From Paenibacillus cymbidii (GTDB taxonomy: Bacteria; Bacillota; Bacilli; Paenibacillales; NBRC-103111), in assembly GCF_004764705.1 (NCBI RefSeq), contig NZ_SHLX01000014.1:90953-154952 (forward strand): a stretch of DNA of 64,000 nucleotides, in the 5' to 3' direction. The translations under genes and the position numbers were made by a program. The notes under the pieces were generated by a model. That model was not told the origin of the DNA. It made no database searches and saw only the letters and a program-made list of their open reading frames with translations. Shown piece by piece: positions 1 to 64,000 of the stretch. How positions within the stretch are numbered: the stretch's first letter is position 1; each line of letters opens with the position of its first letter.

Positions 1-174
1 GACGGCAGCGATCCCGACGGCAAAACCGTAGTCATCGAGCTGCTGGGTACGCCGATATCGCACAGTCAACCGGTGACAATCGATCTTGCGGAAGGTGCCG
101 TGGTTGACAGCGCCGGCAACAAATCGGCCGAAGCGAACGGCAATGCGGCAGGCAACTTTGTTCCGGAAATCTGA
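1..174 (+). CDS. 3' end of an upstream gene (C-terminal fragment ...GNFVPEI*); product unknown
   Basis: An open frame runs in from the window edge and stops at TGA 172-174. A strong hairpin terminator follows it. Confidence 0.4.
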   Translation, partial: DGSDPDGKTVVIELLGTPISHSQPVTIDLAEGAVVDSAGNKSAEANGNAAGNFVPEI

Positions 175-206
175 GTCGCATCCCTTCGCCAGCTAGCCAA
201 CAACTA

Positions 207-250
207 CAAAAATCCCGGGGGAGCCCATCGGCCCTCCCGGGATTCTTATG
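207..250. terminator. Bidirectional rho-independent terminator shared by two convergent genes
   Basis: AAAAATCCCGGGGGAGCCCATCGGCCCTCCCGGGATTCTTATG. A GC-rich 10-bp stem is flanked by an A-run on one side and a T-rich run on the other. It lies between the stop at 174 (+) and the gdhA stop at 264 (-). Confidence 0.6.
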
Positions 251-263
251 CATGGATAATATA

Positions 264-1703
<1,440 letters not shown>

Positions 1704-1741
1704 CTAATTTTGACATAATAATCGGTTTTAGGCAAGTCGAC

Positions 1742-2179
1742 TTATGGGGCTTCCAGCAAATGCCGCATGTTGCTGTAGTCGATGTCGTTTTTGTTCAGGA
1801 ATTCGATCAGGCTCTTGTGATCGCGCTTCGGAGTCGCCAGAATATAGCCTTCGATGCAATGGTCGCGCGTCACTTCCGACGCGCCGCTCTCCAGCGTCAC
1901 TTGCCCGATTCGGGCGGCGATGGAGTGGCGGGCGATGTCGCGGAACGGGCCCGGTACGGGAGACACCAGCTTCTCCAGAAACGCCTTGCTGTCGTCGGTC
2001 CACAGGTGGCGGGACGCGTCGACGTAATGATTTTGCCAATCGAGCTTGGACTTGCCGTCCGCCTTCGGCAGCACCTTCATAAATTTGCGGAACATGAAAT
2101 AGCCGCCCACCGACATGAAAAACAGCAGTACAATCGCCCAAAAAACGAGAAACCACATAAACATTCCGTAACCGCCCAA
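1742..2179 (-). CDS. Small membrane protein, DUF2621-like (one N-terminal TM helix followed by a soluble domain)
   Basis: 145-aa ORF with a hydrophobic N-terminus (MFMWFLVFWAIVLLFFMSVGGYFMF). A TTG start is preceded by AGAGGTG. No product could be assigned. Confidence 0.45.
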   Translation of the reverse strand: MGGYGMFMWFLVFWAIVLLFFMSVGGYFMFRKFMKVLPKADGKSKLDWQNHYVDASRHLWTDDSKAFLEKLVSPVPGPFRDIARHSIAARIGQVTLESGASEVTRDHCIEGYILATPKRDHKSLIEFLNKNDIDYSNMRHLLEAP

Positions 2180-2380
2180 GCGGGATCACCTCTGTATGCT
2201 TCATTATCCTGCGCCGATGAAATTATACCCTATTCCTAGCTTTATTTCGAGAATATTAGTAAAATAGAAGGCAGCAAAATTGGCTTGTCCGGCGCGTTCA
2301 AGCGCCGCGGCCAAACGATTCCGGCGGACGCCGAGATCACAAATCCCGGGCGTTCCCCCGTAACGAAAGGTTGATAACGA

Positions 2381-3508
2381 ATGGTCAAAATCGGTTCTCA
2401 TGTATCGTTCTCCGACAAAGGGCTGCTGAACGCGGCGGAAGAAGCGGTTTCATACGGTTCCAGTACGTTCATGATTTATACCGGCGCACCGCAAAATACG
2501 AGACGCAAGCCGATCGAGGAGCAGTTCATCGCTGAAGGCAAGGAACTCATGACGGCAAACGGCATCGGCGAAATTGTCGTGCACGCGCCGTACATTATCA
2601 ATCTTGGCTCTTATAAGGAAGACACGTTCGAACTTGCCGTCCGTTTTCTGCAGGAGGAAATTCGCCGCACCGACTACCTCGGCGTGCGCAATATCGTGCT
2701 TCATCCCGGCGCTTATACGGAGAAGGACGCCGAATACGGCATCGCCCGCATCGCCGAAGGCTTGAACGAGGTGCTGCGCGGCACAAGCGACACGAACGTC
2801 AACATCGCTCTTGAGACGATGGCAGGCAAAGGCACGGAAATCGGCCGCTCGTTCGAGGAGATCGCCGCCATCATGGCCAAGGTCGAAGACAACCGCCGGC
2901 TGACCGTCTGTATGGACACGTGCCACATTCACGATGCCGGCTACGATGTGGTGGACGATTTTGACGGCGTGCTGGACCAGTTCGACCGCATCGTCGGGAT
3001 GGACAGGCTGGCCGTGCTTCATCTCAACGACAGCAAAAACATGCGCGGCGCCGCCAAGGACCGCCATGCCCCGGTCGGCTCGGGTCTGATCGGCTTCAAG
3101 GCGATGCACTATATCGTGAACCATCCGCAGCTGCAGCATGTGCCGATGATTCTCGAAACGCCGTGGATCGGCAAGGACGACGCCAAACAACGCCCGATGT
3201 ACGAAGCGGAAATCGCGCTGCTGCGCGGGGATGCTACGACACGGTTCGGCGGCGAGTTTTTCGACCACATCGAGCGGCTCGGCTACTTCTTCGACAAGCG
3301 CAGCATTCATCATCGCGCCTTCGTGCTGGAAACGTGGGACTTGCTCAAGAACGACGCCAAAGCGAAAAAAGCGGACGGCCGCGAGCCGATGGAACGCTTG
3401 TACGACATGATCGAAGAAGAGCGCCTGTTCACCGAGCTGAGCGAAGAGCAAATCAATCACCGGTTGACCGGCTGGCTGGCCGGCAAGGAAGCGCTCGTTT
3501 CGGCATAA
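2381..3508 (+). CDS. nfo: Endonuclease IV (AP endonuclease, TIM-barrel) carrying a C-terminal extension of ~80-95 aa
   Basis: Residues 1-~295 match Nfo (…HAPYIINLG…, …HLNDSKN…, …PMILETP). The extra tail beyond LETP is charged and helical, with no recognisable domain. Confidence 0.85.
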
Positions 3509-3565
3509 GCCTAAGCCGGGGCGAGGGCGCAATCGAGTTTATTTTTGGCGGAGGAACCCAACTTT

Positions 3566-4468
3566 ATGAACCGAATGACAACCGCATCGACGCGCAAAAG
3601 CAAGGACGCAAACCGCGAACGCGCGCGCATGCTTATCTCCTGTCCGGATCAGCCGGGCATCGTGGCTGCGGTGTCGCGCTTCCTGCATGAGCACGGCGCG
3701 AACATCGTGCAGTCCGACCAGTATACGATGGACCCCGAGGGCGGGATGTTTTTTATCCGCATCGAGTTTGACTTGAACGAGCTGGAGCGCCGTCTTGACG
3801 CGCTGGAGCTCGATTTTGAAGAGGTTGTGGCGGCACGGTTCAACATGCGGTGGAGCATCGCCAGAGCCGATCGGAAGAAGAAGCTGGCGATTTTCGTTTC
3901 GAAGGAGGACCATTGCCTGCTCGAACTGCTGTGGCAATGGCAGGCCGGCGATCTCGACGCCGACATCGCGATGGTGGTCAGCAATCACAATGTCATGCGC
4001 GAGCGCGTCGAGTCGTTCGGCATCCCGTACCATTACGTGCCGGTGACCGCCGAAACGAAAGCGGAGGCGGAAGCCCGCCAGCTTGAGCTCGTGTCCGGCA
4101 AGGTGGACGCGATCGTGCTGGCGCGGTACATGCAGATCGTTTCGCCCACCTTCATCGAAAATTACGCCAACCGGATCATCAACATCCACCATTCCTTCCT
4201 GCCGGCGTTCGTCGGCGGCAAGCCGTACGCGCAAGCTTACGACCGCGGGGTCAAGATCATCGGCGCAACCGCCCACTACGTCACCGAGGAGCTCGACGGC
4301 GGGCCGATCATCGAGCAGGACGTGCAGCGCGTCAGCCACCGCGACAATGTCGAGGATCTGAAGCGGATCGGCCGCCACATCGAACGGATCGTGCTGGCCC
4401 GCGCCGTTGCCTGGCATGTGGAGGACCGGATTCTGGTGCACCACAACAAAACCGTCGTTTTCAACTGA
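3566..4468 (+). CDS. purU: Formyltetrahydrofolate deformylase
   Basis: N-terminal ACT domain (LISCPDQPGIVAAVSRFL) followed by a formyl-transferase domain (…HHSFLPAF…GATAHYV…). The start is ATG 3566, after GGAGGAACCCAACTTT. Confidence 0.9.
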   Translation: MNRMTTASTRKSKDANRERARMLISCPDQPGIVAAVSRFLHEHGANIVQSDQYTMDPEGGMFFIRIEFDLNELERRLDALELDFEEVVAARFNMRWSIARADRKKKLAIFVSKEDHCLLELLWQWQAGDLDADIAMVVSNHNVMRERVESFGIPYHYVPVTAETKAEAEARQLELVSGKVDAIVLARYMQIVSPTFIENYANRIINIHHSFLPAFVGGKPYAQAYDRGVKIIGATAHYVTEELDGGPIIEQDVQRVSHRDNVEDLKRIGRHIERIVLARAVAWHVEDRILVHHNKTVVFN

Positions 4469-4602
4469 ATCGATCGCGCGCGCCGCGGCGGTTGCCTGTG
4501 CAGCCGTCCGGCGTCATGCGCGTTCACGAAACGGTCACGAACCGTTTGCCGCGCAAGTACGTTTGTTATCGTTAAGAAACGAAAGGGGGAAATGGCTTTA
4601 TT

Positions 4603-5319
4603 ATGGATGGCAAGAATCCAGCCGTTAAGGTGAATCGCAAAGTGAACCGCCGCGAGGAGGCGCTTAAGCAGCGCAATCGCAAAATCGCCGTCATTTCCAC
4701 GATTGCCGTCGTGATCGTGGCATTCGTTATTTTCGCCATCGTGAAAGCGGCAACCGCCAAGAACAAGCCCGCCGAGTTCGATTACGCGGCGCAGCCCGCG
4801 ATCGGCAGCGCTACCGCCCCGGTCAAAATCGTCGAGTTCGGCGATTTCAAATGCCCGGCCTGCCAGGCGTTCGAACAACAAATTTATCCGCAGCTAAAAA
4901 AGGACTACATCGATACCGGCAAGGTGCAGTTTCATTTCATGAATTTGCCGTTCATTGATGTCGACTCGGTGACGGCCGCCCTGGCCGGCGAAGCCGTGTT
5001 CCATCAGAACAAAGACGCGTTCTGGCCGTTCTACGAGGCGGTGTACAAAAACCAGGGCGACGAAAAGGTGCGGTGGGCCACCACGGACTTCCTCGTCAAT
5101 TTGGCCAAACAGGCGAACTTGCCGATCGACTTCGACAAGCTGCGCAGCGACATTGACGGCAAGACGTACCAGCCGGATGTCGTAAGCGACAACGACAAGG
5201 GCGGCAAGCTGAAGGTGACGAGCACGCCAACGCTGTTCATCAACGGCAAGATGTACGATTCGCCGTTCGATTACAACAAGCTGAAGGCCGCGATCGACAA
5301 AGCGGCTGCCGGCCAATAA
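4603..5319 (+). CDS. bdbD: Thiol-disulfide oxidoreductase of the DsbA/BdbD family (membrane-anchored thioredoxin fold)
   Basis: One TM helix, then a thioredoxin fold carrying the CPAC active-site motif (FGDFKCPACQAF). It sits directly upstream of a DsbB-like gene. Confidence 0.8.
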   Translation: MDGKNPAVKVNRKVNRREEALKQRNRKIAVISTIAVVIVAFVIFAIVKAATAKNKPAEFDYAAQPAIGSATAPVKIVEFGDFKCPACQAFEQQIYPQLKKDYIDTGKVQFHFMNLPFIDVDSVTAALAGEAVFHQNKDAFWPFYEAVYKNQGDEKVRWATTDFLVNLAKQANLPIDFDKLRSDIDGKTYQPDVVSDNDKGGKLKVTSTPTLFINGKMYDSPFDYNKLKAAIDKAAAGQ

Positions 5320-5322
5320 CCG

Positions 5323-5811
5323 ATGAGCGGCGGCGCCCGGTTTCGTCGGCTGCTCGGTTCCTCGTATTTGTATGCGGCCTGGGTAGTGGCGCTCGTCGCT
5401 ACCGGCGGCAGCTTGTATTTCAGCGAAGTGATGCACTACATTCCCTGCAATCTGTGCTGGTTCCAGCGCATCTTCATGTACCCGCTCGCCATCGTGCTCA
5501 GCATTGCCGCTTATCGCGGCGACCGCCGCATCGTGCCGTACACCCTGCCGCTTGCCGTGATCGGCGGCTTCATTTCGCTCTGGCACGTGCTCGAGCAGAA
5601 GCTGCCCGGCTTCGCCGACATTGCGCCGTGCCGGATCGGCGTGCCGTGCAATGTCGACTATATCGACTGGCTCGGCTTCATTACGATCCCGATTCTTGCG
5701 CTGACGGCGTTTGCGCTGATCGTGCTGCTGTTCGTTTTTGGCCCGCTGGCGGCGCGCGGCACGGTAGACGCGGATGCGGAAGAGGCCGGCGAACTGGCGG
5801 ATGAAGCCTAG
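5323..5811 (+). CDS. bdbC: Disulfide bond formation protein B (BdbC/DsbB family)
   Basis: Four-TM protein with a CxxC pair (YIPCNLCWF) and a second cysteine pair (APCRIGVPC). It follows 3 bp after the bdbD stop. Confidence 0.8.
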   Translation: MSGGARFRRLLGSSYLYAAWVVALVATGGSLYFSEVMHYIPCNLCWFQRIFMYPLAIVLSIAAYRGDRRIVPYTLPLAVIGGFISLWHVLEQKLPGFADIAPCRIGVPCNVDYIDWLGFITIPILALTAFALIVLLFVFGPLAARGTVDADAEEAGELADEA

Positions 5812-5896
5812 ACGAAGCCTGGTTGAAGCTGGCATTGATCCCGGCTGCATGATATGATGGGGAAATGCGATAACATGGATTAGGAGGCTTTATTCA

Positions 5897-7918
5897 ATGA
5901 CGGTAACCAGCAAATCAGTCGAACAACTCGCGGTGAATACGATCCGTACGCTTGCGATCGATGCAATTGAGAAAGCCAAAGCCGGCCACCCCGGCATGCC
6001 GATGGGCGCTGCGCCGATGGGCTATGTGCTTTGGACGAAGCAGATGAAGCACAACCCGTCGAACCCGACGTGGTTCAACCGCGACCGGTTCGTGTTGTCC
6101 GCCGGCCACGGCTCGATGCTGCAATACAGCCTGCTGCATCTGTGCGGCTACGACTTGCCGATGGACGAGCTGAAGCAGTTCCGCCAATGGGGCAGCTTGA
6201 CGCCGGGCCATCCGGAAGTCGGCCATACGGCGGGCGTCGACGCGACGACCGGGCCGCTCGGCCAAGGGTTTGCGATGGCAGTCGGCATGGCGATGGCGGA
6301 AGCGCATCTCGGCGCTGTTTACAACAAGGAGAACTTCTCAGTCGTCGACCACTACACCTACTCGATTTGCGGCGACGGCGACCTGATGGAAGGCATTTCC
6401 GGCGAAGCCGCTTCGCTGGCCGGCCACTTGAAGCTCGGCAAGCTGATCGTGCTTTACGATTCCAACGACATTTCGCTGGACGGGGAGCTTGGACTAAGCT
6501 TCTCGGAAAATATCAAATCGCGTTTCGAAGGCTACGGCTGGCAAGTGCTGCGCGTCGACAACGAAAACGATCTGGAAGCGATCAATAGCGCCATCGCCGA
6601 AGCGCAAGCGGAAACGTCGCGTCCGACCTTGATCGAAGTGAAAACGACGATCGGCTTCGGCAGCCCGAACAAGGCGGGCAAAGGCGGCCACGTCGGACCG
6701 CACGGTTCGCCGCTCGGCACGGAAGAAGCGAAGCTGACGAAGGAAGCGCTCGGCTGGCCGGCGGAGCCGGATTTCTACGTGCCGGACGAAGTGCGCGCGC
6801 ATTTCGCCGGCGTCAAGGAGCGCGGCGAAGCGGCAGACGCCGCTTGGGAAGCGCTGCTGGCCGACTATGCAGCCGCGCATCCGGAACTGGCGAAGCAGCT
6901 GAAGCAGGCCATTGCCGGCGAACTGCCGGAAGGCTGGGACGCGAAGCTGCCGGTTTACCAGCCGTCGGATAAGGCTCTGGCAACGCGCAACGCTTCCGGC
7001 AACGCGCTGAACGGCCTTGCGCCGAACCTGCCGTCGCTGTTCGGCGGTTCCGCCGACCTGGAAGTGTCGACGATGACGCACCTGAACGGCATCGGCCAGT
7101 TCAAGCCGGGCAGCTATCAGGAGCGCAACGTATACTTCGGCGTACGCGAGTTCGCGATGGCCGCCGCGGTTAACGGAATTATGCTGCACGGCGGTTTGCA
7201 CGCTTTTGGCGCCACGTTCTTCGTGTTCTCCGACTACCTGCGTCCGGCTGTGCGGCTTGCGGCGATCATGAACGTTCCGTCGGTCTTCGTGCTGACACAC
7301 GACAGCATCGGCGTCGGCGAAGACGGCCCGACTCACGAGCCGATCGAGCAATTGCCGGCGCTGCGCGTCATCCCGGGCGTTACGGTGCTGCGTCCCGCGG
7401 ACGGCAACGAAACGAGCGAAGCCTGGCGCTACGCGATCAGCAACAAGCAAGGCCCGGTCGCGCTCGTGCTTAGCCGCCAGGCGCTGCCGAACCTCGCAGG
7501 CACGGCGGAGAAGGCGCGCGAAGGCGTAGCCCGCGGCGCTTACGTCCTGTCGGATGCGCCGAACGGCGCGCCGCAAGCGCAAATTATCGCCACCGGCTCG
7601 GAAGTGCAGCTGGCGATCGACGCGCAGAAGAAGCTGGCCGAAGAAGGCATCGCCGTGCGCGTCGTCAGCATGACGAGCTGGGAACTGTTCGAGAAGCAAT
7701 CGAAGGAATACAAGCAATCGGTCATCCTGCCGCAAGTGAAAGCACGTCTCGCCGTGGAAATGTCCCACCCGATGGGTTGGGAGCGGTATGTCGGCGAAGA
7801 AGGCGACGTGCTCGGCATCACGAAGTACGGCGCATCGGCGCCGGGTCCGGTCGTGATCCGCGAGTACGGCTTCACCGTGGAGAATGTTGTCGGCCGCGTG
7901 AAGGCGCTGCTCGGCTAA
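5897..7918 (+). CDS. tkt: Transketolase
   Basis: 673-aa translation with a TPP-binding N-terminus (…[17 protein letters not shown]…, …GDGDLMEG…) and typical transketolase central and C-terminal domains. Confidence 0.95.
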
Positions 7919-7948
7919 TTCAATCGATCCGAAGGAGAGTTCGAGTCC

Positions 7949-8266
7949 ATGTCTCAATTTGAGCAAGTCTCCGTCGTCAAGAAAGCGAATATTTATTTTG
8001 ACGGCAAAGTAACGAGCCGCACCGTGGTGTTCCCGGACGGCACGAAGAAGACGCTGGGCATTATGCTGCCGGGCGACTACGAGTTCGGTACCGATACGGT
8101 TGAAATCATGGAAATTCTCGCCGGCGAGCTGAAGGTACTGCTGCCTGGCGAAACGGAGTGGCTCGCGATCAGCGGTACGGGCGAGTTTACGGTGCCTGCG
8201 AACGCGAAGTTCAAGCTGCAGGTAGCCGCCACAACCGACTATTGCTGCTCTTATATCGCCGAATAA
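7949..8266 (+). CDS. ppnP: UPF0345/DUF1255 protein (PpnP-like pyrimidine/purine nucleoside phosphorylase, cupin fold)
   Basis: ~100-aa protein (…[17 protein letters not shown]…PGDYEFGT…) of the size and motif pattern of the YaiE/PpnP family. Confidence 0.65.
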
Positions 8267-8295
8267 GCGATTGTGGCGGTGCCCCCGCCGCAAAA

Positions 8296-8350
8296 GAAAA
8301 GGACCTTGTCTTCCGCTACCTTGGAAGACGAGGTCCTTTTTTTTCAACAT
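8296..8350 (+). terminator. Rho-independent terminator after tkt-ppnP
   Basis: AAAGGACCTTGTCTTCC…GGAAGACGAGGTCCTTTTTTTTT. A long GC-rich stem is followed by a T9 run. Confidence 0.8.
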
Positions 8351-8380
8351 GTAAGAATCCGATTGATTGCTCGGCAACGA

Positions 8381-8572
8381 AAATAGCCCATGAAAAATGG
8401 CCTATTTGCTCCTTATCGGGCGGCTCGACGGAAATAGCCAGTGAAAACACTGGTTATTTGTCCTGGATCGCCTTCAAATCGGCATTTCAATCGAAATAAC
8501 CAGTGATTTCGCTGGTTATTTTGAAGGGGGTGCCTGTTTTTGGCGAAATAGGCAAGAAAATAGGGCCTAATT
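8381..8572. repeat. Copy 1 of a ~195-bp four-hairpin intergenic repeat element (in inverted orientation relative to copies 3 and 4)
   Basis: Four palindromic units of type AAATAGCCAGTGAAAACACTGGTTATTT (9-10-bp stems, 8-10-nt loops), separated by 24-, 34- and 24-nt spacers. Stem sequences differ between units but stay complementary (GCCCAT…ATGGGC, GCCAG…CTGGC, ACCAG…CTGGT). Confidence 0.8.
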
Positions 8573-8671
8573 GGCAAGGGGTTAGTTGGCGGAGGGGGAA
8601 TGGCGCGCATGAAGCAACGTGTCTGCTCCATGAGAGGCGTTTCTGCCTCATAGGCCGGTCCAACGGGATTT

Positions 8672-9667
8672 TCATGCAAAGCGAGATGCCGGCTGGTCGC
8701 TCCAATCGAACAAGACGAATGGCTCCTTGATTTCCCGGGCCGCCAGGCTGCCGTATGCTTGCTGCGCCTGGTCCGGCAAACAACGATGCGACAGGGAACT
8801 GACGTCCGGCAGCCGCTCTCCAAGCAAGCGCAGCCCTCGGCGCATATGATCGAAAATGCCGCGGGGAGAGAAAACGTCCGCGTGCAGCGGGATCGACCAC
8901 TCCCAGCCGCTGCGCAGCACGGCGTAGCGGTGAAACACCAGCGACAGCAGTTCCTGCGCGGTTGCATCGGTATATCGCTTCCAAGGGACTCCGCACAGGA
9001 CGACCTCCCCATGGCGACGAACGATGCGGCAACCGTCCAGCGCAGCCGCTTCATGGCCGGAGCATTCCAGGACGAGCGCCGTTTGCCCGTCCCATGCCGG
9101 GTCGCCTGCGGGGAACGCCGGCCAAACCCGTTCCGCTCCCATCGCCGCGGCAAATCCCCTGCGTCGTTCATCCGGTTCGCATACCCCGACTTCGTATCCG
9201 CATTGCCGGAACAGCCAGGAAGCGAGCAACCCAACAGGCCCCGCACCGCTGATAATGACCCGCTCGGTCGGTTTGGCCGCAGTCGTTGCCAAGGCGGTCA
9301 GTCCGATATTCATCAACCTGACGAGTACCGCTTGCTCGGGCGCGATTCCCTCCGGAACGGGGATGACGTCCTTCGCGGGGACATGCTGGAAGCTCTGGTG
9401 ACGCCCCATGCAGAACAGAAGATCGCCCGGCTTGATGCCGGATACGTCTTCTCCGATTTGCTCGACCGCGAACACCGCCGCGTACCCCGGGAAATACTCC
9501 TTCTCGTGGCTGTGCAAATAGCCATGGTTCAACTCCGTTCCCGGGCTGATCAGCGTGCAAATCGTCCGGCCGAGCACATGCCCGGAAGCTGCTGCGGATG
9601 GTGCGGGCAGCGGCAGCAGATCGGCTTTTTCTTTTCCTGTGAAACAAACGGCAAATCCCATCGCCAT
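8672..9667 (-). CDS. Zinc-dependent alcohol dehydrogenase of the MDR superfamily
   Basis: GroES-like plus Rossmann fold (…ISGAGPVGLLASWL…). The start was placed at MAMGFAV, which has an AAGGAGGA RBS. Substrate unknown. Confidence 0.7.
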   Translation of the reverse strand: MAMGFAVCFTGKEKADLLPLPAPSAAASGHVLGRTICTLISPGTELNHGYLHSHEKEYFPGYAAVFAVEQIGEDVSGIKPGDLLFCMGRHQSFQHVPAKDVIPVPEGIAPEQAVLVRLMNIGLTALATTAAKPTERVIISGAGPVGLLASWLFRQCGYEVGVCEPDERRRGFAAAMGAERVWPAFPAGDPAWDGQTALVLECSGHEAAALDGCRIVRRHGEVVLCGVPWKRYTDATAQELLSLVFHRYAVLRSGWEWSIPLHADVFSPRGIFDHMRRGLRLLGERLPDVSSLSHRCLPDQAQQAYGSLAAREIKEPFVLFDWSDQPASRFA

Positions 9668-9791
9668 GCTTTCCTCCTTATGTTCGCGTGATTGATATGC
9701 TAGGATTAGCATAACGATTTTCTCGAACAATCGTTAGGTCTTGCAATGCCGACTTTTTATCTGAAAGTATTCAAACAGGAGGGGGAGCGGA

Positions 9792-10649
9792 ATGGAGGAC
9801 AAGCTGCGTCTGCCCGACCGGGCGTTGCAGATCCAGTTGCTGGAGGTTGGCAGCGGGACGGGGCTGCACAACTGGCTGCACGAAAAAACCGTTCCGTACA
9901 CGATAATCGCCCAGGCCGTTACGGGCTCTTATGAAGTGAATTCGCCCGGCGGCAGCACGCGGGTGACGGGGGACGAGGCGTTTTTGGCCGCGGCCGATAC
10001 CCCGCTTGCGATCCGGCACCTCGCGGAGCCGGGAGCCCCGCGGATGACGTTCCGTTATCTTCATGTCCAGTTTTACTTGTATGAAGCGATCGACGTGTTT
10101 TCGTTGTTTGCGCTGCCGCCGAAAACCGATGCCGCCGTCGGCGCCTGGCTCGCCGAATGGATCGGCGAGCTGGTCCGGCTGGCGGCCGAACCGCCGGGCA
10201 TTCCGGTCCTGACCGAGCGCAAGGCGATCGCTTACCGGATCCTGTCGACGCTTCTGGCGATCAGTTCGCCGGCTCCCGGGTCCAAGCTGCTGCTGCACGG
10301 CGACAACGAGCTGCTGACGCCTATCGCCGCCTTCATCCGCGAGCGAATGGCGGGACCGCTTGCCATCGCGGATATGCTCGAGCGGTTCCCGATTTCCCGC
10401 ACGGCGTTGTTTAAGCTGTTCCATCGCTATTTTGCGCTGACGCCGATGGAGTACTGGAAGACAGTGCGGCTGCATGAAGCATATCGCCGCATCTGCGCTA
10501 CTTCCGACACGTTCTCGTCGATTGCCGAGCGGTACGGCTTTGCCAACCTGCAGCATTTCAGCAGGGAATACAAACGCCAATTCCAGCAAACGCCCGGCGA
10601 AACGCGGAAAAAGAACCGGTTGTGGCTGAGCGGCGGCGAGGAGAGTTGA
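9792..10649 (+). CDS. AraC/XylS-family transcriptional regulator
   Basis: C-terminal double helix-turn-helix (…ISRTALFKLFHRYFALTPMEYWKTVRLHEAYRRI…YGFANLQHFSREYKRQFQQTP). It is divergent from the MDR dehydrogenase. Confidence 0.8.
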   Translation: MEDKLRLPDRALQIQLLEVGSGTGLHNWLHEKTVPYTIIAQAVTGSYEVNSPGGSTRVTGDEAFLAAADTPLAIRHLAEPGAPRMTFRYLHVQFYLYEAIDVFSLFALPPKTDAAVGAWLAEWIGELVRLAAEPPGIPVLTERKAIAYRILSTLLAISSPAPGSKLLLHGDNELLTPIAAFIRERMAGPLAIADMLERFPISRTALFKLFHRYFALTPMEYWKTVRLHEAYRRICATSDTFSSIAERYGFANLQHFSREYKRQFQQTPGETRKKNRLWLSGGEES

Positions 10650-10670
10650 GCGTACGGCGTGAGTTTGGAT

Positions 10671-10770
10671 ATAGGCCATGTTTTCTTGGCTATTTCGTTA
10701 AAAATGGGAGGTCGCAACGAAATAGCCAGTGAAATCGCTGGCTATTACGCGTTAAAGTCCGATTTTGGGG
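10671..10770. repeat. Copy 2 (partial, 2 hairpins) of the four-hairpin repeat element
   Basis: ATAGGCCATGTTTTCTTGGCTATTT, then a 24-nt spacer, then AAATAGCCAGTGAAATCGCTGGCTATTA, then the conserved spacer motif CCGATTTTGGGGTGGTCAG. It lies between the 3' ends of araC and the MFS gene. Confidence 0.7.
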
Positions 10771-10773
10771 TGG

Positions 10774-12219
10774 TCAGCCCGCCGTTTCCGCATGCAGCGG
10801 AGCGGAGGCGGCGGACGGGTTGGCTGCCGTACCCGGCGCCGGCTTGCGTCCGGCGCCGCGGACGAACAGCAGCACGCCGATCAGCGCCAGGGCGATCATC
10901 GCCGAGCCGGCGAACAGCGACGGCACGATATGGTCGCCGAAGTCGGCGGGAGTACGGACGGCGGCGCCGGATTGGAAGATGAGGCCGCCGATGGCGATGC
11001 CGAACACGCCGCCCAGCTCGCGGGTCGCGTTGCTGACGCCGCTCGCTTCGCCGGAAGCGCCGTCCGGCGCGGACGAGAGGATGCCGTGCGACAGCGGCGT
11101 GAAGCTCAGGCCCATGCCGGCGCCCGCGGCCATCATCATCGGCGCCTGGTAGCCGAAGGGGAAGTCGACGCCGACGGTCAGGATGAGCACGGCGAAACCG
11201 GCGATGGCGACCGCTTGCAGCAGCAGGCCGGCCGACAGCACGGAGCGCGTGCCGAAGCGCGAGACGGCGAGCCCGGCCAGCGGAGCGGCGATCATCGTGC
11301 AGCCGGTCCACGCCATCTCGCGAATGCCGGCGCCAAGCGCGGAATAACCTTGCGCCTGCTGCAGGAACAGCGTCAACAGGAAGATGGCGCAGAAGATGCC
11401 CGCATTCATCCAGAAGCCGGTAAGCACCAGCGCGGAATATTGGCGGTTGCGGAACAGATCGAAGCGGATGAGCGGCAAACGGCGCGCCCGCTCCCATACA
11501 TAGAACAACACGAGCAACGCAGCGCCGCCGAGCAGCGAGACGAGCACCGGCGCCGAGCCCCAGCCTTCGGCGTTGCCGCGCTCGAGGCCGAAGACGAGGC
11601 CGAATAGTCCGCCGGCGACCAGCAGCACGCTGGAGATGCGGATTGGCCGTCGTTCGCCGCGCGATTCGTCGAGCCATTTCAGACCGAGCAGGAAGGCAAT
11701 AACGCCAACGGGAACGTTCACCCAAAAAATAAGCTGCCACGGCGCGCCTTCGACGATCATGCCGCCGACCAGCGGGCCGACCGACAAGCCGAGGCCGGAT
11801 ATGCCGGACCAGATGCCGAGCGCGGCGGCGCGTTTGTCAGCAGGGAACGCCGCGTTGACAAGCGTCAGGCTGAGCGGCACAACGGCGGCGCCGCCAATAC
11901 CTTGCAGCGCACGCGAGAGGATGAGCGCGATCGAACTCGTGCTTAAACCCGACAGCGCGGAGCCGAGGGTGAAAAGCACGACGCCGGCGAGAAACATCCG
12001 CTTGCGGCCGATCCGTTCGCCAAGCAGGCTGAACGGGATAAGCAAGACGGAGAAAGCGAGCGTGTAAGCGTTCATGAACCATTCGAGATCGGACATCGTC
12101 GCGTGGAACGATTGCTGGATCGCCGGCAGGGCGACGCCGAGCACAAGGTTGTCGAGCATGGCCATGAACAGGGCGGCGCAAGTAACGACAAGCAGCCGGA
12201 CGCGGGAAGCGGTGAACAT
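10774..12219 (-). CDS. MFS transporter, DHA2 (EmrB/QacA, 14-TMS) drug:H+ antiporter family
   Basis: 481 aa and 14 predicted TM helices, with the MFS signature (…LDNLVLGVALPAI…). It lies downstream of a tetR gene. Confidence 0.85.
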   Translation of the reverse strand: MFTASRVRLLVVTCAALFMAMLDNLVLGVALPAIQQSFHATMSDLEWFMNAYTLAFSVLLIPFSLLGERIGRKRMFLAGVVLFTLGSALSGLSTSSIALILSRALQGIGGAAVVPLSLTLVNAAFPADKRAAALGIWSGISGLGLSVGPLVGGMIVEGAPWQLIFWVNVPVGVIAFLLGLKWLDESRGERRPIRISSVLLVAGGLFGLVFGLERGNAEGWGSAPVLVSLLGGAALLVLFYVWERARRLPLIRFDLFRNRQYSALVLTGFWMNAGIFCAIFLLTLFLQQAQGYSALGAGIREMAWTGCTMIAAPLAGLAVSRFGTRSVLSAGLLLQAVAIAGFAVLILTVGVDFPFGYQAPMMMAAGAGMGLSFTPLSHGILSSAPDGASGEASGVSNATRELGGVFGIAIGGLIFQSGAAVRTPADFGDHIVPSLFAGSAMIALALIGVLLFVRGAGRKPAPGTAANPSAASAPLHAETAG

Positions 12220-12253
12220 GTGATTTCATCTCCTTTTGAAAGCTTGATTTATT

Positions 12254-12276
12254 GATAAATAAATGGATCTGGTTAA
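12254..12276. promoter_or_regulatory. Putative TetR operator (inverted repeat ATTTATT-N4-AATAAAT) between tetR and the MFS gene
   Basis: GATTTATTGATAAATAAATGG. A second copy of the same half-sites lies upstream of tetR at ~12910-12930 (ATTTATTGACTAATAAAT). Confidence 0.5.
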
Positions 12277-12323
12277 AAAACGGCGATGCAGCGCGTCCAG
12301 AGGATTCGGCCGCATGCCGACGG

Positions 12324-12884
12324 TTACGCGGGAGAGGACGGACCGGTGCAACTCTTGGGCCCGTTTTCCCGCCAGGGGCAAAGCTTCGGCATGCCGAGCG
12401 TTTCCGACATGGCGATGATAAGGCCTTGGCTGATAAACAGGCTTGCCTCGCGGCCCGGTTCCGGAATGCCGGCGTTCTCGAAGCGGCTTTTTACCCGTTC
12501 ATAAACGGCGTCGAATTCGCGCCGCGTATAGTCCCTTACGGCTTCTTCCGGCGTGGCGAACGCCATCATGACGAGCAATATTTCGTTGCGGTATTCGAGC
12601 AACAGGTCGATGAACGCATGCCCCATCGCTTCAACCAGCTCTTCGGGAGGCGCCTGCACGGTGGCAAAAGCGTGCAAAATCCGCTGCGACGCTTGCGACA
12701 GAACGGCGAGATAAAGCTCCTCTTTCGTTTTGAAAAAGTGGAACACATACGGTTGAGTGACGCCTACCGCTTTCGCCACGGCGGCGGTCGTCGTTTTGTA
12801 GTATCCGAGCTCGGCGAACAAGGCGGCGGCGGCATCAAGAATTTGCTGCTTGCGGGAGAGTGCCTCCTCTTCCTTCGGGGTCAT
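12324..12884 (-). CDS. TetR/AcrR-family transcriptional repressor (likely regulates the downstream MFS efflux pump)
   Basis: N-terminal TetR HTH (…ILDAAAALFAELGYYKTTTAAVAKAVGVTQPYVFHFF…). Confidence 0.85.
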   Translation of the reverse strand: MTPKEEEALSRKQQILDAAAALFAELGYYKTTTAAVAKAVGVTQPYVFHFFKTKEELYLAVLSQASQRILHAFATVQAPPEELVEAMGHAFIDLLLEYRNEILLVMMAFATPEEAVRDYTRREFDAVYERVKSRFENAGIPEPGREASLFISQGLIIAMSETLGMPKLCPWRENGPKSCTGPSSPA

Positions 12885-12992
12885 GGCGGCTCCTTTCGGT
12901 TACGGCGCTCAAAATCATTTATTGACTAATAAATAACACACTGACAACCCCGCTGTCAACGTTTTTTCACGCCAAACCGCCAATAACTTTTA

Positions 12993-13738
12993 TTACGCGG
13001 TCAAAATAATCGGTCCGTTCGCCGTAATCGCAATCGTATGCTCGTACTGGGCCGACAGTTTGCCGTCGAACGTGCGCGCCGTCCAGCCGTCGTCGTCCAC
13101 ATACATCAAATGGGTGCCCTCGTTAATCATCGGCTCCAGCGTAAATACCATGCCTTCCTTGAGCCGCAAGCCGCGCCCGGGTTTGCCGACATGGACGAGG
13201 TTCGGCTCCTCGTGCAGCGAACGGCCTACGCCGTGGGCAAGCAAGTCGCGCACCGACGAATAGCCGTTCTGTTCGGCATGCGACTGGATCGCATGCATCA
13301 CGTCGCCGATCCGGTTGCCGACGACCGCCTTTTCGATGCCGCGGAGCAAACATTCCTTCGTCACCCGCATCAGCTTGCGCGCGGCCGGCGAAATGTCGCC
13401 CACCGCGTAACACCACGCGGAATCGCCGACCCAGCCGCCGAATTCGGCGACGATGTCGATCTTGACGATATCGCCGCTACGCAGCGGCTGCCGGTTCGGG
13501 AAACCGTGCGCAATGACGTCGTTGACCGAAGCGCAGGTAGCGAACGGATAGCCTTTGTATCCTTTCGTGACCGGCGAGCCGCCCATGCTTCTCATGAACC
13601 GTTCGACGGCCTGGTCGATTTCGAGCGTCGTCACGCCGGGCTTGATCATTGCTGCCACTTGCTTGTGACAGGCGGCGACGAGCGCGCCCGCTTTTTTCAT
13701 TTCCGCGATTTCTTCCTTCGATTTTAAAATAATCACCG
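12993..13738 (-). CDS. map: Methionine aminopeptidase, type I
   Basis: Pita-bread fold with the MAP metal ligands (…DIVKIDIVAEFGGWVGDSA…HGVGRSLHEEP…EHTIAIT). The start is probably GTG (VIILKSKEEI) after AGGGGAA. The track ORF extends 18 residues further upstream. Confidence 0.85.
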
Positions 13739-13796
13739 TGTAATTCCCCTTCCCTCGGCGCTGCCGCACCTTCGCCTGTTTTTGCCGCATTCTCGC

Positions 13797-14417
13797 TTAT
13801 TGCTGCCGCTCGGCGCTGCCGATCGTTGACCGAAGCCCGTCGAACCACAGATCGACCGCTTCCGCTGCCGAATCGTCGAACCGTCGATAATGCTTATACA
13901 CGCCGGCGCTGCCAACCAGGGCGCCAAGCGTCCAGTTCGCCAGCTTCTCCGGGTCGGGATGGCCTTGCGCCCATTCTCGCATAGTTCGAGCGACAGGTTG
14001 GTATAATTCCGCCTGAAACCGGTCATACAGCAGGGCAAACCGCTCGTCAGGCAAATGGTGAAAGTTATCTGCAATCAGTTTATACAAAATGTAGACGGAG
14101 GTTCGTTCCGTCCACAGTTCCGTCAGCTTGTGAAAATGCCGCCGCAGCCGCATTTCCGGTTCCCCTTGGCTGCCAAGACTGTCGTCTGCTGCTGCTTTTG
14201 CCAGGTCGACCGCTTCCTCCAGCATGTCGTGCAGCAGATCGAGCTTGTTGCGGTAATAGTGATACGCCGTGCCGTAGCCAAGCGCCGCTTTGTCGGCGAT
14301 ATCGCGCATTTCCATCGCCATTCCTTTGGCCATATATACTTCCGCCGCGGCTTCGAGCATTTGCCGGATGCGTTTATCGCGAATTTGATCGTTCTGTTCC
14401 TTTGTTCGAGGCGACAA
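13797..14417 (-). CDS. TetR/AcrR-family transcriptional regulator
   Basis: TetR HTH (…MRDIADKAALGYGTAYHYYRNKLDLL…). The likely start is TTG, 6 nt after AGGAGTG. Confidence 0.75.
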   Translation of the reverse strand: MSPRTKEQNDQIRDKRIRQMLEAAAEVYMAKGMAMEMRDIADKAALGYGTAYHYYRNKLDLLHDMLEEAVDLAKAAADDSLGSQGEPEMRLRRHFHKLTELWTERTSVYILYKLIADNFHHLPDERFALLYDRFQAELYQPVARTMREWAQGHPDPEKLANWTLGALVGSAGVYKHYRRFDDSAAEAVDLWFDGLRSTIGSAERQQ

Positions 14418-14545
14418 GGAAACCACTCCTTATTTTGACCTACTGATATGTCGATATAAAAATAACCGATCTTGCCTTCATTTGCAAGCGAACCGGAGCG
14501 GAACGCCAAAAAAGGCTGCCCGAAGGCAGCCTGGACGAAACGCGG

Positions 14546-15859
14546 TTATGGAAACTCCACTTCCTTCTCGCGATCGGCGATATACGCTTCCAGCTTGAGC
14601 CGGATATACGGCGCGATGCCTGACAGCATGCAGCCGTAGCGGAATTTGCCTTCCTTCGCCTCGATGCGGACGATTTTGCCGGTAATCGGGGGCAGATCGG
14701 CTTCCTGCGGGAAATGGATGACGACGAACATATCTTTGGCCAGCGGGAACGTAGAAATGATCTGCAGCCCGCTCTCGGACAAATCGTACAGCACGCCTTC
14801 GATCGTTTGTCCCGTGAACGCGCCTTCCTGTTCCCATTGGTAGACGGACAGCTGCAGCTTGATGCCGACGCTGACGCGGTTCGCGCGGCGCCGCTCCGAC
14901 GCCGACGCGGCGGCGGGAAGCGGCATGCTGAGCTGCATCGGCACGTCCGACGGCGTTTCGTTAGGGTGCTTCTGCACCGTCAAGTGCAGCCATTCTTCAT
15001 ATACTTTAACCAGCGAGCTTAAATCCTCCGCGCCGAACCCTTTGCTCAGCCCCATCTGAAACAGGCTGGACGCCGAATGCAGCATGGGCGAAGGGAGTTG
15101 GAAGCGGCTCGTTTCGCGCGAGGCCAGCAGCAGATCCTTGAGCATGAGCTGCAGCGCAAACTGTACGCTGAAATCGCGACCGATGATTTTTGGTCCTTTC
15201 AGTTCGGCTTGTTTGCTGCCTGCTCCGCCGGCTACGACTACTTGCACGAACTTTTCCGGATCGAGCCCGGCTTTCGCCGCCAACGCCATGCCTTCGATGA
15301 ATCCGGCAGCATTGATGCCGACAATCGTATTATGCGCCAGCTTGGCGTAGGAGCCCGATCCGGACGGTCCGAAATAAAGCGCGTTCGTGCCGAGCGCGGA
15401 CAACAGCTCCCGCTGCTCCTCGAACACTTCCTCCCGGCCGCCGACCATAAAGAACAGCGTTGCCGCCGCCGCTCCCATTTTGCTGCCGGTTACGGGAGCA
15501 TCGAGAAAATCGACGAGGTGAGCGCCAAGCTCTTCATACAGGCCGCGGCTCGTTTCCGGCGCTACGGTGCTGCAGTCGATGACAGTCAGCCCCGGGTGAA
15601 CGCCTTCCATGATTCCTTTCGATCCGTAAAACAATTCTTGCAGCGCCCGGTCGTCGCTGACGTTCGTGAACAGTACGTCCACGCTGCGCGCCACGGCCGC
15701 CGGACTTGCGGCGAGCTCCGCGCCTTTGTCGACGAGTTCGGCCGCCTTCGCCGCCGTGCGGTTGTACACCGTAAGCGGATAACCTTTGCCCAGCAGATTG
15801 GTCGCCATCGGCAACCCCATCGTTCCGAGCCCGATAAACCCGATGGATTTCATTGTCAT
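14546..15859 (-). CDS. Fusion protein: N-terminal NAD(P)-dependent β-hydroxyacid dehydrogenase (3-hydroxyisobutyrate / tartronate-semialdehyde reductase family) plus a C-terminal PilZ (c-di-GMP-binding) domain
   Basis: Residues 1-~290 carry a Rossmann GxGxxG (IGFIGLGTMGLPMA) and the HIBADH catalytic region. After a Pro/Ala linker, the last ~120 residues carry both PilZ signature motifs: RxxxR (RRRANR) and DxSxxG (DLSESG). Confidence 0.75.
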   Translation of the reverse strand: MTMKSIGFIGLGTMGLPMATNLLGKGYPLTVYNRTAAKAAELVDKGAELAASPAAVARSVDVLFTNVSDDRALQELFYGSKGIMEGVHPGLTVIDCSTVAPETSRGLYEELGAHLVDFLDAPVTGSKMGAAAATLFFMVGGREEVFEEQRELLSALGTNALYFGPSGSGSYAKLAHNTIVGINAAGFIEGMALAAKAGLDPEKFVQVVVAGGAGSKQAELKGPKIIGRDFSVQFALQLMLKDLLLASRETSRFQLPSPMLHSASSLFQMGLSKGFGAEDLSSLVKVYEEWLHLTVQKHPNETPSDVPMQLSMPLPAAASASERRRANRVSVGIKLQLSVYQWEQEGAFTGQTIEGVLYDLSESGLQIISTFPLAKDMFVVIHFPQEADLPPITGKIVRIEAKEGKFRYGCMLSGIAPYIRLKLEAYIADREKEVEFP

Positions 15860-16013
15860 CACCTCTCCCCACATTTTATCATAGCTATGCGGCTTGTACA
15901 GTAGGACGTTCCGACTTGCGGAAAGGCGTACATAGCTTGCAAAAGACCAGGTTACTAAGTATGCTAGGTTTATGTGAAAATGTTGTGAAAATCATGTTGG
16001 GGGAGTTGCATTC

Positions 16014-17369
16014 ATGGGTTCCAAGCTTCAATTCGATTACAGCAAAGCGCTCGGTTTTATTTCGCAGCACGAGGTGGACTATTTGGCGGCCCCGATCGGG
16101 CTTGCACACGAGCAGCTTCATGCCGGTACCGGCGCCGGCTCCGATTACCTCGGTTGGATCGACCTGCCGGCAAACTACGACAAGGCGGAATTCGCCCGGA
16201 TCAAACAAGCGGCCGGCCGCATTCAGCAAGATTCCGACGCGCTCGTCGTCATCGGCATCGGCGGCTCTTACCTGGGCGCACGCGCCGCGCTGGACATGCT
16301 GTCGCACTCATTCTACAATTTGCTGCCGAAAGGCGCCCGCAAGACGCCGGAAATTTATTTCGTCGGCCAAAATATAAGCTCGACCTATGTCACGCACCTG
16401 CTGCAACTGCTTGAAGGCAAAGACTTTTCCGTCAACGTCATTTCCAAGTCGGGCACGACGACCGAACCGGCGATCGCCTTCCGCATTTTCCGCGAAGTGC
16501 TGGAGAAGAAGTACGGCAAAGAAGCGGCGCGCAAGCGCATCTATGCGACAACCGACCGCGAGCGGGGCGCGCTGAAGAAGCTGGCGACCGAAGAAGGCTA
16601 CGAGTCGTTCGTCATTCCGGACGATGTGGGCGGGCGTTACTCCGTGCTGACCGCGGTAGGCTTGCTGCCGATCGCCACAGCCGGGATCGACGTGGACGCG
16701 ATCATGCAGGGGGCGGCCGACGCGCGCGAAGCTTATGCGGTTGCCGACGTAACGGCCAACGAAAGCTACCAATATGCGGCGGTGCGCAATGCGCTCTATC
16801 GCAAAGGGAAAGCGATCGAAATTCTCGTTAACTACGAACCTTCGCTGCATTTTGTTTCGGAATGGTGGAAGCAGCTTTACGGCGAAAGCGAAGGCAAGGA
16901 CAACAAAGGCATTTTCCCGGCGTCGGTCGATTTCTCCACGGACTTGCACTCGATGGGCCAGTTTGTGCAGGAAGGCTCGCGCAACTTGTTCGAGACGATC
17001 ATTCAGGTAGCCGAAGTGAAGGAGCAGATCGTGATCGGCACGGACGCGGCCAATCTCGACGGGCTTAACTTCCTCAGCGGCAAAACGATGGATTTCGTCA
17101 ATAAAAAAGCGTTCGAAGGCACGATGCTCGCCCACGCCGACGGCGGGGTGCCGAACCTGATCGTGACGCTGCCGGATCTGTCGGCGTATACGTTCGGCTA
17201 CATGGTGTATTTCTTCGAGAAGGCATGCGGCATCAGCGGCTACCTGCTCGGCGTCAATCCGTTCGACCAGCCGGGCGTCGAAGCGTACAAGAAGAACATG
17301 TTCGCGCTGCTCGGCAAGCCGGGCTTCGAGAAGGAAAAGGCGGAGCTGGAAGCACGGCTCGCCAAGTAA
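16014..17369 (+). CDS. pgi: Glucose-6-phosphate isomerase
   Basis: 451-aa PGI (…FDYSKALGF…, …[11 protein letters not shown]…, …[28 protein letters not shown]). RBS is GGGGGAG. Confidence 0.95.
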
Positions 17370-17466
17370 GGAGCACAGTCGGGAAACAGGAACGCACAGG
17401 AGAAACGGACGCCGTACCGGAAGGGATGGCGGGCCGTTTCTTCGCCAAAGAAAGGAGTTTGACGGA

Positions 17467-18636
17467 ATGGCATTCGATTTTGACGCCATCGTGAACCGGC
17501 GCGGGACGCGTTCGTACAAGTGGGACCAATCGGAGCGGCTGTTCGGCGATGCGGATATTTTGCCGCTGTGGGTGGCGGATATGGATTTCAACAGCCCGCC
17601 GGAAGTGGAGCAGGCGCTGGTGGAACGGGCGCAACAGGGGATATACGGCTATACGATTCGGATGAACAGTTACCTTGATGCAATCACCGGTTGGTTTGCT
17701 CGCCGGCACCGCTGGTCGATTCGGCCGGAGTGGGTGACGGATTCGCCCGGAGTCGTCACCTCGCTGGCGCTGGCGGTGGAATGCTTCAGCGAGCCGGGGC
17801 AGCGCATCGTCGTGCAGCCTCCGGTGTATTACCCGTTCTTCGACGTTGTGCGCATGAACGGGCGCGAGCTGGCATACAATCCGCTGATCGAACGTAATGG
17901 CGCGTTTGAGATGGATTACGACCATTTGGAAAGCTTGCTGAAGGAAGGCGCGGCGATGCTGCTGCTATGCAACCCGCACAACCCGGGCGGCCGCGTCTGG
18001 ACGCGCGAGGAGCTGCTGCGGCTCGGCGAATTGTGCCTGCGGTACGGCGTTACCGTTGTCTCCGACGAAATTCATTGCGACCATGTGTATGCCGGGCATA
18101 AGCATATTCCGTTCGCTTCGCTTTCGGATGAAATCGCGGCGATTACGCTTACTTGCCTGGCTCCTTCCAAATCGTTCAACCTGCCGGGGTTGCAGTCGTC
18201 GTTTGCCGTGACGCCGAACGAGCGGATGCGGCGCACGTTCGAAACGCGGGTCAAAGCGTTGTCGTTGCATATGTCCAACTATTTTGCTCCGGTGGCGACG
18301 GAGGCGGCTTATACGTATGGCGATCGTTGGCTGGACGAATTGCTCGTTTACTTGCAAGGCAATGCGGAGCATGCGTTATCGTTTCTTGGGCAGCGGCTGC
18401 CGGAGCTGAGACCGATGCGGCCGCAGGGCACGTATTTGCTGTGGACGGACTGCCGAGCGCTTGGGCGCAGCGTGCCCGAGTTGAAGGAACTGATGTTTAG
18501 GCGCGCGCGTGTAGCGTTCAGCGAAGGGTCGGTATTTGGCAAGCAGGGAGAGGGCTATTTGCGCATCAATCTGGCCTGCCCGCGTTCGTTGCTGACCGAA
18601 GCGCTCGAGCGGTTTGCCGTCGCCGTTCGCGGCTAA
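17467..18636 (+). CDS. patB: PLP-dependent C-S lyase / cystathionine β-lyase of the PatB/MalY family (class I/II aminotransferase fold)
   Basis: …PLWVADMDF… N-terminal motif and an aminotransferase class I/II fold, 389 aa. Confidence 0.8.
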   Translation: MAFDFDAIVNRRGTRSYKWDQSERLFGDADILPLWVADMDFNSPPEVEQALVERAQQGIYGYTIRMNSYLDAITGWFARRHRWSIRPEWVTDSPGVVTSLALAVECFSEPGQRIVVQPPVYYPFFDVVRMNGRELAYNPLIERNGAFEMDYDHLESLLKEGAAMLLLCNPHNPGGRVWTREELLRLGELCLRYGVTVVSDEIHCDHVYAGHKHIPFASLSDEIAAITLTCLAPSKSFNLPGLQSSFAVTPNERMRRTFETRVKALSLHMSNYFAPVATEAAYTYGDRWLDELLVYLQGNAEHALSFLGQRLPELRPMRPQGTYLLWTDCRALGRSVPELKELMFRRARVAFSEGSVFGKQGEGYLRINLACPRSLLTEALERFAVAVRG

Positions 18637-18648
18637 GGGGAAGATCGG

Positions 18649-19296
18649 ATGCTGGAACGATACCACACGGTTCAGTTACCGGGGAGCAGCGAAATCGTCA
18701 TCAAAAAGTCGCGTTTCATCGGCCATGCGCGTCCGGTGGACAGCGAGGAGGAAGCGCTGCGGTTTATCGAAGCGGTGCGCAAGGAGCATTGGAACGCGAC
18801 GCATAACTGCTTCGCGTACATGATCGGCGACCGCGACGAAATTCAGAAGCAGTCTGACGACGGCGAGCCGAGCGGCACGGCGGGCAAGCCGATCCTGGAA
18901 GTCATCAAGCACCGCAAGCTGAAGTATGTTGCCGTCGTCGTCACTCGTTATTTCGGCGGCATTATGCTCGGCGCGGGCGGGCTGATTCGCGCGTATACGG
19001 ACGGCGCGGTGGCGGGCATAGACGCGGCGCGGCCGATCGCGCAAATGCTGCACCGCGAAGTGCGGGTTGCGCTCGATTACACGTGGCTCGGCAAAGCTGA
19101 AAACGAGCTGCGCGGCCGCGGCACCTTGATGGGCGAAACGTTGTTCGCGGAAAACGTGACGCTGCTTTGTTTGCCGCTGGAGGCGGAAGCGCCTTCCTTC
19201 ATCGCCTGGATGACCGACTTGACGCAAGGTCAGGCGGTCATCACGCGCGGCGAAGCGCGATATGTTGCACAGCCGCTGGACGGCAGCGGAGCATGA
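18649..19296 (+). CDS. yigZ: YigZ/IMPACT-family protein (UPF0029)
   Basis: …KKSRFIGHA…AVRKEHWNATHNCFAY…DDGEPSGTAGKPIL… (IMPACT N-domain signature). Confidence 0.8.
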   Translation: MLERYHTVQLPGSSEIVIKKSRFIGHARPVDSEEEALRFIEAVRKEHWNATHNCFAYMIGDRDEIQKQSDDGEPSGTAGKPILEVIKHRKLKYVAVVVTRYFGGIMLGAGGLIRAYTDGAVAGIDAARPIAQMLHREVRVALDYTWLGKAENELRGRGTLMGETLFAENVTLLCLPLEAEAPSFIAWMTDLTQGQAVITRGEARYVAQPLDGSGA

Positions 19297-19327
19297 CAAC
19301 GAAATATGAGGAGAGGGGGGCGGGACG

Positions 19328-19549
19328 ATGGATTTAACGACGGCAACACCCGAGAACGCGGCCTACATGATTGAGGCGATCAAAACGAAACTGCGTGTGG
19401 CTACCGGCGCCGCGATCAAGCCGGAACATTTTAACCTGGCTTTATACGAGGATTTGAAGGATATTTACGATCATGTGAACGGCAAGCCGCACTTCAGCGT
19501 CAGCGAAATGGACGCTATTGTGCTGGAGTTGGGCAGACTGCGGAAGTAG
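19328..19549 (+). CDS. Small DUF1128/UPF0435-family protein (YfkK-like)
   Basis: 73 aa (…ENAAYMIEAIKTKLRV…YEDLKDIYDHV…SEMDAIVLELGRL). It is followed by a hairpin terminator at ~19570-19600. Confidence 0.55.
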   Translation: MDLTTATPENAAYMIEAIKTKLRVATGAAIKPEHFNLALYEDLKDIYDHVNGKPHFSVSEMDAIVLELGRLRK

Positions 19550-19859
19550 GGCGGCAGATTATAGAGGCGGGTCCGCGAAGATTGATCGCGGGCTTTTTCT
19601 TTTGAAGGAGGCTGGGAGGAGGGGGCGATGTATCTGGCTCGCGCCGCTTTTGATCGCTATCCCCTTCGCTCAGTATGCTACAGGCGGGCCTTACCCCCGA
19701 TTACTAGAGGCTGGCTTTTTGCTCGGCTGAGGTCTTCGCTTCATTTATCAGAGGTGGATTGTTTATCCCTGTTGATGCATCTGAATAAAGCCCACCTTTT
19801 TGCGGACGGACAAAACTAGAAATCTTATATAGCTATACCAATATTGCTTTCGACAAGTG

Positions 19860-20750
19860 TCAACTTGCCGGTCGGGTCAAATTGCGGTAGGTAATGGTTC
19901 TGCTGGAGCCGCATAGCCGAGCGATCGACTCGAACGGGTTCGACTGGCGCAGATGGCTGCCGATCATGAAACAAAATTCATTCAAATAAGCCTGCAAATG
20001 GCGGCGGCCCAGTCCGCGAAAGGTCAAGTTGATCCAGGAGACGGCCATTTTGTGGTAGGGAAGGGCGCGCTTCTCGGTTCTGTGTGTGTATTTGCCAACG
20101 GTACAAAAAAAGGTGGCATCCGGTTGTACATGCCGTTCCTTGAACCAGGTCACGCTTGTTCTGTCGATTCCGGTTGGGGAGAGCCATTCCTTCGGAACGA
20201 TTTTGATTTTCACGGCATGAGCGTGTTCGAATTCGGGTGAGGTGGTGGCGACGAAAACAGGCACTTCCCGCGGATGCAAAAATAATCCCGATAAATCCGG
20301 ACGGGCGTAAGAAGCTTTATCGACATGAACGAAACCGCAAAGCTGGGTTTCGGCATCTTGCAAACCGATGGCATATCGAATTTTGTGCAGCATCAACCAT
20401 GCCGTCTTGTAGGTGACCTTAATTGCCTTGGATAAAAACATGGCGCTCGTTCCAGGCGAAGGCCTTGTCATGTAGTGCAAGGCGACGAACCATTTGCAAA
20501 GCGGGGTGCGGCTTCCCTCCATCACGGTGCCGCTGGTCGGCGATGCCTGGTAGTGGCAGGAGGTGCACTGAAACAACGGCATTCGCCGGGAGGCAATCCG
20601 GTAGCAGCTGGTGTGGCCGCATCGCGGACAAAGGAATCCGTTCGGCCATTTGCAACAGATCAGATGTTCGATACAGCTCTCTTCCGTGCCAAATTCCTCG
20701 TTCATTTGCTCCAGCGATTGTGGCATTTGAAACATAACAACACCCCCCAC
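19860..20750 (-). mobile_element. IS1595-family insertion sequence; the transposase ORF has an N-terminal zinc ribbon and a DDE domain
   Basis: 296-aa ORF with a CxxC…CxxC zinc ribbon (FLCPRCGHTSCYRIASRRMPLFQCTSCHY) followed by a DDE_Tnp_IS1595-like region. It is inserted in a 1.7-kb intergenic gap. The terminal inverted repeats could not be delimited confidently. Confidence 0.7.
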
Positions 20751-20871
20751 TCAGAATGGTTATGGTTTTATTATAACAAACGTATGTTCTTATTTTCAAG
20801 TGTAATAGGGTGAATTTTCCAAAATAAATGTGCTTTTGGTCGCAACTGGTGAGACGAGGGGAAGGAGAAAT

Positions 20872-21060
20872 GAAGGCTGTGAAACAGGCAACGGAATGGG
20901 AGAGTGAAGCAGGTAACGGAATGGGGAGTGGGGAATGGAGCAGGTAACGGAATGAGCAGTAAGGCAGGCGACGGAATGGGGAGTAAGGCAGGCAACGGAA
21001 TGGGAGAGTGAGGCAGGCAGCGGAACGGGGAGTGAGGCAGGAGACGGAGTGGGTAGTGGG
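20872..21060. repeat. 24-bp minisatellite, ~8 tandem copies of (A/G)AGGCAGG(C/T)AACGGAATGGGGAGT
   Basis: The direct tandem repeats are visible in the sequence. They lie immediately upstream of the IS1595 transposase start. Only repeat-derived low-complexity ORFs cover them. Confidence 0.8.
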
Positions 21061-21177
21061 GGTCGTCATTTCAAAGGGGGGAACAAGCATGCATTCACCT
21101 GATCGAAGGGGATAGTGGCTGAAAAGAGGCTGAGGGCGACAAGTCCCTTGCATGATCGCATAAATATTCCATAAAAA

Positions 21178-21222
21178 AGGAGGCCGCAGCCAGCGCAGCC
21201 TCGCTTTTTTCTCACAGCGGAA
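21178..21222. terminator. Bidirectional terminator downstream of ridA
   Basis: AAAAAAGGAGGCCGCAGCCAGCGCAGCCTCGCTTTTTTCT. A GC stem is flanked by A- and T-runs. Confidence 0.65.
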
Positions 21223-21237
21223 AATTTAAGAAACGGT

Positions 21238-21702
21238 TCAGTCGCGAATTTCCACAATGATTTCAATTTCGACAGGAGTATGGAACGGCAATTCGTTGGT
21301 GCCGATCGCGGAACGGGCGTGTTTGCCGGCTTCGCCGAACACGTCGACAAGCAGATTCGAAGCGCCGTTAATGACGAGCGGCTGATTGGCAAAGCCGGGG
21401 GCGCTGTTGACCAGGCCGAGCATTTTGACGATGCCGACGACACGGTCCAGATCGCCCAGGTACCCTTTCAGCACGGCGATACAGTTGATCATCGTTTGGC
21501 GAGCGGCTGCCTGCCCTTGTTCAATGGTCAATTCGGCGCCAAGCTTGCCTTCGAACATCAATTCGCCGTCGATCCGGCAATCCTGCCCGGACAAATAAAG
21601 CAGGTTGCCCGTACGTTTGCACGGAATGTAAGTAAACCGCGGCTCCGGGGACGGCGGCAGGGTGATGCCAAGCTCTTGCAGACGTTGTTCGATTTTCGAC
21701 AT
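21238..21702 (-). CDS. ridA: RidA/YjgF-family reactive-enamine deaminase
   Basis: YjgF/chorismate-mutase-like fold (…ANQPLVINGASNLLVDVFGEAGKHARSAIGTNELPFHTPVEIEIIVEI). The start is ATG after GAGGAGGAG. Confidence 0.8.
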   Translation of the reverse strand: MSKIEQRLQELGITLPPSPEPRFTYIPCKRTGNLLYLSGQDCRIDGELMFEGKLGAELTIEQGQAAARQTMINCIAVLKGYLGDLDRVVGIVKMLGLVNSAPGFANQPLVINGASNLLVDVFGEAGKHARSAIGTNELPFHTPVEIEIIVEIRD

Positions 21703-21729
21703 AAAAAGACTCCTCCTCAAGATAGCATG

Positions 21730-23349
21730 TTAATGACGATGGGAATGATGAGTGCAATGGTGCTGGGCACGGATCAGACCGCCGCTGCGCGTCCCGGTGT
21801 GCTGTTCGTCCTGCAGCGTCAGTTTGCCGTTTACAACAACGTGCGGGATGCCGAGCGGGTATTGCCGCGGCTCTTCGAAGGTAGCCAGATCCTGAATTTT
21901 ATCAGGATCGAACACGACCAGATCGGCGGCATAACCGGGCACGATCAGCCCGCGTTTGCCGAGCTTGAAGCGCTGCACCGGGAACGAAGTCACTTTGCGC
22001 ACGGCCTGCTCGAGCGACAACACGCGCTTATCCCGCACATATCGCGCGAACAGCCGCGGGAATGAGCCATACAGCCGCGGATGCGGTTTGCCCGTTTCGC
22101 AGGTGAGGCTGTCCGAGGCGATGAGCGATTTTTCGTAAGCGACGACCTCAGTTACATCATCATCGGACATGTGAAAATAAACGATGGAGACGCGGCCGTT
22201 TTCTTCAAGCAGCAGGTCCATCATGCAATCGACCGGGTGAACGCCGCGCGTTTCGCTGATTTCGGCGATATGTTTGCCTTCGAGCGGTTTGTTCGCTTCG
22301 GTCATTACCGCGGATACGAATACACTCTGCCAGCCGGTCGAGCAGACGAGATTGTCCCAGGCCTCCTGCTCGCGGCCAAGCTCCTCCTTGATCCGCTTGC
22401 GCAGCGCCGGGTCGCGGAACGCTTGCAGCGTCGCTTCGATGCCGCCTTCCAGCACCCACGGCGGAAGCACGGTGGTGAGCGTCGTCGAGCCGGCATGGTA
22501 CGGGTACACATCGGTCGTCACGTCGAGCCCGCGGGCCCTCGCGTCTTCGATCAGCTCCAGCGCCTCAATTACTTTGCCCCAGTTGGCTTTGCCCGCCGCC
22601 TTCAAGTGGCTGATGTGCAGCGACACGCCGGCGCGCTCCGCGATCCAGATCACTTCTTTCACCGAAGGGATCAGGTTGTTGCCTTCGCCGCGAATATGCG
22701 TCGAAAACAAGCCGTTGTATTTCGGCAGCACCGAACACAGCTCCGCCAGCTCTTCTCGCGACGTGTAACTGCCCGGGGCGTACAAAAGTCCAATCGACAG
22801 GCCAATGGCGCCGGCTTGCAGCCCGTGCTCCAGCATCCGTTTCATCAGCGCCAGTTCATCCGGCCGGGCAGGGCGATTCACGAAACCCATGACAGCAATG
22901 CGCAGCGCGCCGTGGGCGACGTAAGTGGCGACGTTCTCCGCCGGCCCCAAACCGGCTACGCTCGCCATGTACTGCTCCACGGTCTCCCAGGGCCAAGCCC
23001 ATTCGGTTCGGCCCAGCACCGGTTGAATATACGTTTGCAGCGCTTCCGCTTGCGATGGGACGAACGGGGCGGGGGCCAGGCCGCAATTGCCGACGACTTC
23101 GGTCGTGACGCCCTGGCGAAGTTTGATGTCGCTCAGCGGGTGATCGAAGATCATCAGGTCGGAATGGCAATGCCCGTCGATAAAGCCAGGGGCGATCGCT
23201 AGCCCGCCGGCATCGATCGTTTCGCGGCTTTCCTGATCGACGCGGCCGACGATGGCGATAACGCCGTCCTTGACCCCAACGTCGCCGCGAAGCCACGGGT
23301 TGCCGGTACCGTCGACGATTCGTCCGTTGCGGATGACGAGATCCAGCAT
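21730..23349 (-). CDS. N-acyl-D-amino-acid deacylase (D-aminoacylase), amidohydrolase superfamily
   Basis: 539 aa (…NGRIVDGTGNPW…GFIDGHCHSD…) with a composite D-aminoacylase architecture. RBS is GGAGGAG. Confidence 0.8.
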   Translation of the reverse strand: MLDLVIRNGRIVDGTGNPWLRGDVGVKDGVIAIVGRVDQESRETIDAGGLAIAPGFIDGHCHSDLMIFDHPLSDIKLRQGVTTEVVGNCGLAPAPFVPSQAEALQTYIQPVLGRTEWAWPWETVEQYMASVAGLGPAENVATYVAHGALRIAVMGFVNRPARPDELALMKRMLEHGLQAGAIGLSIGLLYAPGSYTSREELAELCSVLPKYNGLFSTHIRGEGNNLIPSVKEVIWIAERAGVSLHISHLKAAGKANWGKVIEALELIEDARARGLDVTTDVYPYHAGSTTLTTVLPPWVLEGGIEATLQAFRDPALRKRIKEELGREQEAWDNLVCSTGWQSVFVSAVMTEANKPLEGKHIAEISETRGVHPVDCMMDLLLEENGRVSIVYFHMSDDDVTEVVAYEKSLIASDSLTCETGKPHPRLYGSFPRLFARYVRDKRVLSLEQAVRKVTSFPVQRFKLGKRGLIVPGYAADLVVFDPDKIQDLATFEEPRQYPLGIPHVVVNGKLTLQDEQHTGTRSGGLIRAQHHCTHHSHRH

Positions 23350-23398
23350 GTTGTTTCTCTCCTCCGGTAAACTTAAGGCCGGACTGCCGGCCGCGGTT

Positions 23399-24553
23399 TT
23401 ATTCGAGCATGCCTCGCGCCGCTACGGGGACCACTTCGACGCTGCCGTCCGCATGGCGGAAAGCGACGCGATTGTGCAAATTGACGGTGCTGCATATATG
23501 GTTCGGCACGATATGAAGCGTGTCGCCGATGCGCAGGTCGGCCACCTGCGCTGCCGGCCCGAGCCGCAGCATGCCGTGCTCCTCCGTCAGCCGCTCCAGC
23601 ACCGCGTCCTCCAGCTCCGCCACGTGACCGAAGCCTTCGAGCCGCAACGGCTCGGTGTTCGGCTGCACGTCGGTGGCAAATGTTTTGCTGCCGCCGTCGA
23701 CGATGGCAAGCTCCGGCGTTGGCCGGCTGACGACGGTGACGCGTACGGTGCCGGCGCAATCGTGAAGGCCGCATACGCCGAAACGGGCCTGCATCCGGTC
23801 CTGGAACACGTATGTGCCGGGACGGATTTCCGTTACGCCGCGCACCGCGGCGGCATAAGCGGCCGTCGGCGTCGAACCGACGCTGACGTCGACGATCGGA
23901 ATGCCGGCTTCACGCATTCGGTCGGCCAGCTTGGCCATAAGGCGGCCTTCTTCCTTGCCGGCGCGCTCGAGGTCGAGCGTGGGCTTGCCGTCCAGCACCG
24001 CGCCGCGGAACGTATAGATGCCGTTCAGCCGCAGGCCCGGCATCGCCGCGATCAGCTTCGCCAGGTCAAGCGCATCGTCGTAAGGCACGCCGGTCCGGCG
24101 CAGGCCGGTATCGATTTCGAGCCGCACTTTCAGCTCGATATCGTGGGCGACGGCCATCTCCGACAGAAGCATCGCCCCGCGGGCGCTGTCGACGGCAAGC
24201 GTAAGCGCGATGCTGCGGGCGATGCGGATGGCCCGCTCGATCTTGGTGCGCGTCACGAGCGGGTACGCGATGAAAATGTCGGCAATACCGTGTTCGGCCA
24301 TCACTTCGGCTTCCGACACTTTGGCGACCGTGATGCCGACGGCGCCGGCTTCCAGCTGCATGCGGGCGACGCCCGGCATCTTGTGCGTCTTCGCGTGCGG
24401 GCGCAGCGTAACGCCGGAACGTGCCGCGAGCGCCGCCATTTCCTTGATGTTGCGTTCCAGCCGCTCGACGTCGATCACGACGCAAGGCGTTTCCGGCAGC
24501 CGGGTATCGGACGAAGTCTCCGAACCGCGCTGCGCAACAAACGATGGTTTCAT
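23399..24553 (-). CDS. PLP-dependent D-amino-acid enzyme of the DSD1 family (alanine-racemase-like N-domain with a D-serine dehydratase-like C-domain; D-threonine aldolase / D-serine dehydratase-like)
   Basis: …RPHAKTHKMPGVARMQLEAGAVGITVAKVSEAE… carries the PLP-lysine motif of fold-type III. Confidence 0.7.
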   Translation of the reverse strand: MKPSFVAQRGSETSSDTRLPETPCVVIDVERLERNIKEMAALAARSGVTLRPHAKTHKMPGVARMQLEAGAVGITVAKVSEAEVMAEHGIADIFIAYPLVTRTKIERAIRIARSIALTLAVDSARGAMLLSEMAVAHDIELKVRLEIDTGLRRTGVPYDDALDLAKLIAAMPGLRLNGIYTFRGAVLDGKPTLDLERAGKEEGRLMAKLADRMREAGIPIVDVSVGSTPTAAYAAAVRGVTEIRPGTYVFQDRMQARFGVCGLHDCAGTVRVTVVSRPTPELAIVDGGSKTFATDVQPNTEPLRLEGFGHVAELEDAVLERLTEEHGMLRLGPAAQVADLRIGDTLHIVPNHICSTVNLHNRVAFRHADGSVEVVPVAARGMLE

Positions 24554-24578
24554 GAATGCACCAGCCTTCTTCGCAAGA

Positions 24579-25214
24579 TTATTGCTTGCTTTCCTCCAAA
24601 TAGCTGTAAAGCGTATATTTGGAGATGTTCAGGTAGGCGCCGATTTTTTCGCCGCCTTTTTTGATCAGGAAGGCGCCTTTGCGGTCGAGCAGCCCGATCA
24701 TGTTCCTCTTGTCTTCCTTGGTCATGACCGCTACCGGTTTGCCAATCTGTTCCTGCGCCTCCTGGATGAGGGCATCGAGCAAATCGGAGACGTTGCTGAC
24801 GAACGTTTCGTTTACGATGCCGCGCGAGCCTCCCTGGGTCAGCGTTTGCAGCGTTTTCTCCGCCACCATCAAGCTCGTGATGTCGTAATTGATGCACAGC
24901 GCACCGATGACGTCGCCTTTGCGGTTTTTCATGTACATCGAGGTGGAGCGCAGGACGCGGCCGTCTTTCGTTTGCGTCAAATAGTTGTATTTGTTGCCGT
25001 TCGCTTCCGTGCCGCGAAGCAGTTCCAAGCCCAGGTTCGTGCCCGGGTCGCCGACTTTGCGTCCGGTGACGTGCCCATTGGCAATGGCCGCGATGGTGCT
25101 TTCGTACGAGCCGGTCAAGTCGTGCAGCACAACTTCGCATCCTTCGCCGAACTGCGCGGCGACGGCTTCCACCAAATCCTGCAAAAAACCGATTTCGTCG
25201 CGGATGGATTCCAA
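24579..25214 (-). CDS. YheO-like transcriptional regulator (PAS-like sensor with a C-terminal HTH)
   Basis: 211 aa (…EVVLHDLTGSYESTIAAIANGHVTGRKVGDP… and …YLNISKYTLYSYL). It is the first gene of the D-amino-acid operon. Confidence 0.7.
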   Translation of the reverse strand: MESIRDEIGFLQDLVEAVAAQFGEGCEVVLHDLTGSYESTIAAIANGHVTGRKVGDPGTNLGLELLRGTEANGNKYNYLTQTKDGRVLRSTSMYMKNRKGDVIGALCINYDITSLMVAEKTLQTLTQGGSRGIVNETFVSNVSDLLDALIQEAQEQIGKPVAVMTKEDKRNMIGLLDRKGAFLIKKGGEKIGAYLNISKYTLYSYLEESKQ

Positions 25215-25403
25215 CGGTATTGTGCCCTCCCGGAATGCGGATATATGCGGTAATGCGTCAATACGAGAAGTATTCTATCACGAATGCGACGAGTTTCAAA
25301 CGAAAAGTTTGTTTGCCAGAATAAAAGTTTGTCATCTGCCGTCATACAAAAAGGCGGCAGCTTCGGATGTTGGTCCAAAACTGCCGCCGGTGCGGGCTTT
25401 CGA

Positions 25404-25763
25404 TTATTCGGTGGACGGCGACATGATTTCGACGGAAACGCCGGCCGGGTCGCGCATGAACACGTTCGTAAACGCACCTGCCTGCCTGATGTCGGTCATC
25501 GTGTAGCCGAGTTCCTTCAGCCGGGCGATCGCCTCGTCCAGATTGTCGGTCGACAGCGCGAAGTGGCCGAGGCCGGTCGGGTTCGTCTCCGATCCGCGCG
25601 AAATGACGATGCGCCCTTGCCCCATGCGCAAATGCACCAAGGTAGCGTCCCCCGCCTGCACGCGGCGGATTTCCTCGGCGCCGAACACGCTTTTGTAAAA
25701 GGTTACCGTTTCTTCGACGTTCTCGCAGTAAATATGGACATGGTCAATAGCAAATGAACCCAT
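25404..25763 (-). CDS. VOC-family (glyoxalase/bleomycin-resistance/dioxygenase fold) protein
   Basis: 119 aa (…HVHIYCENVEETVTFYKSVFGAEE…). Confidence 0.7.
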   Translation of the reverse strand: MGSFAIDHVHIYCENVEETVTFYKSVFGAEEIRRVQAGDATLVHLRMGQGRIVISRGSETNPTGLGHFALSTDNLDEAIARLKELGYTMTDIRQAGAFTNVFMRDPAGVSVEIMSPSTE

Positions 25764-25805
25764 CGGTCCGATTCCTCCTCGGTTGGTTAGTTCTCGGTTG
25801 GTCGG

Positions 25806-26612
25806 TTACAGCGGAACGGAAACCCGCTGCTTTTGCCGGAAAAATACCCATTCCTTGTAGCCGATTTCCCGCAGCCGCCGCTGCACTAGCTCCCATTCGT
25901 CGCCGACGCGGCCCGGCTTGTGGGCGTCTGAGCCGAACGTCACCGCGATGCCGTACCGGAGCGCCATTTCGAGCATTTCGTCCGACGGGTACCAGCCGCC
26001 GCAATCTTTGGTGCTGCCCGACGTGTTGATTTCGATGGCGACGCCGCATTCGCCGATCGTGCGCAGCGCCTGCTCGACCGCCTTCGTCTTGATATCCGAA
26101 AACGCCGGATAGTACCCTTTCATCGCGTCGATATGGCCGAGAATCTGGAACATGCCGCTGCGCGCCGACTGTTCGATCAAGTCGTAGTACGTCTCCTTCT
26201 GCTTGATCTTCTGCACGTCGGACAAGTCTTTCCAGCGGTTCCTGTTAAAGATGCTGGTGCCGCCGGATTGATGCACCGAGCCGATGATATAATCGAACGG
26301 GTACTGGGCGTAGATCATTTCGTACAAGCCCGCGTGCTCAGGAAAAAAGTCCGACTCCACGCCGAGCAGCACTTCGATCCGGCCTTCGTACTCCGCCTTC
26401 AGCTTCAGCACTTCGGAAACATAAAACGAAAACTCGCGCTTTGCCATCGCGATGCCGGGAAACGGCTGCTCCTGCTCATCCCCGAAAAAAGGGGAATGGT
26501 CGGAGATGCCAATCACCTGCAAGCCGCGTTTCACCGCGGCGTCGATATAGGCGCGGATGCCTAGCTCGGCATGTCCGCAGCGTTCGTGGTGCGTATGCAA
26601 GTCGAATTTCAT
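25806..26612 (-). CDS. hisK: Histidinol-phosphatase of the HisJ family (PHP domain)
   Basis: MKFDLHTHHERCGHA…ISDHSP… with metal-binding PHP motifs, 268 aa. Confidence 0.8.
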   Translation of the reverse strand: MKFDLHTHHERCGHAELGIRAYIDAAVKRGLQVIGISDHSPFFGDEQEQPFPGIAMAKREFSFYVSEVLKLKAEYEGRIEVLLGVESDFFPEHAGLYEMIYAQYPFDYIIGSVHQSGGTSIFNRNRWKDLSDVQKIKQKETYYDLIEQSARSGMFQILGHIDAMKGYYPAFSDIKTKAVEQALRTIGECGVAIEINTSGSTKDCGGWYPSDEMLEMALRYGIAVTFGSDAHKPGRVGDEWELVQRRLREIGYKEWVFFRQKQRVSVPL

Positions 26613-26650
26613 GGAATGTGCGGCCTCCTTGTTTGCCCGTTCTGCCCGTT

Positions 26651-27553
26651 CTACTCCGTCCCGAGGAAGTGCGTCTCCGGCATGCCCCGCAAGTCGCTCA
26701 AAAACTGCTGCATCGCCGAACTCAAATATCGGCCCGACTTATACAGGACACCGACCGGATGCGTCGCGTCCAACTCGTTGACGTGGATCATCTTCAGCGT
26801 GCCAAGCCGGACTTCGCCGGCGATGGACAGCTTGGAGATGATCGCCGCGCCCAAATTCAGCTCGACCATGCGTTTCACTTCCTCGCTGCTCGACAGTTCC
26901 ATGACGACTTGCGGCACGATGTCGAATTTGCGGAAAATGTGGTCGGTAAAACGCCGTCCCGCCGTTTCGGGAGACAGCATGATGAGCGGGATGTTGCGCA
27001 GTTCATGAATCGCTGCGTGCGACGAGCGGGCGAGCGGGTGCTTCGGCGATACGACCAGTTCGTAGGTATCGTAATACAGCACGGAGCTTTCGAGCTGCGG
27101 GTTCTTGTCGAACAAATAAGCGATGCCTATATCGACCGAACCGTTCTCGACGCTGGTCACAATCTGCGAGGACGGCATCGAGTGGATCGTAATTTTGATC
27201 AGAGGAAACTGGTCCTGGAAATAGGACAGCACCCGCGGCAGCGTCTGCATCGCGATCGACGTCGTGGTGCCGAGCACGATATGCCCCTGCGGCACGTTCT
27301 CGAGGTCGGCCAGCTTCTGCTTCATCTCGCGCACCATATGGACGATCTGCTGCGCGTGGGCGAGGAACAGCTTGCCGCTTTCGGTCAAGGTCACCGGCTG
27401 GTTGCGGTCGATCAGCGTCGTCTGGAATTCGTCCTCGAGGCTGCGGATTTGCGCGGAGACGGCCGGCTGGGTCAGGTTGAGCGCGTCTCCGGTTTTGCGG
27501 AAGCTCATCGTCTTGGACAAGGTGATGAACGTTTCGAGCTGGTTCACATTCAT
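26651..27553 (-). CDS. LysR-family transcriptional regulator
   Basis: N-terminal LysR HTH (MNVNQLETFITLSKTMSFRKTGDALNLTQPAVSAQIRSLE) plus a substrate-binding domain. The start is ATG after GGGAG. Confidence 0.85.
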   Translation of the reverse strand: MNVNQLETFITLSKTMSFRKTGDALNLTQPAVSAQIRSLEDEFQTTLIDRNQPVTLTESGKLFLAHAQQIVHMVREMKQKLADLENVPQGHIVLGTTTSIAMQTLPRVLSYFQDQFPLIKITIHSMPSSQIVTSVENGSVDIGIAYLFDKNPQLESSVLYYDTYELVVSPKHPLARSSHAAIHELRNIPLIMLSPETAGRRFTDHIFRKFDIVPQVVMELSSSEEVKRMVELNLGAAIISKLSIAGEVRLGTLKMIHVNELDATHPVGVLYKSGRYLSSAMQQFLSDLRGMPETHFLGTE

Positions 27554-27716
27554 GGTGGAAACTCCCTGGGTCAACAAACTTTTCTTTTCAAAAATTATCA
27601 GCCATATAAACAGAATTTGTCAAGCCGGGCGAAAAATGCGGTTCGCATGAAACGAATACCGCTTCGGTACGTTATACTTAAATTATGAAGAAAAGAATCG
27701 GGTGAACGTCTTGTCG

Positions 27717-28283
27717 ATGAAATTGGTCATTCTCGGCCTGTTGATGAACCAAAATCGCCATCCTTACGAAATTCGCCAAATCATCAAGGAACGCGACATG
27801 CACCATTATATTAAAATACAGGACGGTTCACTGTATTATGCGATCGACCAACTGGTGAAAGAAGGCAACATCGTCGTCGTCGATGTCGTCAAAGACAATT
27901 CGAACCGGCCGGACAAAACGATTTACGGCATCACGGAAGCGGGCAAAGCCAAGTTCCATGAGCTGCTGTATGAAAATATAACGGTCGGCACGATGTTCTA
28001 CAAGCCGATCAATGCCGCGCTTGCGTTTACGCCGCTGGGCGACGAGAAGCTCGTTGTAGAGGCGCTGGAAGCAAAAATCGCCGAAACCGAAAAGCGTGTG
28101 GACATGCTGAAGACGAACTACGAAGAGCATGTGCCGTTCGTGCCGCGCTCGTCTCTGTACATCATGAAAGGCTTCTACGAGCATGCCCGGCTCGAGCTCG
28201 ACTGGCTGCGCCGCATCCACCGCGACGCCGTTGACGGCCGACTGCGCGAGGTGGGCCGGCCGCTCGAGGAACATCATGAGTGA
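27717..28283 (+). CDS. PadR-family transcriptional regulator (with a C-terminal dimerisation/coiled-coil extension)
   Basis: MKLVILGLLMNQNRHPYEIRQIIKER…GSLYYAIDQLVKEG is a winged-HTH of PadR type. Confidence 0.75.
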   Translation: MKLVILGLLMNQNRHPYEIRQIIKERDMHHYIKIQDGSLYYAIDQLVKEGNIVVVDVVKDNSNRPDKTIYGITEAGKAKFHELLYENITVGTMFYKPINAALAFTPLGDEKLVVEALEAKIAETEKRVDMLKTNYEEHVPFVPRSSLYIMKGFYEHARLELDWLRRIHRDAVDGRLREVGRPLEEHHE

Positions 28284-29076
28284 AACGGAACGGCCGGCGG
28301 CATCGTTCGTCCGGTTGCCCGATCCGGAGCCGGGCATCGCCTGGTACGAAGTAAGCTATGACAGTCAGGGGCTGCGCGTCAAGGCTCTGCTTGCGGTGCC
28401 GGCTGCGCAGCCGGCACCGGTCGTCGTGTATTGCCGCGGCGGCATCGGCAGCGTCGGCATGGTCGGGCCGGCGCAGCTGCTGCCGTTCGCGCGCCGCGGC
28501 TATGTTGTGCTGGCGCCGCTGTACCGCGGCAGCGGCAGCGGCGTCGGCCGCGACGAATTCGGCGGCGCCGACCGGCATGACGTGTCCGCGGCGATAGCGC
28601 TGGCGCGAACGCTGCCCGGTGCGGCCGCCGCTGCCAAGGTCGCGCTGATCGGTTTCTCGCGCGGCGCGATTATGGCGATGCAAGCGGCAAGGACGTGCGC
28701 GGAAGTAGGCGCCGTCGTCGTATGGAGCGGCGTAGCGGATCTCGGGCTCACGTACCGGGAGCGGACCGACCTGCGCCGCATGCTGCGGCGCGTCGTCGGC
28801 CATCCCGGCAAACATCCCGAGGCCTACGCGGAGCGTTCGCCCGTCGCCTGGGCGGGCGAAGTCGATCCGCCGGTGCTGCTCATTCACGGCACCGCCGACG
28901 ACAACGTCAGCGCGGCGCATGCCCGGCTGCTCGGCCGCGCGCTGGACGACGCCGGCAAACGCTACACGCTGTCGCTGTACGACGGCGTCGGCCATCAGTT
29001 CCCGCCGCTGGCGCGCGAAGCGGCGATGCGGGAAATCGACGCGTGGCTGCGCCGGTTTATGCCGGCGCAGGCTTAG
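28276..29076 (+). CDS. α/β-hydrolase of the S9/dienelactone-hydrolase type
   Basis: Nucleophile elbow GFSRG and a C-terminal Asp/His region (…IHGTADDNV…GHQF). Its start overlaps the padR stop by 8 bp. Confidence 0.7.
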   Translation: MSETERPAASFVRLPDPEPGIAWYEVSYDSQGLRVKALLAVPAAQPAPVVVYCRGGIGSVGMVGPAQLLPFARRGYVVLAPLYRGSGSGVGRDEFGGADRHDVSAAIALARTLPGAAAAAKVALIGFSRGAIMAMQAARTCAEVGAVVVWSGVADLGLTYRERTDLRRMLRRVVGHPGKHPEAYAERSPVAWAGEVDPPVLLIHGTADDNVSAAHARLLGRALDDAGKRYTLSLYDGVGHQFPPLAREAAMREIDAWLRRFMPAQA

Positions 29077-29858
29077 CGCAGCCGTTCATGCAGCGCGAGC
29101 AGGTCCGCGCAGATCAGATCAGGGCGCACGCCGGCTGCCGCGATGTGCGCCAGGGCGTTGCCTGCGGTCGCCAGGCCCGTCAGCACCAGCGCGGTGCGGC
29201 AGCCGGCCGCGGCGCCGCCGCCGATATCGGTGCGCACGTTGTCGCCGACCGCCCAGATCGCGGACGCCGGCAAGCCGAGGCGCTCCACCGCATAGCCCAT
29301 AATAATCGGGGATGGCTTCCCGATTATTATGGGCTCTTGCTGCGCCGCCGTCGTGATGGCGGCGGCGATCGAACCCGCCCCGGGCTTCGGCCCGTCGTCC
29401 GACGGGAGCAGATGATCCGGGTTCGTCAACACATAAGCGGCGCCTTCGCGAATGAGGCGCGCCGCCAGCTCCAGCTTCGCGTAATCGAAGGCGCGGTCGA
29501 TGCCCTGCACAACGAAGTCGGGCGACCGCTCCGTTACCGTTAGCCCCGCTTCGCGCAGCGCATGCTCAAGCCCGGCTTCGCCGATAAAGTGGACGCGCGC
29601 CCCCGGCTTGCGGTCCGCGATGTACCGCGCCGCCGCCTGCGCGGACGTAAACACGTCGCGGCCGGCCGCTTCCACGCCGGCCACCTCGCGCAAATGCGCC
29701 GCAACTTCCTCAGGCCGCCGCGACGAATTGTTCGTCACGAACAAATACGGCGAACCTTCTTCTTTCAGCTTGTCGATGAAGGCGGCCGCATGTTCGATCG
29801 GCCGGTTCCCCGCGTACATCGTGCCGTCCAGGTCGATCAGAAATCCTCGCATCCGCAA
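29073..29858 (-). CDS. HAD-superfamily hydrolase, subfamily IIA (NagD/YutF-like sugar-phosphatase)
   Basis: …LIDLDGTMY…, …FVTNNSS…, and …GDNVRTDIGGG (HAD motifs I-IV). The start is either TTG 29858 or ATG 29852. Confidence 0.75.
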   Translation of the reverse strand: MRMRGFLIDLDGTMYAGNRPIEHAAAFIDKLKEEGSPYLFVTNNSSRRPEEVAAHLREVAGVEAAGRDVFTSAQAAARYIADRKPGARVHFIGEAGLEHALREAGLTVTERSPDFVVQGIDRAFDYAKLELAARLIREGAAYVLTNPDHLLPSDDGPKPGAGSIAAAITTAAQQEPIIIGKPSPIIMGYAVERLGLPASAIWAVGDNVRTDIGGGAAAGCRTALVLTGLATAGNALAHIAAAGVRPDLICADLLALHERLR

Positions 29859-29871
29859 CGCGTCCTTTCCT

Positions 29872-30645
29872 TCAGGCGGGATAAGTCAATTTGTTGTCGC
29901 AATACGGACAAGAGAGCGTCTGGTCGGGCTGCAGCAAGCTATTGGAGCCGCAGCCGGAGCAAGTTACGGTTTTCGGCGGCCGCTTGACCGGCTCCGGTTG
30001 CTTGTGCGACGTATACGACGGAACAGGTTCTTCCTCCGCGGCTGCGGCCATGTTTACATTGAACGTAACCGAATTGGCAAACACTTGGTTGTCGACATGA
30101 TCGTGGTAGAACGTCTGCTCAAATACAAGCTGCCCCGAATATTCATCCAGGTAAACCCCTCTCGCAAAGCCCAAAGCGATCATGCGCCGCAAGTCATTTT
30201 GCACGACGGCCAGCCGCAAGCGCAACAGCTCCGCCATATTAACGGGGAATGCGATTCCCTGGTTGAAGATCAAATCCCTGTACCTGTCGTAGCGTTCGGC
30301 GAGCTGTCTTCCTTTTCGCCGCGCCATCAGGTGCAGGAGCAGACCGGGCAATAAAAACATGATCCCCAACAAGATGAGCACAGGGGGCAAGCTGCTTCGG
30401 TCTTCGGGTTCAAGAAGAAACGAAATCATTATGGCAAACACAAGAAACAGCACGATCGCCCAGGTACCGGCCAATTTCCAGTCCGCGATTCTCTGGTAGC
30501 TGAGATTGCGATGGTTGATAAGGCGAACAATGAACATCACGATGCCGGCAGGAAAAAACAAAACGAATATCAGCAAGAGCAATGCCCCCGAAATGGAAGG
30601 CCGATCGTCACGGTACACGGTAATTTCCCCTTTTATAGGCGCCAA
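29872..30645 (-). CDS. Membrane protein with a C-terminal zinc ribbon (third gene of the SPFH module)
   Basis: Several TM helices and a CSGCGS…CPYC zinc ribbon. The more likely start is an internal GTG at ~30618, which is preceded by AAGGGGAA. Confidence 0.5.
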   Translation of the reverse strand: MAPIKGEITVYRDDRPSISGALLLLIFVLFFPAGIVMFIVRLINHRNLSYQRIADWKLAGTWAIVLFLVFAIMISFLLEPEDRSSLPPVLILLGIMFLLPGLLLHLMARRKGRQLAERYDRYRDLIFNQGIAFPVNMAELLRLRLAVVQNDLRRMIALGFARGVYLDEYSGQLVFEQTFYHDHVDNQVFANSVTFNVNMAAAAEEEPVPSYTSHKQPEPVKRPPKTVTCSGCGSNSLLQPDQTLSCPYCDNKLTYPA

Positions 30646-30653
30646 TACGCGCT

Positions 30654-31385
30654 TTATTCATCCGTCGCCACTTGTTTGCTCCGTTTGGCCAGGTCGGCGG
30701 CGATATCCGCGACCAGGCTGCGGCAAAGCGCAATGCTGCCTTCATCCGGCCCGTTCCGGGCAATTTGCTCCGCGCAGCGCTCCAGTTCCTCCGCCTGCCA
30801 CTGCATGCTTGCTTCCAGGGCGGACAGCGACGGGTGAGAGAACGGATCGCTGTAGGCAAGCTGATCCTGCAATTGGCCGATATCGGCCAGCAGGCCGACT
30901 GTTGAGGAAGCGGCATCGCGCTCGAGATGGTTGCGGATCGTCCGGAGGCGTTGCTGCAATTGCTTGATCGGCTGCGTCCGATTTGCCGTTCGCCGCTCCT
31001 GAGCCGATATGTATCCCGCCATCCGGTAACAAGTTGTAGCCGCGATTGCCCATACGATCCACGTGGCTGCATGAATCCAGACGTAAACCGGAAAGCTCAG
31101 CTTCAGGAGCAGCCAGAATACGACTGTATGGAACAAGGCGGCGGCCCCGTACAACGCGGACACGATCACTAGAGGCAAGTAGGCGGGGAGCGTATCCCGC
31201 GCCTGACGGGCTTTGCCGACGGAAGCGAAACTACCGTAAACCGCCGCCTCGGCAAAAACGACGGCAAGCATGGACACCCATCCATGCCCCGGATCGCCGA
31301 CAGAGCGCATGAGCAACAGGAAGACTACAAGCGTTGCTGCCGCGCCAACGCCGAACAGGGTGCCGGAAAGACGTTTGGTCAACAT
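30654..31385 (-). CDS. Integral membrane protein (4 TM helices plus a helical cytoplasmic tail), hypothetical
   Basis: The hydrophobic N-terminal half is followed by a coiled-coil-like tail. RBS is AGGAGAA. Confidence 0.5.
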   Translation of the reverse strand: MLTKRLSGTLFGVGAAATLVVFLLLMRSVGDPGHGWVSMLAVVFAEAAVYGSFASVGKARQARDTLPAYLPLVIVSALYGAAALFHTVVFWLLLKLSFPVYVWIHAATWIVWAIAATTCYRMAGYISAQERRTANRTQPIKQLQQRLRTIRNHLERDAASSTVGLLADIGQLQDQLAYSDPFSHPSLSALEASMQWQAEELERCAEQIARNGPDEGSIALCRSLVADIAADLAKRSKQVATDE

Positions 31386-31394
31386 GGCATTCTC

Positions 31395-32606
31395 CTACTG
31401 AGTCAAGTTGTTTCCGCATTCGAGACAAAATTTTTGCCCCGGCTGCGCCGATTTCCCGCAACGGTTGCAGGACGGCAGTAGCCCGCTGCCGCAATTCGGA
31501 CAGCTCACGGCATCCGGCGGAAGATCCGCTTTGCACTGCGGACAAGGACGGTACGGATTCCCGCAATGCGTGCAAAACTTCGCGTCGACAGGCAACGGCT
31601 GCCTGCACTCGTAACACGAAACGATCGGGGCCGCAGCTTGTTTGAACGAATATCCGCATCCGCCGCAAAAGTTGGCTCCCGTCGCGTTGTTCGCCCGGCA
31701 ATTCGGACACGTTTGGTTTTGCGGCGGCATGCCCATTTGTCCGGTCATATGCGACAACGTGCCGCCGAACGCGGCGCCTGCGGCTTGTCCCATGCCGTAG
31801 CCGATGCCGGCGTCCATAAAGGCCGCTTGCCGGCCTTCGTTTTTCGCCGCATGCTCCAGCGTATCGAACGTTCGCTCCTGTGCGTACGAGAAGCCGAGAA
31901 TGTCCATTTCCGCTTTTTTGGCCAGCGTTTCCTTGATCCGCGACATGACGGCATCGTTTTCCGGCAAATTGATCGAATCGATCGAAAAGTTGACAAGCCG
32001 CAGGCCATACTCCGCGAAAGCCGGCGCAACCTGTTCCTTCATATGGTCGGATATTTCGAACAGGTAGGCGTTTATGTCGAAAATGCTGATTTTTTTATGT
32101 ACCAAATACGAGGAGATCAGCTGCACCATATGTTTCAGCAGAATGCCGCGGAAGTATTTGACCAGCGACGTCTGATCGAATTCGCTCAGCGTGCCGATGA
32201 GCTTGAGCATAAATTTGCGCGAATCCTCAATCTGGATGCCGAATTGCCCGAAGGCGCGGACGGAGACGACCATCTGGTATTTGGGCTCCTGCAGTTGAAT
32301 CGGCGTCGGCGTTCCCCACTTGACATCGAGCCTCAGCAGCTTGTTGATAAACCAAATTTCCGCGGAAAACGGCGATTTGCCGCCGAATGGCAAATTTACC
32401 AGGGCAGATAGAAACGGGATGTTTTGCGTCGTCAACGTATGCCTGCCCGCCTGGAACAGGTCAAGCGCCTGTCCGCCCTTGAAGAGCAGCGCTTCCTGCG
32501 TTTCGTTGACGATTAATTGGGTCCATGTGCCCAGTTCGCTGTTCGGATATTTCCACACCAACAAGTCCGGGGGACCGTCAAACTTGACGACTTCGATAAT
32601 TGCCAT
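31395..32606 (-). CDS. SPFH/band-7 domain protein (YdjI-like) with four C-terminal zinc-ribbon repeats
   Basis: N-terminal ~290 residues have an SPFH fold (MAIIEVVKFDGPPDLLVWKYPNSELGT…). The C-terminus carries four tandem CxxC-N10-16-CxxC ribbons (CPNCRAN…CGGCG, CYECRQP…CTHCG, CPQCKAD…CPNCG, CNRCGKS…CLECG). Confidence 0.75.
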   Translation of the reverse strand: MAIIEVVKFDGPPDLLVWKYPNSELGTWTQLIVNETQEALLFKGGQALDLFQAGRHTLTTQNIPFLSALVNLPFGGKSPFSAEIWFINKLLRLDVKWGTPTPIQLQEPKYQMVVSVRAFGQFGIQIEDSRKFMLKLIGTLSEFDQTSLVKYFRGILLKHMVQLISSYLVHKKISIFDINAYLFEISDHMKEQVAPAFAEYGLRLVNFSIDSINLPENDAVMSRIKETLAKKAEMDILGFSYAQERTFDTLEHAAKNEGRQAAFMDAGIGYGMGQAAGAAFGGTLSHMTGQMGMPPQNQTCPNCRANNATGANFCGGCGYSFKQAAAPIVSCYECRQPLPVDAKFCTHCGNPYRPCPQCKADLPPDAVSCPNCGSGLLPSCNRCGKSAQPGQKFCLECGNNLTQ

Positions 32607-32731
32607 CGTCTTCTCCTCTCAAAAGCCAAAACTCGCCATAGTTCGAATATCTTTACTATACTATGGAATGGGTCTTTGGGGGTATAGTTGCGTGCTGCCT
32701 GTCCGATAATAATAGCGGGAGGCGATTTGCG

Positions 32732-32971
32732 ATGGAATCGAATCGGCAACAGGAGCAAGTCGTGGCGGTGCGGAAAAACGGCGACGGCGACATCATCGAG
32801 CTCAAGCTGACGTCGGGCAAGGTCGTCGATTACAAAACCGCCCAAACGATGGTCAAAAACGACGAAATTGCGCACCTTAACGTGTTCCGCGGCCGCGACG
32901 GCGACGAACATCTTCGCTCCGATCCGGATGGACGGAAAGACAACAACCTCGACCAACTGCCCACGTTCTGA
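32732..32971 (+). CDS. DUF3892-family small protein
   Basis: …VVAVRKNGDGDIIELKLTSGKVVDYKTAQTMVKNDEIAHLNVF… The start is ATG after GGGAGG. The track ORF begins 23 codons earlier, with no RBS. Confidence 0.5.
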   Translation: MESNRQQEQVVAVRKNGDGDIIELKLTSGKVVDYKTAQTMVKNDEIAHLNVFRGRDGDEHLRSDPDGRKDNNLDQLPTF

Positions 32972-33004
32972 CGCGCCCTCGCGGAAAGTGGCCGCGGGCA
33001 CAAC

Positions 33005-33046
33005 AAACCCCGGGAACTCGCTTCCCGAGTCCCGGGGTTTGTTTGC
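33005..33046 (+). terminator. Rho-independent terminator
   Basis: AACCCCGGGAACTCGCTTCCCGAGTCCCGGGGTTTGTTTG. Confidence 0.75.
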
Positions 33047-33297
33047 GTTTGCCGCCCGGCGAGTATCGCGAAGACGCCGGCGGAGTTGCCAAATAATTTT
33101 GACAAATCCATTGAACTCGCCGGAAAGCCATGTTAATATATAGCAATTAACCCGAAACCGGCCGCCCGTGCAAAGGCCGAGCTTCGCTTAAGCTTGCCGT
33201 TACGCTCCGCATTCGTGCGGACTGGCGGCAGGTTATTTGGTATACCCGGATTTGGCGATTCGCCGGAAGGGTCCTATTTGCAAAGGGGGAGCGGCGT

Positions 33298-34341
33298 ATG
33301 AGCGCCAAGGCGATTGAAGTGCGCGGGCTGAGCAAAACGTTCGCCGTCAAAACCAAAACCGCCGGCCTTGCCGGCAGCGTCAAAGCGCTGTTCCGGCCGC
33401 AGTTCGCCGCGAAGGTGGCGGTGCAGCCGATCGATTTTGCCGTGGAGCAGGGCGAGGTATTGGCGTTTCTCGGCCCGAACGGCGCAGGCAAATCGACGAC
33501 GATCAAGATGCTGACCGGCATTCTGCATCCGACGGCGGGAGAAGCCGATGTGCTCGGTCTGTGCCCGTGGAAGCAGCGGAGCAGGCTGGCGTTCCGCGTC
33601 GGTTCGGTGTTCGGCCAGAAGTCGCAGCTGTGGTACCATCTGCCGCCGGTCGATTCGTTCGAGCTGATGGGCAAAATATACGAAATCGGCCGCGCCGACT
33701 TCGTGCGCCGCCGCGACGACCTTGTCGGGCGGTTCGAGGTCGGGCCGTACTTGCAGACGCCGGTGCGCAAATTGTCGCTCGGCGAACGGATGCGCTGCGA
33801 AATCGTGGCGGCACTGCTGCATCGGCCGGCGATTATTTTCCTCGACGAGCCGACGATCGGGCTCGATGTCGTCGTGAAGCAGCGCATCCGCGAATTGATT
33901 CGCGAGATGAACCGCGAGGAAGGCACGACGCTGTTCCTGACGTCGCACGACGCGGGCGACATCGAGCAGTTGTGCCGGCGGGCGATTGTGATCAATCACG
34001 GACGCATTATCCTCGACGACAAGGTGGCGCGGCTGAAGCGCGATTATTTGACGCGCAAGACGATCCGGCTGCACCTGCGGGCGGACGAAGCCGGCGGGAG
34101 CGGGCAAGCCGCGGATGCGGAGCCGTTCGGCGCCGGCATGGACGGCGTCACGCTCGTGTATCGCCGCGGCGCGGAGCTGCAGCTGGCCGTCGATACGGCG
34201 GCAGTGACGATGGAGGAAGTGCTCGGCCGTATCGTGCGCCACTATGCGATCGACGACGTGACGATCGAAGATCCGCCGATGGAGGAAATCATTACGCAAA
34301 TCTACGCCGCCGGGCTCGGCAAGGAAGAGGGGGCCGGCTGA
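33298..34341 (+). CDS. ABC transporter ATP-binding protein (ABC-2 exporter type)
   Basis: Walker A GPNGAGKST, the ABC signature LSLGERMR and Walker B IFLDEPT, followed by a C-terminal accessory domain. Confidence 0.85.
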   Translation: MSAKAIEVRGLSKTFAVKTKTAGLAGSVKALFRPQFAAKVAVQPIDFAVEQGEVLAFLGPNGAGKSTTIKMLTGILHPTAGEADVLGLCPWKQRSRLAFRVGSVFGQKSQLWYHLPPVDSFELMGKIYEIGRADFVRRRDDLVGRFEVGPYLQTPVRKLSLGERMRCEIVAALLHRPAIIFLDEPTIGLDVVVKQRIRELIREMNREEGTTLFLTSHDAGDIEQLCRRAIVINHGRIILDDKVARLKRDYLTRKTIRLHLRADEAGGSGQAADAEPFGAGMDGVTLVYRRGAELQLAVDTAAVTMEEVLGRIVRHYAIDDVTIEDPPMEEIITQIYAAGLGKEEGAG

Positions 34342-34342
34342 G

Positions 34343-35146
34343 ATGAACGTTTACGCCAAGCTGGCCAAATATACGGCGATCGGCCGCATCACGGTCAGCA
34401 ACCAGCTCGCCTACGCGATTGACCTGGTCGTTCGCTCCTTGTTTCTGCTTGTTATTCTATACATTTTCGTCCAGCTGTGGACGGTGACCTTCGCAGGCGT
34501 CGGTCAAACGGTCATCGCCGGCTACACATTCGAGCAGATCATCTGGTATTTGATCGTTTCCGAATCGATCATCATGGCATCGCCGCGGGTGACGGTCGAG
34601 GTAGAAGAGGAAGTCAAGTCGGGCAGCGTCGCCTATATGCTGACGCGTCCCATGCACTATATTGGCTACCGCTACGCCGCTTACGTCGGGGAAGCGTCCG
34701 TGCGGCTCGCCGTCAATCTGCTGATGGGCGGCCTGCTCGGCCTGCTGTTGTTCGGTCCGCCGTCGTTCGGCTGGGGGCCGGCCGTATTCGTGCCTGTCGT
34801 CGTACTCGCCTTCACGATCAATTTCCTTATCCGCATGACGCTGGCGTTGTGTTCGTTCTGGATCGAAGAAACGCTTGGCCTGACGTTCGTGTACGACAAG
34901 CTGCTGTTTACGATCGGCGGCATGATGCTGCCGCTGGAGTTGTTCCCGGACGCGCTGCGCGCGGTATGCGCCTGGCTGCCGTTCCAGGCGATCGTCTATT
35001 TTCCGGCGAAAACGATGGTGCAGTTCGACGCGGCAGCGGCGCTGCGCATGCTCGGCACGCAGGCGGCGTGGCTGCTGCCGCTCGGCTTGCTGCTTGCGTT
35101 CGTCTACCGCAAGGGGGTGAAGAAGCTCAATGTCAACGGCGGTTAA
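34343..35146 (+). CDS. ABC-2-family transporter permease
   Basis: Six-TM membrane protein, translationally coupled to the ATPase (ATGA overlap). Confidence 0.7.
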   Translation: MNVYAKLAKYTAIGRITVSNQLAYAIDLVVRSLFLLVILYIFVQLWTVTFAGVGQTVIAGYTFEQIIWYLIVSESIIMASPRVTVEVEEEVKSGSVAYMLTRPMHYIGYRYAAYVGEASVRLAVNLLMGGLLGLLLFGPPSFGWGPAVFVPVVVLAFTINFLIRMTLALCSFWIEETLGLTFVYDKLLFTIGGMMLPLELFPDALRAVCAWLPFQAIVYFPAKTMVQFDAAAALRMLGTQAAWLLPLGLLLAFVYRKGVKKLNVNGG

Positions 35147-35924
35147 GCTCGGCCGCCTCATGTGGACGTGCTGGAAGCTCAATTTGGCCGGCGCGATGGA
35201 ATTTCGCCTGAGCTTCCTGCTGACGGCGGGCATGATGCTGGTCAACAATGTGGTGTGGATTTTTTTCTGGGGCCTTTATTTCAACCGGTTCCCGGTTGTG
35301 AACGGCTGGTCGTTCGCCGATGTGATGATGATGTGGGCGGTGGCGACGACCGGCTTTGGTTTGTCGGCGACGCTGTTCGGCAACTCGCTGCGCATCGCGA
35401 GCCTTGTATCGAGCGGCGACCTCGACACATTCCTCGCCCAGCCGAAGCCGGTGCTGCCGCACGTGCTGGTCAGCCGGATGTCGGTTACGGCGATCGGCGA
35501 CTTCTTGTTCGGCGTGCTGGTGTACTTGCGGTTCGGCGACTTGTCGCTTGTCGGCGCGCTGAAGTTCGCCGCCGCGGCGCTCCTGGCGATGCTGATCTAC
35601 GTGTTTTTTCACGTGCTGACGCAGTCGCTCGCCTTTTTCATCGGCAATGCGGAAGGGCTCGGATACCAGTTCTTTATTACGTTCATCACCTTTTCCACCT
35701 ATCCCTCGGACATTTTCCGCGGTTTCGGCAAGGTGCTGTTGTTTACGGCGCTGCCGGCCGGCTTCATCAGCTACATGCCGATCGGTTTCCTGCGCGGCTT
35801 CGACGCGCCGTTCATGGCGGCGGCGCTGACCGCCTGCGCGGTGCTGACGGCGGGAGGCAGCGGGCTGTTCTACGCCGGCCTGCGGCGCTACAGTTCGGGC
35901 AACCGGATCGGCGCGCGCATGTAG
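35130..35924 (+). CDS. ABC-2-family transporter permease (second subunit)
   Basis: Six-TM membrane protein that overlaps the preceding permease by 17 bp. Confidence 0.7.
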   Translation: MSTAVKLGRLMWTCWKLNLAGAMEFRLSFLLTAGMMLVNNVVWIFFWGLYFNRFPVVNGWSFADVMMMWAVATTGFGLSATLFGNSLRIASLVSSGDLDTFLAQPKPVLPHVLVSRMSVTAIGDFLFGVLVYLRFGDLSLVGALKFAAAALLAMLIYVFFHVLTQSLAFFIGNAEGLGYQFFITFITFSTYPSDIFRGFGKVLLFTALPAGFISYMPIGFLRGFDAPFMAAALTACAVLTAGGSGLFYAGLRRYSSGNRIGARM

Positions 35925-36055
35925 CCGGGGACGGCCGCGAGAGCGTTCCTGCTTTCTCCGCTTGTTTGTGGGGGTCGTAATTTTGTAGAATGGAGAGAGA
36001 ACCTCTTTTCTACTAAAATACGATCTGACTCGCAAAGGATGGAGTGGAAGTCGCG

Positions 36056-36934
36056 ATGGATGACAACAAACAAGCCTATCGTGTTCTCGGCATACCGGAG
36101 GACGCGACGAAAGAGCAGGTGGAGAACCGGTATTTTATTCTCGTCAAGCAGCATAAGCGTGCGGTTCAGGAAGGCGGGGACACGGCCGCGGCGGAGGCCG
36201 CTTTCGACGAGGTGAACAAGGCGTACCGCCTGCTCATGGGACTCGAGAAGCAGAAAGCGAACGCTTCTTTCAACGAGAAGGCGTATTCTTCTTCCGCACG
36301 CCGGGAAAAAATCGATCATTTTTTCCACTATTACAAGTATCATGTGCTCGGCGCGATCGTGCTGGTCGTAGCCATCGTGTATATCGTGATCGGCATTGTC
36401 GACAAGCAGCAGGAGCGCGCCGCACTGGCGAAGCTGCCGCCGCTCAATCTCGAAATGACGTTGATGGGCGACTACCAGAGCGATGAAACCGCCAAGCTGG
36501 AGAACAATTTGTTGCAAACGTTCCCCGATTGGCAGCGCGTCAAGGTGAGCACGATTTATTTTCCCGAGCAGGCCAAAAACGAGTTTGACGTTGCCATGCA
36601 GCAGAAAAGCATGATTTCGCTGATGGAGATCAAACCCGACTTGTATCTTGTCGACAAGGCGAATTTTTCGAAGCTGCTGAACCAGGGCGCTTACTTCCCG
36701 ATGGATGAGCTGGAAAGCGTGGTCAAGGCGCTGCCCGAGGACAAAATTTACAAAGGCAAAGGGCCGGACGACACGTCGGAGCATATTTACGGCATCGATG
36801 TGACCGGCAGCAGCCTGTTCGACGGCGTGCGCATCGCCGGCAGCAAGGAGAAAATTGCGGTGCTCCGCTTCGACACGAAACGCAAGGAGAACGCCTACCG
36901 GATGATCGAATGGTTCGTTCAACATGCCGGCTGA
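36056..36934 (+). CDS. J-domain (DnaJ-like) membrane protein
   Basis: N-terminal J-domain (…AYRVLGIPEDATKEQVENRYFILVKQHKRAV…) but no HPD tripeptide (…QHK…), then one TM helix and a ~180-aa extracytoplasmic domain. Confidence 0.65.
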   Translation: MDDNKQAYRVLGIPEDATKEQVENRYFILVKQHKRAVQEGGDTAAAEAAFDEVNKAYRLLMGLEKQKANASFNEKAYSSSARREKIDHFFHYYKYHVLGAIVLVVAIVYIVIGIVDKQQERAALAKLPPLNLEMTLMGDYQSDETAKLENNLLQTFPDWQRVKVSTIYFPEQAKNEFDVAMQQKSMISLMEIKPDLYLVDKANFSKLLNQGAYFPMDELESVVKALPEDKIYKGKGPDDTSEHIYGIDVTGSSLFDGVRIAGSKEKIAVLRFDTKRKENAYRMIEWFVQHAG

Positions 36935-37106
36935 CCGTCCCATCGGCGCCGGCTGCCTCCGGGTGCGTCGACACGATCCTACAAATCTTGTATACGCGGC
37001 GCACCTTTTTCGATTATAATGGAAAAAGGTAGAACGGGAGGTGCCCCTCGGGGGCGTCGTCATCCTATGCATGCGCACAACTCGTTGTCGAAAAGGAGAC
37101 GTAGTA

Positions 37107-37565
37107 ATGAAGGCAGAATACATCAATCCTTTCCTGGAATCCGCCCGCATCGTCATCGAGCAGATGATCAGCGTGCGTCCGACGACCGGCCAGCTCGGCA
37201 TCAAAGACGTCAAATTTGCCGAGAAATATATCTGGATCCAGATCGGCTTGACGGGCCAAATGAAAGGTGATATCGTGTTCGGCCTTCACGAAAGCGTTGC
37301 GCTTAAGCTGGTTTCCGCCATGATGGGCGGTTATGTGCTGAGCGAGATGGACGAAATGGGCAAAAGCGCCATCTCCGAGCTTGGCAATATGATTAGCGGC
37401 AATGCGAGCACGATGCTGTTCAACCAGGGCGTGCGGGTGGACATTACGCCGCCGAAGCTGGTCGAATCGGCCACAGCCGCCGGCTTCACGCCGAAGAAGG
37501 CGCTGACGATTCCGCTCATTATGGAAGGGATCGGCGAGCTGGACATTCAAGTGGTCATTACATAG
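37107..37565 (+). CDS. cheX: CheX-like chemotaxis phosphatase (CheC/CheX/FliY family)
   Basis: …INPFLESARIVIEQM…GDIVFGLHESVALKLVSAMMGG…ELGNMISGNA… RBS is AAAAGGAGACGTAGTA-ATG. Confidence 0.7.
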   Translation: MKAEYINPFLESARIVIEQMISVRPTTGQLGIKDVKFAEKYIWIQIGLTGQMKGDIVFGLHESVALKLVSAMMGGYVLSEMDEMGKSAISELGNMISGNASTMLFNQGVRVDITPPKLVESATAAGFTPKKALTIPLIMEGIGELDIQVVIT

Positions 37566-37660
37566 CAGCGATTGCCGGAAGCGGTGGACCATACATAACG
37601 AAAGAAGGAAGGGAATCCGGCGGGGTTCCTTTTTTTGACGGCTCCAGCCGGGCCCGCTAT

Positions 37661-37853
37661 GAAATAAGCCATGTTTCATTGGCTATTTGTCTCAAAATGG
37701 CGGGGTGCAGCAAAATAACCAGTGAAAACGCTGGCTATTTCGCTGAAATGTTCGATTCCGGGGCGATTTGGTCAGAATAGCCAGTGTTTTTGCTGGCTAT
37801 TTTTATCGCGGTGGGGGAAAACGTGCGAATAGGCCATTTTTTATGGGCTATTT
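37661..37853. repeat. Copy 3 of the four-hairpin repeat element
   Basis: Four units: AAATAAGCCATGTTTCATTGGCTATTT, AAAATAACCAGTGAAAACGCTGGCTATTT, AATAGCCAGTGTTTTTGCTGGCTATTT and AATAGGCCATTTTTTATGGGCTATTT. Spacers are 24, 35 and 25 nt. Confidence 0.8.
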
Positions 37854-37937
37854 TGGCGGCGGGAGACGGCCAGAGGCGTGTTTTGGCCTGTGACGGTCGC
37901 TATTCGGGACAATTGGGCGGAAAAGGAAGTGTCAACT

Positions 37938-38729
37938 ATGGCTGGACAACGTGGCGTCGCCGGCCTTGTGGTCGTCGTGACCGGCGCGTCGAGCGGCATC
38001 GGCGCGGCGCTGTGCCGCGAGCTCGACCGGCTGGGTGCGGCGACGGTGCTGATGGCGCGCAGCGAAAGCAAACTGCGCGAAGTGGCGGCCGGACTGCGCG
38101 GCGATCATGCGGCTTACGTCGTCGACGTCGCTTCCGCGGAGCAGGTGCAGGAGGGCGTCCGGAAGACGCTGGATCGGTTCGGCCGCATCGACGCCTGGGT
38201 CAACAACGCCGGCTTCGGCGAATTCGAACGTGTGGAGGCGGCGTCGCTCGCGTCGTTCGAAGCGATGATGGACGTCAACTATATGGGCGTCGTCCGCTGC
38301 ACGAAAGCGGTGCTGCCGGCGATGCGCCAAGCCGGGCGCGGCACGATCGTCAATGTCGTGTCGCTGGCGGGCAAGCTGGCCACGGCCAAATCGGCCGGCT
38401 ACGCGGCGTCGAAGCACGCTGCGCTTGGCTTCAGCAACGCGCTGCGGCGGGAGCTGAAGGGCAGCGGCATCGCCGTGGCGGTCGTCAACCCCGGGCCGGT
38501 TGACACACCATTCTTCGATCGCGCCGACCCGGGCGGCGAGTACACGCAGCGGGTGCGGCCGTACATGCTGCGGCCGGAGCGTGTCGTGCGCGCGATCGTC
38601 TGCGCCATCGCCAGCGGGCGCGGAGGCGAAATCGATTTGCCGCGCACGGCCGGGGTCGGCGCGCGCCTGTTTCAGCTGTTCCCGAGCGTCAGCGAATGGT
38701 TGTTCGGCCGCTTTCTGGACAAAAAGTGA
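37938..38729 (+). CDS. Short-chain dehydrogenase/reductase (SDR)
   Basis: TGASSGIGAAL cofactor motif, NNAG, and the YAASK catalytic motif. The start is ATG after AAAAGGAAG. Confidence 0.85.
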   Translation: MAGQRGVAGLVVVVTGASSGIGAALCRELDRLGAATVLMARSESKLREVAAGLRGDHAAYVVDVASAEQVQEGVRKTLDRFGRIDAWVNNAGFGEFERVEAASLASFEAMMDVNYMGVVRCTKAVLPAMRQAGRGTIVNVVSLAGKLATAKSAGYAASKHAALGFSNALRRELKGSGIAVAVVNPGPVDTPFFDRADPGGEYTQRVRPYMLRPERVVRAIVCAIASGRGGEIDLPRTAGVGARLFQLFPSVSEWLFGRFLDKK

Positions 38730-38856
38730 CGGCAATTCGGTTGTTTTTTCGGCACTTGGCGTAAAATATAAAGAGAAGATGATGCAAAAGGCGATAGATT
38801 GAAAAGTAATAACGTGTTAAACTATAGAGATCACGGGAGGGAAGGAAGTGTTCGGC

Positions 38857-39009
38857 ATGTCGAAGCAGGAGTTGGACGCTTACCTGGAGGAACTTCGTCG
38901 ATTCGAACGTGAAATTCTCAGCTCGGAAGACAAGGCCAATGCATTGCTTGTTTGTGCAGGAATACTTGACGAAGAGGGCAATCTTGCTCCACAATACGCC
39001 GGAGAGTGA
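38857..39009 (+). CDS. Small acidic helical protein (50 aa; 53 aa if the GTG at 38848 is used); candidate partner or antitoxin of the downstream gene
   Basis: This ORF is below the track cutoff and was found by reading the sequence. RBS is GGGAGGGAAGGAAG. Translation: MSKQELDAYLEELRRFEREILSSEDKANALLVCAGILDEEGNLAPQYAGE. Its stop lies 7 bp before the next ORF's start, inside a ~45 % GC islet. Confidence 0.4.
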   Translation: MSKQELDAYLEELRRFEREILSSEDKANALLVCAGILDEEGNLAPQYAGE

Positions 39010-39015
39010 AGTCGG

Positions 39016-39618
39016 TTGTATGCGAATCTTCCCAGCTTTGTTTTAGGGTTTCATGGTTGCGACAAATCGGTTGCAGACAAAATTTTGCAGCACGAAGATA
39101 AATTATTGAAGAGTGAAAATAGTTATGACTGGTTGGGGCATGGTGTTTATTTTTGGGAGGACGATCCATATCGGGCTTTGCATTTTGCGGAATATTTGAG
39201 GGATCGTCCCGACCGCGGCAAAAAAGGTTTGCCTCCGATCAAGGAACCGGCTGTCATTGGAGCCGTATTGGATTTGGGACATTGTTTGAATGCGATTGAG
39301 GCGGCATCGTTGGAGATTATAAAGGCCCATTACCACTTTCTGATCGCAACGTTGGAAAAGGAGCAAAAACCGATCCCGGTCAATCGCAGAGGCAGAGATA
39401 CGAACGATCTGTTGGTCAGGGATCTGGATTGCGCTGTAATCCAATTCATTCATGCCGCGAACGAAAGTCTGACTAAACCGGCCTACGACAGTGTACGCGG
39501 CATGTTTATCGAAGGCGATGAGCTATACCCGGGGGCTGGATTTCACGATAAGAACCATATCCAGATCTGCATTCGAAATGAAGCGTGCATCAAAGGTTAC
39601 TTTTTACCTTTCTTATGA
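39016..39618 (+). CDS. Hypothetical 200-aa protein; its motif pattern recalls the DUF3990 family as I remember it (it may have an ADP-ribosyltransferase-like fold). Candidate toxin or defence effector.
   Basis: N-terminal FHGCD, then DWLGHGVYFWEDDPYRALHFAEY, and a C-terminal IQICIRNEACIKGY. There is no signal peptide or TM helix. The gene lies in the low-GC islet and is tightly coupled to the small ORF before it. The family assignment comes from memory and is not verified. Confidence 0.5.
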   Translation: MYANLPSFVLGFHGCDKSVADKILQHEDKLLKSENSYDWLGHGVYFWEDDPYRALHFAEYLRDRPDRGKKGLPPIKEPAVIGAVLDLGHCLNAIEAASLEIIKAHYHFLIATLEKEQKPIPVNRRGRDTNDLLVRDLDCAVIQFIHAANESLTKPAYDSVRGMFIEGDELYPGAGFHDKNHIQICIRNEACIKGYFLPFL

Positions 39619-39633
39619 GAGGCGGTTCGCCAG

Positions 39634-39668
39634 GTTGACAACAACCGTCCCGCGGCCGTATAATGCAA
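39634..39668 (+). promoter_or_regulatory. σA-type promoter of the glpP operon
   Basis: TTGACA-N18-TATAAT (TTGACAACAACCGTCCCGCGGCCGTATAATGCA). Confidence 0.7.
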
Positions 39669-39669
39669 T

Positions 39670-39800
39670 CAAATAAGGACGGTCAGGCGGAGCCCAAAGA
39701 GAGACCCTTACCGGCAAACACATCAGCGACGAAAGTCGTAGGTTTGTTTGCTGCGGTGCAGGGGCTCTTTTTTTGTTAGTTTACGGCCGAAGGGAGCAGA
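39670..39800 (+). promoter_or_regulatory. 5' leader with an intrinsic terminator/antiterminator (putative GlpP-dependent antitermination element)
   Basis: ~130-nt leader that ends in GCAGGGGCTCTTTTTTTG. That stem can pair with the upstream GGAGCCC. A mutually exclusive local helix CAGCGACGAAAGTCGTAGG precedes it. Confidence 0.45.
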
Positions 39801-39806
39801 TCACGC

Positions 39807-40361
39807 ATGTATCCGATTGTCGATTTGGTCGAGCATCAAACGATTGCCGCCGTGCAGAAGGAAGACGATCTGGCGAAGGCGATTGCGAGCCAGGTCAACG
39901 TCATTTTTTTGCTGACGGGGTCGATTCTGAATGTGAAAGCGATGGTCGACCGGGTGAAGGAAGCGGGCAAGGTCGTTTTCCTTCATATGGAGTTCATCGA
40001 AGGAATCGCCGCCGACCGGGGCGGCATCGCTTACGTCGCGCAGCATGTGCAGCCGCACGGCATCATTTCCACGCGAAGCCAGGTGATTCGCACGGCCAAG
40101 GAGTTGAAGCTGCTGACGATCCAGCGCATGTTCCTGATCGATCGCAACGCGATCGGCAAAGGCATCAAGATGGCCGAGCAGGCGACCCCGGACGCGATTG
40201 AAGTAATGCCCGGCATCATGCCGCGCATCGTGCGCGAAATGACGGCGCTGACGCCGCTGCCGATCATTGCGGGCGGTTTGTTCGCCTACCGGCACGAAAT
40301 CGACGAAGCGCTCGAAGCAGGCGCGCTGGCCGTGTCGGTAGGCAGCGCCGAGCTGTGGTAA
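39807..40361 (+). CDS. glpP: Glycerol-3-phosphate-responsive antiterminator GlpP
   Basis: 184 aa (MYPIVDLVEHQTIAAVQKEDDLAKAIASQVNVIFLLTGSI…IIAGGLF…) of the GlpP family. Confidence 0.8.
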   Translation: MYPIVDLVEHQTIAAVQKEDDLAKAIASQVNVIFLLTGSILNVKAMVDRVKEAGKVVFLHMEFIEGIAADRGGIAYVAQHVQPHGIISTRSQVIRTAKELKLLTIQRMFLIDRNAIGKGIKMAEQATPDAIEVMPGIMPRIVREMTALTPLPIIAGGLFAYRHEIDEALEAGALAVSVGSAELW

Positions 40362-40565
40362 GCCTGGACAAAGGACGGGAAATGCGATGACGGCGACCAA
40401 TTGCTCCTCGCGCTTGGCGACATTTCCCTGCAGGAGGGCGTCATTTCCGTCCAGTCTTACCGGATCCAGCCGCAGCTTGCGAAACCGGCCGCCGTCGCCG
40501 CCGCGGCAAAAACGCCGTAGCCGAACGGACGGCCCGGCATACTATCACAAGGAGGCATTACTGCC

Positions 40566-41306
40566 ATGACCATGACTCAACCGCTGAATATCGCCCATCG
40601 CGGCGCCTCGGGAGAAGCGCCGGAAAATACGCTTGCCGCCTTTCTGCTCGCCGTGGAGCAAGGCTGTGACGCGATCGAACTCGACGTGCATTTGTCGAAG
40701 GACGGGGAGCTCGTCGTCTGTCACGACGAAACGATCGATCGCACGACGACCGGTTCGGGTACGATCCGCGATTTGACCGTTGCCGAGCTGAAACGGGCCG
40801 ACGCCGGCGCCAAGTTCGGCGAGAAGTACGCGGCGGAGCGGCTGCCGCTGCTTGAGGAAGTGTTCGCCGCCTTGCCGGCGCATATGATGATCAATGTCGA
40901 AACGAAAGATACGGTGTTTGACGGCAAGGTGGGTCGCAAGCTGGCCGAGCTGATGAAACGGGCGAACCGCGTGGAAAATGTGGTGGTGTCGTCCTTTTAC
41001 CACAAAAGTCTGGTGGAGCTGGTGCACCTGTTGCCCGAAGCGAAGATCGGGCTGCTTTATGCAAGCGATTTTGCCAGCCATGTGCGAGTGGCCGATGCGG
41101 TGCCGGTGCCGGTCTATTCGCTGCACCCGAATTACCGGCTTCTGCACGCCAGCGACATTCGCGAGGCGGCGGAACGCGGCATTCAGATGTATCCGTGGAC
41201 GGTCAATCGCGAGGAAACGATGCGCGATCTGATCGCGGCCGGCGTATCCGGCATCATCAACGATTATCCGGCGCGCTTGAAGGCGCTGCTGACGAACGAA
41301 GCCTGA
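40566..41306 (+). CDS. ugpQ: Glycerophosphodiester phosphodiesterase (GlpQ/UgpQ family, cytoplasmic)
   Basis: …IAHRGASGEAPENTLAAF…DAIELDVHLSKDGELVVCHDETIDRTT… (GDPD catalytic His/Glu/Asp). Confidence 0.85.
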   Translation: MTMTQPLNIAHRGASGEAPENTLAAFLLAVEQGCDAIELDVHLSKDGELVVCHDETIDRTTTGSGTIRDLTVAELKRADAGAKFGEKYAAERLPLLEEVFAALPAHMMINVETKDTVFDGKVGRKLAELMKRANRVENVVVSSFYHKSLVELVHLLPEAKIGLLYASDFASHVRVADAVPVPVYSLHPNYRLLHASDIREAAERGIQMYPWTVNREETMRDLIAAGVSGIINDYPARLKALLTNEA

Positions 41307-41324
41307 ACCGGGAGGAATACATTC

Positions 41325-42983
41325 ATGAAGACGACCCATCGGCCGTTTGCGGCAGCCAGCCGTCCCGCGCTGCTGCGCGCGATGGCAACGGCGGAGCTTG
41401 ATTTGCTGGTTATCGGCGGCGGCATTACCGGCGCCGGCATCGCCTTGGACGCAAGCGCCCGCGGCATGAACATCGGCCTGGTCGACAAGGCCGATTTCGG
41501 CTCGGGCACGAGCAGCCGTTCGACGAAGCTGGTGCACGGCGGCTTGCGTTATTTGAAGCAGGGCGAGGTGCGGCTTGTTCGCGAGGTCGGCAGGGAGCGG
41601 GCAATTCTGCACCGCAACGCGCCGCATCTGGTGAAGCCGGTGCCGATGCTGCTGCCGATCTACAAAGGCGGCACTTACGGCTACTGGGCGTCTTCCATTG
41701 GCTTATCCATCTACGACTGGCTCGCCGGCGTGAAGCGCAAGGAGCGCAGGCGCATGCTGGGCGCGGCGGAGACGGCGAAGCGCGAACCGCTGCTGCGGCG
41801 GGACGGGCTGCGGGGCGGCGGCCTGTATGTCGAATACCGCACCGACGATGCGCGGCTGACGCTCGATACGTTGAAAACGGCCGTCCGGCAAGGGGCGAAG
41901 GCAGTCAACTATGCGGAGGCAGTCGGCCTTCTCAAGGAAGGCGGCCGGGTTGTCGGCTTGCGCGTTCGCGACCGGATCGGCGGGGAGACGTACGACATCC
42001 GCGCCAAAACGATCGTCAACGCGGCCGGGCCTTGGGTCGACGGCCTGCGCGAGATGGACGGCTCGCTGCAAGGCAAACGATTGTTTCTGACGAAAGGCGT
42101 CCACCTCGTTGTGCACGCGGAGCGGCTGCCGGTGCGGCAGGCGGCGTATTTCGATACGCCGGACGGGCGGATGATCTTCGTGATCCCGCGCGACGGCATC
42201 ACCTATATCGGCACGACGGACACGGCTTACTCGGGCGATACGGACCGTCCGACGGCAACGGCGGGCGATCGGGACTATTTGCTGCGGGCCGTCAATGACA
42301 TGTTCCCGCAGACGCGGCTTGGGCCGGAGGACGTTATCTCCGCCTGGGCCGGGTTGCGCCCGCTCATTTACGAGGAAGGGAAAGGGCCGTCGGAGCTGTC
42401 CCGCAAGGACGAGGTGTTCGAGTCGGCCAGCGGTTTCATCACCATAGCCGGCGGCAAGCTGACCGGCTTTCGCAAAATGGCGGAGAAGGTCGTCGACTTT
42501 GTCGCGCGGCGACTGGCAGGCGGTGCGGGCTCGGCGCGGGCTGCCTGCAGCACGGACCGCATCACGATCAGCGGAGGCGGTGCGGAAACGGCGGGCGAGT
42601 CGTACGAAACCGCCTGCGCCAAGCTGCTCGCGGCAGGAGTGCAGCAAGGCGTCTCGCGCGAAACGATGCTGGACTGGATCGGGCTGTACGGCACGAATGC
42701 GTCGCGGCTGCTTGCGTACTGGCTGGAAGCCGGCCAGCAGCGCGTGCCCGAGCGGAAACAGCCGCTGTACGCGCAGCTTCGTTATGCGACGGAAGAGGAG
42801 ATGACGGCGACGGCGGCCGATTTTTTGCGGCTGCGGACGGGGTGGACGTATTTTCAGCCGGATCGGGCCAGGGAAGCGGTCGAAGACGTGCTTGCGTTCA
42901 TGAGCGAACGGTTCGGTTGGGACGAGACTCAGCTGTCGCTGCAGCGGGAAGAGACGGAGCGGCTGTTTCGCGCGATCAAATAG
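41325..42983 (+). CDS. glpD: Aerobic glycerol-3-phosphate dehydrogenase (FAD-dependent)
   Basis: FAD-binding N-terminus (DLLVIGGGITGAGIALDASARG…GTSSRSTKLVHGGLRYL) with a GlpD C-terminal domain. Confidence 0.9.
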   Translation: MKTTHRPFAAASRPALLRAMATAELDLLVIGGGITGAGIALDASARGMNIGLVDKADFGSGTSSRSTKLVHGGLRYLKQGEVRLVREVGRERAILHRNAPHLVKPVPMLLPIYKGGTYGYWASSIGLSIYDWLAGVKRKERRRMLGAAETAKREPLLRRDGLRGGGLYVEYRTDDARLTLDTLKTAVRQGAKAVNYAEAVGLLKEGGRVVGLRVRDRIGGETYDIRAKTIVNAAGPWVDGLREMDGSLQGKRLFLTKGVHLVVHAERLPVRQAAYFDTPDGRMIFVIPRDGITYIGTTDTAYSGDTDRPTATAGDRDYLLRAVNDMFPQTRLGPEDVISAWAGLRPLIYEEGKGPSELSRKDEVFESASGFITIAGGKLTGFRKMAEKVVDFVARRLAGGAGSARAACSTDRITISGGGAETAGESYETACAKLLAAGVQQGVSRETMLDWIGLYGTNASRLLAYWLEAGQQRVPERKQPLYAQLRYATEEEMTATAADFLRLRTGWTYFQPDRAREAVEDVLAFMSERFGWDETQLSLQREETERLFRAIK

Positions 42984-43087
42984 GCAGGCGGCGCCCAGCC
43001 CGTCATAAAAATAATGAAACCAGTGTTTTAAAATTGCGATGTACGGTATAATGGCTGCGAACGACCATGTTCCCTAGGAGGAATTCC

Positions 43088-44095
43088 ATGTACAGCGCAG
43101 CGGTTATCGGACTTGGAAAAATCGGCCTGCTGTTCGACCTGGACGGCAAACGGAAGCAGCCTTTAAGCCATACGGTCGCCTATTTGCGCGATCCGCATGT
43201 GGAGCTGACCGCAGCCGTCGGCGTGCGGACGGAGCAGCGGGACAACCTGCACAAGGTGGCGCCGGATGTTGCGTTCTATCTGGACCCCGGCGAAATGATG
43301 AGCCGGCACAAGCTCGACATCGTCAGCATATGCACACCGGCCCATGTGCGCTACGACTTGATCGAGCAGGTGCTGGAGCAGGCCAAGCCTCGCGTCATTT
43401 TCTGCGAGAAGCCGGTGGCGACGTCGATCGGGGAAGCGGAGCACATCGTCAGCTTGCTGCAGCGTCATAACACGCTGCTGCTTCCGAACTTGTCGCGCCG
43501 CTACAACAAGATGCTGGCCCGTCTTCGCGCCGCGGTTCGGGAGGAGCTTTACGGCAGGCTGCTGACCATTCATCTCCGCTATACCCGGGGCATTTACAAC
43601 TCCGGTTCGCATTTATTCGATTTGGTCCGTTATTTTACCGGGGGCATCACAAGCGTGCAAGTGCTGCGGGAACAGGCGACGGCGCTGAACGCGGAAGTCG
43701 ATCCGACATATGCGTTTCTGTTTGCCGCCGGTGTTGACGGCAATGTTTCCGGTTATGCGGAAGCGTTCGACGACCGCAACTACAGCATTTTCGAAATCGA
43801 CCTGTACATGGAGCGCGGCAAAATCGAAATGGCGAACGCCGGCAACGAAGTCCGCTATTATCGTGCGGGCGATGTGCCGAATATGCCGCAGTTTTACAAT
43901 CTGATTCACGAGCGCACCGAAACCGGCGTCGACGGGGAACCGAGCAACATCCAGAACGCGGTGGCGCATATCGTCGATATTCTCGATCGCGGTACGGAGC
44001 CGGTATGTACGGTCGAGGACGGCAATTTCCCTACCTATGTGGCCGATGCGCTGCTTCGGTCGCGGCGGAATGGCGGCACGAGAGAGGAAGTCTGA
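43088..44095 (+). CDS. Gfo/Idh/MocA-family NAD(P)-dependent oxidoreductase
   Basis: MYSAAVIGLGKIG… is a Rossmann N-domain, followed by a GFO C-domain. RBS is TAGGAGGAATTCC. Confidence 0.8.
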   Translation: MYSAAVIGLGKIGLLFDLDGKRKQPLSHTVAYLRDPHVELTAAVGVRTEQRDNLHKVAPDVAFYLDPGEMMSRHKLDIVSICTPAHVRYDLIEQVLEQAKPRVIFCEKPVATSIGEAEHIVSLLQRHNTLLLPNLSRRYNKMLARLRAAVREELYGRLLTIHLRYTRGIYNSGSHLFDLVRYFTGGITSVQVLREQATALNAEVDPTYAFLFAAGVDGNVSGYAEAFDDRNYSIFEIDLYMERGKIEMANAGNEVRYYRAGDVPNMPQFYNLIHERTETGVDGEPSNIQNAVAHIVDILDRGTEPVCTVEDGNFPTYVADALLRSRRNGGTREEV

Positions 44096-44099
44096 TGCA

Positions 44100-44142
44100 A
44101 AAAAACTGCCGGGCCCTGGGGCTTCCGGCAGTTTTTTCGTTT
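44100..44142. terminator. Bidirectional terminator
   Basis: AAAAAACTGCCGGGCCCTGGGGCTTCCGGCAGTTTTTTCG. Confidence 0.75.
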
Positions 44143-44147
44143 CGATG

Positions 44148-44927
44148 CTATGCTTTTGCGAGCAGCGGGAACAACCCGCCGTGGAGCGGTTCGTTTTCGA
44201 CGAAGTTTTGACCGTTCGTGCACAAGTGCGGCTTGCCGTTGTAGGTGGTGCCGTCCGGCATAAAAATGATCGCCAGCACGCGGCGCGGCGCATCGGACAT
44301 ATTGGAGCCTGCGGCATGGAACGTGAGCCCGTTGTGGAACGTCAGGCTGCCTTTTTTCAGCGGCACGATTACGGGCTTGCGTGTTTCGAACTCCGTGCCT
44401 TTGACGAAATCGAAGATGTTTTCCGGTTCGGCCAGATTGATGCCGGTCAGCTTGCCCGCCTTGTGCGAGCCCGGCACGAACATCATGCAGCCGTTGTGTT
44501 CGTCGACGTCGTGCATCGGAATCCAGGCGGACAACGCGCCCGATTCGTTCATCGGCCAGTACGGGAAGTCCTGGTGCCACGGCGTCGGCTTCGAGTCCTG
44601 CGGCATTTTCCACAGCGCGTGATCGTGGAACAGCCGGATGCCGTTCGCGCCGCTCAGTTCCAGCGCCATGCGGGAAATCCGCGGATGCGTCGCATAACGC
44701 CCCATGCCGGCATGGTCGCGCCACGTATTCACTTTCTGGTTAAGCACACGGTAATAGGAGCCGTTATTGCGGCTATTATGGACGGACTTGCCGTCCGTTT
44801 CCTCCATCGCTTCATCCATGTAGGAGGCGAGCTCATCCACTTCGTCCTCCGTGAGAGCGTTTTCTACATGCAAAAAGCCATTTTGCCGGTAAAAATCGAT
44901 CTGTTCCTGCGTCAGTACGTTCGCCAT
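44148..44927 (-). CDS. Phytanoyl-CoA dioxygenase (PhyH)-family Fe(II)/2-oxoglutarate oxygenase
   Basis: …TPWHQDFPYWP…HxD…H facial triad, 259 aa. Confidence 0.7.
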   Translation of the reverse strand: MANVLTQEQIDFYRQNGFLHVENALTEDEVDELASYMDEAMEETDGKSVHNSRNNGSYYRVLNQKVNTWRDHAGMGRYATHPRISRMALELSGANGIRLFHDHALWKMPQDSKPTPWHQDFPYWPMNESGALSAWIPMHDVDEHNGCMMFVPGSHKAGKLTGINLAEPENIFDFVKGTEFETRKPVIVPLKKGSLTFHNGLTFHAAGSNMSDAPRRVLAIIFMPDGTTYNGKPHLCTNGQNFVENEPLHGGLFPLLAKA

Positions 44928-45037
44928 GTCCGATTCCGCACCCTTCCAGCCTGAAGTTGACTAACTGGTTTAAGCATACGGTTTTCGACGCCGCCGATCT
45001 TGGTCGATTTTACAGAGAATGAAGGCGATCTGATTCG

Positions 45038-45916
45038 TTAATGAAACGTGCGGCGATAATCGCCCGGCGACAGGCCGGTCGTTTGTTTGAACAGCTTGTT
45101 GAAGAAGCTGAGGTCGTCGAAGCCGACTTCCTGGGCGATCGCCAGCATTTTGCGGTCGGTTTCGGCGATCAGCCGCATCGCCTGCTGCACGCGCACGCCG
45201 TTGCGGTACTCGATGAACGTGCGGCCGGTATGCTGCTTGAATTTGGCGGAAAAAGCGGAGGCGCTGAGCCCGCACATGCGGCTCACCTGGGCAAGCGTCA
45301 GCGGCTCGGCATAATGCCGCGCAATAAATTCGCTGATATGCAGCAGCATGCTGTCATCGGCGCGCACGGCGCGGTCGCCGGACAAGCTTGCCGCGCAGCA
45401 GCGGCTGAGGAATACGAACAGCTCGATCAGCCGCGTTTTCGTTACGATGCGGTAACCGAGTTTTTTGGCTTGAAATTCCATTACGATATGGTCGAGCAGC
45501 GTCTTCATTTCAATTCGTTCGTGCGGCTGCAGCTTCAGATGCGGCCGAAAGTGCGCCATGCTGCGGACGAAAGGCTCAACGTAGAAGAAGTCGACGAAAG
45601 GCGTTACCGCCGACAGCGTTTCCAGCTCGGAGCGAAGAAACGACGGGAAGAACAGGACGTTGTAAACGAGCAGCGAAGAGCCGTTGTCGACGATGTATCC
45701 ATGTTCGGCGCCCGGCTCGATGACGAACACGTCGCCGGTCGAAATCGCCGACGATTGCCCGTTGTAGCTGTGCTGTCCGCTGCCTTCGGCGATGTAGGCG
45801 AGTTCGGTGAAATCGTGCGTATGCGGTTCGATCGGCTCGTTTTCGCGCACCCGGTAGGGCGAGGCGGAAAACGGATAATCTTCGCTTTCGAAATAATTTT
45901 CGCTGCGGAGAATCAT
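45038..45916 (-). CDS. AraC-family regulator with an N-terminal cupin sensor
   Basis: Cupin (…PHTHDFTELAYIAEGSGQH…) plus a C-terminal AraC HTH pair (…LSFFNKLFKQTTGLSPGDYRRT). Confidence 0.8.
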   Translation of the reverse strand: MILRSENYFESEDYPFSASPYRVRENEPIEPHTHDFTELAYIAEGSGQHSYNGQSSAISTGDVFVIEPGAEHGYIVDNGSSLLVYNVLFFPSFLRSELETLSAVTPFVDFFYVEPFVRSMAHFRPHLKLQPHERIEMKTLLDHIVMEFQAKKLGYRIVTKTRLIELFVFLSRCCAASLSGDRAVRADDSMLLHISEFIARHYAEPLTLAQVSRMCGLSASAFSAKFKQHTGRTFIEYRNGVRVQQAMRLIAETDRKMLAIAQEVGFDDLSFFNKLFKQTTGLSPGDYRRTFH

Positions 45917-46079
45917 GGGTCTGCACCTGCCTCGCAAAAAACGGATCGTTAGCTCCGATTATAGTGCATTCCGCGGCGGCTGCCTATAGATTCCCACCTG
46001 AAACTATAGAACTGTCTACTGCCGTCTTCCGGGAAAACCTTTTATAATGAAGGGACGACGGGAGGTGGAGGTTGCGCTC

Positions 46080-47714
46080 ATGTACAACATGCTTATTGTG
46101 GACGACGAACCTACTGTCCGCTACGGACTGCGCTATTATTTCGAATGGGAACGCTTCGGCATCCGCATTGTCGGCGAGGCGGACGACGGCGAACCGGCGC
46201 TGGCGGAAATCGAACGCAGCCGGCCGGACATTATGCTCACGGACGTGCGCATGCTCGACATGGACGGGCTGACGCTGTCGCGGATCGTTCGCGAACGGTA
46301 CCCCGATGTGAAAATCGTGTTTATCAGCGGCCACGACGACGCCGAGTATTTAAAGTCGGCGCTGCAAGTCAATGCGGTCGATTATATTTTCAAGCCGGTC
46401 AATCTGCAGGAGCTTCGCGCGGTGATCGAGCGGGTCGTCGCCGAACTGGATGCGAAACGTTCGGAACAGCGTCTGCTGCAGGACATGCAGCAGCAATTGA
46501 AGGAAGGCATGCCGCTGCTGCGCGAGAAACAACTGATGGCGCTTGTCCGGGAAGGCGCGCCGAAACAGGCGCTGTTGCAGGAACGGATCGATTTTCTCGG
46601 GCTGTCCCTGCCCGTGGAGGCGGCTTATTGGGTGATCGTCGTGTCGATCGACGGCAGCGCCGAATGGAACGAAACCCGCTCCGTGCGGGATCGGCAACTG
46701 CTTTCCTATGCGGTGCAGAACGTTTGCCAGGAGCTGATCGATCGCTACTTGGCCGGGTACGCGTTCGAGAACGACAGCGGCGAGTTCGTCGGCATCTTGC
46801 ATGCGGATGCCCCAGCGCAGTCGGAAGAAAGCGGTCCGGAGGAACGATTGCTGGCGCTCGCCGGCGACATACGCGGCAATTTGCTGCTGTGGCTGAAGCT
46901 GAGCGTTACGATCGGCATCGGCGAACGGGCGGACGGTCTTGCCGGGCTGGCGCATGCTTATGAGCAAGGCAAGGAAGCGGCAAGCCGCAAGTGGTACCTC
47001 GGCAAAAACCGGATCATCACGATGGACAGCCTGGAGCAGGAGGAAGAACCGTTTCGGCGTACCGATCAAAGCCTCATCGGCCGGCTCGTCTCCGCGCTGC
47101 GCGCCGCGGAGGAGGAACCGCTGCGGGAAGCGGCGGACGAACTGTTCGCCGATCTGGCGCAACATCGCCGCGACGGTTTTCAATATGCCCGCAATGTGTG
47201 TATGCAAGCGCTGCTGCAAGCCGGGCAACTGCTGCTGGAGCTGAACGTGCGGACGCCCGGGCTGGAGGAGCCCGCCGCGCCGCTGTGGCTGGAAGCGGAC
47301 CGACTGGAGACGATCGGCGAGCTGCGCGAGTGGCTCGAATCGTATCTGCTGCGAGCTGCGGCGCACATTCGCGAGAAGCGCTGCGGCCGCTCGAGCAATG
47401 TGGTCGAACGCGTGCGCTCCGTCATCGAGGAACGATACGCCGACAACGGGCTGACGGTCGCCGAAATCGCCAAGGCGGTTTATTTGACGGACACGTATGT
47501 GTCGCTGCTCTTCAAGCAGGAAACGGGCCGAACGGTCAACGAATACGTCACGCAGGTGCGCATCGACAAGGCGAAGGAGCTGCTGCGCGACCCGCGCTAC
47601 AAGTTCTACGATATTTGTTACGCGGTCGGATATGCGGATCCCAGCTACTTCAGCAAGCTGTTCAAAAAAATGACCGGCTATACGCCAAGCGCATTTCGCG
47701 ATCAACTTCCGTAA
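46080..47714 (+). CDS. Two-component response regulator: CheY-like receiver plus AraC-type HTH output (YesN-like)
   Basis: MYNMLIVDDEP…DIMLTDVRMLDMDGL…KPV receiver and a C-terminal AraC HTH (…YFSKLFKKMTGYTPSAFRDQ). RBS is GGAGGTGGAGG. Confidence 0.85.
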   Translation: MYNMLIVDDEPTVRYGLRYYFEWERFGIRIVGEADDGEPALAEIERSRPDIMLTDVRMLDMDGLTLSRIVRERYPDVKIVFISGHDDAEYLKSALQVNAVDYIFKPVNLQELRAVIERVVAELDAKRSEQRLLQDMQQQLKEGMPLLREKQLMALVREGAPKQALLQERIDFLGLSLPVEAAYWVIVVSIDGSAEWNETRSVRDRQLLSYAVQNVCQELIDRYLAGYAFENDSGEFVGILHADAPAQSEESGPEERLLALAGDIRGNLLLWLKLSVTIGIGERADGLAGLAHAYEQGKEAASRKWYLGKNRIITMDSLEQEEEPFRRTDQSLIGRLVSALRAAEEEPLREAADELFADLAQHRRDGFQYARNVCMQALLQAGQLLLELNVRTPGLEEPAAPLWLEADRLETIGELREWLESYLLRAAAHIREKRCGRSSNVVERVRSVIEERYADNGLTVAEIAKAVYLTDTYVSLLFKQETGRTVNEYVTQVRIDKAKELLRDPRYKFYDICYAVGYADPSYFSKLFKKMTGYTPSAFRDQLP

Positions 47715-47718
47715 GGCG

Positions 47719-49554
47719 GTGAGCTTGTTGAAGGAGAACGTCTCGTTCCGCCATCCGGGCGGCCTATTCCGCCGCATCAGCATGCCGCGGAAATGGCTGC
47801 TCGCCTATGTGCTGCTGATCGTCGTCCCGGCGTCGGTCCTGTTTTATTTTTACTATCAGCGATCTTCTTCCGTCCTGAAGCAGGAAGTGACGCGATCGAT
47901 GCAGCAAACGCTGCAACAGGTGGCGCTCAACCTGGGCAACCGGATGGAGCGGGTGGAGGACATCAGCAATTCGGCTATGATGAACTACAACCTGCAGTCC
48001 TATTTGGGCGACGCCAACGGCGACGACTCGATCGGCAAGCAACTGGAAATCGTCAAAGATTTTCGCCAACTGGTCGATTCGATCCAAACGAACGCGGACG
48101 TGTTCAAATTCCGCTTGTTCGTCGATCGGTCGCGTTTGTACGCGGAAGAGCGAATCAATTTTTTTTCGCTGGACAGCCTGGAGGAGCGCCCATGGTATAA
48201 CGACATCATCGAGGGGAACGGCCAAATCGTATGGACTAGCGTCTACAAGGAAACGTTCGTCGACCGCTTCGACGAGCCGGCGCCGTTCATCATCTCCTGC
48301 GCGCGCATGCTGCGCGATCCGTTGGTGTACGATCGGGTTGCCGGCGTCATGATGATCGACGTCAAAGTGAAAACGTTGGCGGATTTTCTTGATAAGCTGA
48401 CGATGACCTGGCAGAGCGCGGTTTATTTGGTCGACGGCAGAGGTACGGTCGTGTACCATCCGGATGAAGCGCGGATCGGCACGACCGTGGATGAACGTAC
48501 CTCCAGCGCCCTCGCAACCGGCAAATCGGTGCAGAAGCTGCTCGGCGGCGCCAAACAAGCCGATTACGTGCTGTCCGCCGCTTTGCCGCTGGCGGGGTTG
48601 CGGGTCGTCGCCGAAATTCCGGCCGCGGAAATCGCCAGCCGCACGCAGAACCAGACGCAGTATACGGGCATCGCCACGTTGCTGGCCATTTTTGCGCTGT
48701 TTCTCGTGCTTGTGTTCGTTTTGCTCGCTTTCATCATCCGGGCCATGAACCGCCGCGTGCAGCAGGTGATCGGCGTGATCCGGCGCGAAGGCATCGAAGG
48801 GTTGACCGATCTGCCGTCCGCCGGCTCCGGCGACTTCGGCATGCTGGAGAGCAGCGTCGACAATCTGGTGCACCGCGTCAGGTCGCTCGTCGAGCAAACG
48901 TACCGGGCGCGCGTGACGGAACGCGAAGCCCAGCTTCGTGCGCTGCAGGCGCAGATCAACCCGCACTTTCTGTACAATACGCTCGACACGATCAATTGGA
49001 TTGCGATCGGTCGCGGCGCCACCGACATCAGCCAGATGATCGACGCACTGGCCAAATATTTCCGCCTGAGCCTGAACGCCGGACGCGACGAAGTCAGCGT
49101 GGAGGACGAGTTGATGCTGGCCAACGTGTATCTGGAGCTGCAGATGACGCGGTTTCCCGGTTCGTTCGAGCTGCAGATCGACGCCGGGGAGGGCGTAGGC
49201 GCGTATGCGATGCCGAAGCTGACGCTGCAGCCAATCGTTGAAAATGCGCTGATGCACGGCATCCGCAAGAAGAAGTCGCGCACGGGCGTCATCCGCATCT
49301 CCGCCGCGATTCGGGGGGAGGAGTTGCTGCTGACCGTATCCGACGACGGCATCGGCATGGATGCGGAGTTGGTCCGGCGGCTGCTTGCCGAGCCGCAGGC
49401 AAAATCCGGCACCGGGCAATCGGGCAGCTCGTACGGTTTGTACAACGTCAACGAACGCATCAAGCTGTATGCGGGCGACAGGTACGGCCTGACCATCGAG
49501 TCCGAGCCGGGCGTCGGCACCACGGTCAGCGTGCGGCTGCAGGCCAGACGCTAG
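47719..49554 (+). CDS. Sensor histidine kinase (YesM-like; two TM helices flanking an extracellular sensor, then HAMP, His-kinase and HATPase domains)
   Basis: …INPHFLYNTLDTINW… (H-box of YesM/LytS type) and …ENALMHGI…GIGM… (N and G boxes). The start is uncertain: GTG 47719, TTG 47725 or ATG 47785. Confidence 0.85.
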   Translation: MSLLKENVSFRHPGGLFRRISMPRKWLLAYVLLIVVPASVLFYFYYQRSSSVLKQEVTRSMQQTLQQVALNLGNRMERVEDISNSAMMNYNLQSYLGDANGDDSIGKQLEIVKDFRQLVDSIQTNADVFKFRLFVDRSRLYAEERINFFSLDSLEERPWYNDIIEGNGQIVWTSVYKETFVDRFDEPAPFIISCARMLRDPLVYDRVAGVMMIDVKVKTLADFLDKLTMTWQSAVYLVDGRGTVVYHPDEARIGTTVDERTSSALATGKSVQKLLGGAKQADYVLSAALPLAGLRVVAEIPAAEIASRTQNQTQYTGIATLLAIFALFLVLVFVLLAFIIRAMNRRVQQVIGVIRREGIEGLTDLPSAGSGDFGMLESSVDNLVHRVRSLVEQTYRARVTEREAQLRALQAQINPHFLYNTLDTINWIAIGRGATDISQMIDALAKYFRLSLNAGRDEVSVEDELMLANVYLELQMTRFPGSFELQIDAGEGVGAYAMPKLTLQPIVENALMHGIRKKKSRTGVIRISAAIRGEELLLTVSDDGIGMDAELVRRLLAEPQAKSGTGQSGSSYGLYNVNERIKLYAGDRYGLTIESEPGVGTTVSVRLQARR

Positions 49555-49589
49555 CGGACAAACCAATCATTCTCCTTTCCCAATGCACC

Positions 49590-50110
49590 TGCCCCCTTAT
49601 GAGCCTGCTTCTTTTGTCAGGTATCCCCTTGACTCAGACCTGAACGGAATATCTTCTTTGGACAGCCCCTTCTGCTCGCTATCCCCTTCGCTCCGTTGGA
49701 ACGGGGTTGTCCTCTCCGGAACTTCCTTTCTGCCCGCTATCCCCTTCGCTCAGACTGGAACCGGGCTGTCCTTTCCGGAACTTCCTTTCTGCCTGCTATC
49801 CCCTTGACTCAACCCCACGCATCAATAACTTTTATCCCATTTCAAGAAATGTACCCCCTACGATGCAGTGACACCATTCAGGTACCCCCCTTCAAACTTG
49901 ATACATCCAAACGTTAACCTGAGCCAAGGGGATAACCAGCAAACACAGCCTTCCATTGACCACCGCCGGCTCGCTCCCTCCTCTTCCCATACACTCACTG
50001 CCGAACCTGCCTGAGCCAATGGGATAACCAACAGTCGCGAACTGCTACTGAGTATACGCGCGCTCGCCGCCGCGCCGGCCTGAGTCAATGGGATAACAAG
50101 CAAATACGTA
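49590..50110. repeat. Non-coding region holding convergent arrays of a 16-18-bp motif (G[CG]TATCCCCTT[CG][AG]CTCAG). There are four direct copies on the + strand at a 57-58-bp period, then three inverted copies.
   Basis: + copies at 49622, 49679, 49737 and 49795 (GGTATCCCCTTGACTCAG / GCTATCCCCTTCGCTCAG). - copies at 49919, 50009 and 50079 (CTGAGCCAAGGGGATAACC…). A further single copy is at 19656-19673. No credible ORF covers the region. Confidence 0.75.
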
Positions 50111-50380
50111 CTTGAGACAGCCACTTTAGCATGGCTTGGCATGTCGGCAAACGAAGGCTGATTTCAGCCTTACAGCAGCATTTTGGTGAGTAGCGGACGA
50201 CATATGACCGATTTCAGCCTTACTGCGGCGCTTCGGGAAGCGTCGGACGTCGAACGTGTTTTTAGGCGGCGGTTAAGTGTGTTTTGCGGTTAAGCTACGA
50301 TCTGCCCCGCAGAGGCACCAGTTTGTCGCCATATTTAGCCATGTTAGCGGCGGATGCCGGGTCAATTCGACGTGACGCTG

Positions 50381-50573
50381 GAATAAGCCATGTTTTATTG
50401 GCTATTTCGCCAAAAAGAAGGACTGCCAACGAAATAGCCAGCGATTTCACTGGCTATTTGGCCGCGGAGCCTGATTTTGGCGCAAGTTGACCCAAATAAC
50501 CAGCGTTTTCACTGGTTATTTCCGGCGGACCGCCGAAAAATGGGCGAATAAGCCATTTTTCATGGCCTATTTC
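50381..50573. repeat. Copy 4 of the four-hairpin repeat element
   Basis: Four units: AATAAGCCATGTTTTATTGGCTATTT, AAATAGCCAGCGATTTCACTGGCTATTT, AAATAACCAGCGTTTTCACTGGTTATTT and AATAAGCCATTTTTCATGGCCTATTT. Spacers are 24, 34 and 25 nt. Confidence 0.8.
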
Positions 50574-50726
50574 TGCGGCGTGGTGCGTGGGGGGCGTGTT
50601 TGTTGAAGAATACGACCAGAAATTAAAGGTTTGCCTTCTACAAGCCCGGACGGCGGCGCCGTTATAATGGCACTATCACGCCGAACCTCCACACCAGTAA
50701 CCAACAACCGAAAGGAGCGCGACAAC

Positions 50727-51692
50727 ATGAGTTTGGCTGCCGAAGAGCCGAACCGACCGGCCGCGCCGGCACGAGCTCGGGCGGAGCGGAAACGGCGCTG
50801 GAAGCTGTTCCGCAACAATTACGAGATGTACGTGCTGCTCCTGCCCGGGCTCGCTTTCCTGCTGCTGTTCAAGTACACCCCGATGTACGGGGTCGTCATC
50901 GCTTTTCAGGACTTCAACATATTCGACGGCATCCGGGGCAGCGCATGGGTCGGCTCGGATCAATTCCAGAAGCTGTTCCATTCCGAGGAATTCATGCAGG
51001 TGTTCCGCAACACGCTCATCATCAGCTTTTACAAAATCGTGCTGCTGTTCCCGGTTCCGATCGTACTGGCCCTGTTTCTGAACGAAGTGGCAAGCATGGC
51101 GTTCAAACGCACGGTGCAAACGGTCGTGTATCTCCCGCATTTTCTGTCCTGGGTCATTATTGCGGGGCTGTTCGTCAACATCCTGTCGCCCTCGGGCGGG
51201 CTCGTCAACCAACTCGTCGTCGCGCTCGGCGGCAAACCGGTATCGTTCCTGATCGACAACGACTGGTTTCGCAGCGTGCTGGTGTTTACGGCGGGCTGGA
51301 AGGAAGCCGGCTGGAACGCGATCATCTTCATCGCCGCCATCGCCGGCATCGATCAGGACCAGTACGAAGCGGCCCGCGTCGACGGCGCCGGGCGAATCAA
51401 GATGATGCTCCACATTACGCTGCCGGGAATCGCGCCGACGATTGTGCTGATGTTCATTTTGCGGATCGGCAATTTGCTGGAGGCCGGTACGGAGCAAATT
51501 TTGACGATGTACAATCCGGTCGTCTACGAAACCGGGGACATCATCGGCACTTACGTCTACCGCGTCGGTCTCGGCAAAATGGACTACAGCTTCAGCACGG
51601 CGGTCGGCTTGTTCAACTCCGTGGTCGGCTTCCTGCTCATCATGTCGGGCAATCTGGTCAGCAAAAAATGGCTGCGTCGCAGCATCTGGTAA
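50727..51692 (+). CDS. Sugar ABC transporter permease (LplB-like, polysaccharide ABC permease)
   Basis: Six-TM MalF-type permease with an EAA loop (…DQYEAARVDGAGRIKMMLHITLP…). The start is ATG after AAAGGAG. The track ORF begins 32 codons earlier. Confidence 0.85.
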   Translation: MSLAAEEPNRPAAPARARAERKRRWKLFRNNYEMYVLLLPGLAFLLLFKYTPMYGVVIAFQDFNIFDGIRGSAWVGSDQFQKLFHSEEFMQVFRNTLIISFYKIVLLFPVPIVLALFLNEVASMAFKRTVQTVVYLPHFLSWVIIAGLFVNILSPSGGLVNQLVVALGGKPVSFLIDNDWFRSVLVFTAGWKEAGWNAIIFIAAIAGIDQDQYEAARVDGAGRIKMMLHITLPGIAPTIVLMFILRIGNLLEAGTEQILTMYNPVVYETGDIIGTYVYRVGLGKMDYSFSTAVGLFNSVVGFLLIMSGNLVSKKWLRRSIW

Positions 51693-51704
51693 GGAGGAGC
51701 AACG

Positions 51705-52583
51705 ATGCGCAAACGGACGAGAGGCGATTGGAGCCTGGACCTGGTTATTTACGGCAGCTTGCTGGTTGCCGCGCTGATCACGCTGCTGCCGTTCGCCAAC
51801 GTTTTGTCGAAGTCGGTCAGCGCGGAATGGGCGGTTGTCTCCGGCAAAGTCGGCATCTACCCGATCGGCTTCCAACTGGAGACGATGAAGTTCGTCGTCA
51901 CTTCCCATGAATTCCAGCATGCTTTTCTGATTTCCGTCCTGGTTACGGTCGTGGGCACGTTGTTGTCGATCCTGATCACGTCGCTCACCGCATACCCGCT
52001 GTCGAAGCGGCACTTGCCCGGCATCGGCGTCATCATGGTGCTGTTCGTGTTCACGATGATGTTCAACGGCGGCATCATTCCGAATTATTTGCTGATGAAG
52101 CAGCTGCATCTGATCAACAGCCTCTGGTCGCTTGTGCTGCCGGCGATGATTAGCGTGTTCAACCTGCTCGTCGTCAAAAGCTATTTCGAAACGGTGCCGG
52201 AAGCGCTGGAGGAATCGGCCCGGATCGACGGCGCGCGCAACCTGACGGTGCTGTTTCGCATCATTCTGCCGATCAGCATGCCGGTGCTGGCGACGATCGC
52301 GCTGTTCTACGCGGTGTATTACTGGAACGATTTTTTCCATCCGATGATGTATTTGAACAGCCCGAACCTGAAGCCGCTGCAGCTTCACCTGCGCGATATG
52401 GTCATGGAAGCGAGCGCTCCGGTGACGACGGCGACCCGGTCGGCCGACGATATTTTGAACGTGTCGACCGAAGGCATTCGCGCCGCCACGATTATCGCGT
52501 CGACGATTCCGATTCTGCTGGTGTATCCGTACTTGCAGAAGTATTTTATCAAGGGCGTCATGATCGGTTCCGTCAAGGGCTGA
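51705..52583 (+). CDS. Sugar ABC transporter permease (LplC-like)
   Basis: MalG-type permease with an EAA loop (…ESARIDGARNLTVLFRIILP…). RBS is AAGGAGGAG. Confidence 0.85.
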   Translation: MRKRTRGDWSLDLVIYGSLLVAALITLLPFANVLSKSVSAEWAVVSGKVGIYPIGFQLETMKFVVTSHEFQHAFLISVLVTVVGTLLSILITSLTAYPLSKRHLPGIGVIMVLFVFTMMFNGGIIPNYLLMKQLHLINSLWSLVLPAMISVFNLLVVKSYFETVPEALEESARIDGARNLTVLFRIILPISMPVLATIALFYAVYYWNDFFHPMMYLNSPNLKPLQLHLRDMVMEASAPVTTATRSADDILNVSTEGIRAATIIASTIPILLVYPYLQKYFIKGVMIGSVKG

Positions 52584-52663
52584 TGGCCCGCTGCCATTAA
52601 TGCGCCAAGTCAAACGCCGGCGCTTAATGATATAGTAAGAATCAGAACAAGGAGGGTTTTTCT

Positions 52664-54241
52664 GTGAAACCAGTCGTCAAACGCACGGCAGCATGGTCGC
52701 TGATTACGGCGATGGCCGTCTCCGCCGCAGCTTGCGGCAACTCGTCCGACAAGTCGTCATCCGGCAATTCCCCCGGCGCGTCGCCTTCCGCTGCGACATC
52801 CGCTTCCGCCGCACCGTCGGCGAAACCGAGCGAAGGGCCCAAGCCGCAGCTTCGTTCGCTACAAATATCGCAAAGCGCCGACTACAACACGTATCCGGTC
52901 GCCAAAGTGCTCGAGGAGAAAACCGGCTATAAGGTGCAATACGACATGCTGCCGGCGGACAAGCCGGAAGACAAGCTGAATTTGCTGATTGCGTCCGGGG
53001 AAGCTTACGACGCGATTACGACGCTGGGCAGCAGCGATGCGAAAGCGCTTTATTCCGACTATGCGAAACGCGGCGCGCTTGTCGATCTCGGCCCGCTTGT
53101 CGACAAGTACGGCCCGAATATTAAAGCGGCCATTTCGCAAGCTTCGCTCGACGCGGCCAAGGTGGACGGCAAGCTGTACGCCATTCCGACCAAATCGCTC
53201 GAATTCAGCGGCTCCGGTCTGATGATCCGGCAAGACTGGCTCGACAAGCTCGGGCTCAAGGCGCCGACGACGACGGACGAACTGACGACAGTCCTGAAGG
53301 CGTTCAAGGAAAAAGATCCGGGCGGCAACGGCGACAAAAACGTGCCGCTGACGATGAAAGGCGAAGTGCCGTTCATCGAAGGCATCGCCGGCGCCTTCGG
53401 GCTGGCGAACGGCTGGAACGACGCAAACGGCAGTCTCGTGCCGCGCGCGCTCGACGCCGGCTACAAGGAGTACGTCAATTACTTGTCCGGCCTGTTCAAG
53501 GACGGCCTGCTGGACAAGGAAGCGGCGATCAACAAGGACGCGAACATGAAGGAGAAGTTCTCGAGCGGCAAAGCCGGCATGGCGCCGATCAACTGGGCCG
53601 ACGTGCCGACCCTTTCCGACGCGTTGAAGAAAGCCGTTCCCGACGCCAAGGTCGTTTACATCCCCGCGCTGAAGGGGCCGAACGGCAAATACGGCTATTC
53701 CGCCACGGCGGGCTTCGATCGCCTGACCTTCATTCCGAAGGCGTCGAAGCACCCGGAGGACGCGGTCAAATGGCTGAACGCCAAGCTCGATCCGGCCACG
53801 TTCAAGCTGATGGCGATCGGCGAAGAGAACAAGCATTATACGTTCAAGGACGGCGCCTATACGCCGATTCTGCCGATCTTCACGGATGAGCGCAACTTCG
53901 CGAACAACTTCCTGATGGGCGTCGACGAGAAAAATTACCCGACGTATTGGCAGGCGCGCGTGCGCAAGGATCCGCGTTTGTTCGAGGCTTGGGAATATTT
54001 GAACGTGAAGCAGCCGGCCGACACGCGCAAAATCGATCCGCTCGGCCTGAGCCCGTACCTGGCCGACTATTCGAAGAACAACCTGTCGCTGAATACGCTG
54101 GTCAACGAACAAACGGTGAAATTCATCGTCGGCGCGGACCCGCTTGCGAACTACGACGCGTTTGCGGCGAAGTACAAGTCGTCGGGCGGCGACGCCAGCG
54201 TCAAGGAAGTCAACGATTGGTACAAGACGGTGAAAAAATAA
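52664..54241 (+). CDS. Extracellular solute-binding lipoprotein of a polysaccharide ABC transporter (LplA-like, ~525 aa)
   Basis: GTG start after GGAGGG. The lipoprotein signal has an AAC lipobox (…AVSAAACGNSS). The large family-1 SBP fold is typical of Paenibacillus sugar-utilisation loci. Confidence 0.85.
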   Translation: MKPVVKRTAAWSLITAMAVSAAACGNSSDKSSSGNSPGASPSAATSASAAPSAKPSEGPKPQLRSLQISQSADYNTYPVAKVLEEKTGYKVQYDMLPADKPEDKLNLLIASGEAYDAITTLGSSDAKALYSDYAKRGALVDLGPLVDKYGPNIKAAISQASLDAAKVDGKLYAIPTKSLEFSGSGLMIRQDWLDKLGLKAPTTTDELTTVLKAFKEKDPGGNGDKNVPLTMKGEVPFIEGIAGAFGLANGWNDANGSLVPRALDAGYKEYVNYLSGLFKDGLLDKEAAINKDANMKEKFSSGKAGMAPINWADVPTLSDALKKAVPDAKVVYIPALKGPNGKYGYSATAGFDRLTFIPKASKHPEDAVKWLNAKLDPATFKLMAIGEENKHYTFKDGAYTPILPIFTDERNFANNFLMGVDEKNYPTYWQARVRKDPRLFEAWEYLNVKQPADTRKIDPLGLSPYLADYSKNNLSLNTLVNEQTVKFIVGADPLANYDAFAAKYKSSGGDASVKEVNDWYKTVKK

Positions 54242-54261
54242 CGGCAGCACACATGGCGCAG

Positions 54262-54296
54262 CCTGCTCCTTTTGGAGAGGCTGCGTTTTTTTGGCT
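54262..54296 (+). terminator. Rho-independent terminator after the SBP gene
   Basis: GCAGCCTGCTCCTTTTGGAGAGGCTGCGTTTTTTTGG. Confidence 0.8.
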
Positions 54297-54517
54297 TATT
54301 TTGGCGAAACAGCGCGGAGGGACCGGAAGAATTGACGAACCGGACCGGATTCTTTATAGTGTATGATTATATAGAATAAATAAAAATTACATGTAATCCG
54401 CCGCAGGTGCAGTTAAAGCCGGCAACGATTGCCACAAGGATGTAAACGCTTGCAATCAAGGTGCCGCCACTCTCGTCATCGGCGAAACATCGCCGTGTTT
54501 CGTGCATTTCGAAACGT

Positions 54518-54570
54518 TTTCGTGGTTATTGAAATAGTCAATCGTTCGGAGGAAGAGGTATAGTAAAGCC
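54518..54570 (+). promoter_or_regulatory. Conserved ~45-bp upstream element (copy A): TTTCGAAACGTTTTCGTGGTTATTGAAATAGTCAATCG, then 24 nt, then TATAGTAAAG
   Basis: It matches 62688-62745 almost base-for-base. A reduced version (AGTCAA-N17-TATAGTAAG) lies upstream of the SBP gene at 52620-52650. Confidence 0.6.
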
Positions 54571-54687
54571 AATCCGGGCGAAAGGAGGGAGCGCATCAAG
54601 GGGACGGACGTCCCGTCTGCGTCGACAGCACGAGCAGCAGCGGAGAATGTCGAACAATCAGCGTTAAAGGAGGACGAATTCGCGACG

Positions 54688-57600
54688 ATGAAACGATGGA
54701 AAAGCAAGCTGGCCGGGCTTCTGGTTTGCATCTTGTTTGCGGGGGTTATCAATGTTTCTTTGATTACGCCGGCAAGTGCGGATAATTCGGATACGGCGGT
54801 ACTGTTTCAAGACGGATTCGAGAACGGGTTCTCGAATTGGACGACACTTGCCGGAACGCCGGCGACGAGCAAGGTGCGCGCCCACAACGGACGCAACAGC
54901 TTCGCCGTCAGTCAGAATCAGCAAGCGATTCAATACAGCCTCGGCAGCAATTCGAATCAAGTGGCCGCGGTTTGGTTTTACGACGACGCGAGCGATTCGG
55001 ACATGGCGGTGATGGCGTTTGCCGACCGCAATGTATCGGTCGTCGGCATCGGGGTCAATACGACGGTCAGCGTGACGAACTACGTGTACCGGATCGGCGC
55101 CAACACGTACGTGTCGACCGCCGCGAGAACGACCGGCTGGCACAGCCTGTCGTACGATTACCGCTCCGGCAGCAAGGCGGTGCTGTACGTGGACGGCGAG
55201 AAGATCGCCGAAACGACGGCGGAAACGTCGTTCAACCGGATCGGGCTGGGCGATTTCTGGGCCGACGGGAAAACGGGAACTGTGTACTATGACGATGTTT
55301 TCGTGCAGAAGCGCCTGCCGTGGGATCCGGAGACAGTCGACCATCCGACGCCGCTGGCTCCGCTGCTGCAGGCGAGCCAGCCGGGCGGCATCACCATCAG
55401 GGACGACTTCGAGAACGGCCTCGGACGCTGGTCCGTCTTGTACGGCGCTCCCGCAACGAGCACGGCTCAAAAACACGGCGGCGCCTCCAGTTATGCCGTC
55501 GCGCAAGACCAGAGCGCCATTCGCTACGATATTGCCAAAACGAATAAAGTCGTCGTCGCCTGGTTCTACGACGATACGTCGAAACCGTCGACGCAAGTGA
55601 TGGCTTATGCCGACGCGTACAGCTCGGCGCTCGCGCTCATCGGCATCGGCGTTCACAGTGCCGCAAGCGTCACGAAATACGTTTACCGGATCGGCACCGA
55701 CGAATCGGTTTCCGCCGTATCGCGGAGCACCGGCTGGCACAGCCTCTCGTTCGATTATCGGTCGGGAACCGGCGTGACCTTGTATATCGACGGCACCCAA
55801 ATTGCCGCCTCGACGGCCGAGGTTGCCGTGAGCCGGATTTCGCTAGGCGATTTCTGGCCGGACGGGAACACGAGCGGCGCCTATTTCGACGACGTCGCCG
55901 TACAGGACTATTTGCCGTGGGAAACGCCGACCGCCCCTGCCGGCATCACATTCATGGACGGCTTCGACAACGGCTTCACCGCCTGGACGACCCAGTTGGG
56001 AACTCCCGCCGCCAGCGCGGATCGGTCGCACGACGGCCGCAACAGCTTCGTTCTGAACCAGAACCAGGTGGCCATCCAGCACAACATGGGATCGAGCTTG
56101 CGCAAGGTCGTCTCCGTCTGGTTGTTTGACGATGCGGCCAACGCCAATTCGACGGCATATGCCTACGTCGACAATTCGTCCGCTGCTGTGGGGCTTGGCG
56201 TCAATACGTCAGTCAGCGGAACGTATTATGTTTCCGCCATCGGCGCAACCGCGGCAACGACCTCCGTCAAGCGCAGCTCCGGCTGGCACCAGCTCGTGTT
56301 CGACTACCGGTCGACGGGCGGCGTCGTGCTGTACATCGACGGGGAGCAAGTCGGCACCACCGCTTCGGTCAATGCATTCAATCGCATCGCGCTGGGCGAT
56401 TATTGGTCGGGCACGACCAGCAACGTCTATTTCGACGACGTCAGCGTCAAGGACGGCCTGCCCTGGGATACGGCAATCGCGCCGTTCGTCGACGGCTTCG
56501 ACGGCGGGCTCGCCTACTGGGCCTCTGCAGCCGGTCATGCGGACACGACGACCATGCGCGCCCATAACGGCAACTTCAGCTATGTGCTGAACGAAGATAC
56601 GGATGCCGTGCAGCATAACATGGGCTACAAAGTGAACAAAGTCGCCGTCGTCTGGATGTACGACGATGCCGAGAAGGATGCGCTGCATGCGGAAGCGCTC
56701 GTCGATCGCGGCGTCACGGCGATCGGTCTCGGCGTCGATACGGGCGTCAGCGCCGCCAACTATGTGTACCATATCGGCGGCACAACCGTCGCTTCCTCCG
56801 TACCACGCAAGACGGGGTGGCACAGCCTCGCCTTCGATTATACGTCCGGAACCGGCGTTACGCTGTACATCGACGGCAAACAAGTCGCCGCTTCGTCTTC
56901 GGAAACCGTGTTCAACCGCATCGCGTTCGGCGATTTCTGGAGCGACGGGGTAACCGGCTATATCGAATTCGACGATGTCGCCGTGCAGGACACCGTTCCT
57001 GCTCCGCCCGGACAGCCGCTGTTCCGCGAAAGCTTCGAATCGGGGCTGACGAACTGGATCGTGCAATCCGGGACGCCGACGCTCGGCACGGCGCAGGCGC
57101 ATGACGGGCAGAAGAGCTTCGCGCTCGATCAGGACGTCGTGATGATCCAGCACAACATGGGCATCTCCGCCAACAAGGTGGCCGTCGTCTGGTTCTACGA
57201 TACGGCCAACAATTCGGCCGTGCAGTCGTACGCCTTCGTCGACAACGGCTCGTCGCTGGTTGCGCTGGGCGCGGTCAGCGCCACAAGCGCGACCCACTAT
57301 ATTTACCGGATCGGCAGCACGCAGAGCGTTTCTTCGGTGCCGCGAACGCCGGGCTGGCACAGCTTCGTCTTCGATTACCGCTCCGGCCGCGACGTAACGC
57401 TGTATATCGACGGCCGCACCGTAACGACGACGACAACGTCGGCATCGTTTACGCGGATCGGGCTTGGCGATTACGGACTCGGCGTCACTTCGAACGGCAT
57501 GTACTTCGACGATGTGACGGTGCAGGACCAGCTTCCGGTCATTCACAGCTTCGACGACGGCTTCGAAGCCGGCTTTGCCAACTGGACGGCAGCGTACGGC

Positions 57601-60465
57601 ACGCCTTCGGCAAGCTCGTCGCAGAAGCACGCGGGCAATAACGCCTACGCGGTGAACGAAGATGTCGACGCGATTACCCGCACCGTCGCCGGCACGAACG
57701 GCGCGGCGACGTTCTGGTTCTACGACACGGCCGCGCCGACGCTGCAGGCGATGGCGTTCGCCGACGGCGCTACCATTGTCGGGCTTGGGGTAAGCACGCC
57801 GGTCAATGCGGCGAAATACGTGTACCGGATCGGTGCGACCACGACCGCAACGACGCTTGATCGTACGGCCGGCTGGCACAGCCTGACGTTCGATTATCGC
57901 AGCGGTACCGGCGTCACCCTGTCCATTGACGGCCATCAGGTGGCGACGACAACGGCGATAACGGCGTTCACCCGACTGGCTATGGGCGACTTTTGGCCGG
58001 ACGGTTCGACCGCCAACGTTTTCTTCGACGATGTCAGCATCGGCCAGTTTACGCCGTGGGAGTCGGATCCGGCGTTTGTTGCGCCGCCGCACTTCACCGC
58101 AGCGGACGCGATGGGCTTCGAGGCGGACGGGGCATGGCGCAGCGAGGCGTATATCCTCGAAGACAATCCGAATCTCGTGGAATCCGACTTGTGGGAATCC
58201 CGCACCACCTCGCTGGCAGCATTGTCCGCCGGCGTAGTGGAAACGAACGAGCATGTAGCGGAAGGGGCGCTTTCCGGCAAATGGAGCAATCATCCGTATT
58301 ATCCGACCATTTCGACGCGTTCGATCGAACACGACTGGTCGACGTACAACACGATTTCGTTTGCGGTTTATTCGGAGGTCGCCACCGGGGAAACGATCCA
58401 TCTGCTTGCCTTCTCCGACAATGCGGCTACGTATTGGGAGGAGTTCTACTACTTCCCGTTCACGATCGATTTCACCGGCTGGAAAACGTTCGACATTCCG
58501 TTCGCCGCCTTTACGCCGTACGGCGATCCTGCCGGCTGGAACGACGTTAGCGAGCTCGCTTTTGCAACCAAAGCGTTAAACAAGCAGCCGAGTCCCGACA
58601 CGGTCGTTCATCTCGACGCGATTCATCTGCGCAGCGAAACGGCGACGACGCTGGACACGCTGCTGGCCGGGCTTGCCGCTTCTTCGCCGCAGCCGGTCAA
58701 CTACATGACGAAATATCCGGCCGGCTTCAAGGCGGTGTCGCTGGAGGACTACCTGCTGTACGTGAACAACAAGATCGAGTACGACACGGCAGCATCCGCC
58801 AGACAGCTGGAAATCCGGGCGGAAAATAACGCGATTCTGGCGAAGTACGGCATCGCGGGAACGGACGGCGACTATGCGCTGAACCAGTTCGTCGATGCGC
58901 AGCCGGCGATCGCCACGTCGCACGACGTCATGCCGTTCGACCCGGGCGCGCTCAATCACGGCTTCGCGGAGCTGCACGCCGCGCCGGCCGGAGGCACGGT
59001 CGAATACCAGTCGTATTGGAAAAACGAACGCGCGCTGTACGGCTACAACCCGCAATTCCAGGTGGCGCCGGTATCGGTTGACGTGTACGGCAACAAGTAC
59101 CTGAAATACAGCGATTCGATCATCGAAACGTATCATGCCGGGGCGGACCGCTGGCTCTACCATGACATCGAGCCGGTCTATCGCAAGTACGTCACCGACA
59201 CGCTTGGCTGGTACGGTTACTGGCATCGCGACGACGGCTTCTACAACGATGTCAAAATCCGCTTCGACAACGACGGCGACGCGTATATCTTGTCCACGCT
59301 GCTGGAAGTGAGAGCGAACGGCACTACCGGAGACATCGTCGGGGTGCTGCTGTATTCGCACGACAAGATGAAAACATGGACCGCGTACGCGCTGCCGAAT
59401 CCGTTCTCCAAATTCGAGAACATCGACTCGAACAACGCCGATGCGCTGAATCGGCCGCCCGTCATCACGCTGCACGATTATTGGTATCACGCCAGACAGA
59501 ACAAAAGCGGCTACCTCCTCATCCCGCAGAAGCAGCCGGACGGCACGCTGGTCATTCCGCCGCGCACGAAGTTTTGCGACAGCTGCCTGCAGACGACGGT
59601 TTACCATTCCGGCGACGCCAATATTGCGGTAACGGCAGGAGACAAGGTATACCTGGCTTACAGCGTAAATGAAATCGAACGCAGTCCGGCGATCCCGGCG
59701 AACCATCCGGCGAATACGATGTCGTGGACGTACAACGGCCGTACGTACGAGAGCAAAAACGGCTCTCCCGCGTTCGTCGTCAGCTACGACATCAACACGG
59801 GGCAAGTGTCCGCTCCCGTCTTCATCGGGTATGCCGGCAGCGTTCCGTACGACGACCATGACTGGCCGGCGATCGAAATCGACAGTACCGGACATCTTCA
59901 CGCTTTCATCAACGGCCATCACAATCCGCTCACCCACACGGTAACGAACAGCGCCTACGATATTTCCTCGTGGTCGGTGCCGGAGCTGGTCGGGTTGGCC
60001 AACTCCTACGCGGCGATTACGATGGACGCGGACGATACGATTCATGTCGTTACCCGCGATTCGGCGCGCGGCTATCGGTTCGACCAGTCGTATTTCCGCA
60101 AGAAAGCGGGCCAGCCTTGGGAAGGGCCGGTCAATCTCGTGAAACGGTTCAAGCCGTATTACGAGGTGGCGAACCAGCGGATGTCCATCGATCCGACAAC
60201 GGGCAAATTGTTCGTATCGTATTACGGCCAATCGCGTTCGGTGCAAATTTACAAGGACGAGTATGACGCCTATACGTACATTTGGCCGGATCGGGAGAAG
60301 CTGATGAATCCGCGCAACGTGGCCGGACCGGTCGGCTCCTACAAAACGCCGCGCGGCTCTTACGGCACGATGGCGAGCATTCCCGCGACGGAAATGACGA
60401 TTCTGACGTCCGACGACGGCGGGGATACGTGGCATTTGGCGACGACGCCCGATTTTGCACCATAA
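54688..60465 (+). CDS. Giant secreted protein (1925 aa): signal peptide, 7 tandem ~175-aa LamG-like/concanavalin-type lectin repeats, a CBM-like β-sandwich region, and a C-terminal BNR (Asp-box) domain
   Basis: Signal peptide MKRWKSKLAGLLVCILFAGVINVSLITPASA. Seven repeats each hold D(G)FE(N)GF…W…G…HxG..S…TGWHSL(S/A)FDYRSG…(Y/F)FDDV.VQ. The same periodicity shows at DNA level (ACCGGCTGGCACAGCCT… recurring every ~530 nt). A C-terminal Asp-box SDDGGDTW is present. The gene has its own RBS and a perfect 9-bp hairpin after the stop. Confidence 0.8.
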   Translation: MKRWKSKLAGLLVCILFAGVINVSLITPASADNSDTAVLFQDGFENGFSNWTTLAGTPATSKVRAHNGRNSFAVSQNQQAIQYSLGSNSNQVAAVWFYDDASDSDMAVMAFADRNVSVVGIGVNTTVSVTNYVYRIGANTYVSTAARTTGWHSLSYDYRSGSKAVLYVDGEKIAETTAETSFNRIGLGDFWADGKTGTVYYDDVFVQKRLPWDPETVDHPTPLAPLLQASQPGGITIRDDFENGLGRWSVLYGAPATSTAQKHGGASSYAVAQDQSAIRYDIAKTNKVVVAWFYDDTSKPSTQVMAYADAYSSALALIGIGVHSAASVTKYVYRIGTDESVSAVSRSTGWHSLSFDYRSGTGVTLYIDGTQIAASTAEVAVSRISLGDFWPDGNTSGAYFDDVAVQDYLPWETPTAPAGITFMDGFDNGFTAWTTQLGTPAASADRSHDGRNSFVLNQNQVAIQHNMGSSLRKVVSVWLFDDAANANSTAYAYVDNSSAAVGLGVNTSVSGTYYVSAIGATAATTSVKRSSGWHQLVFDYRSTGGVVLYIDGEQVGTTASVNAFNRIALGDYWSGTTSNVYFDDVSVKDGLPWDTAIAPFVDGFDGGLAYWASAAGHADTTTMRAHNGNFSYVLNEDTDAVQHNMGYKVNKVAVVWMYDDAEKDALHAEALVDRGVTAIGLGVDTGVSAANYVYHIGGTTVASSVPRKTGWHSLAFDYTSGTGVTLYIDGKQVAASSSETVFNRIAFGDFWSDGVTGYIEFDDVAVQDTVPAPPGQPLFRESFESGLTNWIVQSGTPTLGTAQAHDGQKSFALDQDVVMIQHNMGISANKVAVVWFYDTANNSAVQSYAFVDNGSSLVALGAVSATSATHYIYRIGSTQSVSSVPRTPGWHSFVFDYRSGRDVTLYIDGRTVTTTTTSASFTRIGLGDYGLGVTSNGMYFDDVTVQDQLPVIHSFDDGFEAGFANWTAAYGTPSASSSQKHAGNNAYAVNEDVDAITRTVAGTNGAATFWFYDTAAPTLQAMAFADGATIVGLGVSTPVNAAKYVYRIGATTTATTLDRTAGWHSLTFDYRSGTGVTLSIDGHQVATTTAITAFTRLAMGDFWPDGSTANVFFDDVSIGQFTPWESDPAFVAPPHFTAADAMGFEADGAWRSEAYILEDNPNLVESDLWESRTTSLAALSAGVVETNEHVAEGALSGKWSNHPYYPTISTRSIEHDWSTYNTISFAVYSEVATGETIHLLAFSDNAATYWEEFYYFPFTIDFTGWKTFDIPFAAFTPYGDPAGWNDVSELAFATKALNKQPSPDTVVHLDAIHLRSETATTLDTLLAGLAASSPQPVNYMTKYPAGFKAVSLEDYLLYVNNKIEYDTAASARQLEIRAENNAILAKYGIAGTDGDYALNQFVDAQPAIATSHDVMPFDPGALNHGFAELHAAPAGGTVEYQSYWKNERALYGYNPQFQVAPVSVDVYGNKYLKYSDSIIETYHAGADRWLYHDIEPVYRKYVTDTLGWYGYWHRDDGFYNDVKIRFDNDGDAYILSTLLEVRANGTTGDIVGVLLYSHDKMKTWTAYALPNPFSKFENIDSNNADALNRPPVITLHDYWYHARQNKSGYLLIPQKQPDGTLVIPPRTKFCDSCLQTTVYHSGDANIAVTAGDKVYLAYSVNEIERSPAIPANHPANTMSWTYNGRTYESKNGSPAFVVSYDINTGQVSAPVFIGYAGSVPYDDHDWPAIEIDSTGHLHAFINGHHNPLTHTVTNSAYDISSWSVPELVGLANSYAAITMDADDTIHVVTRDSARGYRFDQSYFRKKAGQPWEGPVNLVKRFKPYYEVANQRMSIDPTTGKLFVSYYGQSRSVQIYKDEYDAYTYIWPDREKLMNPRNVAGPVGSYKTPRGSYGTMASIPATEMTILTSDDGGDTWHLATTPDFAP

Positions 60466-60525
60466 AGAAACAGAAGGGGACATGGACGGTTCATGTCCCC
60501 TCATCTCACCCGAGGAGGAAGCGGC

Positions 60526-62661
60526 ATGATCATCGCCCGGGAGTGGAGAAACCGTTACTTTATTCGTTTGGCGCTTTCATACGGCATGTTGGCCGTCCTG
60601 CTGATCGGCGCTGCAGGCGGCTATTTGTTCAACCGCGCGAATCGGGTCATGATCGACGAAATGTTCAAGGACAGCCAGCACAATTTGAACAATATCAAGG
60701 ATTACGTGGAAAATACGTTTCTGCAGCGATACGAAGATACGTTCATGAGCAAGGTGATGACGACCGTCAACCGGGACAGTCTCGATGAACTGCAATACCT
60801 GCTTGAACACGATACGGAAAAAGACGCCTACCGCATTACGCGTTTCATATATGACATGGGTGCGATCGCTTCCGCGAACGACGGCATGTCCGGCATTACC
60901 GTGCTGCTGAAAAAAGCGAATTACGTGATCGACGAGCAATATTATTATCACACCCCCGCCAACTCGCCGGATTACGATTTTATCCGCACGCTGGACGAAA
61001 CGGCGCCCAATCGCTGGACGAAACGGACCAAAGGCTCTACGGGCAAAGAAGTGCTGACTTATGTGTATTCGCTTCCCTACAAATCGATCAATAAATACGC
61101 CCTCGGGTATTTGTATCTGGATATGGATCTTGACTATATGAACAAAATGATCCGCCAGATGACCAGCTCGTCCCAGGAAAGGCTGCTCATTTTCGACAAA
61201 GACGGCAGGCTCGTCTTCCAGAATCAGCCCGGCAGCGACAGCTCGCAACGACTGGTGCAGGACATCGTCCGCGAAAACCGCTCCGAGCCGTTCGTGACCA
61301 AGGACACGAAGGAAGGCAGCATCGTCGCCTATTTGCCCAATCGCGATTCACGCAACGAATGGAGCTACGTGCTCGTCAAGCCGGTGAATTCGTTCCTGCT
61401 GACGACGGATCAATTCAAGAACGACATTCTGCGCGGCTGCCTGATCGTGCTTGTTGCCGGCCTGTTGTCGTCGTTGTTCATCTCGAACCGGTTTTCTTTG
61501 CCGCTGAAGCGGCTGGTGCTGCGCATGGGCGAACAAACCCGCAGCAGCAACGTGGTGCATCTGCTCAACGGGAACGTCGGCGATATCGACGACATTACAA
61601 GCTTGCCGACGCAGTGCCAATACGTAGCCGTTTATGTAAAAGGCGCCGCGGGCGTCCGGGAACGGTTCACGAACGAATTCGCCGGACCGTCCCGCGCGGC
61701 GGGTTGCGATACCGTAAGCGTCAACGCGCAATCCACGGCGATTTTGTTCTACCGCGACAGCGCGGAGGAGGAGCCGGTGCGGGCCGTCAGGAAAGAAATG
61801 GAGCGCTGGTTGTTCGAAACGGCCGGCGACCGGCAAATCGTCGTTGGCATCGGGCACGCGGCGCAAACCCCGGAAGAGGTGCACCGGTCGTGGGTGAACG
61901 CCGCATATGCCAGCAAGTACAGCTTCATCTTCGGCTGCCCCGCCGTCGTCGCATACGACGATGTAAAGGAGCGCAGGCCGCAGCATGTGCCGTTCCCGTT
62001 CGAGCCGTTCTCGAACGCGCTGCTCGCCGGCGATTGGCGGGCCGCCCTGCCGATGATCGACAAATTTGCCGAGGAGCTGGCCGTCGCCGACATGTCGCTG
62101 GAATCGTTCGAAGTCAACATCATGCAATTCGTCATGTCGTTGTCCGGGTTTATTATCGACCACGGTCTGCAAGCCGAGTTTCCGAGCTCCGCGTTGTTCG
62201 CGGACGTCAAGAAACCCACCTTCGCCGAAACCGTGCAGCGGATGAAGGAAATTTGCCTGCCGGTAGCCACCTTGTTCGCACAGCGGGCTACCAACGGGCA
62301 TACGCGGATGATCCATGAGTTGAAAGCTTATGTGGACAGCCATATGGAGGAGGACCTGTCGCTGGATTCGCTGGCGGCCAAGGCGGGGCTTACGCCCAAT
62401 TATGTGTCCTTGCTGTTCAGGGAAGTGCTGCACACATCCGTGGTCGACTACATCAACAAGGTACGGCTGGAAAAAGCGGCGCAGCTGCTCCAGGAGACGA
62501 GAGCGACGGTGGCGGATATCGCGGCGCAGTCGGGGTACCGCAACGTCCCGTATTTCTGCACCAAATTCAAGGCGAAGTACGGCATTACGCCGATCCAGTA
62601 CCGGCAAGCGGCCGGCGGAGGAAAGTACATTCCCGCGGAATCGTCCGCGGCGGGGGAATGA
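60526..62661 (+). CDS. Membrane-anchored AraC-family regulator with an extracytoplasmic (Cache-like) sensor domain
   Basis: N-terminal TM helix (FIRLALSYGMLAVLLIGAAGGYLF), a ~270-aa periplasmic domain, a second TM helix, and a cytoplasmic domain ending in an AraC HTH pair (…YFCTKFKAKYGITPIQYRQ). RBS is GAGGAGGAAG. Confidence 0.8.
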   Translation: MIIAREWRNRYFIRLALSYGMLAVLLIGAAGGYLFNRANRVMIDEMFKDSQHNLNNIKDYVENTFLQRYEDTFMSKVMTTVNRDSLDELQYLLEHDTEKDAYRITRFIYDMGAIASANDGMSGITVLLKKANYVIDEQYYYHTPANSPDYDFIRTLDETAPNRWTKRTKGSTGKEVLTYVYSLPYKSINKYALGYLYLDMDLDYMNKMIRQMTSSSQERLLIFDKDGRLVFQNQPGSDSSQRLVQDIVRENRSEPFVTKDTKEGSIVAYLPNRDSRNEWSYVLVKPVNSFLLTTDQFKNDILRGCLIVLVAGLLSSLFISNRFSLPLKRLVLRMGEQTRSSNVVHLLNGNVGDIDDITSLPTQCQYVAVYVKGAAGVRERFTNEFAGPSRAAGCDTVSVNAQSTAILFYRDSAEEEPVRAVRKEMERWLFETAGDRQIVVGIGHAAQTPEEVHRSWVNAAYASKYSFIFGCPAVVAYDDVKERRPQHVPFPFEPFSNALLAGDWRAALPMIDKFAEELAVADMSLESFEVNIMQFVMSLSGFIIDHGLQAEFPSSALFADVKKPTFAETVQRMKEICLPVATLFAQRATNGHTRMIHELKAYVDSHMEEDLSLDSLAAKAGLTPNYVSLLFREVLHTSVVDYINKVRLEKAAQLLQETRATVADIAAQSGYRNVPYFCTKFKAKYGITPIQYRQAAGGGKYIPAESSAAGE

Positions 62662-62687
62662 TCGTTTTTTTCCGCCAATTGTGGCTT

Positions 62688-62745
62688 TTCGAAGCATTTT
62701 CGAGGTATTTGAAATAGTCAATCGCACGGGCGTTACGTTATAGTA
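62688..62745 (+). promoter_or_regulatory. Conserved ~45-bp upstream element (copy B): TTTCGAAGCATTTTCGAGGTATTTGAAATAGTCAATCG, then 24 nt, then TATAGTAGG
   Basis: See copy A. It lies ~90 bp upstream of the SBP start at 62823. Confidence 0.6.
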
Positions 62746-62822
62746 GGCCCTGACACAGAGCTGGCGGACGCGCCGGAAAGCGGCATTCGTGTCGTACGTT
62801 TCCAATCGAACGGGAGGTTATC

Positions 62823-64000
62823 ATGAACGTCCGCAAGGGGTTGACGGTGATGACGGCGGCGCTGATCGCCGCTTGGTCGCTTTCGGCTTGTTCCGGCAAG
62901 ACGAACGGCGCGAAGGAGGCGAACGCGGCGACGTCCGGCGTTTCGGCCGAGGCAGCGGAGGAGCCGGTTGAAATCAAGTGGATCGGCTTCTATCCCCCGG
63001 ACAGCGACAATTCGTATGTGCAGCAATACCTGGAAAAGAAATTCCACGTCGCCATCAAAAACATGAGGCTGGACCGAACGGCGTCGGCCCAGCAGCTGAA
63101 CGTGAAGCTGGCCATGGGCGACATTCCCGACATCATTCCCCCGTACGTCGATATCAACGCTTATGCCAACATGGTGCAGCAGGGAATTGCGGCGGAGCTC
63201 CCCTTGGAAGAAATCCGCCACTATATGCCAAGGTACGCCAAATTTATCGACGACATGGACCCATCGCTTTGGAACATCGGGATGATCGACGGCAAAAACT
63301 ACGGCATCCCGAAAACGTATGCCGAAGGGGACGCCTATTTTGTCCCGGCCTACAATGCGGCCTGGCTGCGGGCGATCGGCTACAGCGAGCCGCCGCGGAC
63401 GCTTGCCGGGCTGGAGGACGTGCTGACGAAGTTTCGCGAGAACGACCCGGACGGCAACGGCAAGAAAGATACGTACGGCTTTTCGGCTCGCGGCAAGGAT
63501 ACGCTCGGTTCCAACCAGATTTTCAACACCGTGTTCGGCGCGTACGGCATCAACCCGAACGCCTGGATGGAAACGAACGGCAAGCTGCAGTTCGGGATTA
63601 CACTGGAAGGCGCGAAACAAGCGTTCATCACGCTGAACAAGTGGTACAAGGCGGAGCTGATCGATCCGGAGTTCATCACCATGGACTGGAACCAGTACCG
63701 GGTCAAGTTCGTCGGCGGCAAAGTCGGCATGTCCGATCAGGCGCTCTGGTATCATCTCGACCCCAGCGGGACGCTGGGCGCGGACGCGCTGAATGCGGGC
63801 ATGACGTTCGTTGTCGGACAGCCGCTGCAAGGTCCGGGCGGCAAACGGTACGCCGGTGCGCAAGGGCTCGGCCAGGTGCCCTATATCATGAGCGCCGACG
63901 CCCACAAGGACGTAAAGAAGCGGGAAACGATTTATCGCATCATGGACGCGTTGGCGATGGACCCCGAGGTGTATCGTGCCGCCGTGTACGGCGAGAAAGG
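62823..64000 (+). CDS. Second extracellular solute-binding lipoprotein (sugar ABC transporter SBP); the 3' end runs off the window
   Basis: ATG after GGGAGG. Lipobox LSAC (…LIAAWSLSACSGK). The frame is open to the window end. The track only lists the antisense shadow ORF (62733..63905, -), which I reject. Confidence 0.8.
   Translation, partial: MNVRKGLTVMTAALIAAWSLSACSGKTNGAKEANAATSGVSAEAAEEPVEIKWIGFYPPDSDNSYVQQYLEKKFHVAIKNMRLDRTASAQQLNVKLAMGDIPDIIPPYVDINAYANMVQQGIAAELPLEEIRHYMPRYAKFIDDMDPSLWNIGMIDGKNYGIPKTYAEGDAYFVPAYNAAWLRAIGYSEPPRTLAGLEDVLTKFRENDPDGNGKKDTYGFSARGKDTLGSNQIFNTVFGAYGINPNAWMETNGKLQFGITLEGAKQAFITLNKWYKAELIDPEFITMDWNQYRVKFVGGKVGMSDQALWYHLDPSGTLGADALNAGMTFVVGQPLQGPGGKRYAGAQGLGQVPYIMSADAHKDVKKRETIYRIMDALAMDPEVYRAAVYGEK

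Follow-up and report, generated by a model that had tools for sequence, protein, structure and literature searches.

A previously unnamed REP/BIME/BOX kind of intergenic repeat with four palindromic units in Paenibacillus cymbidii

Introduction

Dispersed palindromic repeats have been well studied in Proteobacteria, where they are described as REP, BIME and REPIN sequences, and in streptococci, where BOX and RUP elements are found, but little work has been devoted to them in Paenibacillus. In the REP systems of Enterobacteria and Pseudomonas the REPINs are mobilised by RAYT Y1 transposases. The window analysed here, the whole stretch of 64 kb of Paenibacillus cymbidii DNA, contains three full copies of about 193 bp each and one half copy of a repeat which can be set beside these systems. 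It is built from two palindromic unit types of 25-26 nt, an outer (O) and an inner (I) one, in the layout O-L, 25 nt, I1, 36 nt, I2, 26 nt, O-R.

With REP and BIME sequences the element shares short imperfect palindromes of about 26 nt which are restricted to extragenic DNA, the mosaic arrangement of two unit types joined by linkers of fixed length where the units are conserved and the linkers drift, and the location mostly past the 3' ends of genes. Both are also polymorphic between close relatives, with insertions that lack clean target-site duplications. The element differs from REP and BIME in having no 5' tetranucleotide of the GTAG type, as its units start with AATA or AAATA within the palindrome, in units which are AT-rich instead of GC-rich (35% GC, compared to 55-60% in the spacers and 59% in the window and the genome), and in its Firmicute host. 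From REPINs it is distinguished by a fixed block of four units with polarity in place of an inverted doublet, and a long hairpin formed by I1 and I2 is unsupported.

The BOX element of Streptococcus pneumoniae, boxA-(boxB)n-boxC, resembles the present repeat in its Gram-positive host and its modular A-B-B-C layout with distinct terminal modules and a repeated internal module. Like BOX the repeat is about 200 bp long, intergenic and rich in hairpins, has no coding potential, and comes with no known dedicated transposase. There is, however, no sequence similarity between the two, the modules here are single 26-nt palindromes with strictly fixed spacing, and all three full copies have the same number of inner units. 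MITEs and PATEs, which are miniature versions of DDE or IS200/IS605 elements, are likewise shorter than 300 bp, non-coding and multicopy, their presence varies between relatives, and the half copy in the window resembles a truncated element of this sort. Their inverted terminal units have a counterpart in O-L and O-R, which are alike in this orientation only because each is itself a palindrome. MITEs and PATEs are unlike the present element in that it carries four internal or terminal palindromes instead of simple terminal inverted repeats. A CRISPR array differs from the element, which has two or three unit types and spacers that are homologous between loci (48-56% identity).

The family thus works most like REP/BIME mosaics, in a modular layout like that of pneumococcal BOX, and is a member of neither. 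The first-pass annotation of this DNA had proposed a REP/BIME- or MITE-like family of dispersed structured intergenic repeats matching no named element, and both the category and the lack of a name were confirmed. Comparison with Rfam yielded no family match, with nothing at the gathering score and only miRNA-type noise at E<=10. No match was obtained by blastn against 72,556 plasmids and 50,697 phage records, and none came from two scans of metagenomes, one with a pattern of two inner units and the other with a pattern of an outer and an inner unit. A viral scan gave only single chance palindromes, and the same was found in unrelated low-GC taxa among the matches listed from a scan of a genome collection with the inner-unit pattern. 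In the literature on REP, MITE or intergenic repeats of Paenibacillus no named equivalent was found. The element is therefore a real, previously unnamed intergenic repeat of the REP/BIME/BOX kind rather than a new kind of system.

Copies and Architecture

A covariance model (CM) was built from all copies and run over the 64 kb with filters off. It retrieved only the four copies, and nhmmer as well as mismatch-tolerant regular expression scans concurred that the window holds no further ones. The places which had been proposed for the four copies were borne out by pattern, model and alignment, with limits of 10669-10769 for copy 2. Copy 1 (8381-8572) is a full element which scores 200.6 bits on the minus strand, so the earlier view that it is inverted relative to copies 3 and 4 was correct. 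On the plus strand its units read O-R 8381-8407, I2 8433-8458, I1 8495-8520, and O-L 8546-8572. Copy 2 (10669-10769, plus strand, 114.8 bits) is indeed a truncation with two hairpins: it consists of the left half only, with O-L at 10670-10695, I1 at 10721-10746, and part of the central spacer. Copy 3 (37661-37853, plus strand, 213 bits) is complete, with O-L 37662-37688, I1 37714-37739, I2 37776-37801, and O-R 37828-37852. Equally complete is copy 4 (50381-50573, plus strand, 214.8 bits), where O-L occupies 50382-50407, I1 50433-50458, I2 50495-50520, and O-R 50547-50572.

Altogether 14 units lie at the four intergenic sites. The pattern AATARCCAGYG-N4-YRCTGGYTATT, which describes the inner unit, occurs at 7 sites (14 strand matches) and was not encountered in 100 shuffled sequences. 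Scores of the full copies with the covariance model amount to 201-215 bits in forward and 48-71 bits in reverse orientation, and the element therefore has polarity. Eight full or partial copies can be aligned without one internal gap, which means that all spacer lengths are fixed and the spacing from unit to unit is identical in every copy. The first-pass annotation had rightly described spacers of fixed length; the measured lengths are 25, 36, and 26 nt in place of its 24, 34-35, and 25 nt. Its four units per full copy were likewise found, although the outer ones deviate from clean palindromes, with a bulge of one base in O-L and, in 5 of 5 copies, a mismatched pair (179/195 or 180/194) in O-R. 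A conserved GGTCAG core in the central spacer did not hold up, as this motif is present in copy 3 only and the bases of copy 2 at that position belong to the stop-codon region of the MFS gene (TCA, 10774-10776).

Past O-R of copy 4 a G-rich tail (CTGCGGCGTGGTGCGTGGGGGGCGTG..., 50574-50606, plus strand) can be aligned with the tail of copy 3 at 37854-37888, and also with the spacer of a hairpin array from a more distant Paenibacillus described below. The tail may be a fourth spacer of the element.

Presence and Absence in Relatives

The informative relatives fell into three groups: the metagenome-assembled genome (MAG) GCA_017744765.1, which is 96-97% identical to the window at the nucleotide level (loci L010 and L012) and with which the JGI contig L018 can be placed, the Logan assembly of run ERR161173 with about 92% identity, and the more distant relatives L015, L016, L019, and L020. 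Copy 1 is absent from the MAG (L010) and from L018, which have the same allele. What is missing there is a 325-bp segment (8347-8671), and the ADH stop codon comes straight after the terminator of the Ppnp gene. This segment exceeds the element by 35 and 97 bp on its two sides, and the hexamer TTTTCA is found at both of its junctions (8343-8348 and 8669-8674). The MAG lacks the window sequence 8347-10771, including a deleted block of the dehydrogenase gene, the AraC-family gene and copy 2. The deletion in the MAG lineage comprises about 2.08 kb between two TGGTC microhomologies (8698-10775 compared with L010 575-605 and L018 775-812); roughly 25 bp of the dehydrogenase 3' end are retained in the MAG and joined to the MFS stop via TGGTC. 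Copy 3 lies in a 292-bp segment (37641-37932), the place of which is taken by about 31-35 unrelated bp in the MAG (L012) and in ERR161173 (L014). The change is a substitution and not a clean insertion. Over 31 kb of the MAG which are syntenic with the three-copy part of the window, the covariance model found no unit.

ERR161173 shares copy 2 (L011 8906-8991) and copy 4 (L017 1-126). It lacks copy 1, the place of which is occupied by a gene of the AP-endonuclease family, as well as copy 3. It has a copy of its own 11 nt past the stop codon of the short-chain dehydrogenase (SDR) gene, in opposite orientation and missing in the window and in the MAG, and a second one past an SBP gene in non-syntenic DNA. 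All four of the ERR161173 contigs that were fetched end inside an element, which is the signature of a multicopy repeat breaking a short-read assembly; by these contig breaks alone a high genome-wide copy number is implied. No copies were seen in the loci from the distant relatives L015, L016, L019, and L020, where flanking proteins are 82-94% identical. Within 3-8% genome divergence copies have been gained, lost or replaced at intergenic sites.

At the spot directly past the SDR gene where ERR161173 has its repeat copy, the window contains instead a 900-bp insertion of lower GC content (38730-39629), which is missing in the MAG. It has a 51-amino-acid and a 200-amino-acid reading frame without Pfam match and is possibly a small two-gene cassette.

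The junctions bear on the question whether the copies are what is left of a single longer IS or MITE of a known kind, which would have had terminal inverted repeats and produced target-site duplications. TTTTCA at both junctions of the copy 1 segment could be taken as such a duplication, but a deletion at a microhomology in the relatives would explain it equally well. This hexamer is the sole candidate and lies 35 and 97 bp away; a duplication directly adjoining the hairpin block was found at none of the copies, and neither the copy 1 nor the copy 3 site showed a clean insertion signature. The outer units are near-identical when inverted, as terminal inverted repeats would be, but O-L and O-R are alike in this orientation only because each of them is itself a palindrome. 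A parent IS with the same ends was found neither in the window nor in the fetched loci, the plasmid and phage records contained nothing related, and the covariance model and nhmmer detected no longer homologous element and no unit adjoining the IS1595-type reading frame of the window. An origin from a known IS or MITE is accordingly regarded as very unlikely.

Stem Conservation and Folding

Base changes in the stems had been interpreted earlier as covariation reflecting selection on structure. For a test of this claim the four-hairpin structure was written out and pairs were counted on the ungapped alignment with 500 shuffles as controls. All measures were at or below the shuffled controls in this sample of 8 sequences, most of them partial, which limits the power of the test. 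The stem cells were paired to 92.0%, compared to 92.6% in the shuffles, and the covariation score was 0.018 compared to 0.024, with 484 of the 500 shuffles reaching at least the observed value. Invariant pairs made up 29 of 43. The only pair which varies on both sides is position 5/22 of the two inner units, where nine cells comprised four G-C, two A-T and three A.C mismatches, and position 10/17 of the inner units is nearly always T.G or C.A and never a Watson-Crick C-G pair. The covariance model, which had been suggested as a check, retrieved in the window only the four copies, and the pair counts brought no support for covariation. With the limited power given by 8 sequences, the stems are conserved as sequence, without compensation beyond that seen in shuffles. 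Conservation at the sequence level without covariation points to sequence-specific recognition or to homogenisation, and the conserved bulges and mismatches of the outer units are as expected for recognition by a protein. The element is a cautionary case of how palindromic repeats can mimic RNA covariation.

Folded as RNA, the element is far more stable than shuffled sequences (z = -4.8 and -5.7). For copy 3 the fold of minimum free energy is a long REPIN-like hairpin joining I1 with I2, but beyond the shared arms a comparison of the copies gives it no support: I1 and I2 pair in 73.6% of the cells compared to 75.2% in shuffles, and the spacer positions pair at chance level.

Genomic Setting

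The window is chromosomal DNA, and the Ppnp and CheX proteins which it encodes show 100% identity to the P. cymbidii entries. All copies in the window are intergenic, as had been annotated. They are flanked by genes for Ppnp, a zinc-type dehydrogenase, an AraC-family regulator, an MFS transporter, CheX, a short-chain dehydrogenase, a histidine kinase, and a sugar ABC permease, which are ordinary and functionally unrelated. Copy 1 is located just past the canonical intrinsic terminator of the Ppnp gene (8297-8345, plus strand). Copy 3 similarly follows a terminator-like GC hairpin with a T-run behind the CheX gene (37606-37638, plus strand), which was read from the sequence and is not listed by the terminator scan, and which is kept in the MAG and in ERR161173. 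Copy 2 takes up the entire interval between two convergent genes, the AraC-family one with its stop at 10649 and the MFS one with its stop at 10774, and is the only hairpin-bearing sequence between them. Copy 4 is found about 155 bp upstream of the start codon of the ABC permease. No copy in the window lies between divergent genes. Orientation relative to the flanking genes could be judged at four informative loci only, which split 3:1.

Between the histidine kinase gene and copy 4 there is a non-coding stretch of 830 bp (49555-50380) which is full of other repeats. It includes a 59-bp unit repeated 2.3 times (49670-49805), CTGAGYCAAKGGGATAAC three times in forward orientation (around 49921, 50012, and 50080) with its complement several times at 49620-49811, and GATTTCAGCCTTAC twice (around 50160 and 50210). 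The stretch looks like a permissive site where repeats accumulate.

REP sequences in Escherichia coli can terminate transcription or stabilise mRNA. By analogy the hairpins might act as RNA, being transcribed at the ends of upstream genes, where they would terminate transcription weakly in both directions or stabilise the mRNA by blocking 3'-exonucleases, with dispersal being secondary. AAATA and TATTT flank every unit, TATTT forming the tails, and 4 of the 14 units pass the terminator scan, two of these being outer units flagged on one strand only. The stable folds, the constraint on the hairpins at orthologous loci, the lack of copies between divergent genes, and copy 2 as the sole structured sequence between convergent genes, which is kept in ERR161173, all fit such a role. 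On the other hand covariation is lacking, and neither strand stands out as functional, since mispairs of the G.U and A.C types are found on each. With UAUUU the U-tracts are short, an intrinsic terminator having a GC-rich stem and after it a tract of at least 5 U. Copies 1 and 3 are situated beyond the strong canonical terminators of the Ppnp and CheX genes, close relatives do without these two copies, and the copy past the SDR gene in ERR161173 is oppositely oriented. Nor do the exact spacer lengths have an obvious role for independent hairpins. A function as terminator or 3'-end stabiliser is possible, especially for copy 2, and is considered unlikely as the explanation of the family.

Constrained Units and Drifting Spacers

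Comparison of orthologous copies of P. cymbidii and ERR161173 revealed 29 differences in 83 spacer positions and 10 in 109 unit positions (35% and 9%, respectively; Fisher p = 2e-5). In the flanking genes the two differ at 15-26% of third codon positions, and the spacers therefore drift at approximately the neutral rate. Paralogous copies are 85-86% identical in their units and 48-56% in their spacers, without indels. What keeps the palindromes and the spacer lengths constant is either selection or a homogenisation of the copies. From purely selfish DNA one would not expect constraint at orthologous loci, unless the copies are homogenised by gene conversion. A difficulty for dispersal is that the spacers of recently acquired copies are about 50% different, which would require many diverged source copies.

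Another finding was that the asymmetric central 8-mer of the inner unit is present in both orientations (TGAAAACG and CGTTTTCA). In O-R of copy 4 the ERR161173 ortholog shows an arm swap from A.C to G.T with unchanged loop. Together these comparisons suggest inversions of loops and arms within the palindromes, and hence hairpin dynamics at the level of DNA.

A Different Hairpin Array at an Orthologous Site

The JGI metagenome contig L020 from a more distant Paenibacillus, in which the permease is 82% identical, carries at the orthologous site between kinase and permease genes, upstream of the orthologous ABC-transporter promoter, a tandem array of 52 bp repeated 5.4 times (9599-9879). Each unit consists of the hairpin AGCACGG-AAAAA-CCGTGCT and a G-rich spacer. 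The array is like the element in that it repeats about every 52 nt, in its stem of 7-10 bp, its homopolymer loop of 5 nt, and its G-rich spacer, and in the resemblance of the spacer GCGGCGGGTGCG to the tail of copy 4. The last spacer of the array aligns with this tail just upstream of the conserved promoter. It is unlike the element in a wholly different stem sequence (AGCACGG/CCGTGCT) and in having 5.4 near-identical tandem units in contrast to four differentiated ones. The 21 kb of contig examined contain a single such array. When the units of the element and the 52-bp unit were aligned the layout proved similar, whereas sequence homology was not convincing; homology of the two would be a hypothesis drawn from their layout and spacers. 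The array is annotated there as a 67-amino-acid reading frame, which is probably spurious. It can be imagined, and is regarded as improbable, that the element and this array belong to a superfamily of hairpin arrays which is spread across Paenibacillus and shares the 52-nt period, and the species-specific stems of which would co-evolve with a dedicated and possibly domesticated transposase or recombinase. If it were true it would be a Gram-positive counterpart of the REPIN-RAYT partnership, with the four in-phase palindromes as an assembly platform for the enzyme.

The distances between unit centres in the element, 51, 62, and 51.5 bp, correspond to about 5, 6, and 5 helical turns, with the central spacer exactly one helical turn longer. 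Four operators in phase could form an array for a chromosomal DNA-binding protein, be it nucleoid-associated, insulator-like or regulatory, and the element could have spread and been kept because the host uses it. This would agree with the conservation at the sequence level, the invariant spacing, the constraint on units at orthologous loci, and the presence of a different array of 52-bp period at the orthologous site of the same ABC operon in L020 (9599-9879). Use by the host is weakened by the 97% identical relative, which has no copy in 31 kb syntenic with the three-copy part of the window, and it does not sit well with functionally unrelated flanking genes. The centres of the half-sites are about 17-19 bp apart, a spacing which is unusual for helix-turn-helix dimers. 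The only resemblance to an operator that was tested, the one to the cre site of CcpA, was at chance level: three inner units match the consensus WTGNAANCGNWNNCW with one mismatch, and the window has 18 such matches where 25 are expected. This consensus had been taken from the literature (e.g., PMC9598941). An operator array serving the host appears to be a rather doubtful explanation.

A Probable Non-autonomous Dispersed Repeat

The conservation at the sequence level, the conserved asymmetries, the invariant spacing, and the turnover between relatives are the reasons why the element is best explained, with moderate confidence, as a lineage-restricted, non-autonomous dispersed repeat whose palindromes and spacing are recognised by a sequence-specific protein encoded elsewhere. 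The four units would be recognition sites for a transposase or recombinase encoded at another place in the genome, and could be read either as duplex palindromes or as extruded hairpins. Judged from three distances only, the helical phasing would put the four sites on one face of the DNA, which would suit a nucleoprotein complex. The arrays probably also change by local duplication of units and by loop inversion. Secondary effects on neighbouring genes are plausible, for instance a putative transcription termination at copy 2.

The window and the fetched loci revealed no enzyme that would mobilise the element. A Pfam scan of 20 of the about 54 reading frames in the window detected no Y1 transposase, and the only transposase-like gene in the window, an IS1595-type reading frame at 19860-20750, has no visible link to the element.

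The rigid architecture of conserved palindromes, invariant spacing and neutral spacers provides a handle for finding the recognising protein. Should there be a cognate enzyme, the system might reveal how repeats of this kind persist in Firmicutes; otherwise the family is chiefly useful for annotation and strain typing. The family breaks the short-read assembly of one relative and marks sites of replacement of intergenic DNA between close relatives.

Other Repeats and Features

The IS1595-type reading frame encodes 296 amino acids with a zinc-ribbon domain only and is also found in the MAG. Upstream of it lies a tandem repeat of 24/49 bp (GCAGGCAACGGAATGGGGAGTAAG, about 5 copies, 20885-21061). 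In the MAG a 22-bp tandem repeat of 5.3 copies (L010 9558-9673) adjoins the reading frame, and the window sequence is shorter there.

Direct repeats of AATAGTACC... in L019 were considered as relatives of the element and rejected, as they do not fold. Downstream of cheX the same locus (run SRR24490439) has at 1240-1400 three units of about 45 bp, GCGTGAAAAGCGGGACGGTACGCAAAG, an unrelated short intergenic repeat.

The cre consensus of CcpA is matched perfectly by the palindromic sequence ATGTAAACGCTTGCA at 54440-54455 of the window. This site precedes a reading frame of 1925 amino acids by about 240 bp, and judging by the match it is probably a genuine catabolite-repression operator. A 62-nt direct repeat with 76% identity (GCATTTCGAAACGTTTTCG...GAAATAGTCAATCG...TATAGTA) is found at 54504-54565 and 62684-62745. 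Both places are intergenic, the first upstream of the 1925-amino-acid frame, which starts at 54688, and the second past a frame of 722 amino acids ending at 62661; the repeat may be a shared promoter or operator. Within the 1925-amino-acid frame itself (54688-60465) a sequence of about 530-600 bp is repeated six times (55042-57956), which indicates a repetitive secreted or surface protein.

Follow-up and report, generated by a model that had tools for sequence, protein, structure and literature searches.

Why do two small genes of unusual composition lie directly upstream of the glycerol-phosphate genes of Paenibacillus cymbidii, and what could their products do? We addressed this question in a window of 64 kb (the whole stretch of DNA that was analysed), in which the two genes occupy a short islet (Table 1). 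The islet is compositionally foreign. Its GC content is 0.465 (0.473 for the full span 38730-39790) and the window has a mean of 0.588 with a standard deviation of 0.039 in 905-bp segments. It is the 905-bp stretch of lowest GC in the window, and just 4 of 1262 segments have a value under 0.48, each of which overlaps the islet. GC3 is 0.47 in the small and 0.50 in the large open reading frame, compared with 0.83 in the SDR gene, 0.79 in glpP, 0.75 in the GDPD gene and 0.82 in glpD. Given these contrasts, the initial annotation was essentially right in describing about 45 % GC within about 62 %, the measured figures being 46.5 % and 58.8 %.

The upstream neighbour is an adh_short SDR gene (E 6e-54) and the downstream neighbour encodes the G3P_antiterm protein GlpP (E 2e-62); the genes for GDPD and GlpD come next. 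As had been read from the sequence at first, the islet sits between an SDR gene lacking a terminator (no terminator-like site was found 3' of its stop codon) and a perfect sigma-A promoter of glpP. The proposal of a foreign origin was also borne out, since the 80 nearest glpP loci all lack the cassette, which is thus no part of the glp locus; in this comparison the closest GlpP is only 73 % identical and the adjacency of SDR and glpP is itself not conserved, so that the flanks confirmed the absence of the cassette from other glpP loci but gave no clean "empty site". Searches for direct or inverted repeats and target-site duplications flanking the islet returned just chance-length matches, and an Rfam search of the islet and the glpP leader returned no matches. 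The islet is best explained as a self-contained module of two genes acquired by horizontal transfer. For P. cymbidii the cassette is mere cargo with no relation to the adjacent glycerol-phosphate genes.

Table 1. Features of the islet and its downstream border (positions are those of the window).
Feature	Position	Strand	Remarks
Low-GC islet	38730..39634 (905 bp)	.	From SDR stop codon to -35 box of glpP promoter
Purine-rich ribosome-binding region GGGAGGGAAGGAAG before small ORF	38835..38848	+	Read from sequence
Small partner gene	38857..39009	+	ATG start, 50 aa; alternative GTG start at 38848 gives 53 aa
GGAGAG Shine-Dalgarno of large ORF	39001..39006	+	Within 3' end of small ORF
Large ART-fold gene, putative NAD+-dependent ADP-ribosyltransferase toxin	39016..39618	+	TTG start, 200 aa
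Candidate catalytic residues	H13 39052-39054; Y45 39148-39150; Q183 39562-39564	+	
glpP sigma-A promoter	39635-39664		12/12 match, TTGACA-18-TATAAT

GenBank already lists both genes, each as a "hypothetical protein" of Paenibacillus cymbidii (WP_167859380.1, small; WP_135553843.1, large). They are in frame 1 with a stop codon between them: the small ORF ends with TGA at 39007-39009 and the large one starts with TTG at 39016, leaving a gap of 6 nt (39010-39015) rather than the 7 bp reported at first. The Shine-Dalgarno sequence of the large ORF is located inside the small ORF, implying translational coupling, and at homologous loci the two reading frames often share 1 or 4 nt. For the small ORF the arrangement GGGAGG-N7-GTG (38848) has a better spacing than that to the ATG at 38857. 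A comparison with the P. whitsoniae cassette showed that the ribosome-binding site and GTGTTCGGCATGTC are conserved and that the remaining upstream region is not. No promoter of its own was found upstream of the cassette, nor any operator palindrome beyond chance-length matches. Within the large protein the motifs FHGCD, GHGVYFWEDDPY and IQICIRNEAC are present as originally read.

What kind of protein does the large gene encode? The suggestion that it be compared with the ART clan proved fruitful because the 200-aa protein has an ADP-ribosyltransferase fold with the ART split beta-sheet, into which two long helices (residues 96-115 and 136-151) are inserted. Many ART-fold proteins are not toxins. 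Among non-identical homologs H13 and Y45 are invariant (96/96), as is Q183 (95/95), and the predicted strands 8-16, 43-48 and 181-186 contain H13, Y45 and Q183, respectively. E166 is as invariant as Q183, and it is a comparison of the residue pattern with PARP1 that suggests Q183 and not E166 as the third catalytic residue. The protein is best explained as a member of the H-Y-[E/D/Q] branch, to which PARP, diphtheria toxin and CmdT belong, with putative NAD+ binding and ADP-ribose transfer.

Its nearest relatives in sequence are CmdT and, sub-threshold, the PARP catalytic domain, which matched with 12-16 bits against a Pfam threshold of 26.7. Searches of the 200-aa protein against Pfam and NCBIfam gave no match, and PDB sequence searches, whether started from the one protein or from the family profile, gave chance matches only and found no solved ART. 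The match to CmdT came from PADLOC, whose model PD-T4-9_A (CmdT; PDLC04069) recognised the 200-aa protein with an E-value of 2e-6 and all 50 family members tried, the best with 1e-7. The PADLOC check proposed initially thus produced a match to the CmdTAC toxin that is real but partial: residues 9-57 align with profile positions 6-54 of 191, about one quarter of the profile. Y45 falls at about position 42 of the profile, adjoining Y41, which is essential in CmdT (PMC11618068). As judged by sequence, the 200-aa protein is akin to the NAD-binding half of CmdT. CmdTAC (PD-T4-9) is an anti-phage toxin-antitoxin-chaperone system of E. coli in which CmdT ADP-ribosylates mRNA (PMC11618068; PMC9519451); CmdT requires CmdA to fold, and CmdA has an N-terminal helix pair (PMC11618068).

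On balance we favour the reading that the cassette is a toxin-antitoxin (TA) or abortive-infection module of two genes whose toxin has the ART fold. A related possibility is that the enzyme of such a toxin-partner pair destroys NAD+, as NADase or NAD+ phosphorylase, and stops growth through NAD+ depletion. The RES-domain toxins MbcT and NatT do destroy NAD+ in one of these two ways. We consider this unlikely for the present family, whose invariant H-Y-Q is the signature of PARP, diphtheria toxin and CmdT and not the R-E-S of those toxins, in which Pfam RES matched none of the 50 members searched, whose sequence matches, CmdT and PARP, are both transferases and whose partner has neither an Xre nor a DUF2384 domain.

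The preferred toxin-antitoxin reading leans on the way in which the two genes are inherited. The family falls into about 3,400 clusters when grouped at 50 % identity. Among 111 informative loci the partner lies directly upstream of the ART-like gene at 104 as detected by HMM and at three more (L107, L112 and L115) by inspection; at L116 and L117 a motif-bearing small ORF is found downstream instead. In all, the pair is present at about 109 of the 111 loci, L162 and L200 being the only orphans, and an intact ART-like gene also lies 3' of the two most divergent partner homologs. The tight coupling first noticed in P. cymbidii therefore extends to the family: the pair travels as a unit through unrelated neighbourhoods, plasmids and viral contigs, and the ART-like gene is near-obligately paired and coupled with the small gene. 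No third conserved gene was found near the pair in 121 loci, no ADP-ribosyl-hydrolase (macrodomain, ARH, NADAR) was conserved nearby in the same set, and natural fusions of partner and enzyme were absent among 300 proteins. Partner and enzyme diverge together (Mantel r = 0.41, reached by 0 of 999 permutations) and the partner evolves faster, with a mean identity of 32 % versus 52 % for the enzyme. Antitoxins usually evolve faster than toxins. The layout is also that of a generic type II system: two small genes in the same orientation, closely spaced or overlapping, that stay paired across varied and mobile contexts.

The distribution is patchy and covers many phyla. The pair is found on 68 plasmids, 35 of them conjugative, where it adjoins ParA and RelE/ParE or sits among Tra genes, and on 37 IMG/VR viral contigs, with a match to PHROG 14664; complete GenBank phage genomes contain no full-length homolog. 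The Leptospira copy lies within an island of TA pairs, and in three Paenibacillus species the cassette occupies three different neighbourhoods. Other copies, including that of the P. cymbidii window and those at L001, L002, L007 and L207, are isolated two-gene chromosomal islets without nearby mobile-element genes. The cassette is thus mobile across plasmids, viral contigs and chromosomes, and is also carried on prophages.

Could it then be a weapon of the mobile elements themselves, i.e. an ADP-ribosyltransferase for anti-defence or host takeover with the small protein as regulator or adaptor, of which the P. cymbidii copy would be a stranded remnant? AcrIF11 modifies Cascade, and Alt, ModA and ModB of T4 modify host proteins. 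This seems a shade less likely again, as many copies are isolated chromosomal islets in which an anti-defence benefit is not obvious and complete phage genomes lack a full-length homolog. A small upstream gene that is obligately present and translationally coupled is moreover typical of TA modules, and an HTH domain such as Aca regulators carry is missing from the partner.

The 50-aa partner itself is a putative antitoxin or neutralising partner. Its AlphaFold model is fully structured (pLDDT 91) and shows helices at residues 3-21 and 24-34 that form a hairpin, with a short beta-hairpin after them that bears the family motif L..AGI.t..G.L...Y; homologous partners are 48-69 aa long. It gave no match in Pfam, in PADLOC (six partners searched), in the PDB or in a fold library (no significant match, best E 0.77), and no HTH, RHH, AbrB or other recognisable antitoxin or DNA-binding domain was found in it. 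DUF3791 (PF12668), suggested for it initially, is rejected at the level of the family, none of the 30 partners compared reaching E<=1. The initial annotation had called it a small helical acidic protein, and helical it is; acidity holds for P. cymbidii (pI 4.3) and the other Paenibacillus partners but does not extend to the family as a whole, since the pI is 8-10.6 in 25 of 30 homologs. The basic pI of most homologs leaves room for possible nucleic-acid binding. At L093 the partner homolog carries a fused histone-H1-like AAKP repeat tail and at L116 it has a Lys/Arg-rich tail.

That the pair is instead a non-toxic two-subunit enzyme, the basic small protein being a nucleic-acid-binding subunit that targets or activates the enzyme in a regulated modification, perhaps a reversible one, of DNA or RNA, is the least likely of the readings: it would fit the prevalence of basic partners, the two tails and the inability of CmdT to fold without CmdA, yet neither an ADP-ribosyl-hydrolase nor any further gene is conserved with the pair, the pair is patchily distributed, mobile and found beside plasmid-maintenance genes, and the Paenibacillus partners are acidic, so that nucleic-acid binding is no universal requirement.

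Under the toxin-antitoxin reading we infer that the enzyme uses NAD+ and is toxic, that the partner neutralises it by binding it directly, and that there is a trigger and a target. With NAD+ as substrate, the 200-aa enzyme would ADP-ribosylate a target essential to the cell, for which RNA is our leading guess because of the analogy with CmdT, and growth would stop. The upstream-encoded, translationally coupled 50-aa protein would bind the enzyme and hold it inactive, and may also aid its folding, as CmdA does for CmdT. When the partner is lost or turned over, through loss of the plasmid or prophage, stress or phage infection, the toxin would be freed. Several observations count against such a module. 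Usual TA pairs consist of an acidic antitoxin and a basic toxin; here the partner is mostly basic and the enzyme near neutral, the reverse of that arrangement. The CmdT match is confined to roughly one quarter of the profile, the PARP matches are sub-threshold and no solved ART was recovered by profile. Nor is an antitoxin or DNA-binding domain recognisable in the partner, which also lacks a fold match, and neither a promoter of its own nor a palindromic operator was found for the cassette. A bolder version, which we think rather unlikely as a whole, is that this large unnamed two-gene family has an H-Y-Q enzyme making an undescribed nucleic-acid modification, that its mostly basic partner is a nucleic-acid-binding subunit which restrains and also directs the enzyme, unlike a classical antitoxin, and that the pair forms a minimal chaperone-free counterpart of CmdTAC sensing phage or plasmid events by a new route.

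The ART-fold toxins DarT, ParT, MbcT and CmdT each revealed a new way to stop a cell or a phage, the latest being the ADP-ribosylation of mRNA. If the cassette is a toxin-partner module, a minimal, chaperone-free relative of CmdTAC with only two genes would join the defence and TA repertoire and provide a compact model (200 + 50 aa) for the control of an NAD+-using enzyme by a tiny protein. It would also turn thousands of "hypothetical protein" pairs into a recognisable module. The family is large and present on conjugative plasmids and prophages; it is missed by Pfam and NCBIfam and partly detected by the PADLOC CmdT model.

How does the pair compare with known ART systems? DUF3990 (PF13151), to which the large protein had been likened at first, is one family of the Pfam ART clan (PMC7955679). 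The clan is common to both, but membership is rejected at the level of the family, as none of 50 members matches the DUF3990 model at E<=10. Family members are annotated as "hypothetical"; a single homolog has been auto-named "DUF3990 domain-containing protein" in UniProt, indicating that some pipeline has seen a resemblance. The main text of the NetFlax paper lists no ART node. DarTG likewise places an ART-fold toxin with a nucleic-acid target in a TA or defence module; the pair does not combine a DarT (DUF4433) toxin with a macrodomain antitoxin and is not assigned to it. RES-Xre, ParST and MbcTA resemble the 200-aa protein at the level of the fold only: the R-E-S motif and Pfam RES are absent from a family whose invariant residues are H-Y-Q, and their antitoxins carry Xre or DUF2384, whereas the 50-aa partner carries neither and is far smaller. 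In PARP, diphtheria toxin and exotoxin A the third residue is E where the 200-aa protein has Q, and the latter differs further in being stand-alone, bacterial and mobile, with its inserted helices and a small partner.

CmdTAC differs from the P. cymbidii pair in several respects. The sequence match is confined to the N-terminal 50 or so residues of the 200-aa protein. The gene order is opposite, the partner coming first here except in the divergent L116/L117 branch. CmdA is encoded downstream and has a long disordered ChAD tail, whereas the partner here is encoded upstream and is a structured protein of 50 aa without such a tail. The SecB-like chaperone gene has no counterpart, the next gene in the window being glpP. 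Among characterised proteins, the 200-aa protein nevertheless finds a sequence match in CmdT alone. The two are of comparable size (a profile of 191 positions versus 200 aa) and have the H-Y-[E/D/Q] triad in common, with Y45 in register with Y41. By description the N-terminal helix pair of CmdA is similar to the helix-pair architecture of the 50-aa partner, and both systems are carried on mobile elements.

The islet between the short-chain dehydrogenase (SDR) gene and glpP had been described as a GC-poor, foreign-looking island, and its composition bears this out: at 46.5 % its GC content lies below the window's 58.8 %, no other 905-bp stretch in the 64 kb is as low, and it is overlapped by every sliding window below 48 % GC (4 of 1262). 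GC3 is 0.47 in the small ORF and 0.50 in the large one, versus 0.83 in the SDR gene, 0.79 in glpP, 0.75 in the GDPD gene and 0.82 in glpD, so the anomaly in composition is both genuine and strong. Its flanks are also as first annotated, with no terminator-like site found after the SDR stop codon on one side and a perfect glpP promoter on the other, and no repeats mark the borders. Directly 5′ of glpP and 3′ of this sigma-A promoter, the leader folds as a long hairpin with a terminal U-run (dG -48.9 kcal/mol, z -2.96) that had no match among Rfam families; glpP, GDPD and glpD are closely packed. The hairpin looks like a GlpP-responsive terminator controlling a glpP-glpQ-glpD operon, in which case the antiterminator would control its own synthesis.

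Features of the islet and its surroundings (window positions)
Feature	Position	Details
SDR gene	5′ of islet	adh_short, E 6e-54
Islet	38730-39634
Small ORF	38857-39009	50 aa; alternative start GTG at 38848
Large ORF	39016-39618	200 aa; TTG start
Sigma-70-type promoter	39635-39664	TTGACA-18-TATAAT, 12/12
glpP promoter and leader, whole element	39635-39806
glpP leader hairpin	39680-39789 (about)
GlpP gene	3′ of islet	G3P_antiterm, E 2e-62
Glycerophosphodiester phosphodiesterase gene (GDPD), GlpD gene	further 3′, after glpP

Both products are 100 % identical to proteins labelled 'hypothetical protein', WP_135553843.1 (200 aa) for the large ORF and WP_167859380.1 (50 aa) for the small one. Conservation of the N-terminus (MY.., with Y2 invariant) confirms the TTG start of the large ORF, whose Shine-Dalgarno sequence GGAGAG sits within the 3′ end of the small ORF. 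The two are as tightly spaced as had been claimed, although the gap is 6 nt rather than 7, and the motifs quoted for the larger protein are found in its sequence. For the small ORF, the spacing GGGAGG-N7 (38835-38859) favours the GTG over the annotated ATG, and 14 nt (GTGTTCGGCATGTC) are the same in the Paenibacillus whitsoniae cassette, where the DNA around them, upstream, is not conserved; on these two grounds the small protein may be 53 aa long, not 50.

From an alignment of 50 sequences, AlphaFold2 built a confident model of the 200-aa protein (pLDDT 89.1, pTM 0.84). The figures listed under this model run from PARP4 (7.9), SAIP toxin (7.7), MbcT (7.5) and PARP1 (7.4) through NatT (7.1), ParT (7.0), diphtheria toxin (6.7) and exotoxin A (6.2) to Tpt1 (5.7), AcrIF11 (5.6) and DarT (4.4-4.9) at the lower end, and Foldseek against viral models matched ART-PolyVal domains. 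Counted over 96 non-identical homologs from independent loci, H13 (GFHGC, 96/96), Y45 (GxGxYFWE, 96/96) and Q183 (HIQIC, 95/95) are invariant, as are R53, R135, D138 and E166; the first three lie on predicted strands 8-16, 43-48 and 181-186. The motif pattern of PARP1 is LWHGS ... GKGIYFA ... LYNEYIVY, by which we take Q183 to hold the position of the catalytic glutamate; alternatively, E166 could be the third catalytic residue in its place. The proposed ADP-ribosyltransferase (ART) superfamily is thus upheld by the fold and the H-Y-Q residues, and DUF3990 membership is not, with matches in 0 of 50 family members.

Searches of Pfam and NCBIfam with the 200-aa protein returned nothing at E<=10, and PHROG 14664, of unknown function, matched it over its full length (E 1e-25). 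The PARP catalytic domain gave sub-threshold matches in 15/50 members, aligning residues ~9-114 to profile positions ~50-148 of 199. A PADLOC scan of the cassette did produce a match, to PD-T4-9_A at E 2e-6, but one confined to residues 9-57 on profile positions 6-54 of 191; all 50 family members tested match this profile. PD-T4-9 is CmdTAC. The A component of this system, CmdT, has an H-Y-[E/D/Q] triad (Y41 being essential); this ADP-ribosyltransferase modifies mRNA with ADP-ribose and so blocks translation during phage infection (PMC9519451; PMC11618068; bioRxiv 10.1101/2024.02.24.581848). Taken together, the 200-aa protein has the ART fold and falls in the H-Y-[E/D/Q] branch, CmdT is a distant sequence relative, and the enzyme family lies outside every curated domain library.

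This family forms more than 4,178 clusters when grouped at 90 % identity, and at the 50 % level there are 3,400 representatives (E<=1e-3). Its members come from Bacillota, Pseudomonadota, Desulfobacterota, Spirochaetota, Armatimonadota, Bacteroidota and other phyla. Among 124 loci gathered, 111 had sufficient upstream DNA for a partner test, and an ORF matching the partner profile at E<0.01 was present in 104 of these, ending a few bases from the enzyme start or overlapping it, which supports the two ORFs as a coupled pair. Inspection of the exceptions revealed divergent partners in three (L107, L112, L115) and, in two (L116, L117), a motif-bearing small ORF 3′ of the enzyme instead of 5′, the order of CmdT and then CmdA; only L162 and L200 are orphans among the 111. 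An intact enzyme gene also follows the two most divergent partner homologs looked up, and the partner is dedicated to the enzyme wherever we looked. Their pairwise divergences are correlated (Mantel r 0.41; 0/999 permutations reach this value), the partner diverging faster (mean identity 32 % vs 52 % for the enzyme). No third conserved gene (SecB-like chaperone, macrodomain or hydrolase) was found within 2.5 kb in 121 loci. The L116 enzyme (4980-5732), like that of L117, belongs to a divergent branch at 35 % identity without an upstream partner, and its 67-aa downstream ORF has a motif of similar form, ...ERGVIDEKGNVLL..., and a tail rich in Lys/Arg. At another locus, L007, two tandem diverged partner-gene copies (4654-4815 and 4827-4991) lie 5′ of one ART-like gene.

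The small protein is predicted by AlphaFold (pLDDT 91) to form two helices (3-21 and 24-34) and then a short beta-hairpin, and the partner consensus is M...E....kk...sk..a..fL..aGi.t..G.L...Y. It had no significant match in Pfam, PADLOC, PDB sequences or a fold search, and DUF3791 was likewise not matched. The acidity first noted holds in P. cymbidii (pI 4.3) but is not general, 25/30 homologs having a pI of 8-10.6. One homolog (L093, 338-907) bears a very basic, histone-H1-like N-terminal extension of ~130 aa made of AAKP repeats, a sequence feature that hints at association with nucleic acid or the nucleoid.

Within Paenibacillus the pair occurs in three species and three unrelated neighbourhoods: the window, a locus with rhamnose and glycosyltransferase genes (L001), and a site between nrdR and dnaJ (L002). 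It is absent from the 80 nearest glpP loci, all of them distant (GlpP identity <=73 %) and without conserved SDR-glpP adjacency. Of the 68 plasmids on which we found it, 35 are conjugative; in a Pseudomonas syringae plasmid family its neighbours are ParA, an IS element and a RelE/ParE pair, and on a Rhizobium plasmid it lies among Tra genes. It is also on 37 IMG/VR viral contigs, and complete GenBank phage genomes held no full-length copy. On the Leptospira sp. 'Mane' chromosome (L006, 1-10594) the cassette lies amid MazE/PIN, PIN and Gp49/HTH toxin-antitoxin (TA) pairs, with a reverse transcriptase and a HATPase_c protein, in a dense gene island that is likely a defence or TA island. One homolog, P0267 (692 aa), is an Rhs/YD-repeat protein whose N-terminal part is the ART domain and whose C-terminal part is an HNH/AHH-like region. 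This arrangement is unusual, the toxin domain of Rhs proteins being normally C-terminal, and may instead reflect an error of assembly or gene calling.

The simplest account of this evidence, and the one towards which we lean, is a two-gene TA or abortive-infection module. Its toxin would be an NAD+-dependent ART kept inactive by its small partner, which is dedicated and translationally coupled to it and without which the toxin would not be heritable. Folding of the enzyme might also depend on the partner, as that of CmdT does on CmdA. RNA would be the leading guess for the target, a weak one because it derives only from kinship with CmdT. The TA reading leaves unaccounted for that most partners are basic, that L093 has a histone-like tail and that there is no recognisable operator, and mainly for these reasons our confidence in it is held down. 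Foremost among the alternatives, itself unlikely, is a RES-type toxin that degrades NAD+, followed by an enzyme with which mobile elements counter defence or take over the host, which we consider improbable. A non-toxic two-subunit modifier whose small subunit binds nucleic acid is the least probable.

The module fits an established paradigm, and we judge its TA-like character to have been correctly recognised, while every functional statement made here is one that we infer. From the initial annotation the island, the coupled pair, this character and the ART superfamily are retained, and the Pfam families and a general acidity of the partner are not. A limited literature search gave no name for the enzyme family, which has none in Pfam or NCBIfam and whose sole PHROG is of unknown function, and the main text of NetFlax lists no ART node; the family may already be catalogued under another label in comparative-genomics lists of ART families. 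It is large, uncharacterised and experimentally tractable, and close to a recent high-profile discovery. Membership of CmdTAC is ruled out by the missing ChAD-tailed antitoxin and SecB-like chaperone, both tested for, that of the RES systems by the missing catalytic motif and antitoxin domain, that of DarTG by the missing macrodomain, and that of DUF3990/DUF3791 by the lack of HMM matches. A member of none of the known systems, the module is in its working most like CmdTAC and other ART-fold TA systems.

Follow-up and report, generated by a model that had tools for sequence, protein, structure and literature searches.

A convergent repeat array in Paenibacillus cymbidii as a probable gene-less derivative of an IS1595-lineage unit

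The window analyzed here, a 64,000-nucleotide stretch of the Paenibacillus cymbidii genome, contains a gene-free region of 1076 bp at 49555-50630, longer than the ~800 bp given for it in an earlier, sequence-only reading. A Pfam scan of eight neighboring genes identified a YesN-like response regulator, a YesM-like histidine kinase and ABC permeases, and found no rep, par, cas or recombinase gene; the ABC-transporter operon downstream starts at 50631. The flanking genes both lie on the + strand, and GC skew does not switch at the array. Within 49622-50095, the motif TATCCCCTTSRCTCAG occurs in four direct and three inverted copies. With the limits of the element placed 12 nt outside the outermost cores, at 49610 and 50107, its length so defined is 498 bp, and its parts are as follows.

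49610..50107, no strand, whole gene-less inverted-array element: left arm of four direct sites, 106-bp center, right arm of three inverted sites
49610..49638, + strand, left-arm site 1: core 49622-49637 TATCCCCTTGACTCAG, upstream half TCTTTTGTCAGG, weight-matrix score 32.3 bits
49668..49696, + strand, left-arm site 2: core 49680-49695 TATCCCCTTCGCTCCG, weight-matrix score 28.4 bits
49670..49805, + strand, tandem duplication of the 58/59-bp unit (site plus spacer), source of the inner left-arm copies, from Tandem Repeats Finder
49726..49754, + strand, left-arm site 3: core 49738-49753 TATCCCCTTCGCTCAG, weight-matrix score 34.9 bits
49785..49813, + strand, left-arm site 4: core 49797-49812 TATCCCCTTGACTCAA, weight-matrix score 23.4 bits
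49813..49918, no strand, central segment between the arms: resembles no part of the gene-bearing unit described below
49918..49946, - strand, right-arm site 1: core 49919-49934 TATCCCCTTGGCTCAG (- strand), weight-matrix score 31.6 bits
50010..50038, - strand, right-arm site 2: core 50011-50026 TATCCCATTGGCTCAG (- strand), weight-matrix score 21.9 bits
50079..50107, - strand, right-arm site 3: core 50080-50095 TATCCCATTGACTCAG (- strand), weight-matrix score 26.8 bits

All seven copies lie where the sequence-only reading had placed them, with + cores starting at 49622, 49680, 49738 and 49797 and - cores at 49919, 50011 and 50080. Its spacings need slight adjustment: the direct copies, given as 57-58 bp apart, are separated start-to-start by 58, 58 and 59 bp, and the inverted copies, given as 90 and 70 bp apart, by 92 and 69 bp. 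More substantially, the repeated unit is wider than the 16 bp originally described. The conserved site spans ~29 bp and reads roughly C-TTTT-N5-6-C-R-N-TATCCCCTTCGCTCAG(G), with information upstream of the core at positions -11, -9, -8, -7, -3 and -2, a half-site that was absent from the search pattern. The core alone is enriched: a search allowing up to two mismatches returns 9 matches in the window, where shuffles predict 0.03 and none of 100 reaches 9. The array spacers are homologous to one another, the left-arm tandem has a period of 59 bp over 2.3 copies with 89% matches, and the outermost copies of the array pair as an inverted repeat of 35 nt with 74% complementarity.

The earlier judgement that the region holds no plausible ORF is confirmed: no ORF of the array region matches Pfam, and a period of 58/59 bp cannot code because it is not a multiple of 3. 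An Rfam scan of 48.5-51.5 kb returned nothing relevant, no promoter-like site was found in 49400-50750, including between the arms, and a terminator scan of the array detected weak terminator-like hairpins only. The RNA fold of the array is more stable than that of shuffles (z = -4.3), as expected from its inverted arms, and nothing further is implied. Two nearby features are distinct from the array. The four-hairpin element is a separate dispersed repeat, and the GATTTCAGCC pair is unique in the window and is not part of the array element; the direct-repeat pair of GATTTCAGCCTTACWGCRGC reported previously is real, at 50160 and 50210, with no other copy in the window.

The 18-mer GCTATCCCCTTCGCTCAG is common to left-arm site 3 and a site at 19656-19673 that had been regarded as isolated. 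That site has an inverted partner at 21099-21114, and the pair brackets an IS1595-like gene.

19646..19674, + strand, site 3′ of the IS1595-like gene: core 19658-19673, 38.7 bits
19860..20750, - strand, IS1595-like gene: 296 aa from a GTG start, 291 aa from the ATG at 20735
20770..20799, - strand, promoter-like site of the gene: TTGAAA, 18 nt, TATAAT, TG extension; 11/12 consensus positions, by consensus match alone
21098..21126, - strand, site 5′ of the IS1595-like gene: core 21099-21114 (- strand), 35.0 bits

The order of the unit is therefore repeat, promoter-like site, gene, repeat. The link between this cognate protein, encoded at 19860-20750 of the same window, and the array was missed by the sequence-only reading. 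A blastn comparison of 49555-50640 with 19551-21250 matched the sites alone. When the window is compared with two related loci, L120 and L121, 28 of the 29 positions of the 3′ site are conserved, and the stretch separating this site from the stop codon is unalignable. The 5′ site is also conserved in L120, at 1496. No target-site duplication was found at the gene unit, where the best flank match is 5/8. A 29-nt tandem repeat at 20870-21060 was considered as a degenerate copy of the site and rejected, its alignment score being no better than 802 of 1000 shuffles.

The encoded protein, for which an exact look-up returned no record, comprises a zinc ribbon, a helix-turn-helix region and a degenerate RNase-H-like domain. 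The zinc ribbon profile PF12760 matches it with an E-value of 3e-9. The catalytic-domain profile is far less well represented: PF12762 matches over profile positions 128-151 only (E 0.17), whereas in a canonical Acidobacterial protein it matches over positions 2-152 (E 2e-28). NF033547, whose cut-off is 75 bits, gives 76.5 bits over two partial stretches. The protein does carry the IS1595-family C-terminal ‘YL(D/N)EF’ helix. A fold search with its AlphaFold2 model (pLDDT 88.8) gave weak PDB matches (E >= 0.007) to Mos1, ISCth4 and retroviral integrases, which would fit an RNase-H-like fold and are not decisive.

What the motif is becomes clear outside the Paenibacillaceae. It corresponds to positions 7-22 of the inverted repeat in Acidobacterial IS1595 elements of ~1.02 kb each (L003, L048, L090 and L119) and in short MITEs, and in the three elements with both ends present (L003, L090 and L119) it begins 6 nt inside each end. 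The transposases of the Acidobacterial elements align with the DDE_Tnp_IS1595 profile over its full length (E 1e-25 to 2e-28). The MITEs of this lineage (L028, L062, L067 and L107) are 111-307 bp long and occur in Acidobacteria and one actinobacterial Ilumatobacteraceae genome. An 8-bp target duplication is perfect in 6 of these 7 non-Paenibacillaceae elements (three insertion sequences and four MITEs), and the seventh matches at 7/8. Bona fide members of the IS1595 family and their MITEs therefore have the 16-mer as the core of their terminal inverted repeats, and the array, which had been called unassignable to any known class, can be placed. The fallback offered at the time, a composite repeat element, was nearer the truth than the iteron, partition and nucleoid functions preferred to it.

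The same sites recur in Paenibacillus and Cohnella, in an arrangement that is strictly ordered. Across 120 sequences, all 43 junctions within 3 kb run ‘+ then -’ and none runs ‘- then +’, the geometry expected of transposon ends. Wherever the arms are separated by 0.9-2 kb, a homologue of the 296-aa window protein is encoded between them. Gene-less clusters, which range from hairpin-like pairs up to 13-copy arrays, are commoner than gene-bearing ones among Paenibacillaceae loci. Further instances of the architecture include L074 (8+/6-), L113 (13+/1-), L012 (1+/7-), L093 (1+/6-) and L006 (5+/4-). Array periods in other genomes are 37, 39, 44, 47-48 and 58 bp, and the phasing of about 5.5 helical turns previously noted at the window array is consequently not a general property. 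The variable half-site is lineage-specific and is the same in both arms, and in the gene-less and gene-bearing elements of one genome. In asymmetric gene-bearing units, the multi-copy arm lies 5′ of the gene in 7/7 cases.

Gene-less arrays are also fixed at orthologous sites in other genera. Between L009 and L116, an orthologous gene-less pair, there is 1 difference in the sites against 8 in the 19-nt spacer. In two Cohnella species with orthologous dnaJ-prmA arrays, the sites are retained but the spacers can no longer be aligned, and each array stops a short way upstream of a conserved promoter-like sequence of prmA. It is also possible that conservation of sites at orthologous loci reflects homogenization among copies instead of functional selection. 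For the window array, no orthologous empty or filled site was recovered; the closest histidine kinase after that of P. cymbidii itself is 62% identical, and a metagenome scan for the kinase with generic peptide patterns yielded paralogues only (24-41%).

The protein family appears to have decayed catalytically. Among 121 members, the column of the first catalytic Asp (D1) holds N in 51, T in 31, H in 12, G in 6 and D in 5, with others in the remainder; the window clade still has Asp at this position. The D2 motif ‘HTDGWQGY’ is missing in 121/121, the Glu is present in 118/121, and the zinc-ribbon Cys residues are invariant or nearly so in the 121 relatives. The Paenibacillaceae proteins are also shorter by ~24 residues in the segment from strand 4 to the Glu helix. 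Judged from alignment and model, these proteins look catalytically disabled, with two of the three catalytic carboxylates lost and the DNA-binding N-terminus kept. Syntenic orthologues exist in two independent lineages (window/L120/L121 and L122/L123), over which dN/dS is 0.14-0.18 (0.16-0.18 for the window gene), near the values of neighboring host genes, and both protein domains are constrained (omega 0.10-0.25). The IS1595-like gene is conserved in place like a host gene. Each of the marks of a domesticated transposase, namely catalytic-residue loss, orthology at a fixed locus and purifying selection, is present. Almost every protein of the family is on record from no more than 1 or 2 contigs. 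Some mobility or duplication continues in the family, as one metagenome-assembled genome has two gene-bearing units, L039 and L056, that share 95% identity and occupy different loci. With a score that barely clears the cut-off, automatic annotation calls these genes ‘IS1595 family transposase’, a name that is probably misleading as to their activity.

Based on the terminal-repeat core, the transposon-end geometry and the cognate gene, we propose, with a probability of about three in four, that the element at 49610-50107 derives from an IS1595-lineage unit, is gene-less and MITE-like, and has arms made of tandemly amplified terminal inverted repeats. Such an element could have arisen by an internal deletion that removed the gene, followed by tandem duplication of the 58/59-bp site-plus-spacer unit. 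At the array itself, the best 8-bp flank match is 6/8 and no defined terminus was found, so that its insertion by transposition would be read from its relatives. We expect the IS1595-like protein to bind each ~29-bp site through its N-terminal zinc ribbon and helix-turn-helix. The earlier suggestion of sites in both orientations for one DNA-binding protein therefore survives in general form, as a prediction from the terminal-repeat core; its iteron-like part does not. The element is probably now immobile or rarely mobile, given the loss of D1 and D2 in the family, the synteny under purifying selection and the lack of a target duplication in any of 21 Paenibacillaceae elements, none of which reaches a 7/8 flank match. 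Because of this probable immobility, the arrays would best be read as retained clusters of predicted high-affinity binding sites for a transposase-derived DNA-binding protein, which may still pair the convergent arms as a transpososome would.

Whether such clusters have gained a host role is a separate question, and we regard a co-opted regulatory or architectural array as possible, at well below even odds. Here a domesticated protein would act through the clusters to loop or bridge DNA or to control promoters, at this locus that of the ABC-transporter operon from 50631. The proposal sharpens the iteron-like idea of the sequence-only reading. The purifying selection on both protein domains together with synteny across species, the footprinting of sites between diverging spacers and the specificity of the half-site to each lineage are all consistent with this proposal. 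So is the position of the Cohnella array just upstream of the prmA promoter-like sequence, and the placement of the multi-site arm always on the promoter side of the protein's own gene is what autoregulation predicts. However, neither period nor copy number is conserved, repeat homogenization could mimic constraint, and 49400-50750 contains no promoter-like site. The genes next to gene-less arrays are, moreover, unrelated between loci, including elsewhere prmA/dnaJ, spoIIR, hrpB, a GH9 cellulase and a hybrid kinase, which also leaves unsupported the specific tie to the adjacent polysaccharide locus that had been suggested.

A rival account, in which the array is an ordinary active MITE mobilized in trans by a competent IS1595 transposase elsewhere in the genome, with incidental extra repeats and no host role, seems to us unlikely. 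It would explain why the motif is the inverted-repeat core of relatives and MITEs that transpose with 8-bp duplications, why gene-less clusters outnumber gene-bearing ones among Paenibacillaceae loci, and how two 95% identical units came to lie at different loci in one metagenome-assembled genome. But it sits poorly with the 0/21 Paenibacillaceae elements with a flank match of at least 7/8, with homologues that have no D2 motif and in which D1 is mostly replaced, and with gene-less arrays that persist at orthologous sites across species. The recording of family proteins on 1 or 2 contigs in nearly all cases is also unlike a proliferating insertion sequence.

Regularly spaced repeats could in principle mark a decayed pseudogene or a CRISPR-like array, and inverted repeats flanking 106-422 bp recall an invertible, phase-variable promoter, yet all three are very improbable: the period and the ORFs without Pfam matches argue against a former gene; mutually homologous spacers, repeats in both orientations, no Rfam match and no cas gene among the eight neighbors argue against CRISPR; and no recombinase among these genes and no promoter-like site between the arms argue against an inverton. 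Least credible of all are an origin, terminus or partition element, such as the iterons or centromere-like site of an integrated replicon, as well as the partition or nucleoid-organizing role first favored; direct and inverted repeats of protein-binding size do occupy a long non-coding region, but the neighbors are YesN-like, YesM-like and ABC-permease genes and include neither rep nor par, the flanking genes are both on the + strand with no switch of GC skew, the same motif is a transposon end elsewhere with the matching ‘+ then -’ order, the period ranges from 37 to 59 bp, and viral contigs have single matches only, at chance level. Two specific candidates of this kind were rejected, a replication terminus with Ter-like convergent sites on the grounds of GC skew and co-oriented flanking genes, and a phage origin on the grounds that IMG/VR gives only 18 singleton matches to the motif.

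The reading of the array as a gene-less derivative of an IS1595-lineage unit can be set beside known systems. With IS1595 insertion sequences (ISXO2-like; PF12760 plus PF12762; NF033547) the window unit shares the zinc ribbon, the helix-turn-helix region and terminal inverted repeats flanking the gene at 19658(+) and 21099(-). It differs in that a complete catalytic domain, with the conserved D, D and E/N/H, is not found in the window protein and no 8-bp duplication is detectable; further, Paenibacillaceae ends carry up to 13 tandem sites instead of one, and the genes are syntenic and evolve in a host-like manner. Like bacterial MITEs, the array is short (498 bp), non-coding, intergenic and bounded by the repeats of a transposase-encoding relative. 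Unlike them, it has arms that are themselves arrays, of 4 and 3 copies, where a MITE has a single repeat, has no target duplication that could be found and has a cognate protein that is apparently disabled.

Several direct sites per end, inverted between ends and unequal in number, are a feature of the Tn7 TnsB sites, of Mu L1-L3/R1-R3 and of the IS21 repeats. Ends of this type have 2-4 sites each at fixed positions in elements that are actively mobile, whereas the copy number of the present arrays is variable (1-13), through tandem duplication of site plus spacer. We know of no multi-site ends of this kind in the IS1595 lineage. Primate SETMAR, with the Hsmar1/MADE1 repeats, is a domesticated transposase that still binds dispersed relic repeats; here too a transposase-derived protein keeps its DNA-binding domain, as predicted, and former ends persist dispersed, although SETMAR is a eukaryotic fusion protein.

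A further bacterial parallel is RAYT/REPIN, the system of the REP-associated tyrosine transposases, in which a low-copy, vertically inherited transposase-derived gene is flanked by inverted cognate repeats that are also dispersed intergenically as pairs and clusters (PMC2817692). RAYTs belong to the HUH/Y1 enzymes of the IS200/IS605 family, have kept their catalytic residues intact and act on hairpin REPs (PMC2817692). The window system likewise has a low-copy, vertically inherited gene flanked by its own dispersed repeat, but it encodes a DDE (RNase-H-like) protein of IS1595 type whose active site is degenerate, and its ~29-bp sites are not palindromic. We consider the window system to be analogous to RAYT/REPIN in organization, and not a member of it. 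A literature search for a domesticated bacterial IS1595 relative or for such Paenibacillus repeats found nothing relevant. The sequence-only reading had allowed that the motif might prove to be part of a widespread, already catalogued repeat family; widespread in Paenibacillaceae it is, and a catalogued array-forming variant was not found.

Importantly, the puzzling non-coding array can be understood as amplified IS1595-lineage ends, and no new class of iteron is needed. The comparison also brings to light a Paenibacillaceae clade that combines a DNA-binding domain and a constrained, DDE-degenerate core with fixed sites and conserved arrays of its own end sequence. We tentatively suggest, as a conjecture we hold to be doubtful, that more than 600 vertically inherited, DDE-disabled IS1595-derived proteins form a co-opted family whose ends have been amplified into selected convergent arrays between genes, a counterpart of SETMAR and RAYT in the Paenibacillaceae. 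The arrays would then serve transpososome-like pairing of arms, in looping or insulation, or promoter control, and that at 49.6-50.1 kb would be one node of a network. To our knowledge, few cases of DDE-transposase domestication have been documented in bacteria. If it is borne out, the present case would be a tractable one, with its 296-aa protein and defined 29-bp site, in which to ask what host role a dead transposase and its relic ends might play.

The array at 49610-50107 lies in a gene-free interval and consists of four direct copies of a 16-bp core followed by three inverted ones, as the sequence-only reading had described. The small ORFs of this interval have no Pfam match, in keeping with the same reading's view that no ORF there is plausible. 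The features concerned are:

49554 to 50631: gene-free interval, from the stop of a YesM-like histidine kinase gene to the start of an ABC permease gene
49622, 49680, 49738 and 49797 (+): left arm of the array, core TATCCCCTTSRCTCAG, spacings 58, 58 and 59 bp
49919, 50011 and 50080 (-): right arm of the array, core TATCCCCTTSRCTCAG, spacings 92 and 69 bp
19658 (+) and 21099 (-): the other two motif matches, bracketing the next feature
19860-20750 (-): 296-aa ORF with an IS1595 zinc-ribbon domain

With up to two mismatches allowed, the window contains nine motif matches where 0.03 are expected, and these nine sites, each a conserved unit of ~29 bp that includes the core, are the only sequences in the window to exceed 12 bits with a weight matrix. 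Tandem Repeats Finder detects a 59-bp unit in the array. The copy near 19658 (+), earlier taken to be isolated, has a partner at 21099 (-) that had been overlooked, and the sites are the sole sequence shared between the array and the gene-bearing unit that this pair delimits. Within the spacer of the 58/59-bp unit, a short GC hairpin is followed by a T-rich run (CCGGGCTGTCCTTTCCGG AACTTCCTTT, 49761-49778), and both recur in the preceding unit (~49702-49720); the hairpin, located downstream of the kinase gene, was flagged as terminator-like on the + strand by a scan.

Two other repeats lie nearby. The four-hairpin element by the array is a dispersed repeat in its own right, built of 25-26 nt hairpin units (AATARSCM...KSYTATT), with copies at 50382-50571, 37663-37852, 8382-8520 and 10721-10746. 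It comprises 12 hairpins in four places (24 matches over both strands versus 0.06 expected); two four-hairpin copies and one three-hairpin copy can be aligned over ~200 bp. We considered whether it belongs to the IS1595-type sites and found it unrelated. A 40-nt unit beginning GATTTCAGCCTTAC is present as two direct copies, 50 bp apart and 75% identical (50160-50249); the GATTTCAGCCTTAC motif has no further copy in the window and falls outside both neighbouring repeat families.

A scan for the 16-mer with one genome per species returned at least 119 loci, and Cohnella, Paenibacillus and other Paenibacillaceae make up nearly half of the loci among the matches listed. At four Acidobacterial loci (L003, L048, L090 and L119), + and - copies lie ~1 kb apart with a transposase gene between them, its reading frame split into two pieces in L119; both intact proteins that were scanned carry a full DDE_Tnp_IS1595 domain (Pfam; L048, E = 2e-28; L003, E = 1e-25). 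The hallmark of IS1595-family transposition is an 8-bp target duplication. Among seven elements tested from outside the Paenibacillaceae, namely three Acidobacterial insertion sequences and four MITEs of 111-307 bp, this duplication is perfect in six and matches at 7/8 positions in the seventh. Each element end is separated from the start of the motif by 6 nt (by 7 nt at one end in two MITEs). Based on this position, the IS1595 transposases and the 8-bp duplications, we identify the 16-mer as the core that is conserved in the terminal inverted repeat of an IS1595 lineage. The element with the 7/8 match is that of L003, whose otherwise canonical transposase (2021-2968, -) has Gly in place of the first catalytic Asp (VGET versus VDET) and may be an inactivated individual copy.

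Neighbouring motif copies no more than 3 kb apart form 49 '++', 39 '--' and 43 '+-' junctions and no '-+' junction (120 sequences, among the matches listed); thus each cluster is delimited by a left arm on one side and, on the other, a right arm in inverted orientation. Every pair of arms 0.9-2 kb apart, among the matches listed, encloses a homologue of the window protein. At their smallest, gene-less clusters are two sites 29-47 bp apart (L076, L014, L009/L116); at their largest they are long arrays (L074, 8+/6-; L113, 13+/1-; L012, 1+/7-; L093, 1+/6-; L006, 5+/4-). Because array periods differ (37, 39, 44, 47-48 or 58 bp), the helical phasing read from the window array is not conserved. Seven gene-bearing units have unequal arms, and in every one of them the multi-copy arm lies 5' of the gene, on the promoter side; many gene-less arrays are likewise asymmetric, with many copies facing one, which is what derivatives formed by internal deletion would be expected to show. 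The weight matrix is also informative outside the search pattern, at -11, -9, -8, -7, -3 and -2; the upstream half-site is lineage-specific, common to both arms of one element and to the gene-less and gene-bearing elements of one genome (L117 and L093 of C. ginsengisoli; three C. panacarvi loci). We interpret the array at 49610-50107 as a gene-less derivative of an IS1595-lineage unit, its ends probably amplified by tandem duplication of the 58/59-bp site-plus-spacer unit.

In the window's gene-bearing unit, the stretch from the 5' site to the IS1595-like gene's promoter includes ~7 tandem repeats of 28-29 nt (CTCCCCATTCCGTTRCCTGCCTCA, - strand; 20870-21060). This tract is longer in a 95%-identical relative (L120, 1540-1800), and a test of its relatedness to the site was negative. 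At the equivalent place, the gene-bearing units L039 and L056 have another simple tandem repeat, rich in TGCAC.

The family of the window protein has more than 600 members in Paenibacillus, Cohnella and Ammoniphilus, most of them found on one or two contigs each. We aligned 121 members with canonical Acidobacterial transposases and inspected the catalytic carboxylates of DDE enzymes (D1, D2 and E). The D1 column holds N in 51, T in 31, H in 12, G in 6 and D in 5 of the 121, with Asp confined to the window's own clade; the D2 motif HTDGWQGY is absent from all 121, and the Glu of YL(D/N)EF is retained in 118. Pfam and NCBIfam matches are limited to the helix-turn-helix region and C-terminal helix of the window protein, which scores 76.5 bits with NF033547 (cut-off 75) versus 189 bits for a canonical protein. 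Its AlphaFold2 model (pLDDT 88.8) keeps the strand-strand-strand-helix-strand-helix-helix core, and the stretch from strand 4 to the Glu helix appears ~24 residues shorter than in canonical proteins. PDB fold matches of the model are weak, the best being DDE transposases and integrases. The protein collection holds other P. cymbidii proteins and no record of the exact product of 19860-20735 (-); the gene may be uncalled, called from another start or marked as a pseudogene in public annotation.

Orthologues with 89% and 82% identity occupy the same place in two other genomes, with a RidA/YjgF-like gene on one side and DUF1128 and Impact_N genes on the other. The flanking sites are kept at both loci, and dN/dS is 0.16-0.18. 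P. apiarius and Paenibacillus sp. OSY-SE form another, independent pair, whose members have their upstream genes in common; here dN/dS is 0.14, the same value as for the host genes nearby. Constraint acts on the N-terminal and the C-terminal half of the protein alike (omega 0.10-0.25).

The sites are similarly retained. On the 3' side of the gene, the 29-nt site is identical at 28/29 positions in the window, L120 and L121, and the DNA between stop codon and site is unalignable and varies in length (~200-530 bp). The orthologous gene-less pair L009/L116 differs at one position across its two sites and at eight in the 19-nt spacer. In the heat-shock operon of both C. luojiensis and C. phaseoli (DnaJ 90% and PrmA 77% identical), the dnaJ-prmA intergenic region holds a gene-less array (L041, 3625-4731; L006, 5108-6496) in which the sites are kept, including the lineage-specific half, while spacers are unalignable and copy numbers differ. 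Both arrays stop just upstream of a conserved promoter-like TTGCAT...TATAAT, itself upstream of prmA. A small ORF-like segment conserved between the two species adjoins them.

The Paenibacillaceae family looks catalytically disabled and host-maintained. For this reason we prefer to read the arrays as retained clusters of binding sites for a transposase-derived protein rather than as a MITE that is actively jumping. It is most probably the N-terminal part (zinc ribbon and helix-turn-helix) of the 19860-20750 protein, or of a genomic paralogue, that binds the sites. Mobilisation of the arrays in trans by an intact relative is, we think, unlikely: none of 21 Paenibacillaceae elements, both window elements included, has flanks matching at 7/8 positions or more. 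Complete immobility is argued against by two gene-bearing units (L039, 5534-7455; L056, 6179-8000), 95% identical on different contigs of one Paenibacillaceae metagenome-assembled genome with unrelated left flanks, which shows recent duplication or mobility in a family without D1 and D2. The iteron and partition roles suggested earlier found no support, nor did a terminus, CRISPR, pseudogene or phage origin, and we found no specific link to the adjacent polysaccharide locus.

The retained clusters invite comparison with known systems. By sequence the window element is assigned to IS1595, and it differs from an autonomous IS1595 element in two defining respects, the intact DDE domain and the 8-bp target duplication, both missing here. 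It resembles RAYT/REPIN systems in pairing a vertically inherited, transposase-derived gene with its own dispersed flanking repeat, Tn7 and Mu in its multi-site ends, and SETMAR in its relic repeats, and is a member of none of these. In the literature that we searched, no IS1595 derivative of this kind is described from bacteria. This apparently dead transposase and its arrays may have a host function.

Follow-up and report, generated by a model that had tools for sequence, protein, structure and literature searches.

A secreted multimodular protein of Paenibacillus cymbidii with a predicted BNR_4-type propeller, a candidate polysaccharide lyase

The window (the whole 64-kb stretch of DNA that was analyzed) carries a large gene set among genes for regulators and ABC importers (Table 1). 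It is a real gene, a single frame of 1,925 codons plus stop, and its product is identical to WP_135553854.1 of Paenibacillus cymbidii, labeled by NCBI only as “carbohydrate binding domain-containing protein.” A ribosome-binding site precedes the gene, and the N terminus, read directly from the sequence, shows MKRWKSK, a hydrophobic core, and ASA/D, with no lipobox. The 1,925-residue secreted protein of the preliminary description stands, as does its signal peptide, read here as Sec-type. No NCBIfam family matched the whole protein, and an Rfam scan of the whole window found nothing.

The flanking genes are also as first described: a yesN/yesM-like two-component system, an lplABC-like transporter, a membrane AraC sensor, and a second SBP are all present. 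The sensor gene begins 28 nt past the stop codon of the lyase-candidate gene. The same exact 16-mer, overlapped by a promoter-like element, lies before the enzyme gene and upstream of the second SBP gene, which suggests that the two are co-regulated; the Cohnella and IB182496 loci lack this operator. An AraC sensor, two permeases, and an SBP also adjoin the homologs of Paenibacillus sp. IB182496, a Logan contig, and an ENA contig, and the SBP of cassette 1 is 24% identical to an SBP_bac_1 protein beside the IB182496 homolog. One metagenomic relative adjoins rhaM, a sulfatase, and a faint GH43-like match. Among the 86 nearest-neighbor ORFs of 25 genomic loci there was no recurrent partner, so that context outside Paenibacillaceae is uninformative. 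The window part of the locus (about 3.5 kb beyond the gene) holds no sulfatase. No GH88/GH105 or Kdu-type gene was seen among the scanned part of the window ORFs, and none was among the 25 families listed of the 89 matched by the 86 neighbors at the 25 loci. That no unsaturated-uronyl hydrolase or Kdu-type gene was seen was counted against a lyase function.

Table 1. Features of the locus, in window coordinates
Feature	Position	Strand	Basis
YesN-like response regulator (Response_reg + AraC HTH)	46047-47714	+	domain scan
YesM-like histidine kinase (dCache_1 + His_kinase + HATPase_c)	47719-49554	+	domain scan
ABC importer cassette 1, two BPD_transp_1 permeases	50631-51692, 51705-52583	+	domain scan
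ABC importer cassette 1, lipoprotein SBP	52664-54241	+	domain scan
Promoter-like element TAGTCA-18-TATAGT overlapping exact 16-mer TTGAAATAGTCAATCG	54529..54564	+	sequence search
Ribosome-binding site aaaggagga, 14 nt before ATG	54666..54674	+	read directly
Whole ORF, 1925 aa	54688..60465	+	ORF call, WP_135553854.1 match
Sec signal peptide, aa 1-31 (KRWKSK n-region, hydrophobic core, ASA/D)	54688..54780	+	read directly, no predictor
ConA/LamG-like repeat 1, aa 36-208	54793..55311	+	Pfam, pairwise identity, repeat HMM
ConA/LamG-like repeat 2, aa 235-407 (modeled copy)	55390..55908	+	pairwise identity, model, repeat HMM
ConA/LamG-like repeat 3, aa 418-589	55939..56454	+	Pfam, pairwise identity, repeat HMM
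ConA/LamG-like repeat 4, aa 600-768	56485..56991	+	pairwise identity, repeat HMM
ConA/LamG-like repeat 5, aa 777-947	57016..57528	+	pairwise identity, repeat HMM
ConA/LamG-like repeat 6, aa 952-1120	57541..58047	+	pairwise identity, repeat HMM
CBM11-like beta-sandwich (Pfam CBM_11), aa 1168-1276	58189..58515	+	Pfam, relatives' annotations
Predicted three-helix linker, aa 1319-1386	58642..58845	+	model, low to medium confidence
Predicted seven-bladed beta-propeller, BNR_4 superfamily, aa about 1409-1925	58912..60462	+	model, Foldseek, Pfam, annotations
Degenerate Asp-box SHDKMKTW, aa 1557-1564	59356..59379	+	clade alignment
Predicted catalytic two-blade segment, aa 1693-1800 (D1722, H1724, H1744, Y1774, R1790)	59764..60087	+	PL25/GH145 alignments, conservation
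C-terminal Asp-box SDDGGDTW, aa 1908-1915	60409..60432	+	motif reading, DNA
Membrane sensor-regulator (dCache_1 + GGDEF_2-like + AraC HTH)	60493..62661	+	domain scan
Same 16-mer and promoter-like element, upstream of second SBP gene	62709-62744	+	sequence search
Second lipoprotein SBP, extends past window end	62823..64000	+	domain scan

The N-terminal two thirds of the protein comprise the CBM11-like module and six diverged ConA/LamG-like units of roughly 170 residues with GWHSLxFDYRSG and xFDDVxVQD blocks, which are detectable in the DNA too, as six-copy families. Pfam Laminin_G_3 scored 66.9 bits (cut-off, 27.6; E = 2.8e-18; six stretches), and the model of repeat 2 (pLDDT, 88.7) showed a ConA-like jelly-roll fold, with Cip1, the calreticulin lectin domain, GH16, and CBM66 among its Foldseek matches (1e-6 to 1e-4). 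The Pfam score and the predicted jelly-roll place the repeats in the Laminin_G_3/ConA-like lectin-glucanase superfamily. The array had been described as seven near-identical jelly-roll repeats of about 175 residues visible in the DNA, which was correct for the fold, the conserved blocks, and the recurrence at the DNA level but not for the number or the near identity. Repeat HMMs, one of them built from the relatives' repeats only, gave exactly six domains and no seventh, even with --max and E values up to 100, and the copies are only 42 to 52% identical in protein and 56 to 61% in DNA. Tandem Repeats Finder reported no array in the gene, because the repeats are too diverged.

The same module occurs in intact ORFs of relatives, with five copies in Cohnella fermenti, one in Paenibacillus sp. 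IB182496, and four in each of the metagenomic P0027 and P0028. The count, initially considered unusually high, is thus the maximum of the clade, yet it falls within a 1-4-5-6 series. A word-indexed search with the repeat profile recovered a single fragment; since a local HMM found the module in four relatives (P0001, P0022, P0027, and P0028), its apparent orphan status is partly a matter of search sensitivity. Like the CBM11-like module, the repeats may be noncatalytic carbohydrate-binding or spacer units by which the enzyme is held multivalently on a glycan that is insoluble or gel-like.

The CBM-like beta-sandwich noted earlier was borne out by Pfam CBM_11 (39.5 bits; cut-off, 27), while the clade profile reached an E value of only 0.1 against the solved CBM11 (1V0A). 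This module is joined to the propeller in most full-length members of the clade. Modeling of the C-terminal region, as had been proposed, predicted a seven-bladed propeller of about 500 residues (pLDDT, 78.6; pTM, 0.82), whose best fold matches are seven-bladed and for which Foldseek listed PL25 (1.2e-7), GH145 (3e-7), and PL42 (2e-6). The terminal Asp-box is present as first reported; the protein has no second clean one, the sole other candidate being a degenerate motif in which S, D, and W are kept in 87 to 94% of the clade. The Pfam BNR motif model scored 12.7 bits (cut-off, 27), with one canonical and one degenerate Asp-box. A sialidase (GH33-type) propeller was rejected, because no sialidase family was matched in Pfam at E ≤ 1 and the best fold matches have seven blades, not six.

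The Asp-box had been taken to indicate a sialidase or glycoside hydrolase propeller, but sequence links lead only to the BNR_4 lyase superfamily, and the conserved residues are the His, His, Tyr, and Arg of lyases. The characterized members of this superfamily are the PL24/PL25 ulvan lyases and the PL42/GH145 L-Rha-alpha-1,4-GlcA lyases; to our knowledge, characterized propeller enzymes of the BNR_4 type all cut Rha-(1->4)-uronate linkages (marine ulvan, gum-arabic caps). WP_135553854.1 itself scored 23.2 bits with Pfam BNR_4 (PF15892; E = 5e-5), below the gathering cut-off of 27.3, and this was counted against the lyase reading. Relatives at 35 to 50% identity scored 35 to 60 bits, above the cut-off; precomputed PF15892 annotations were found in 12 of 12 close homologs, and NCBI calls MBO9607586.1, a MAG protein 97% identical to ours, “BNR-4 repeat-containing.”

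PL25 ulvan lyase and GH145/PL42 proteins (Pfam BNR_4) are the only sequence relatives of the propeller with solved structures. The top phmmer match in the PDB was PL25 5UAM (3.8e-5; query residues 381-540 against chain 32-209), and the clade profile matched 4IRT (GH145/PL42-type; 1.8e-6), BT3686 (2.8e-6), and PL25 (5.8e-6) over one common segment. An HMM of the C-terminal half scored 20 to 43 bits on 40 PL25-family fragments. Detectable similarity to known lyases is limited to about 100 to 160 residues. In a search for circular permutation by sequence, the N-terminal propeller half showed none to PL25 metagenomic fragments of 309 residues or less by HMM, and hhalign of this half and the C-terminal tail against PL25 C-terminal parts (short fragments only) gave matches of Asp-box length only. 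Being restricted to query residues 381-540, the PL25 alignment does not reach the whole-domain similarity that is the CAZy criterion. The clade could not be placed in PL24, PL25, or PL42, and no CAZy-type family of known specificity could be assigned, in keeping with the unassigned specificity of the preliminary description.

By homology, the predicted catalytic segment corresponds to residues 98-207 of PL25 and to 83-186 of the GH145 chain. There, hmmalign placed PL25 His123, Tyr188, Arg204, and His143 exactly on H1724, Y1774, R1790, and H1744 (H444, Y494, R510, and H464 in the numbering of the C-terminal query), which are 99% conserved among 104 representatives clustered at 50% identity. In PL25, His123 is the acid, Tyr188 the base, and Arg204 the carboxylate neutralizer, in addition to His143 (PMC8377490, PMC13193363). 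The ulvan-contact residues Asn122 and Lys125 were aligned with Asp and Trp. The Zn ligand His208, outside the profile alignment, was paired with Tyr in one pairwise alignment, whereas PL25 Tyr246 and the Zn-site His264/Cys266/His278 fall outside the alignable region; Y1825, 100% conserved in the clade, might by sequence be the counterpart of Tyr246. The short alignable stretch and the apparent loss of His208 were counted against lyase activity. With the blade order taken from DSSP and alignment offsets only, the catalytic blades are units 5 and 6 of the chain, a late position that may reflect circular permutation.

Since the catalytic residues known from ulvan and rhamnose-glucuronate lyases are retained in the propeller, the protein is probably an enzyme cutting acidic polysaccharides, not a sialidase. 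With moderate confidence, we read it as a secreted lyase that cuts a uronic-acid polysaccharide by beta-elimination and whose products would feed the adjacent ABC importers. The bond broken would be one that joins a sugar (1->4) to a uronic acid; analogy makes Rha-(1->4)-GlcA or a similar bond, in an acidic polysaccharide from plants or microbes, the likeliest candidate. The flanking ABC importers, which depend on SBPs, would take up the unsaturated oligosaccharides produced, and the membrane Cache-AraC sensor, the YesMN-type two-component system, or both may turn on expression. The substrate is probably not ulvan, given the replacement of Asn122 and Lys125 by Asp and Trp, the terrestrial organism, and the lack of a sulfatase in the window part of the locus. 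The idea of a polysaccharide capture or degradation system, proposed at the outset, holds for a secreted multimodular carbohydrate-active protein within a two-component system/AraC/ABC locus; its sialidase or glycoside hydrolase component is not supported.

A glycoside hydrolase acting at another site (the posterior face, as in the Bacteroides GH145 rhamnosidases, or a sialidase-type site), essentially the view of the earlier reader, is unlikely, although several observations point that way. The top PDB matches of the clade profile are the Bacteroides GH145-type 4IRT and BT3686; GH145 members sharing the anterior residues are hydrolases at another site, not lyases, and BT3686 is a hydrolase despite its anterior His, His, and Arg (PMC8377490). 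This precedent was counted against the lyase reading. Asp-boxes are present, several sialidases are in the Foldseek list (1e-7 to 1e-6), and the clade-specific N-terminal propeller segment has conserved polar residues (E167/R168, 85 to 87%; D247, 99%) that could form another site. However, no sialidase or GH family of Pfam was matched, the posterior catalytic His48 of GH145 is Ala in WP_135553854.1 and Ser in the clade profile (VTHGDEQYISY against VTAGDKVYLAY, in the sole alignment of the preceding blade, collinear but weak and nonsignificant), and the strongest conservation (99%) lies on the four lyase residues.

We consider it improbable that the protein is a noncatalytic glycan-capture protein, with a PLL/PHL-like lectin propeller and seven jelly-roll modules that concentrate poly- or oligosaccharides close to the cell, for use by the ABC systems. 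PLL/PHL lectins are seven-bladed and bind fucose or rhamnose, binding-type modules make up about 60% of WP_135553854.1, and its NCBI name mentions carbohydrate binding only. Yet the Photorhabdus PLL/PHL lectins are 9 to 12% identical to the propeller, a nonsignificant similarity (E = 0.3), and repeat their binding site in each blade without a His/Tyr/Arg catalytic constellation, whereas here a single lyase-like His/His/Tyr/Arg set is 99% conserved. Moreover, the Pfam scan and sequence reading revealed no cell-anchoring module (SLH, LPXTG, or lipobox); without an anchor, a binder would be freely released, making a capture role unlikely to be useful. Finally, the array might be an assembly artifact (collapse or expansion of identical repeats, also raised in the preliminary description), with unreliable length and copy number. 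Nothing beyond the usual warning about misassembly of tandem repeats speaks for this, and it is practically excluded: the copies are about 40% different in nucleotide sequence, so that reads map uniquely, Tandem Repeats Finder saw no array, the independent Paenibacillaceae assembly encoding MBO9607586.1 has the same layout without gaps over residues 116-1925, and the module occurs 1, 4, 4, and 5 times in the intact ORFs of relatives.

The clade was present in 28 of about 185,000 species genomes, and in an exhaustive profile search of 1.84 billion representatives, 103 of the best 150 listed matches covered the whole propeller. Its hosts are soil and freshwater Paenibacillaceae, Armatimonadota, Lentisphaerota, Planctomycetota, and cyanobacteria, and no study of it was found in the literature on BNR_4/PF15892, newer PL families, PL42 in Paenibacillus, or P. 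cymbidii. Tentatively, and with considerable doubt, the CBM11-like module and propeller could form the core of a new PL family with PL25-type His/Tyr/Arg, circularly permuted so that blades 2-3 became 5-6, acting on a nonulvan terrestrial acidic glycan, with a private ConA-like module amplified from one to six copies in Paenibacillaceae. Were the clade an active lyase, this catalytic scaffold would gain new habitats and probably a new substrate, and a new CAZy PL family could be founded on it; an inactive protein or a hydrolase would be another GH145-like case of a lyase-type site kept without lyase function. Four specific residues are identified as mutation targets, and an expressible construct is defined. 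The natural series of one to six copies of a private binding module offers a test case for how multivalency tunes a secreted enzyme.

Among the closest known systems are the multimodular homologs of Cohnella fermenti (1,744 residues), Paenibacillus sp. IB182496 (1,005 residues), and the metagenomic P0027/P0028, which share a core of CBM11-like module and propeller (about 50% identity), the private LamG-like repeat type, and the AraC sensor, permeases, and SBP as neighbors. They differ in repeat number and in the downstream genes: Cohnella has SASA+GH95 there, and IB182496 has a gene for a Pect-lyase_RHGA_epim beta-helix protein. The PL42 and former GH145 proteins FoRham1 (an L-Rha-alpha-1,4-GlcA lyase) and, from Bacteroides, BT3686, 4IRT, and BACCELL_00856 were the top profile-to-PDB matches (1.8e-6 to 9e-6). 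They share the segment D-x-H-N...G-H-H...Y-R-S and Pfam BNR_4 superfamily membership, and the His/His/Arg trio of their anterior face is conserved (PMC8377490). The alignable part is, however, only about 100 residues, and PL42 enzymes have a single domain, are about 420 residues long, act in exo mode, and use His as both base and acid without a counterpart of Tyr188, whereas our clade keeps the PL25-type Tyr. With PL25 PLSV_3936 (5UAM/5UAS), WP_135553854.1 shares the seven-bladed propeller, predicted in our protein, the four catalytic positions, His137 and Asp121 (H1738 and D1722), and an Asp-box-like turn after the catalytic Arg. Identity is only about 15 to 17% over some 160 alignable residues, the ulvan-contact and Zn-ligand positions differ as described above, and the catalytic blades are 2-3 in PLSV_3936. 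PL25 enzymes are marine single-domain proteins of about 470 residues, whereas WP_135553854.1, from a terrestrial Firmicute, adds seven further modules to reach 1,925.

We conclude that the gene is best explained as encoding a secreted multimodular candidate polysaccharide lyase, a member of an as yet uncharacterised clade within the BNR_4 superfamily (PL24/25/42). Ahead of its propeller, the protein has a clade-specific ConA-like module in six copies and one CBM11-like module (see the table). The open reading frame is uninterrupted over 1925 codons, with aaaggagga on its 5' side and an intergenic region of ~450 bp containing a hairpin and a T-run after the upstream solute-binding protein (SBP) gene. 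The product is an exact match to WP_135553854.1 of Paenibacillus cymbidii ("carbohydrate binding domain-containing protein"). Its N-terminus (MKRWKSK, a hydrophobic core and ASA|D) has the appearance of a Sec signal peptide, in agreement with the preliminary description. No lipobox was seen in the N-terminus, and no SLH or sortase motif was found in the sequence or by the Pfam scan.

With phmmer, the top-ranked of all PDB chains was 5UAM, a PL25 ulvan lyase (3.8e-5), and its mutant 5UAS came next. The profile of the family, i.e., the relatives sharing the CBM11-like and propeller core, matched Bacteroides proteins of the GH145/PL42 type (4IRT, BT3686, BACCELL_00856, and BACINT_00347; 1.8e-6 to 6e-5) and PL25 (5.8e-6), with every match falling on a single segment, and an HMM of the C-terminal half scored 20 to 43 bits on 40 PL25-family fragments. 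The Asp-box had been taken as typical of sialidase and glycoside-hydrolase propellers; a sialidase or glycoside-hydrolase reading of the domain is not supported, and the sequence links lead to PL25 and GH145/PL42. In PLSV_3936, Arg204 is the neutraliser, Tyr188 the base, and His123 the acid, while His143, conserved in PL42, is adjacent to the catalytic residues (PMC8377490, PMC13193363). Alignment with hmmalign placed D121, H123, H137, H143, Y188, and R204 of PL25 exactly on D1722, H1724, H1738, H1744, Y1774, and R1790, respectively. Conservation among 104 representatives is 99% for each of H1724, H1744, Y1774, and R1790 and 100% for Y1825. At the PL25 substrate contacts, Asp stands in place of Asn122 and Trp in place of Lys125. 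This combination of aligned, conserved catalytic residues and replaced contacts is the main argument for the propeller being a candidate beta-eliminating lyase with a substrate other than that of PL25. A glycoside hydrolase rather than a lyase, which the GH145-type matches would accommodate, is less likely; the residues aligned exactly are those of a lyase.

The AF2 model of residues 1281-1925 (13-sequence alignment; pLDDT 78.6, pTM 0.82) showed three helices and then an all-beta region (query residues 182-628, numbered within this part). Foldseek placed PLL/PHL lectins first (2.5e-10), followed by sialidases, PL25 (1.2e-7), GH145 (3e-7), and PL42 (2e-6). Structure alone, as predicted, is that of a seven-bladed propeller and does not single out lyases. 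A lectin for non-catalytic glycan capture would suit this ranking and is still less probable than a hydrolase. In the candidate lyase, query residues 413-520 hold the catalytic segment; beta structure of ~195 residues precedes the point equivalent to the PL25 start, and only ~105 residues follow the equivalent end. In PL25 and GH145 the segment occupies chain positions ~64-209 (blades 2-3) of ~440 residues. Most simply, the propeller would be circularly permuted by about three blades, for which HMM and profile comparisons with PL25 gave no confirmation. Ahead of the first clear blade there is a family-specific segment, LNH..PE...YQ.Y...ERALY.Y.P, whose N, H, E, Y, E, R, and Y are shared by all 13 of the closest members and whose Y1453 and P1455 are 97-99% conserved among the 104 representatives. 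It has no PL25 counterpart, is modelled at a pLDDT of only 57-74, and may serve as a lid or contribute to a second site.

The preliminary description counted seven near-identical repeats, and neither the number nor the near-identity stood. There are six GWH...FDY and six xFDDV blocks, spaced by 173-199 residues, and exactly six domains were delimited both by the repeat HMM and by a second one built from the relatives' repeats alone, with no seventh in either even at E<=100. Pairs of repeats are 42-52% identical as proteins and 56-61% identical as DNA; Tandem Repeats Finder reported no array in the gene, where a DNA repeat finder gave six-copy families of 63-78% identity. Pfam assigned six stretches to Laminin_G_3 (2.8e-18), and the AF2 model of repeat 2 (pLDDT 88.7) matched ConA-like jelly rolls at 1e-6 to 1e-4 (Cip1, calreticulin lectin domain, GH16, CBM66, and a phage esterase domain). 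Assembly collapse or expansion is ruled out, since the six-copy layout recurs in an independent assembly: MBO9607586.1 (Paenibacillaceae MAG, partial) is 97% identical with zero gaps over residues 116-1925. Close relatives carry this private repeat type in one copy (Paenibacillus sp. IB182496), four (each of two metagenomic proteins), or five (Cohnella fermenti); across all these proteins the repeats are 37-70% identical, and positional orthology is not clean. When 5.8 billion proteins were searched through a word index with the repeat profile, one further fragment only came up; because this search also missed the relatives listed above, the rarity of the repeat type is suggestive only.

Residues 1281-1925 as a query retrieved only 12 homologues, all annotated BNR_4 and most also CBM_11, the best being a 1005-aa Paenibacillus protein (51% identity). 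Searched exhaustively with the profile, 1.84 billion representatives gave 2,713 matches at E<=1e-3 (417 at E<=1e-30), and 103 of the best 150 covered the whole propeller region, with lengths of 439-1744 aa. In GTDB, taken at one genome per species, the family occurs at 28 loci, in Cohnella, Clostridia, Armatimonadota, Lentisphaerota/Victivallales, Zipacnadia, Pirellulaceae, Chamaesiphon, Spirochaetes, and Verrucomicrobiales. The N-terminal extensions differ between members (LamG-like repeats, Big_5, Cu_amine_oxidN1), and therefore the CBM11-like and propeller unit is the conserved core. On one MAG contig (L036), an MFS transporter and a GFO_IDH_MocA gene separate two paralogous family genes. 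The two-gene layout on a Logan contig (L032) reflects a natural split or else a frameshift.

Features of the protein, its locus, and two related contigs
Feature	Nucleotides (strand)	Residues	Remark
NAD_binding_2 + NAD_binding_11 + PilZ protein	14549-15874 (-)		442 aa
GFO_IDH_MocA oxidoreductase (+), PhyH-family dioxygenase (-), cupin-AraC regulator (-)	43067-45937		just upstream of two-component system
YesN-like RR-AraC, YesM-like Cache/His_kinase			upstream
Repeat-packed spacer	49555-50630		1.07 kb, non-coding; histidine kinase to first permease gene
Two permeases, lipoprotein SBP			upstream, after spacer
16-mer, first copy	54529-54544		before candidate lyase gene
Candidate lyase	54688-60465 (+)	1-1925
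ConA-like repeats		39-208, 236-407, 420-589, 600-768, 778-947, 954-1119	repeat HMM
CBM_11		1168-1276	Pfam, 39.5 bits
Family-specific segment	59104-59238	1421-1465
BNR_4		1715-1795	Pfam, 23.2 bits, sub-threshold (cut-off 27.3)
Membrane Cache-AraC sensor			28 nt past stop codon
16-mer, second copy	62709-62724		before second SBP gene
Second lipoprotein SBP			downstream of sensor, extends beyond window end
L036, BNR_4 paralogues	3795-6212; 8603-11044		805 and 813 aa
L032, adjacent genes	6974-11755		CBM11-containing N-terminal part (967 aa), BNR_4 propeller (614 aa)

The two-component pair, transporter genes, membrane AraC sensor, and second SBP described earlier are all present, and an AraC sensor, permeases, and SBP also flank homologues in Paenibacillus sp. 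IB182496, L032, and an ENA contig. This context supports polysaccharide utilisation, as had been proposed, and has no bearing on the substrate or the lyase reading. No other CAZyme was found among the Pfam-scanned ORFs, which covered part of the window. The neighbours of relatives differ: a Pect-lyase_RHGA_epim protein in IB182496, SASA+GH95 in Cohnella, and, in a metagenomic relative, rhaM, a sulfatase, and a weak match of GH43 type. The Pfam scan of the 86 nearest ORFs of 25 loci gave no recurrent partner, and no GH88 or GH105 among the 25 families listed of 89 matched.

The exact 16-mer TTGAAATAGTCAATCG has only two copies in the window, both overlapping the -35 of a promoter-like site (TAGTCA-18-TATAGT) with similar flanks. 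It suggests that the candidate lyase and downstream SBP genes would be co-regulated, and may be a putative shared operator of one AraC-type regulator; neither the Cohnella nor the IB182496 locus contains it. In the spacer, the core GCTATCCCCTTSRCTCA recurs in three tandem units of ~58 nt and in three inverted copies, and there are four palindromic units like AAATAGCCAGCGATTTCACTGGCTATTT. Rfam gave no match there, no ORF in it is convincing, and it may serve as a regulator-binding array or consist of REP-like elements. GFO_IDH_MocA, encoded upstream of the two-component system, also adjoins a family member in L036, and 2-Hacid_dh, AP_endonuc_2, and URO-D lie near family members in both L036 and another family locus (L033), which hints at a downstream sugar-acid pathway common to these loci. 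Elsewhere in the window, an unusual protein fuses an NAD-binding enzyme of the 3-hydroxyisobutyrate/6-phosphogluconate-dehydrogenase type to a C-terminal PilZ, a c-di-GMP-binding domain.

Uncharacterised multimodular CAZymes are common in Paenibacillaceae. As a candidate for a new PL family, possibly with a permuted propeller, this protein is concrete and testable: by overall sequence it falls outside PL25, yet it keeps the PL25 catalytic residues.
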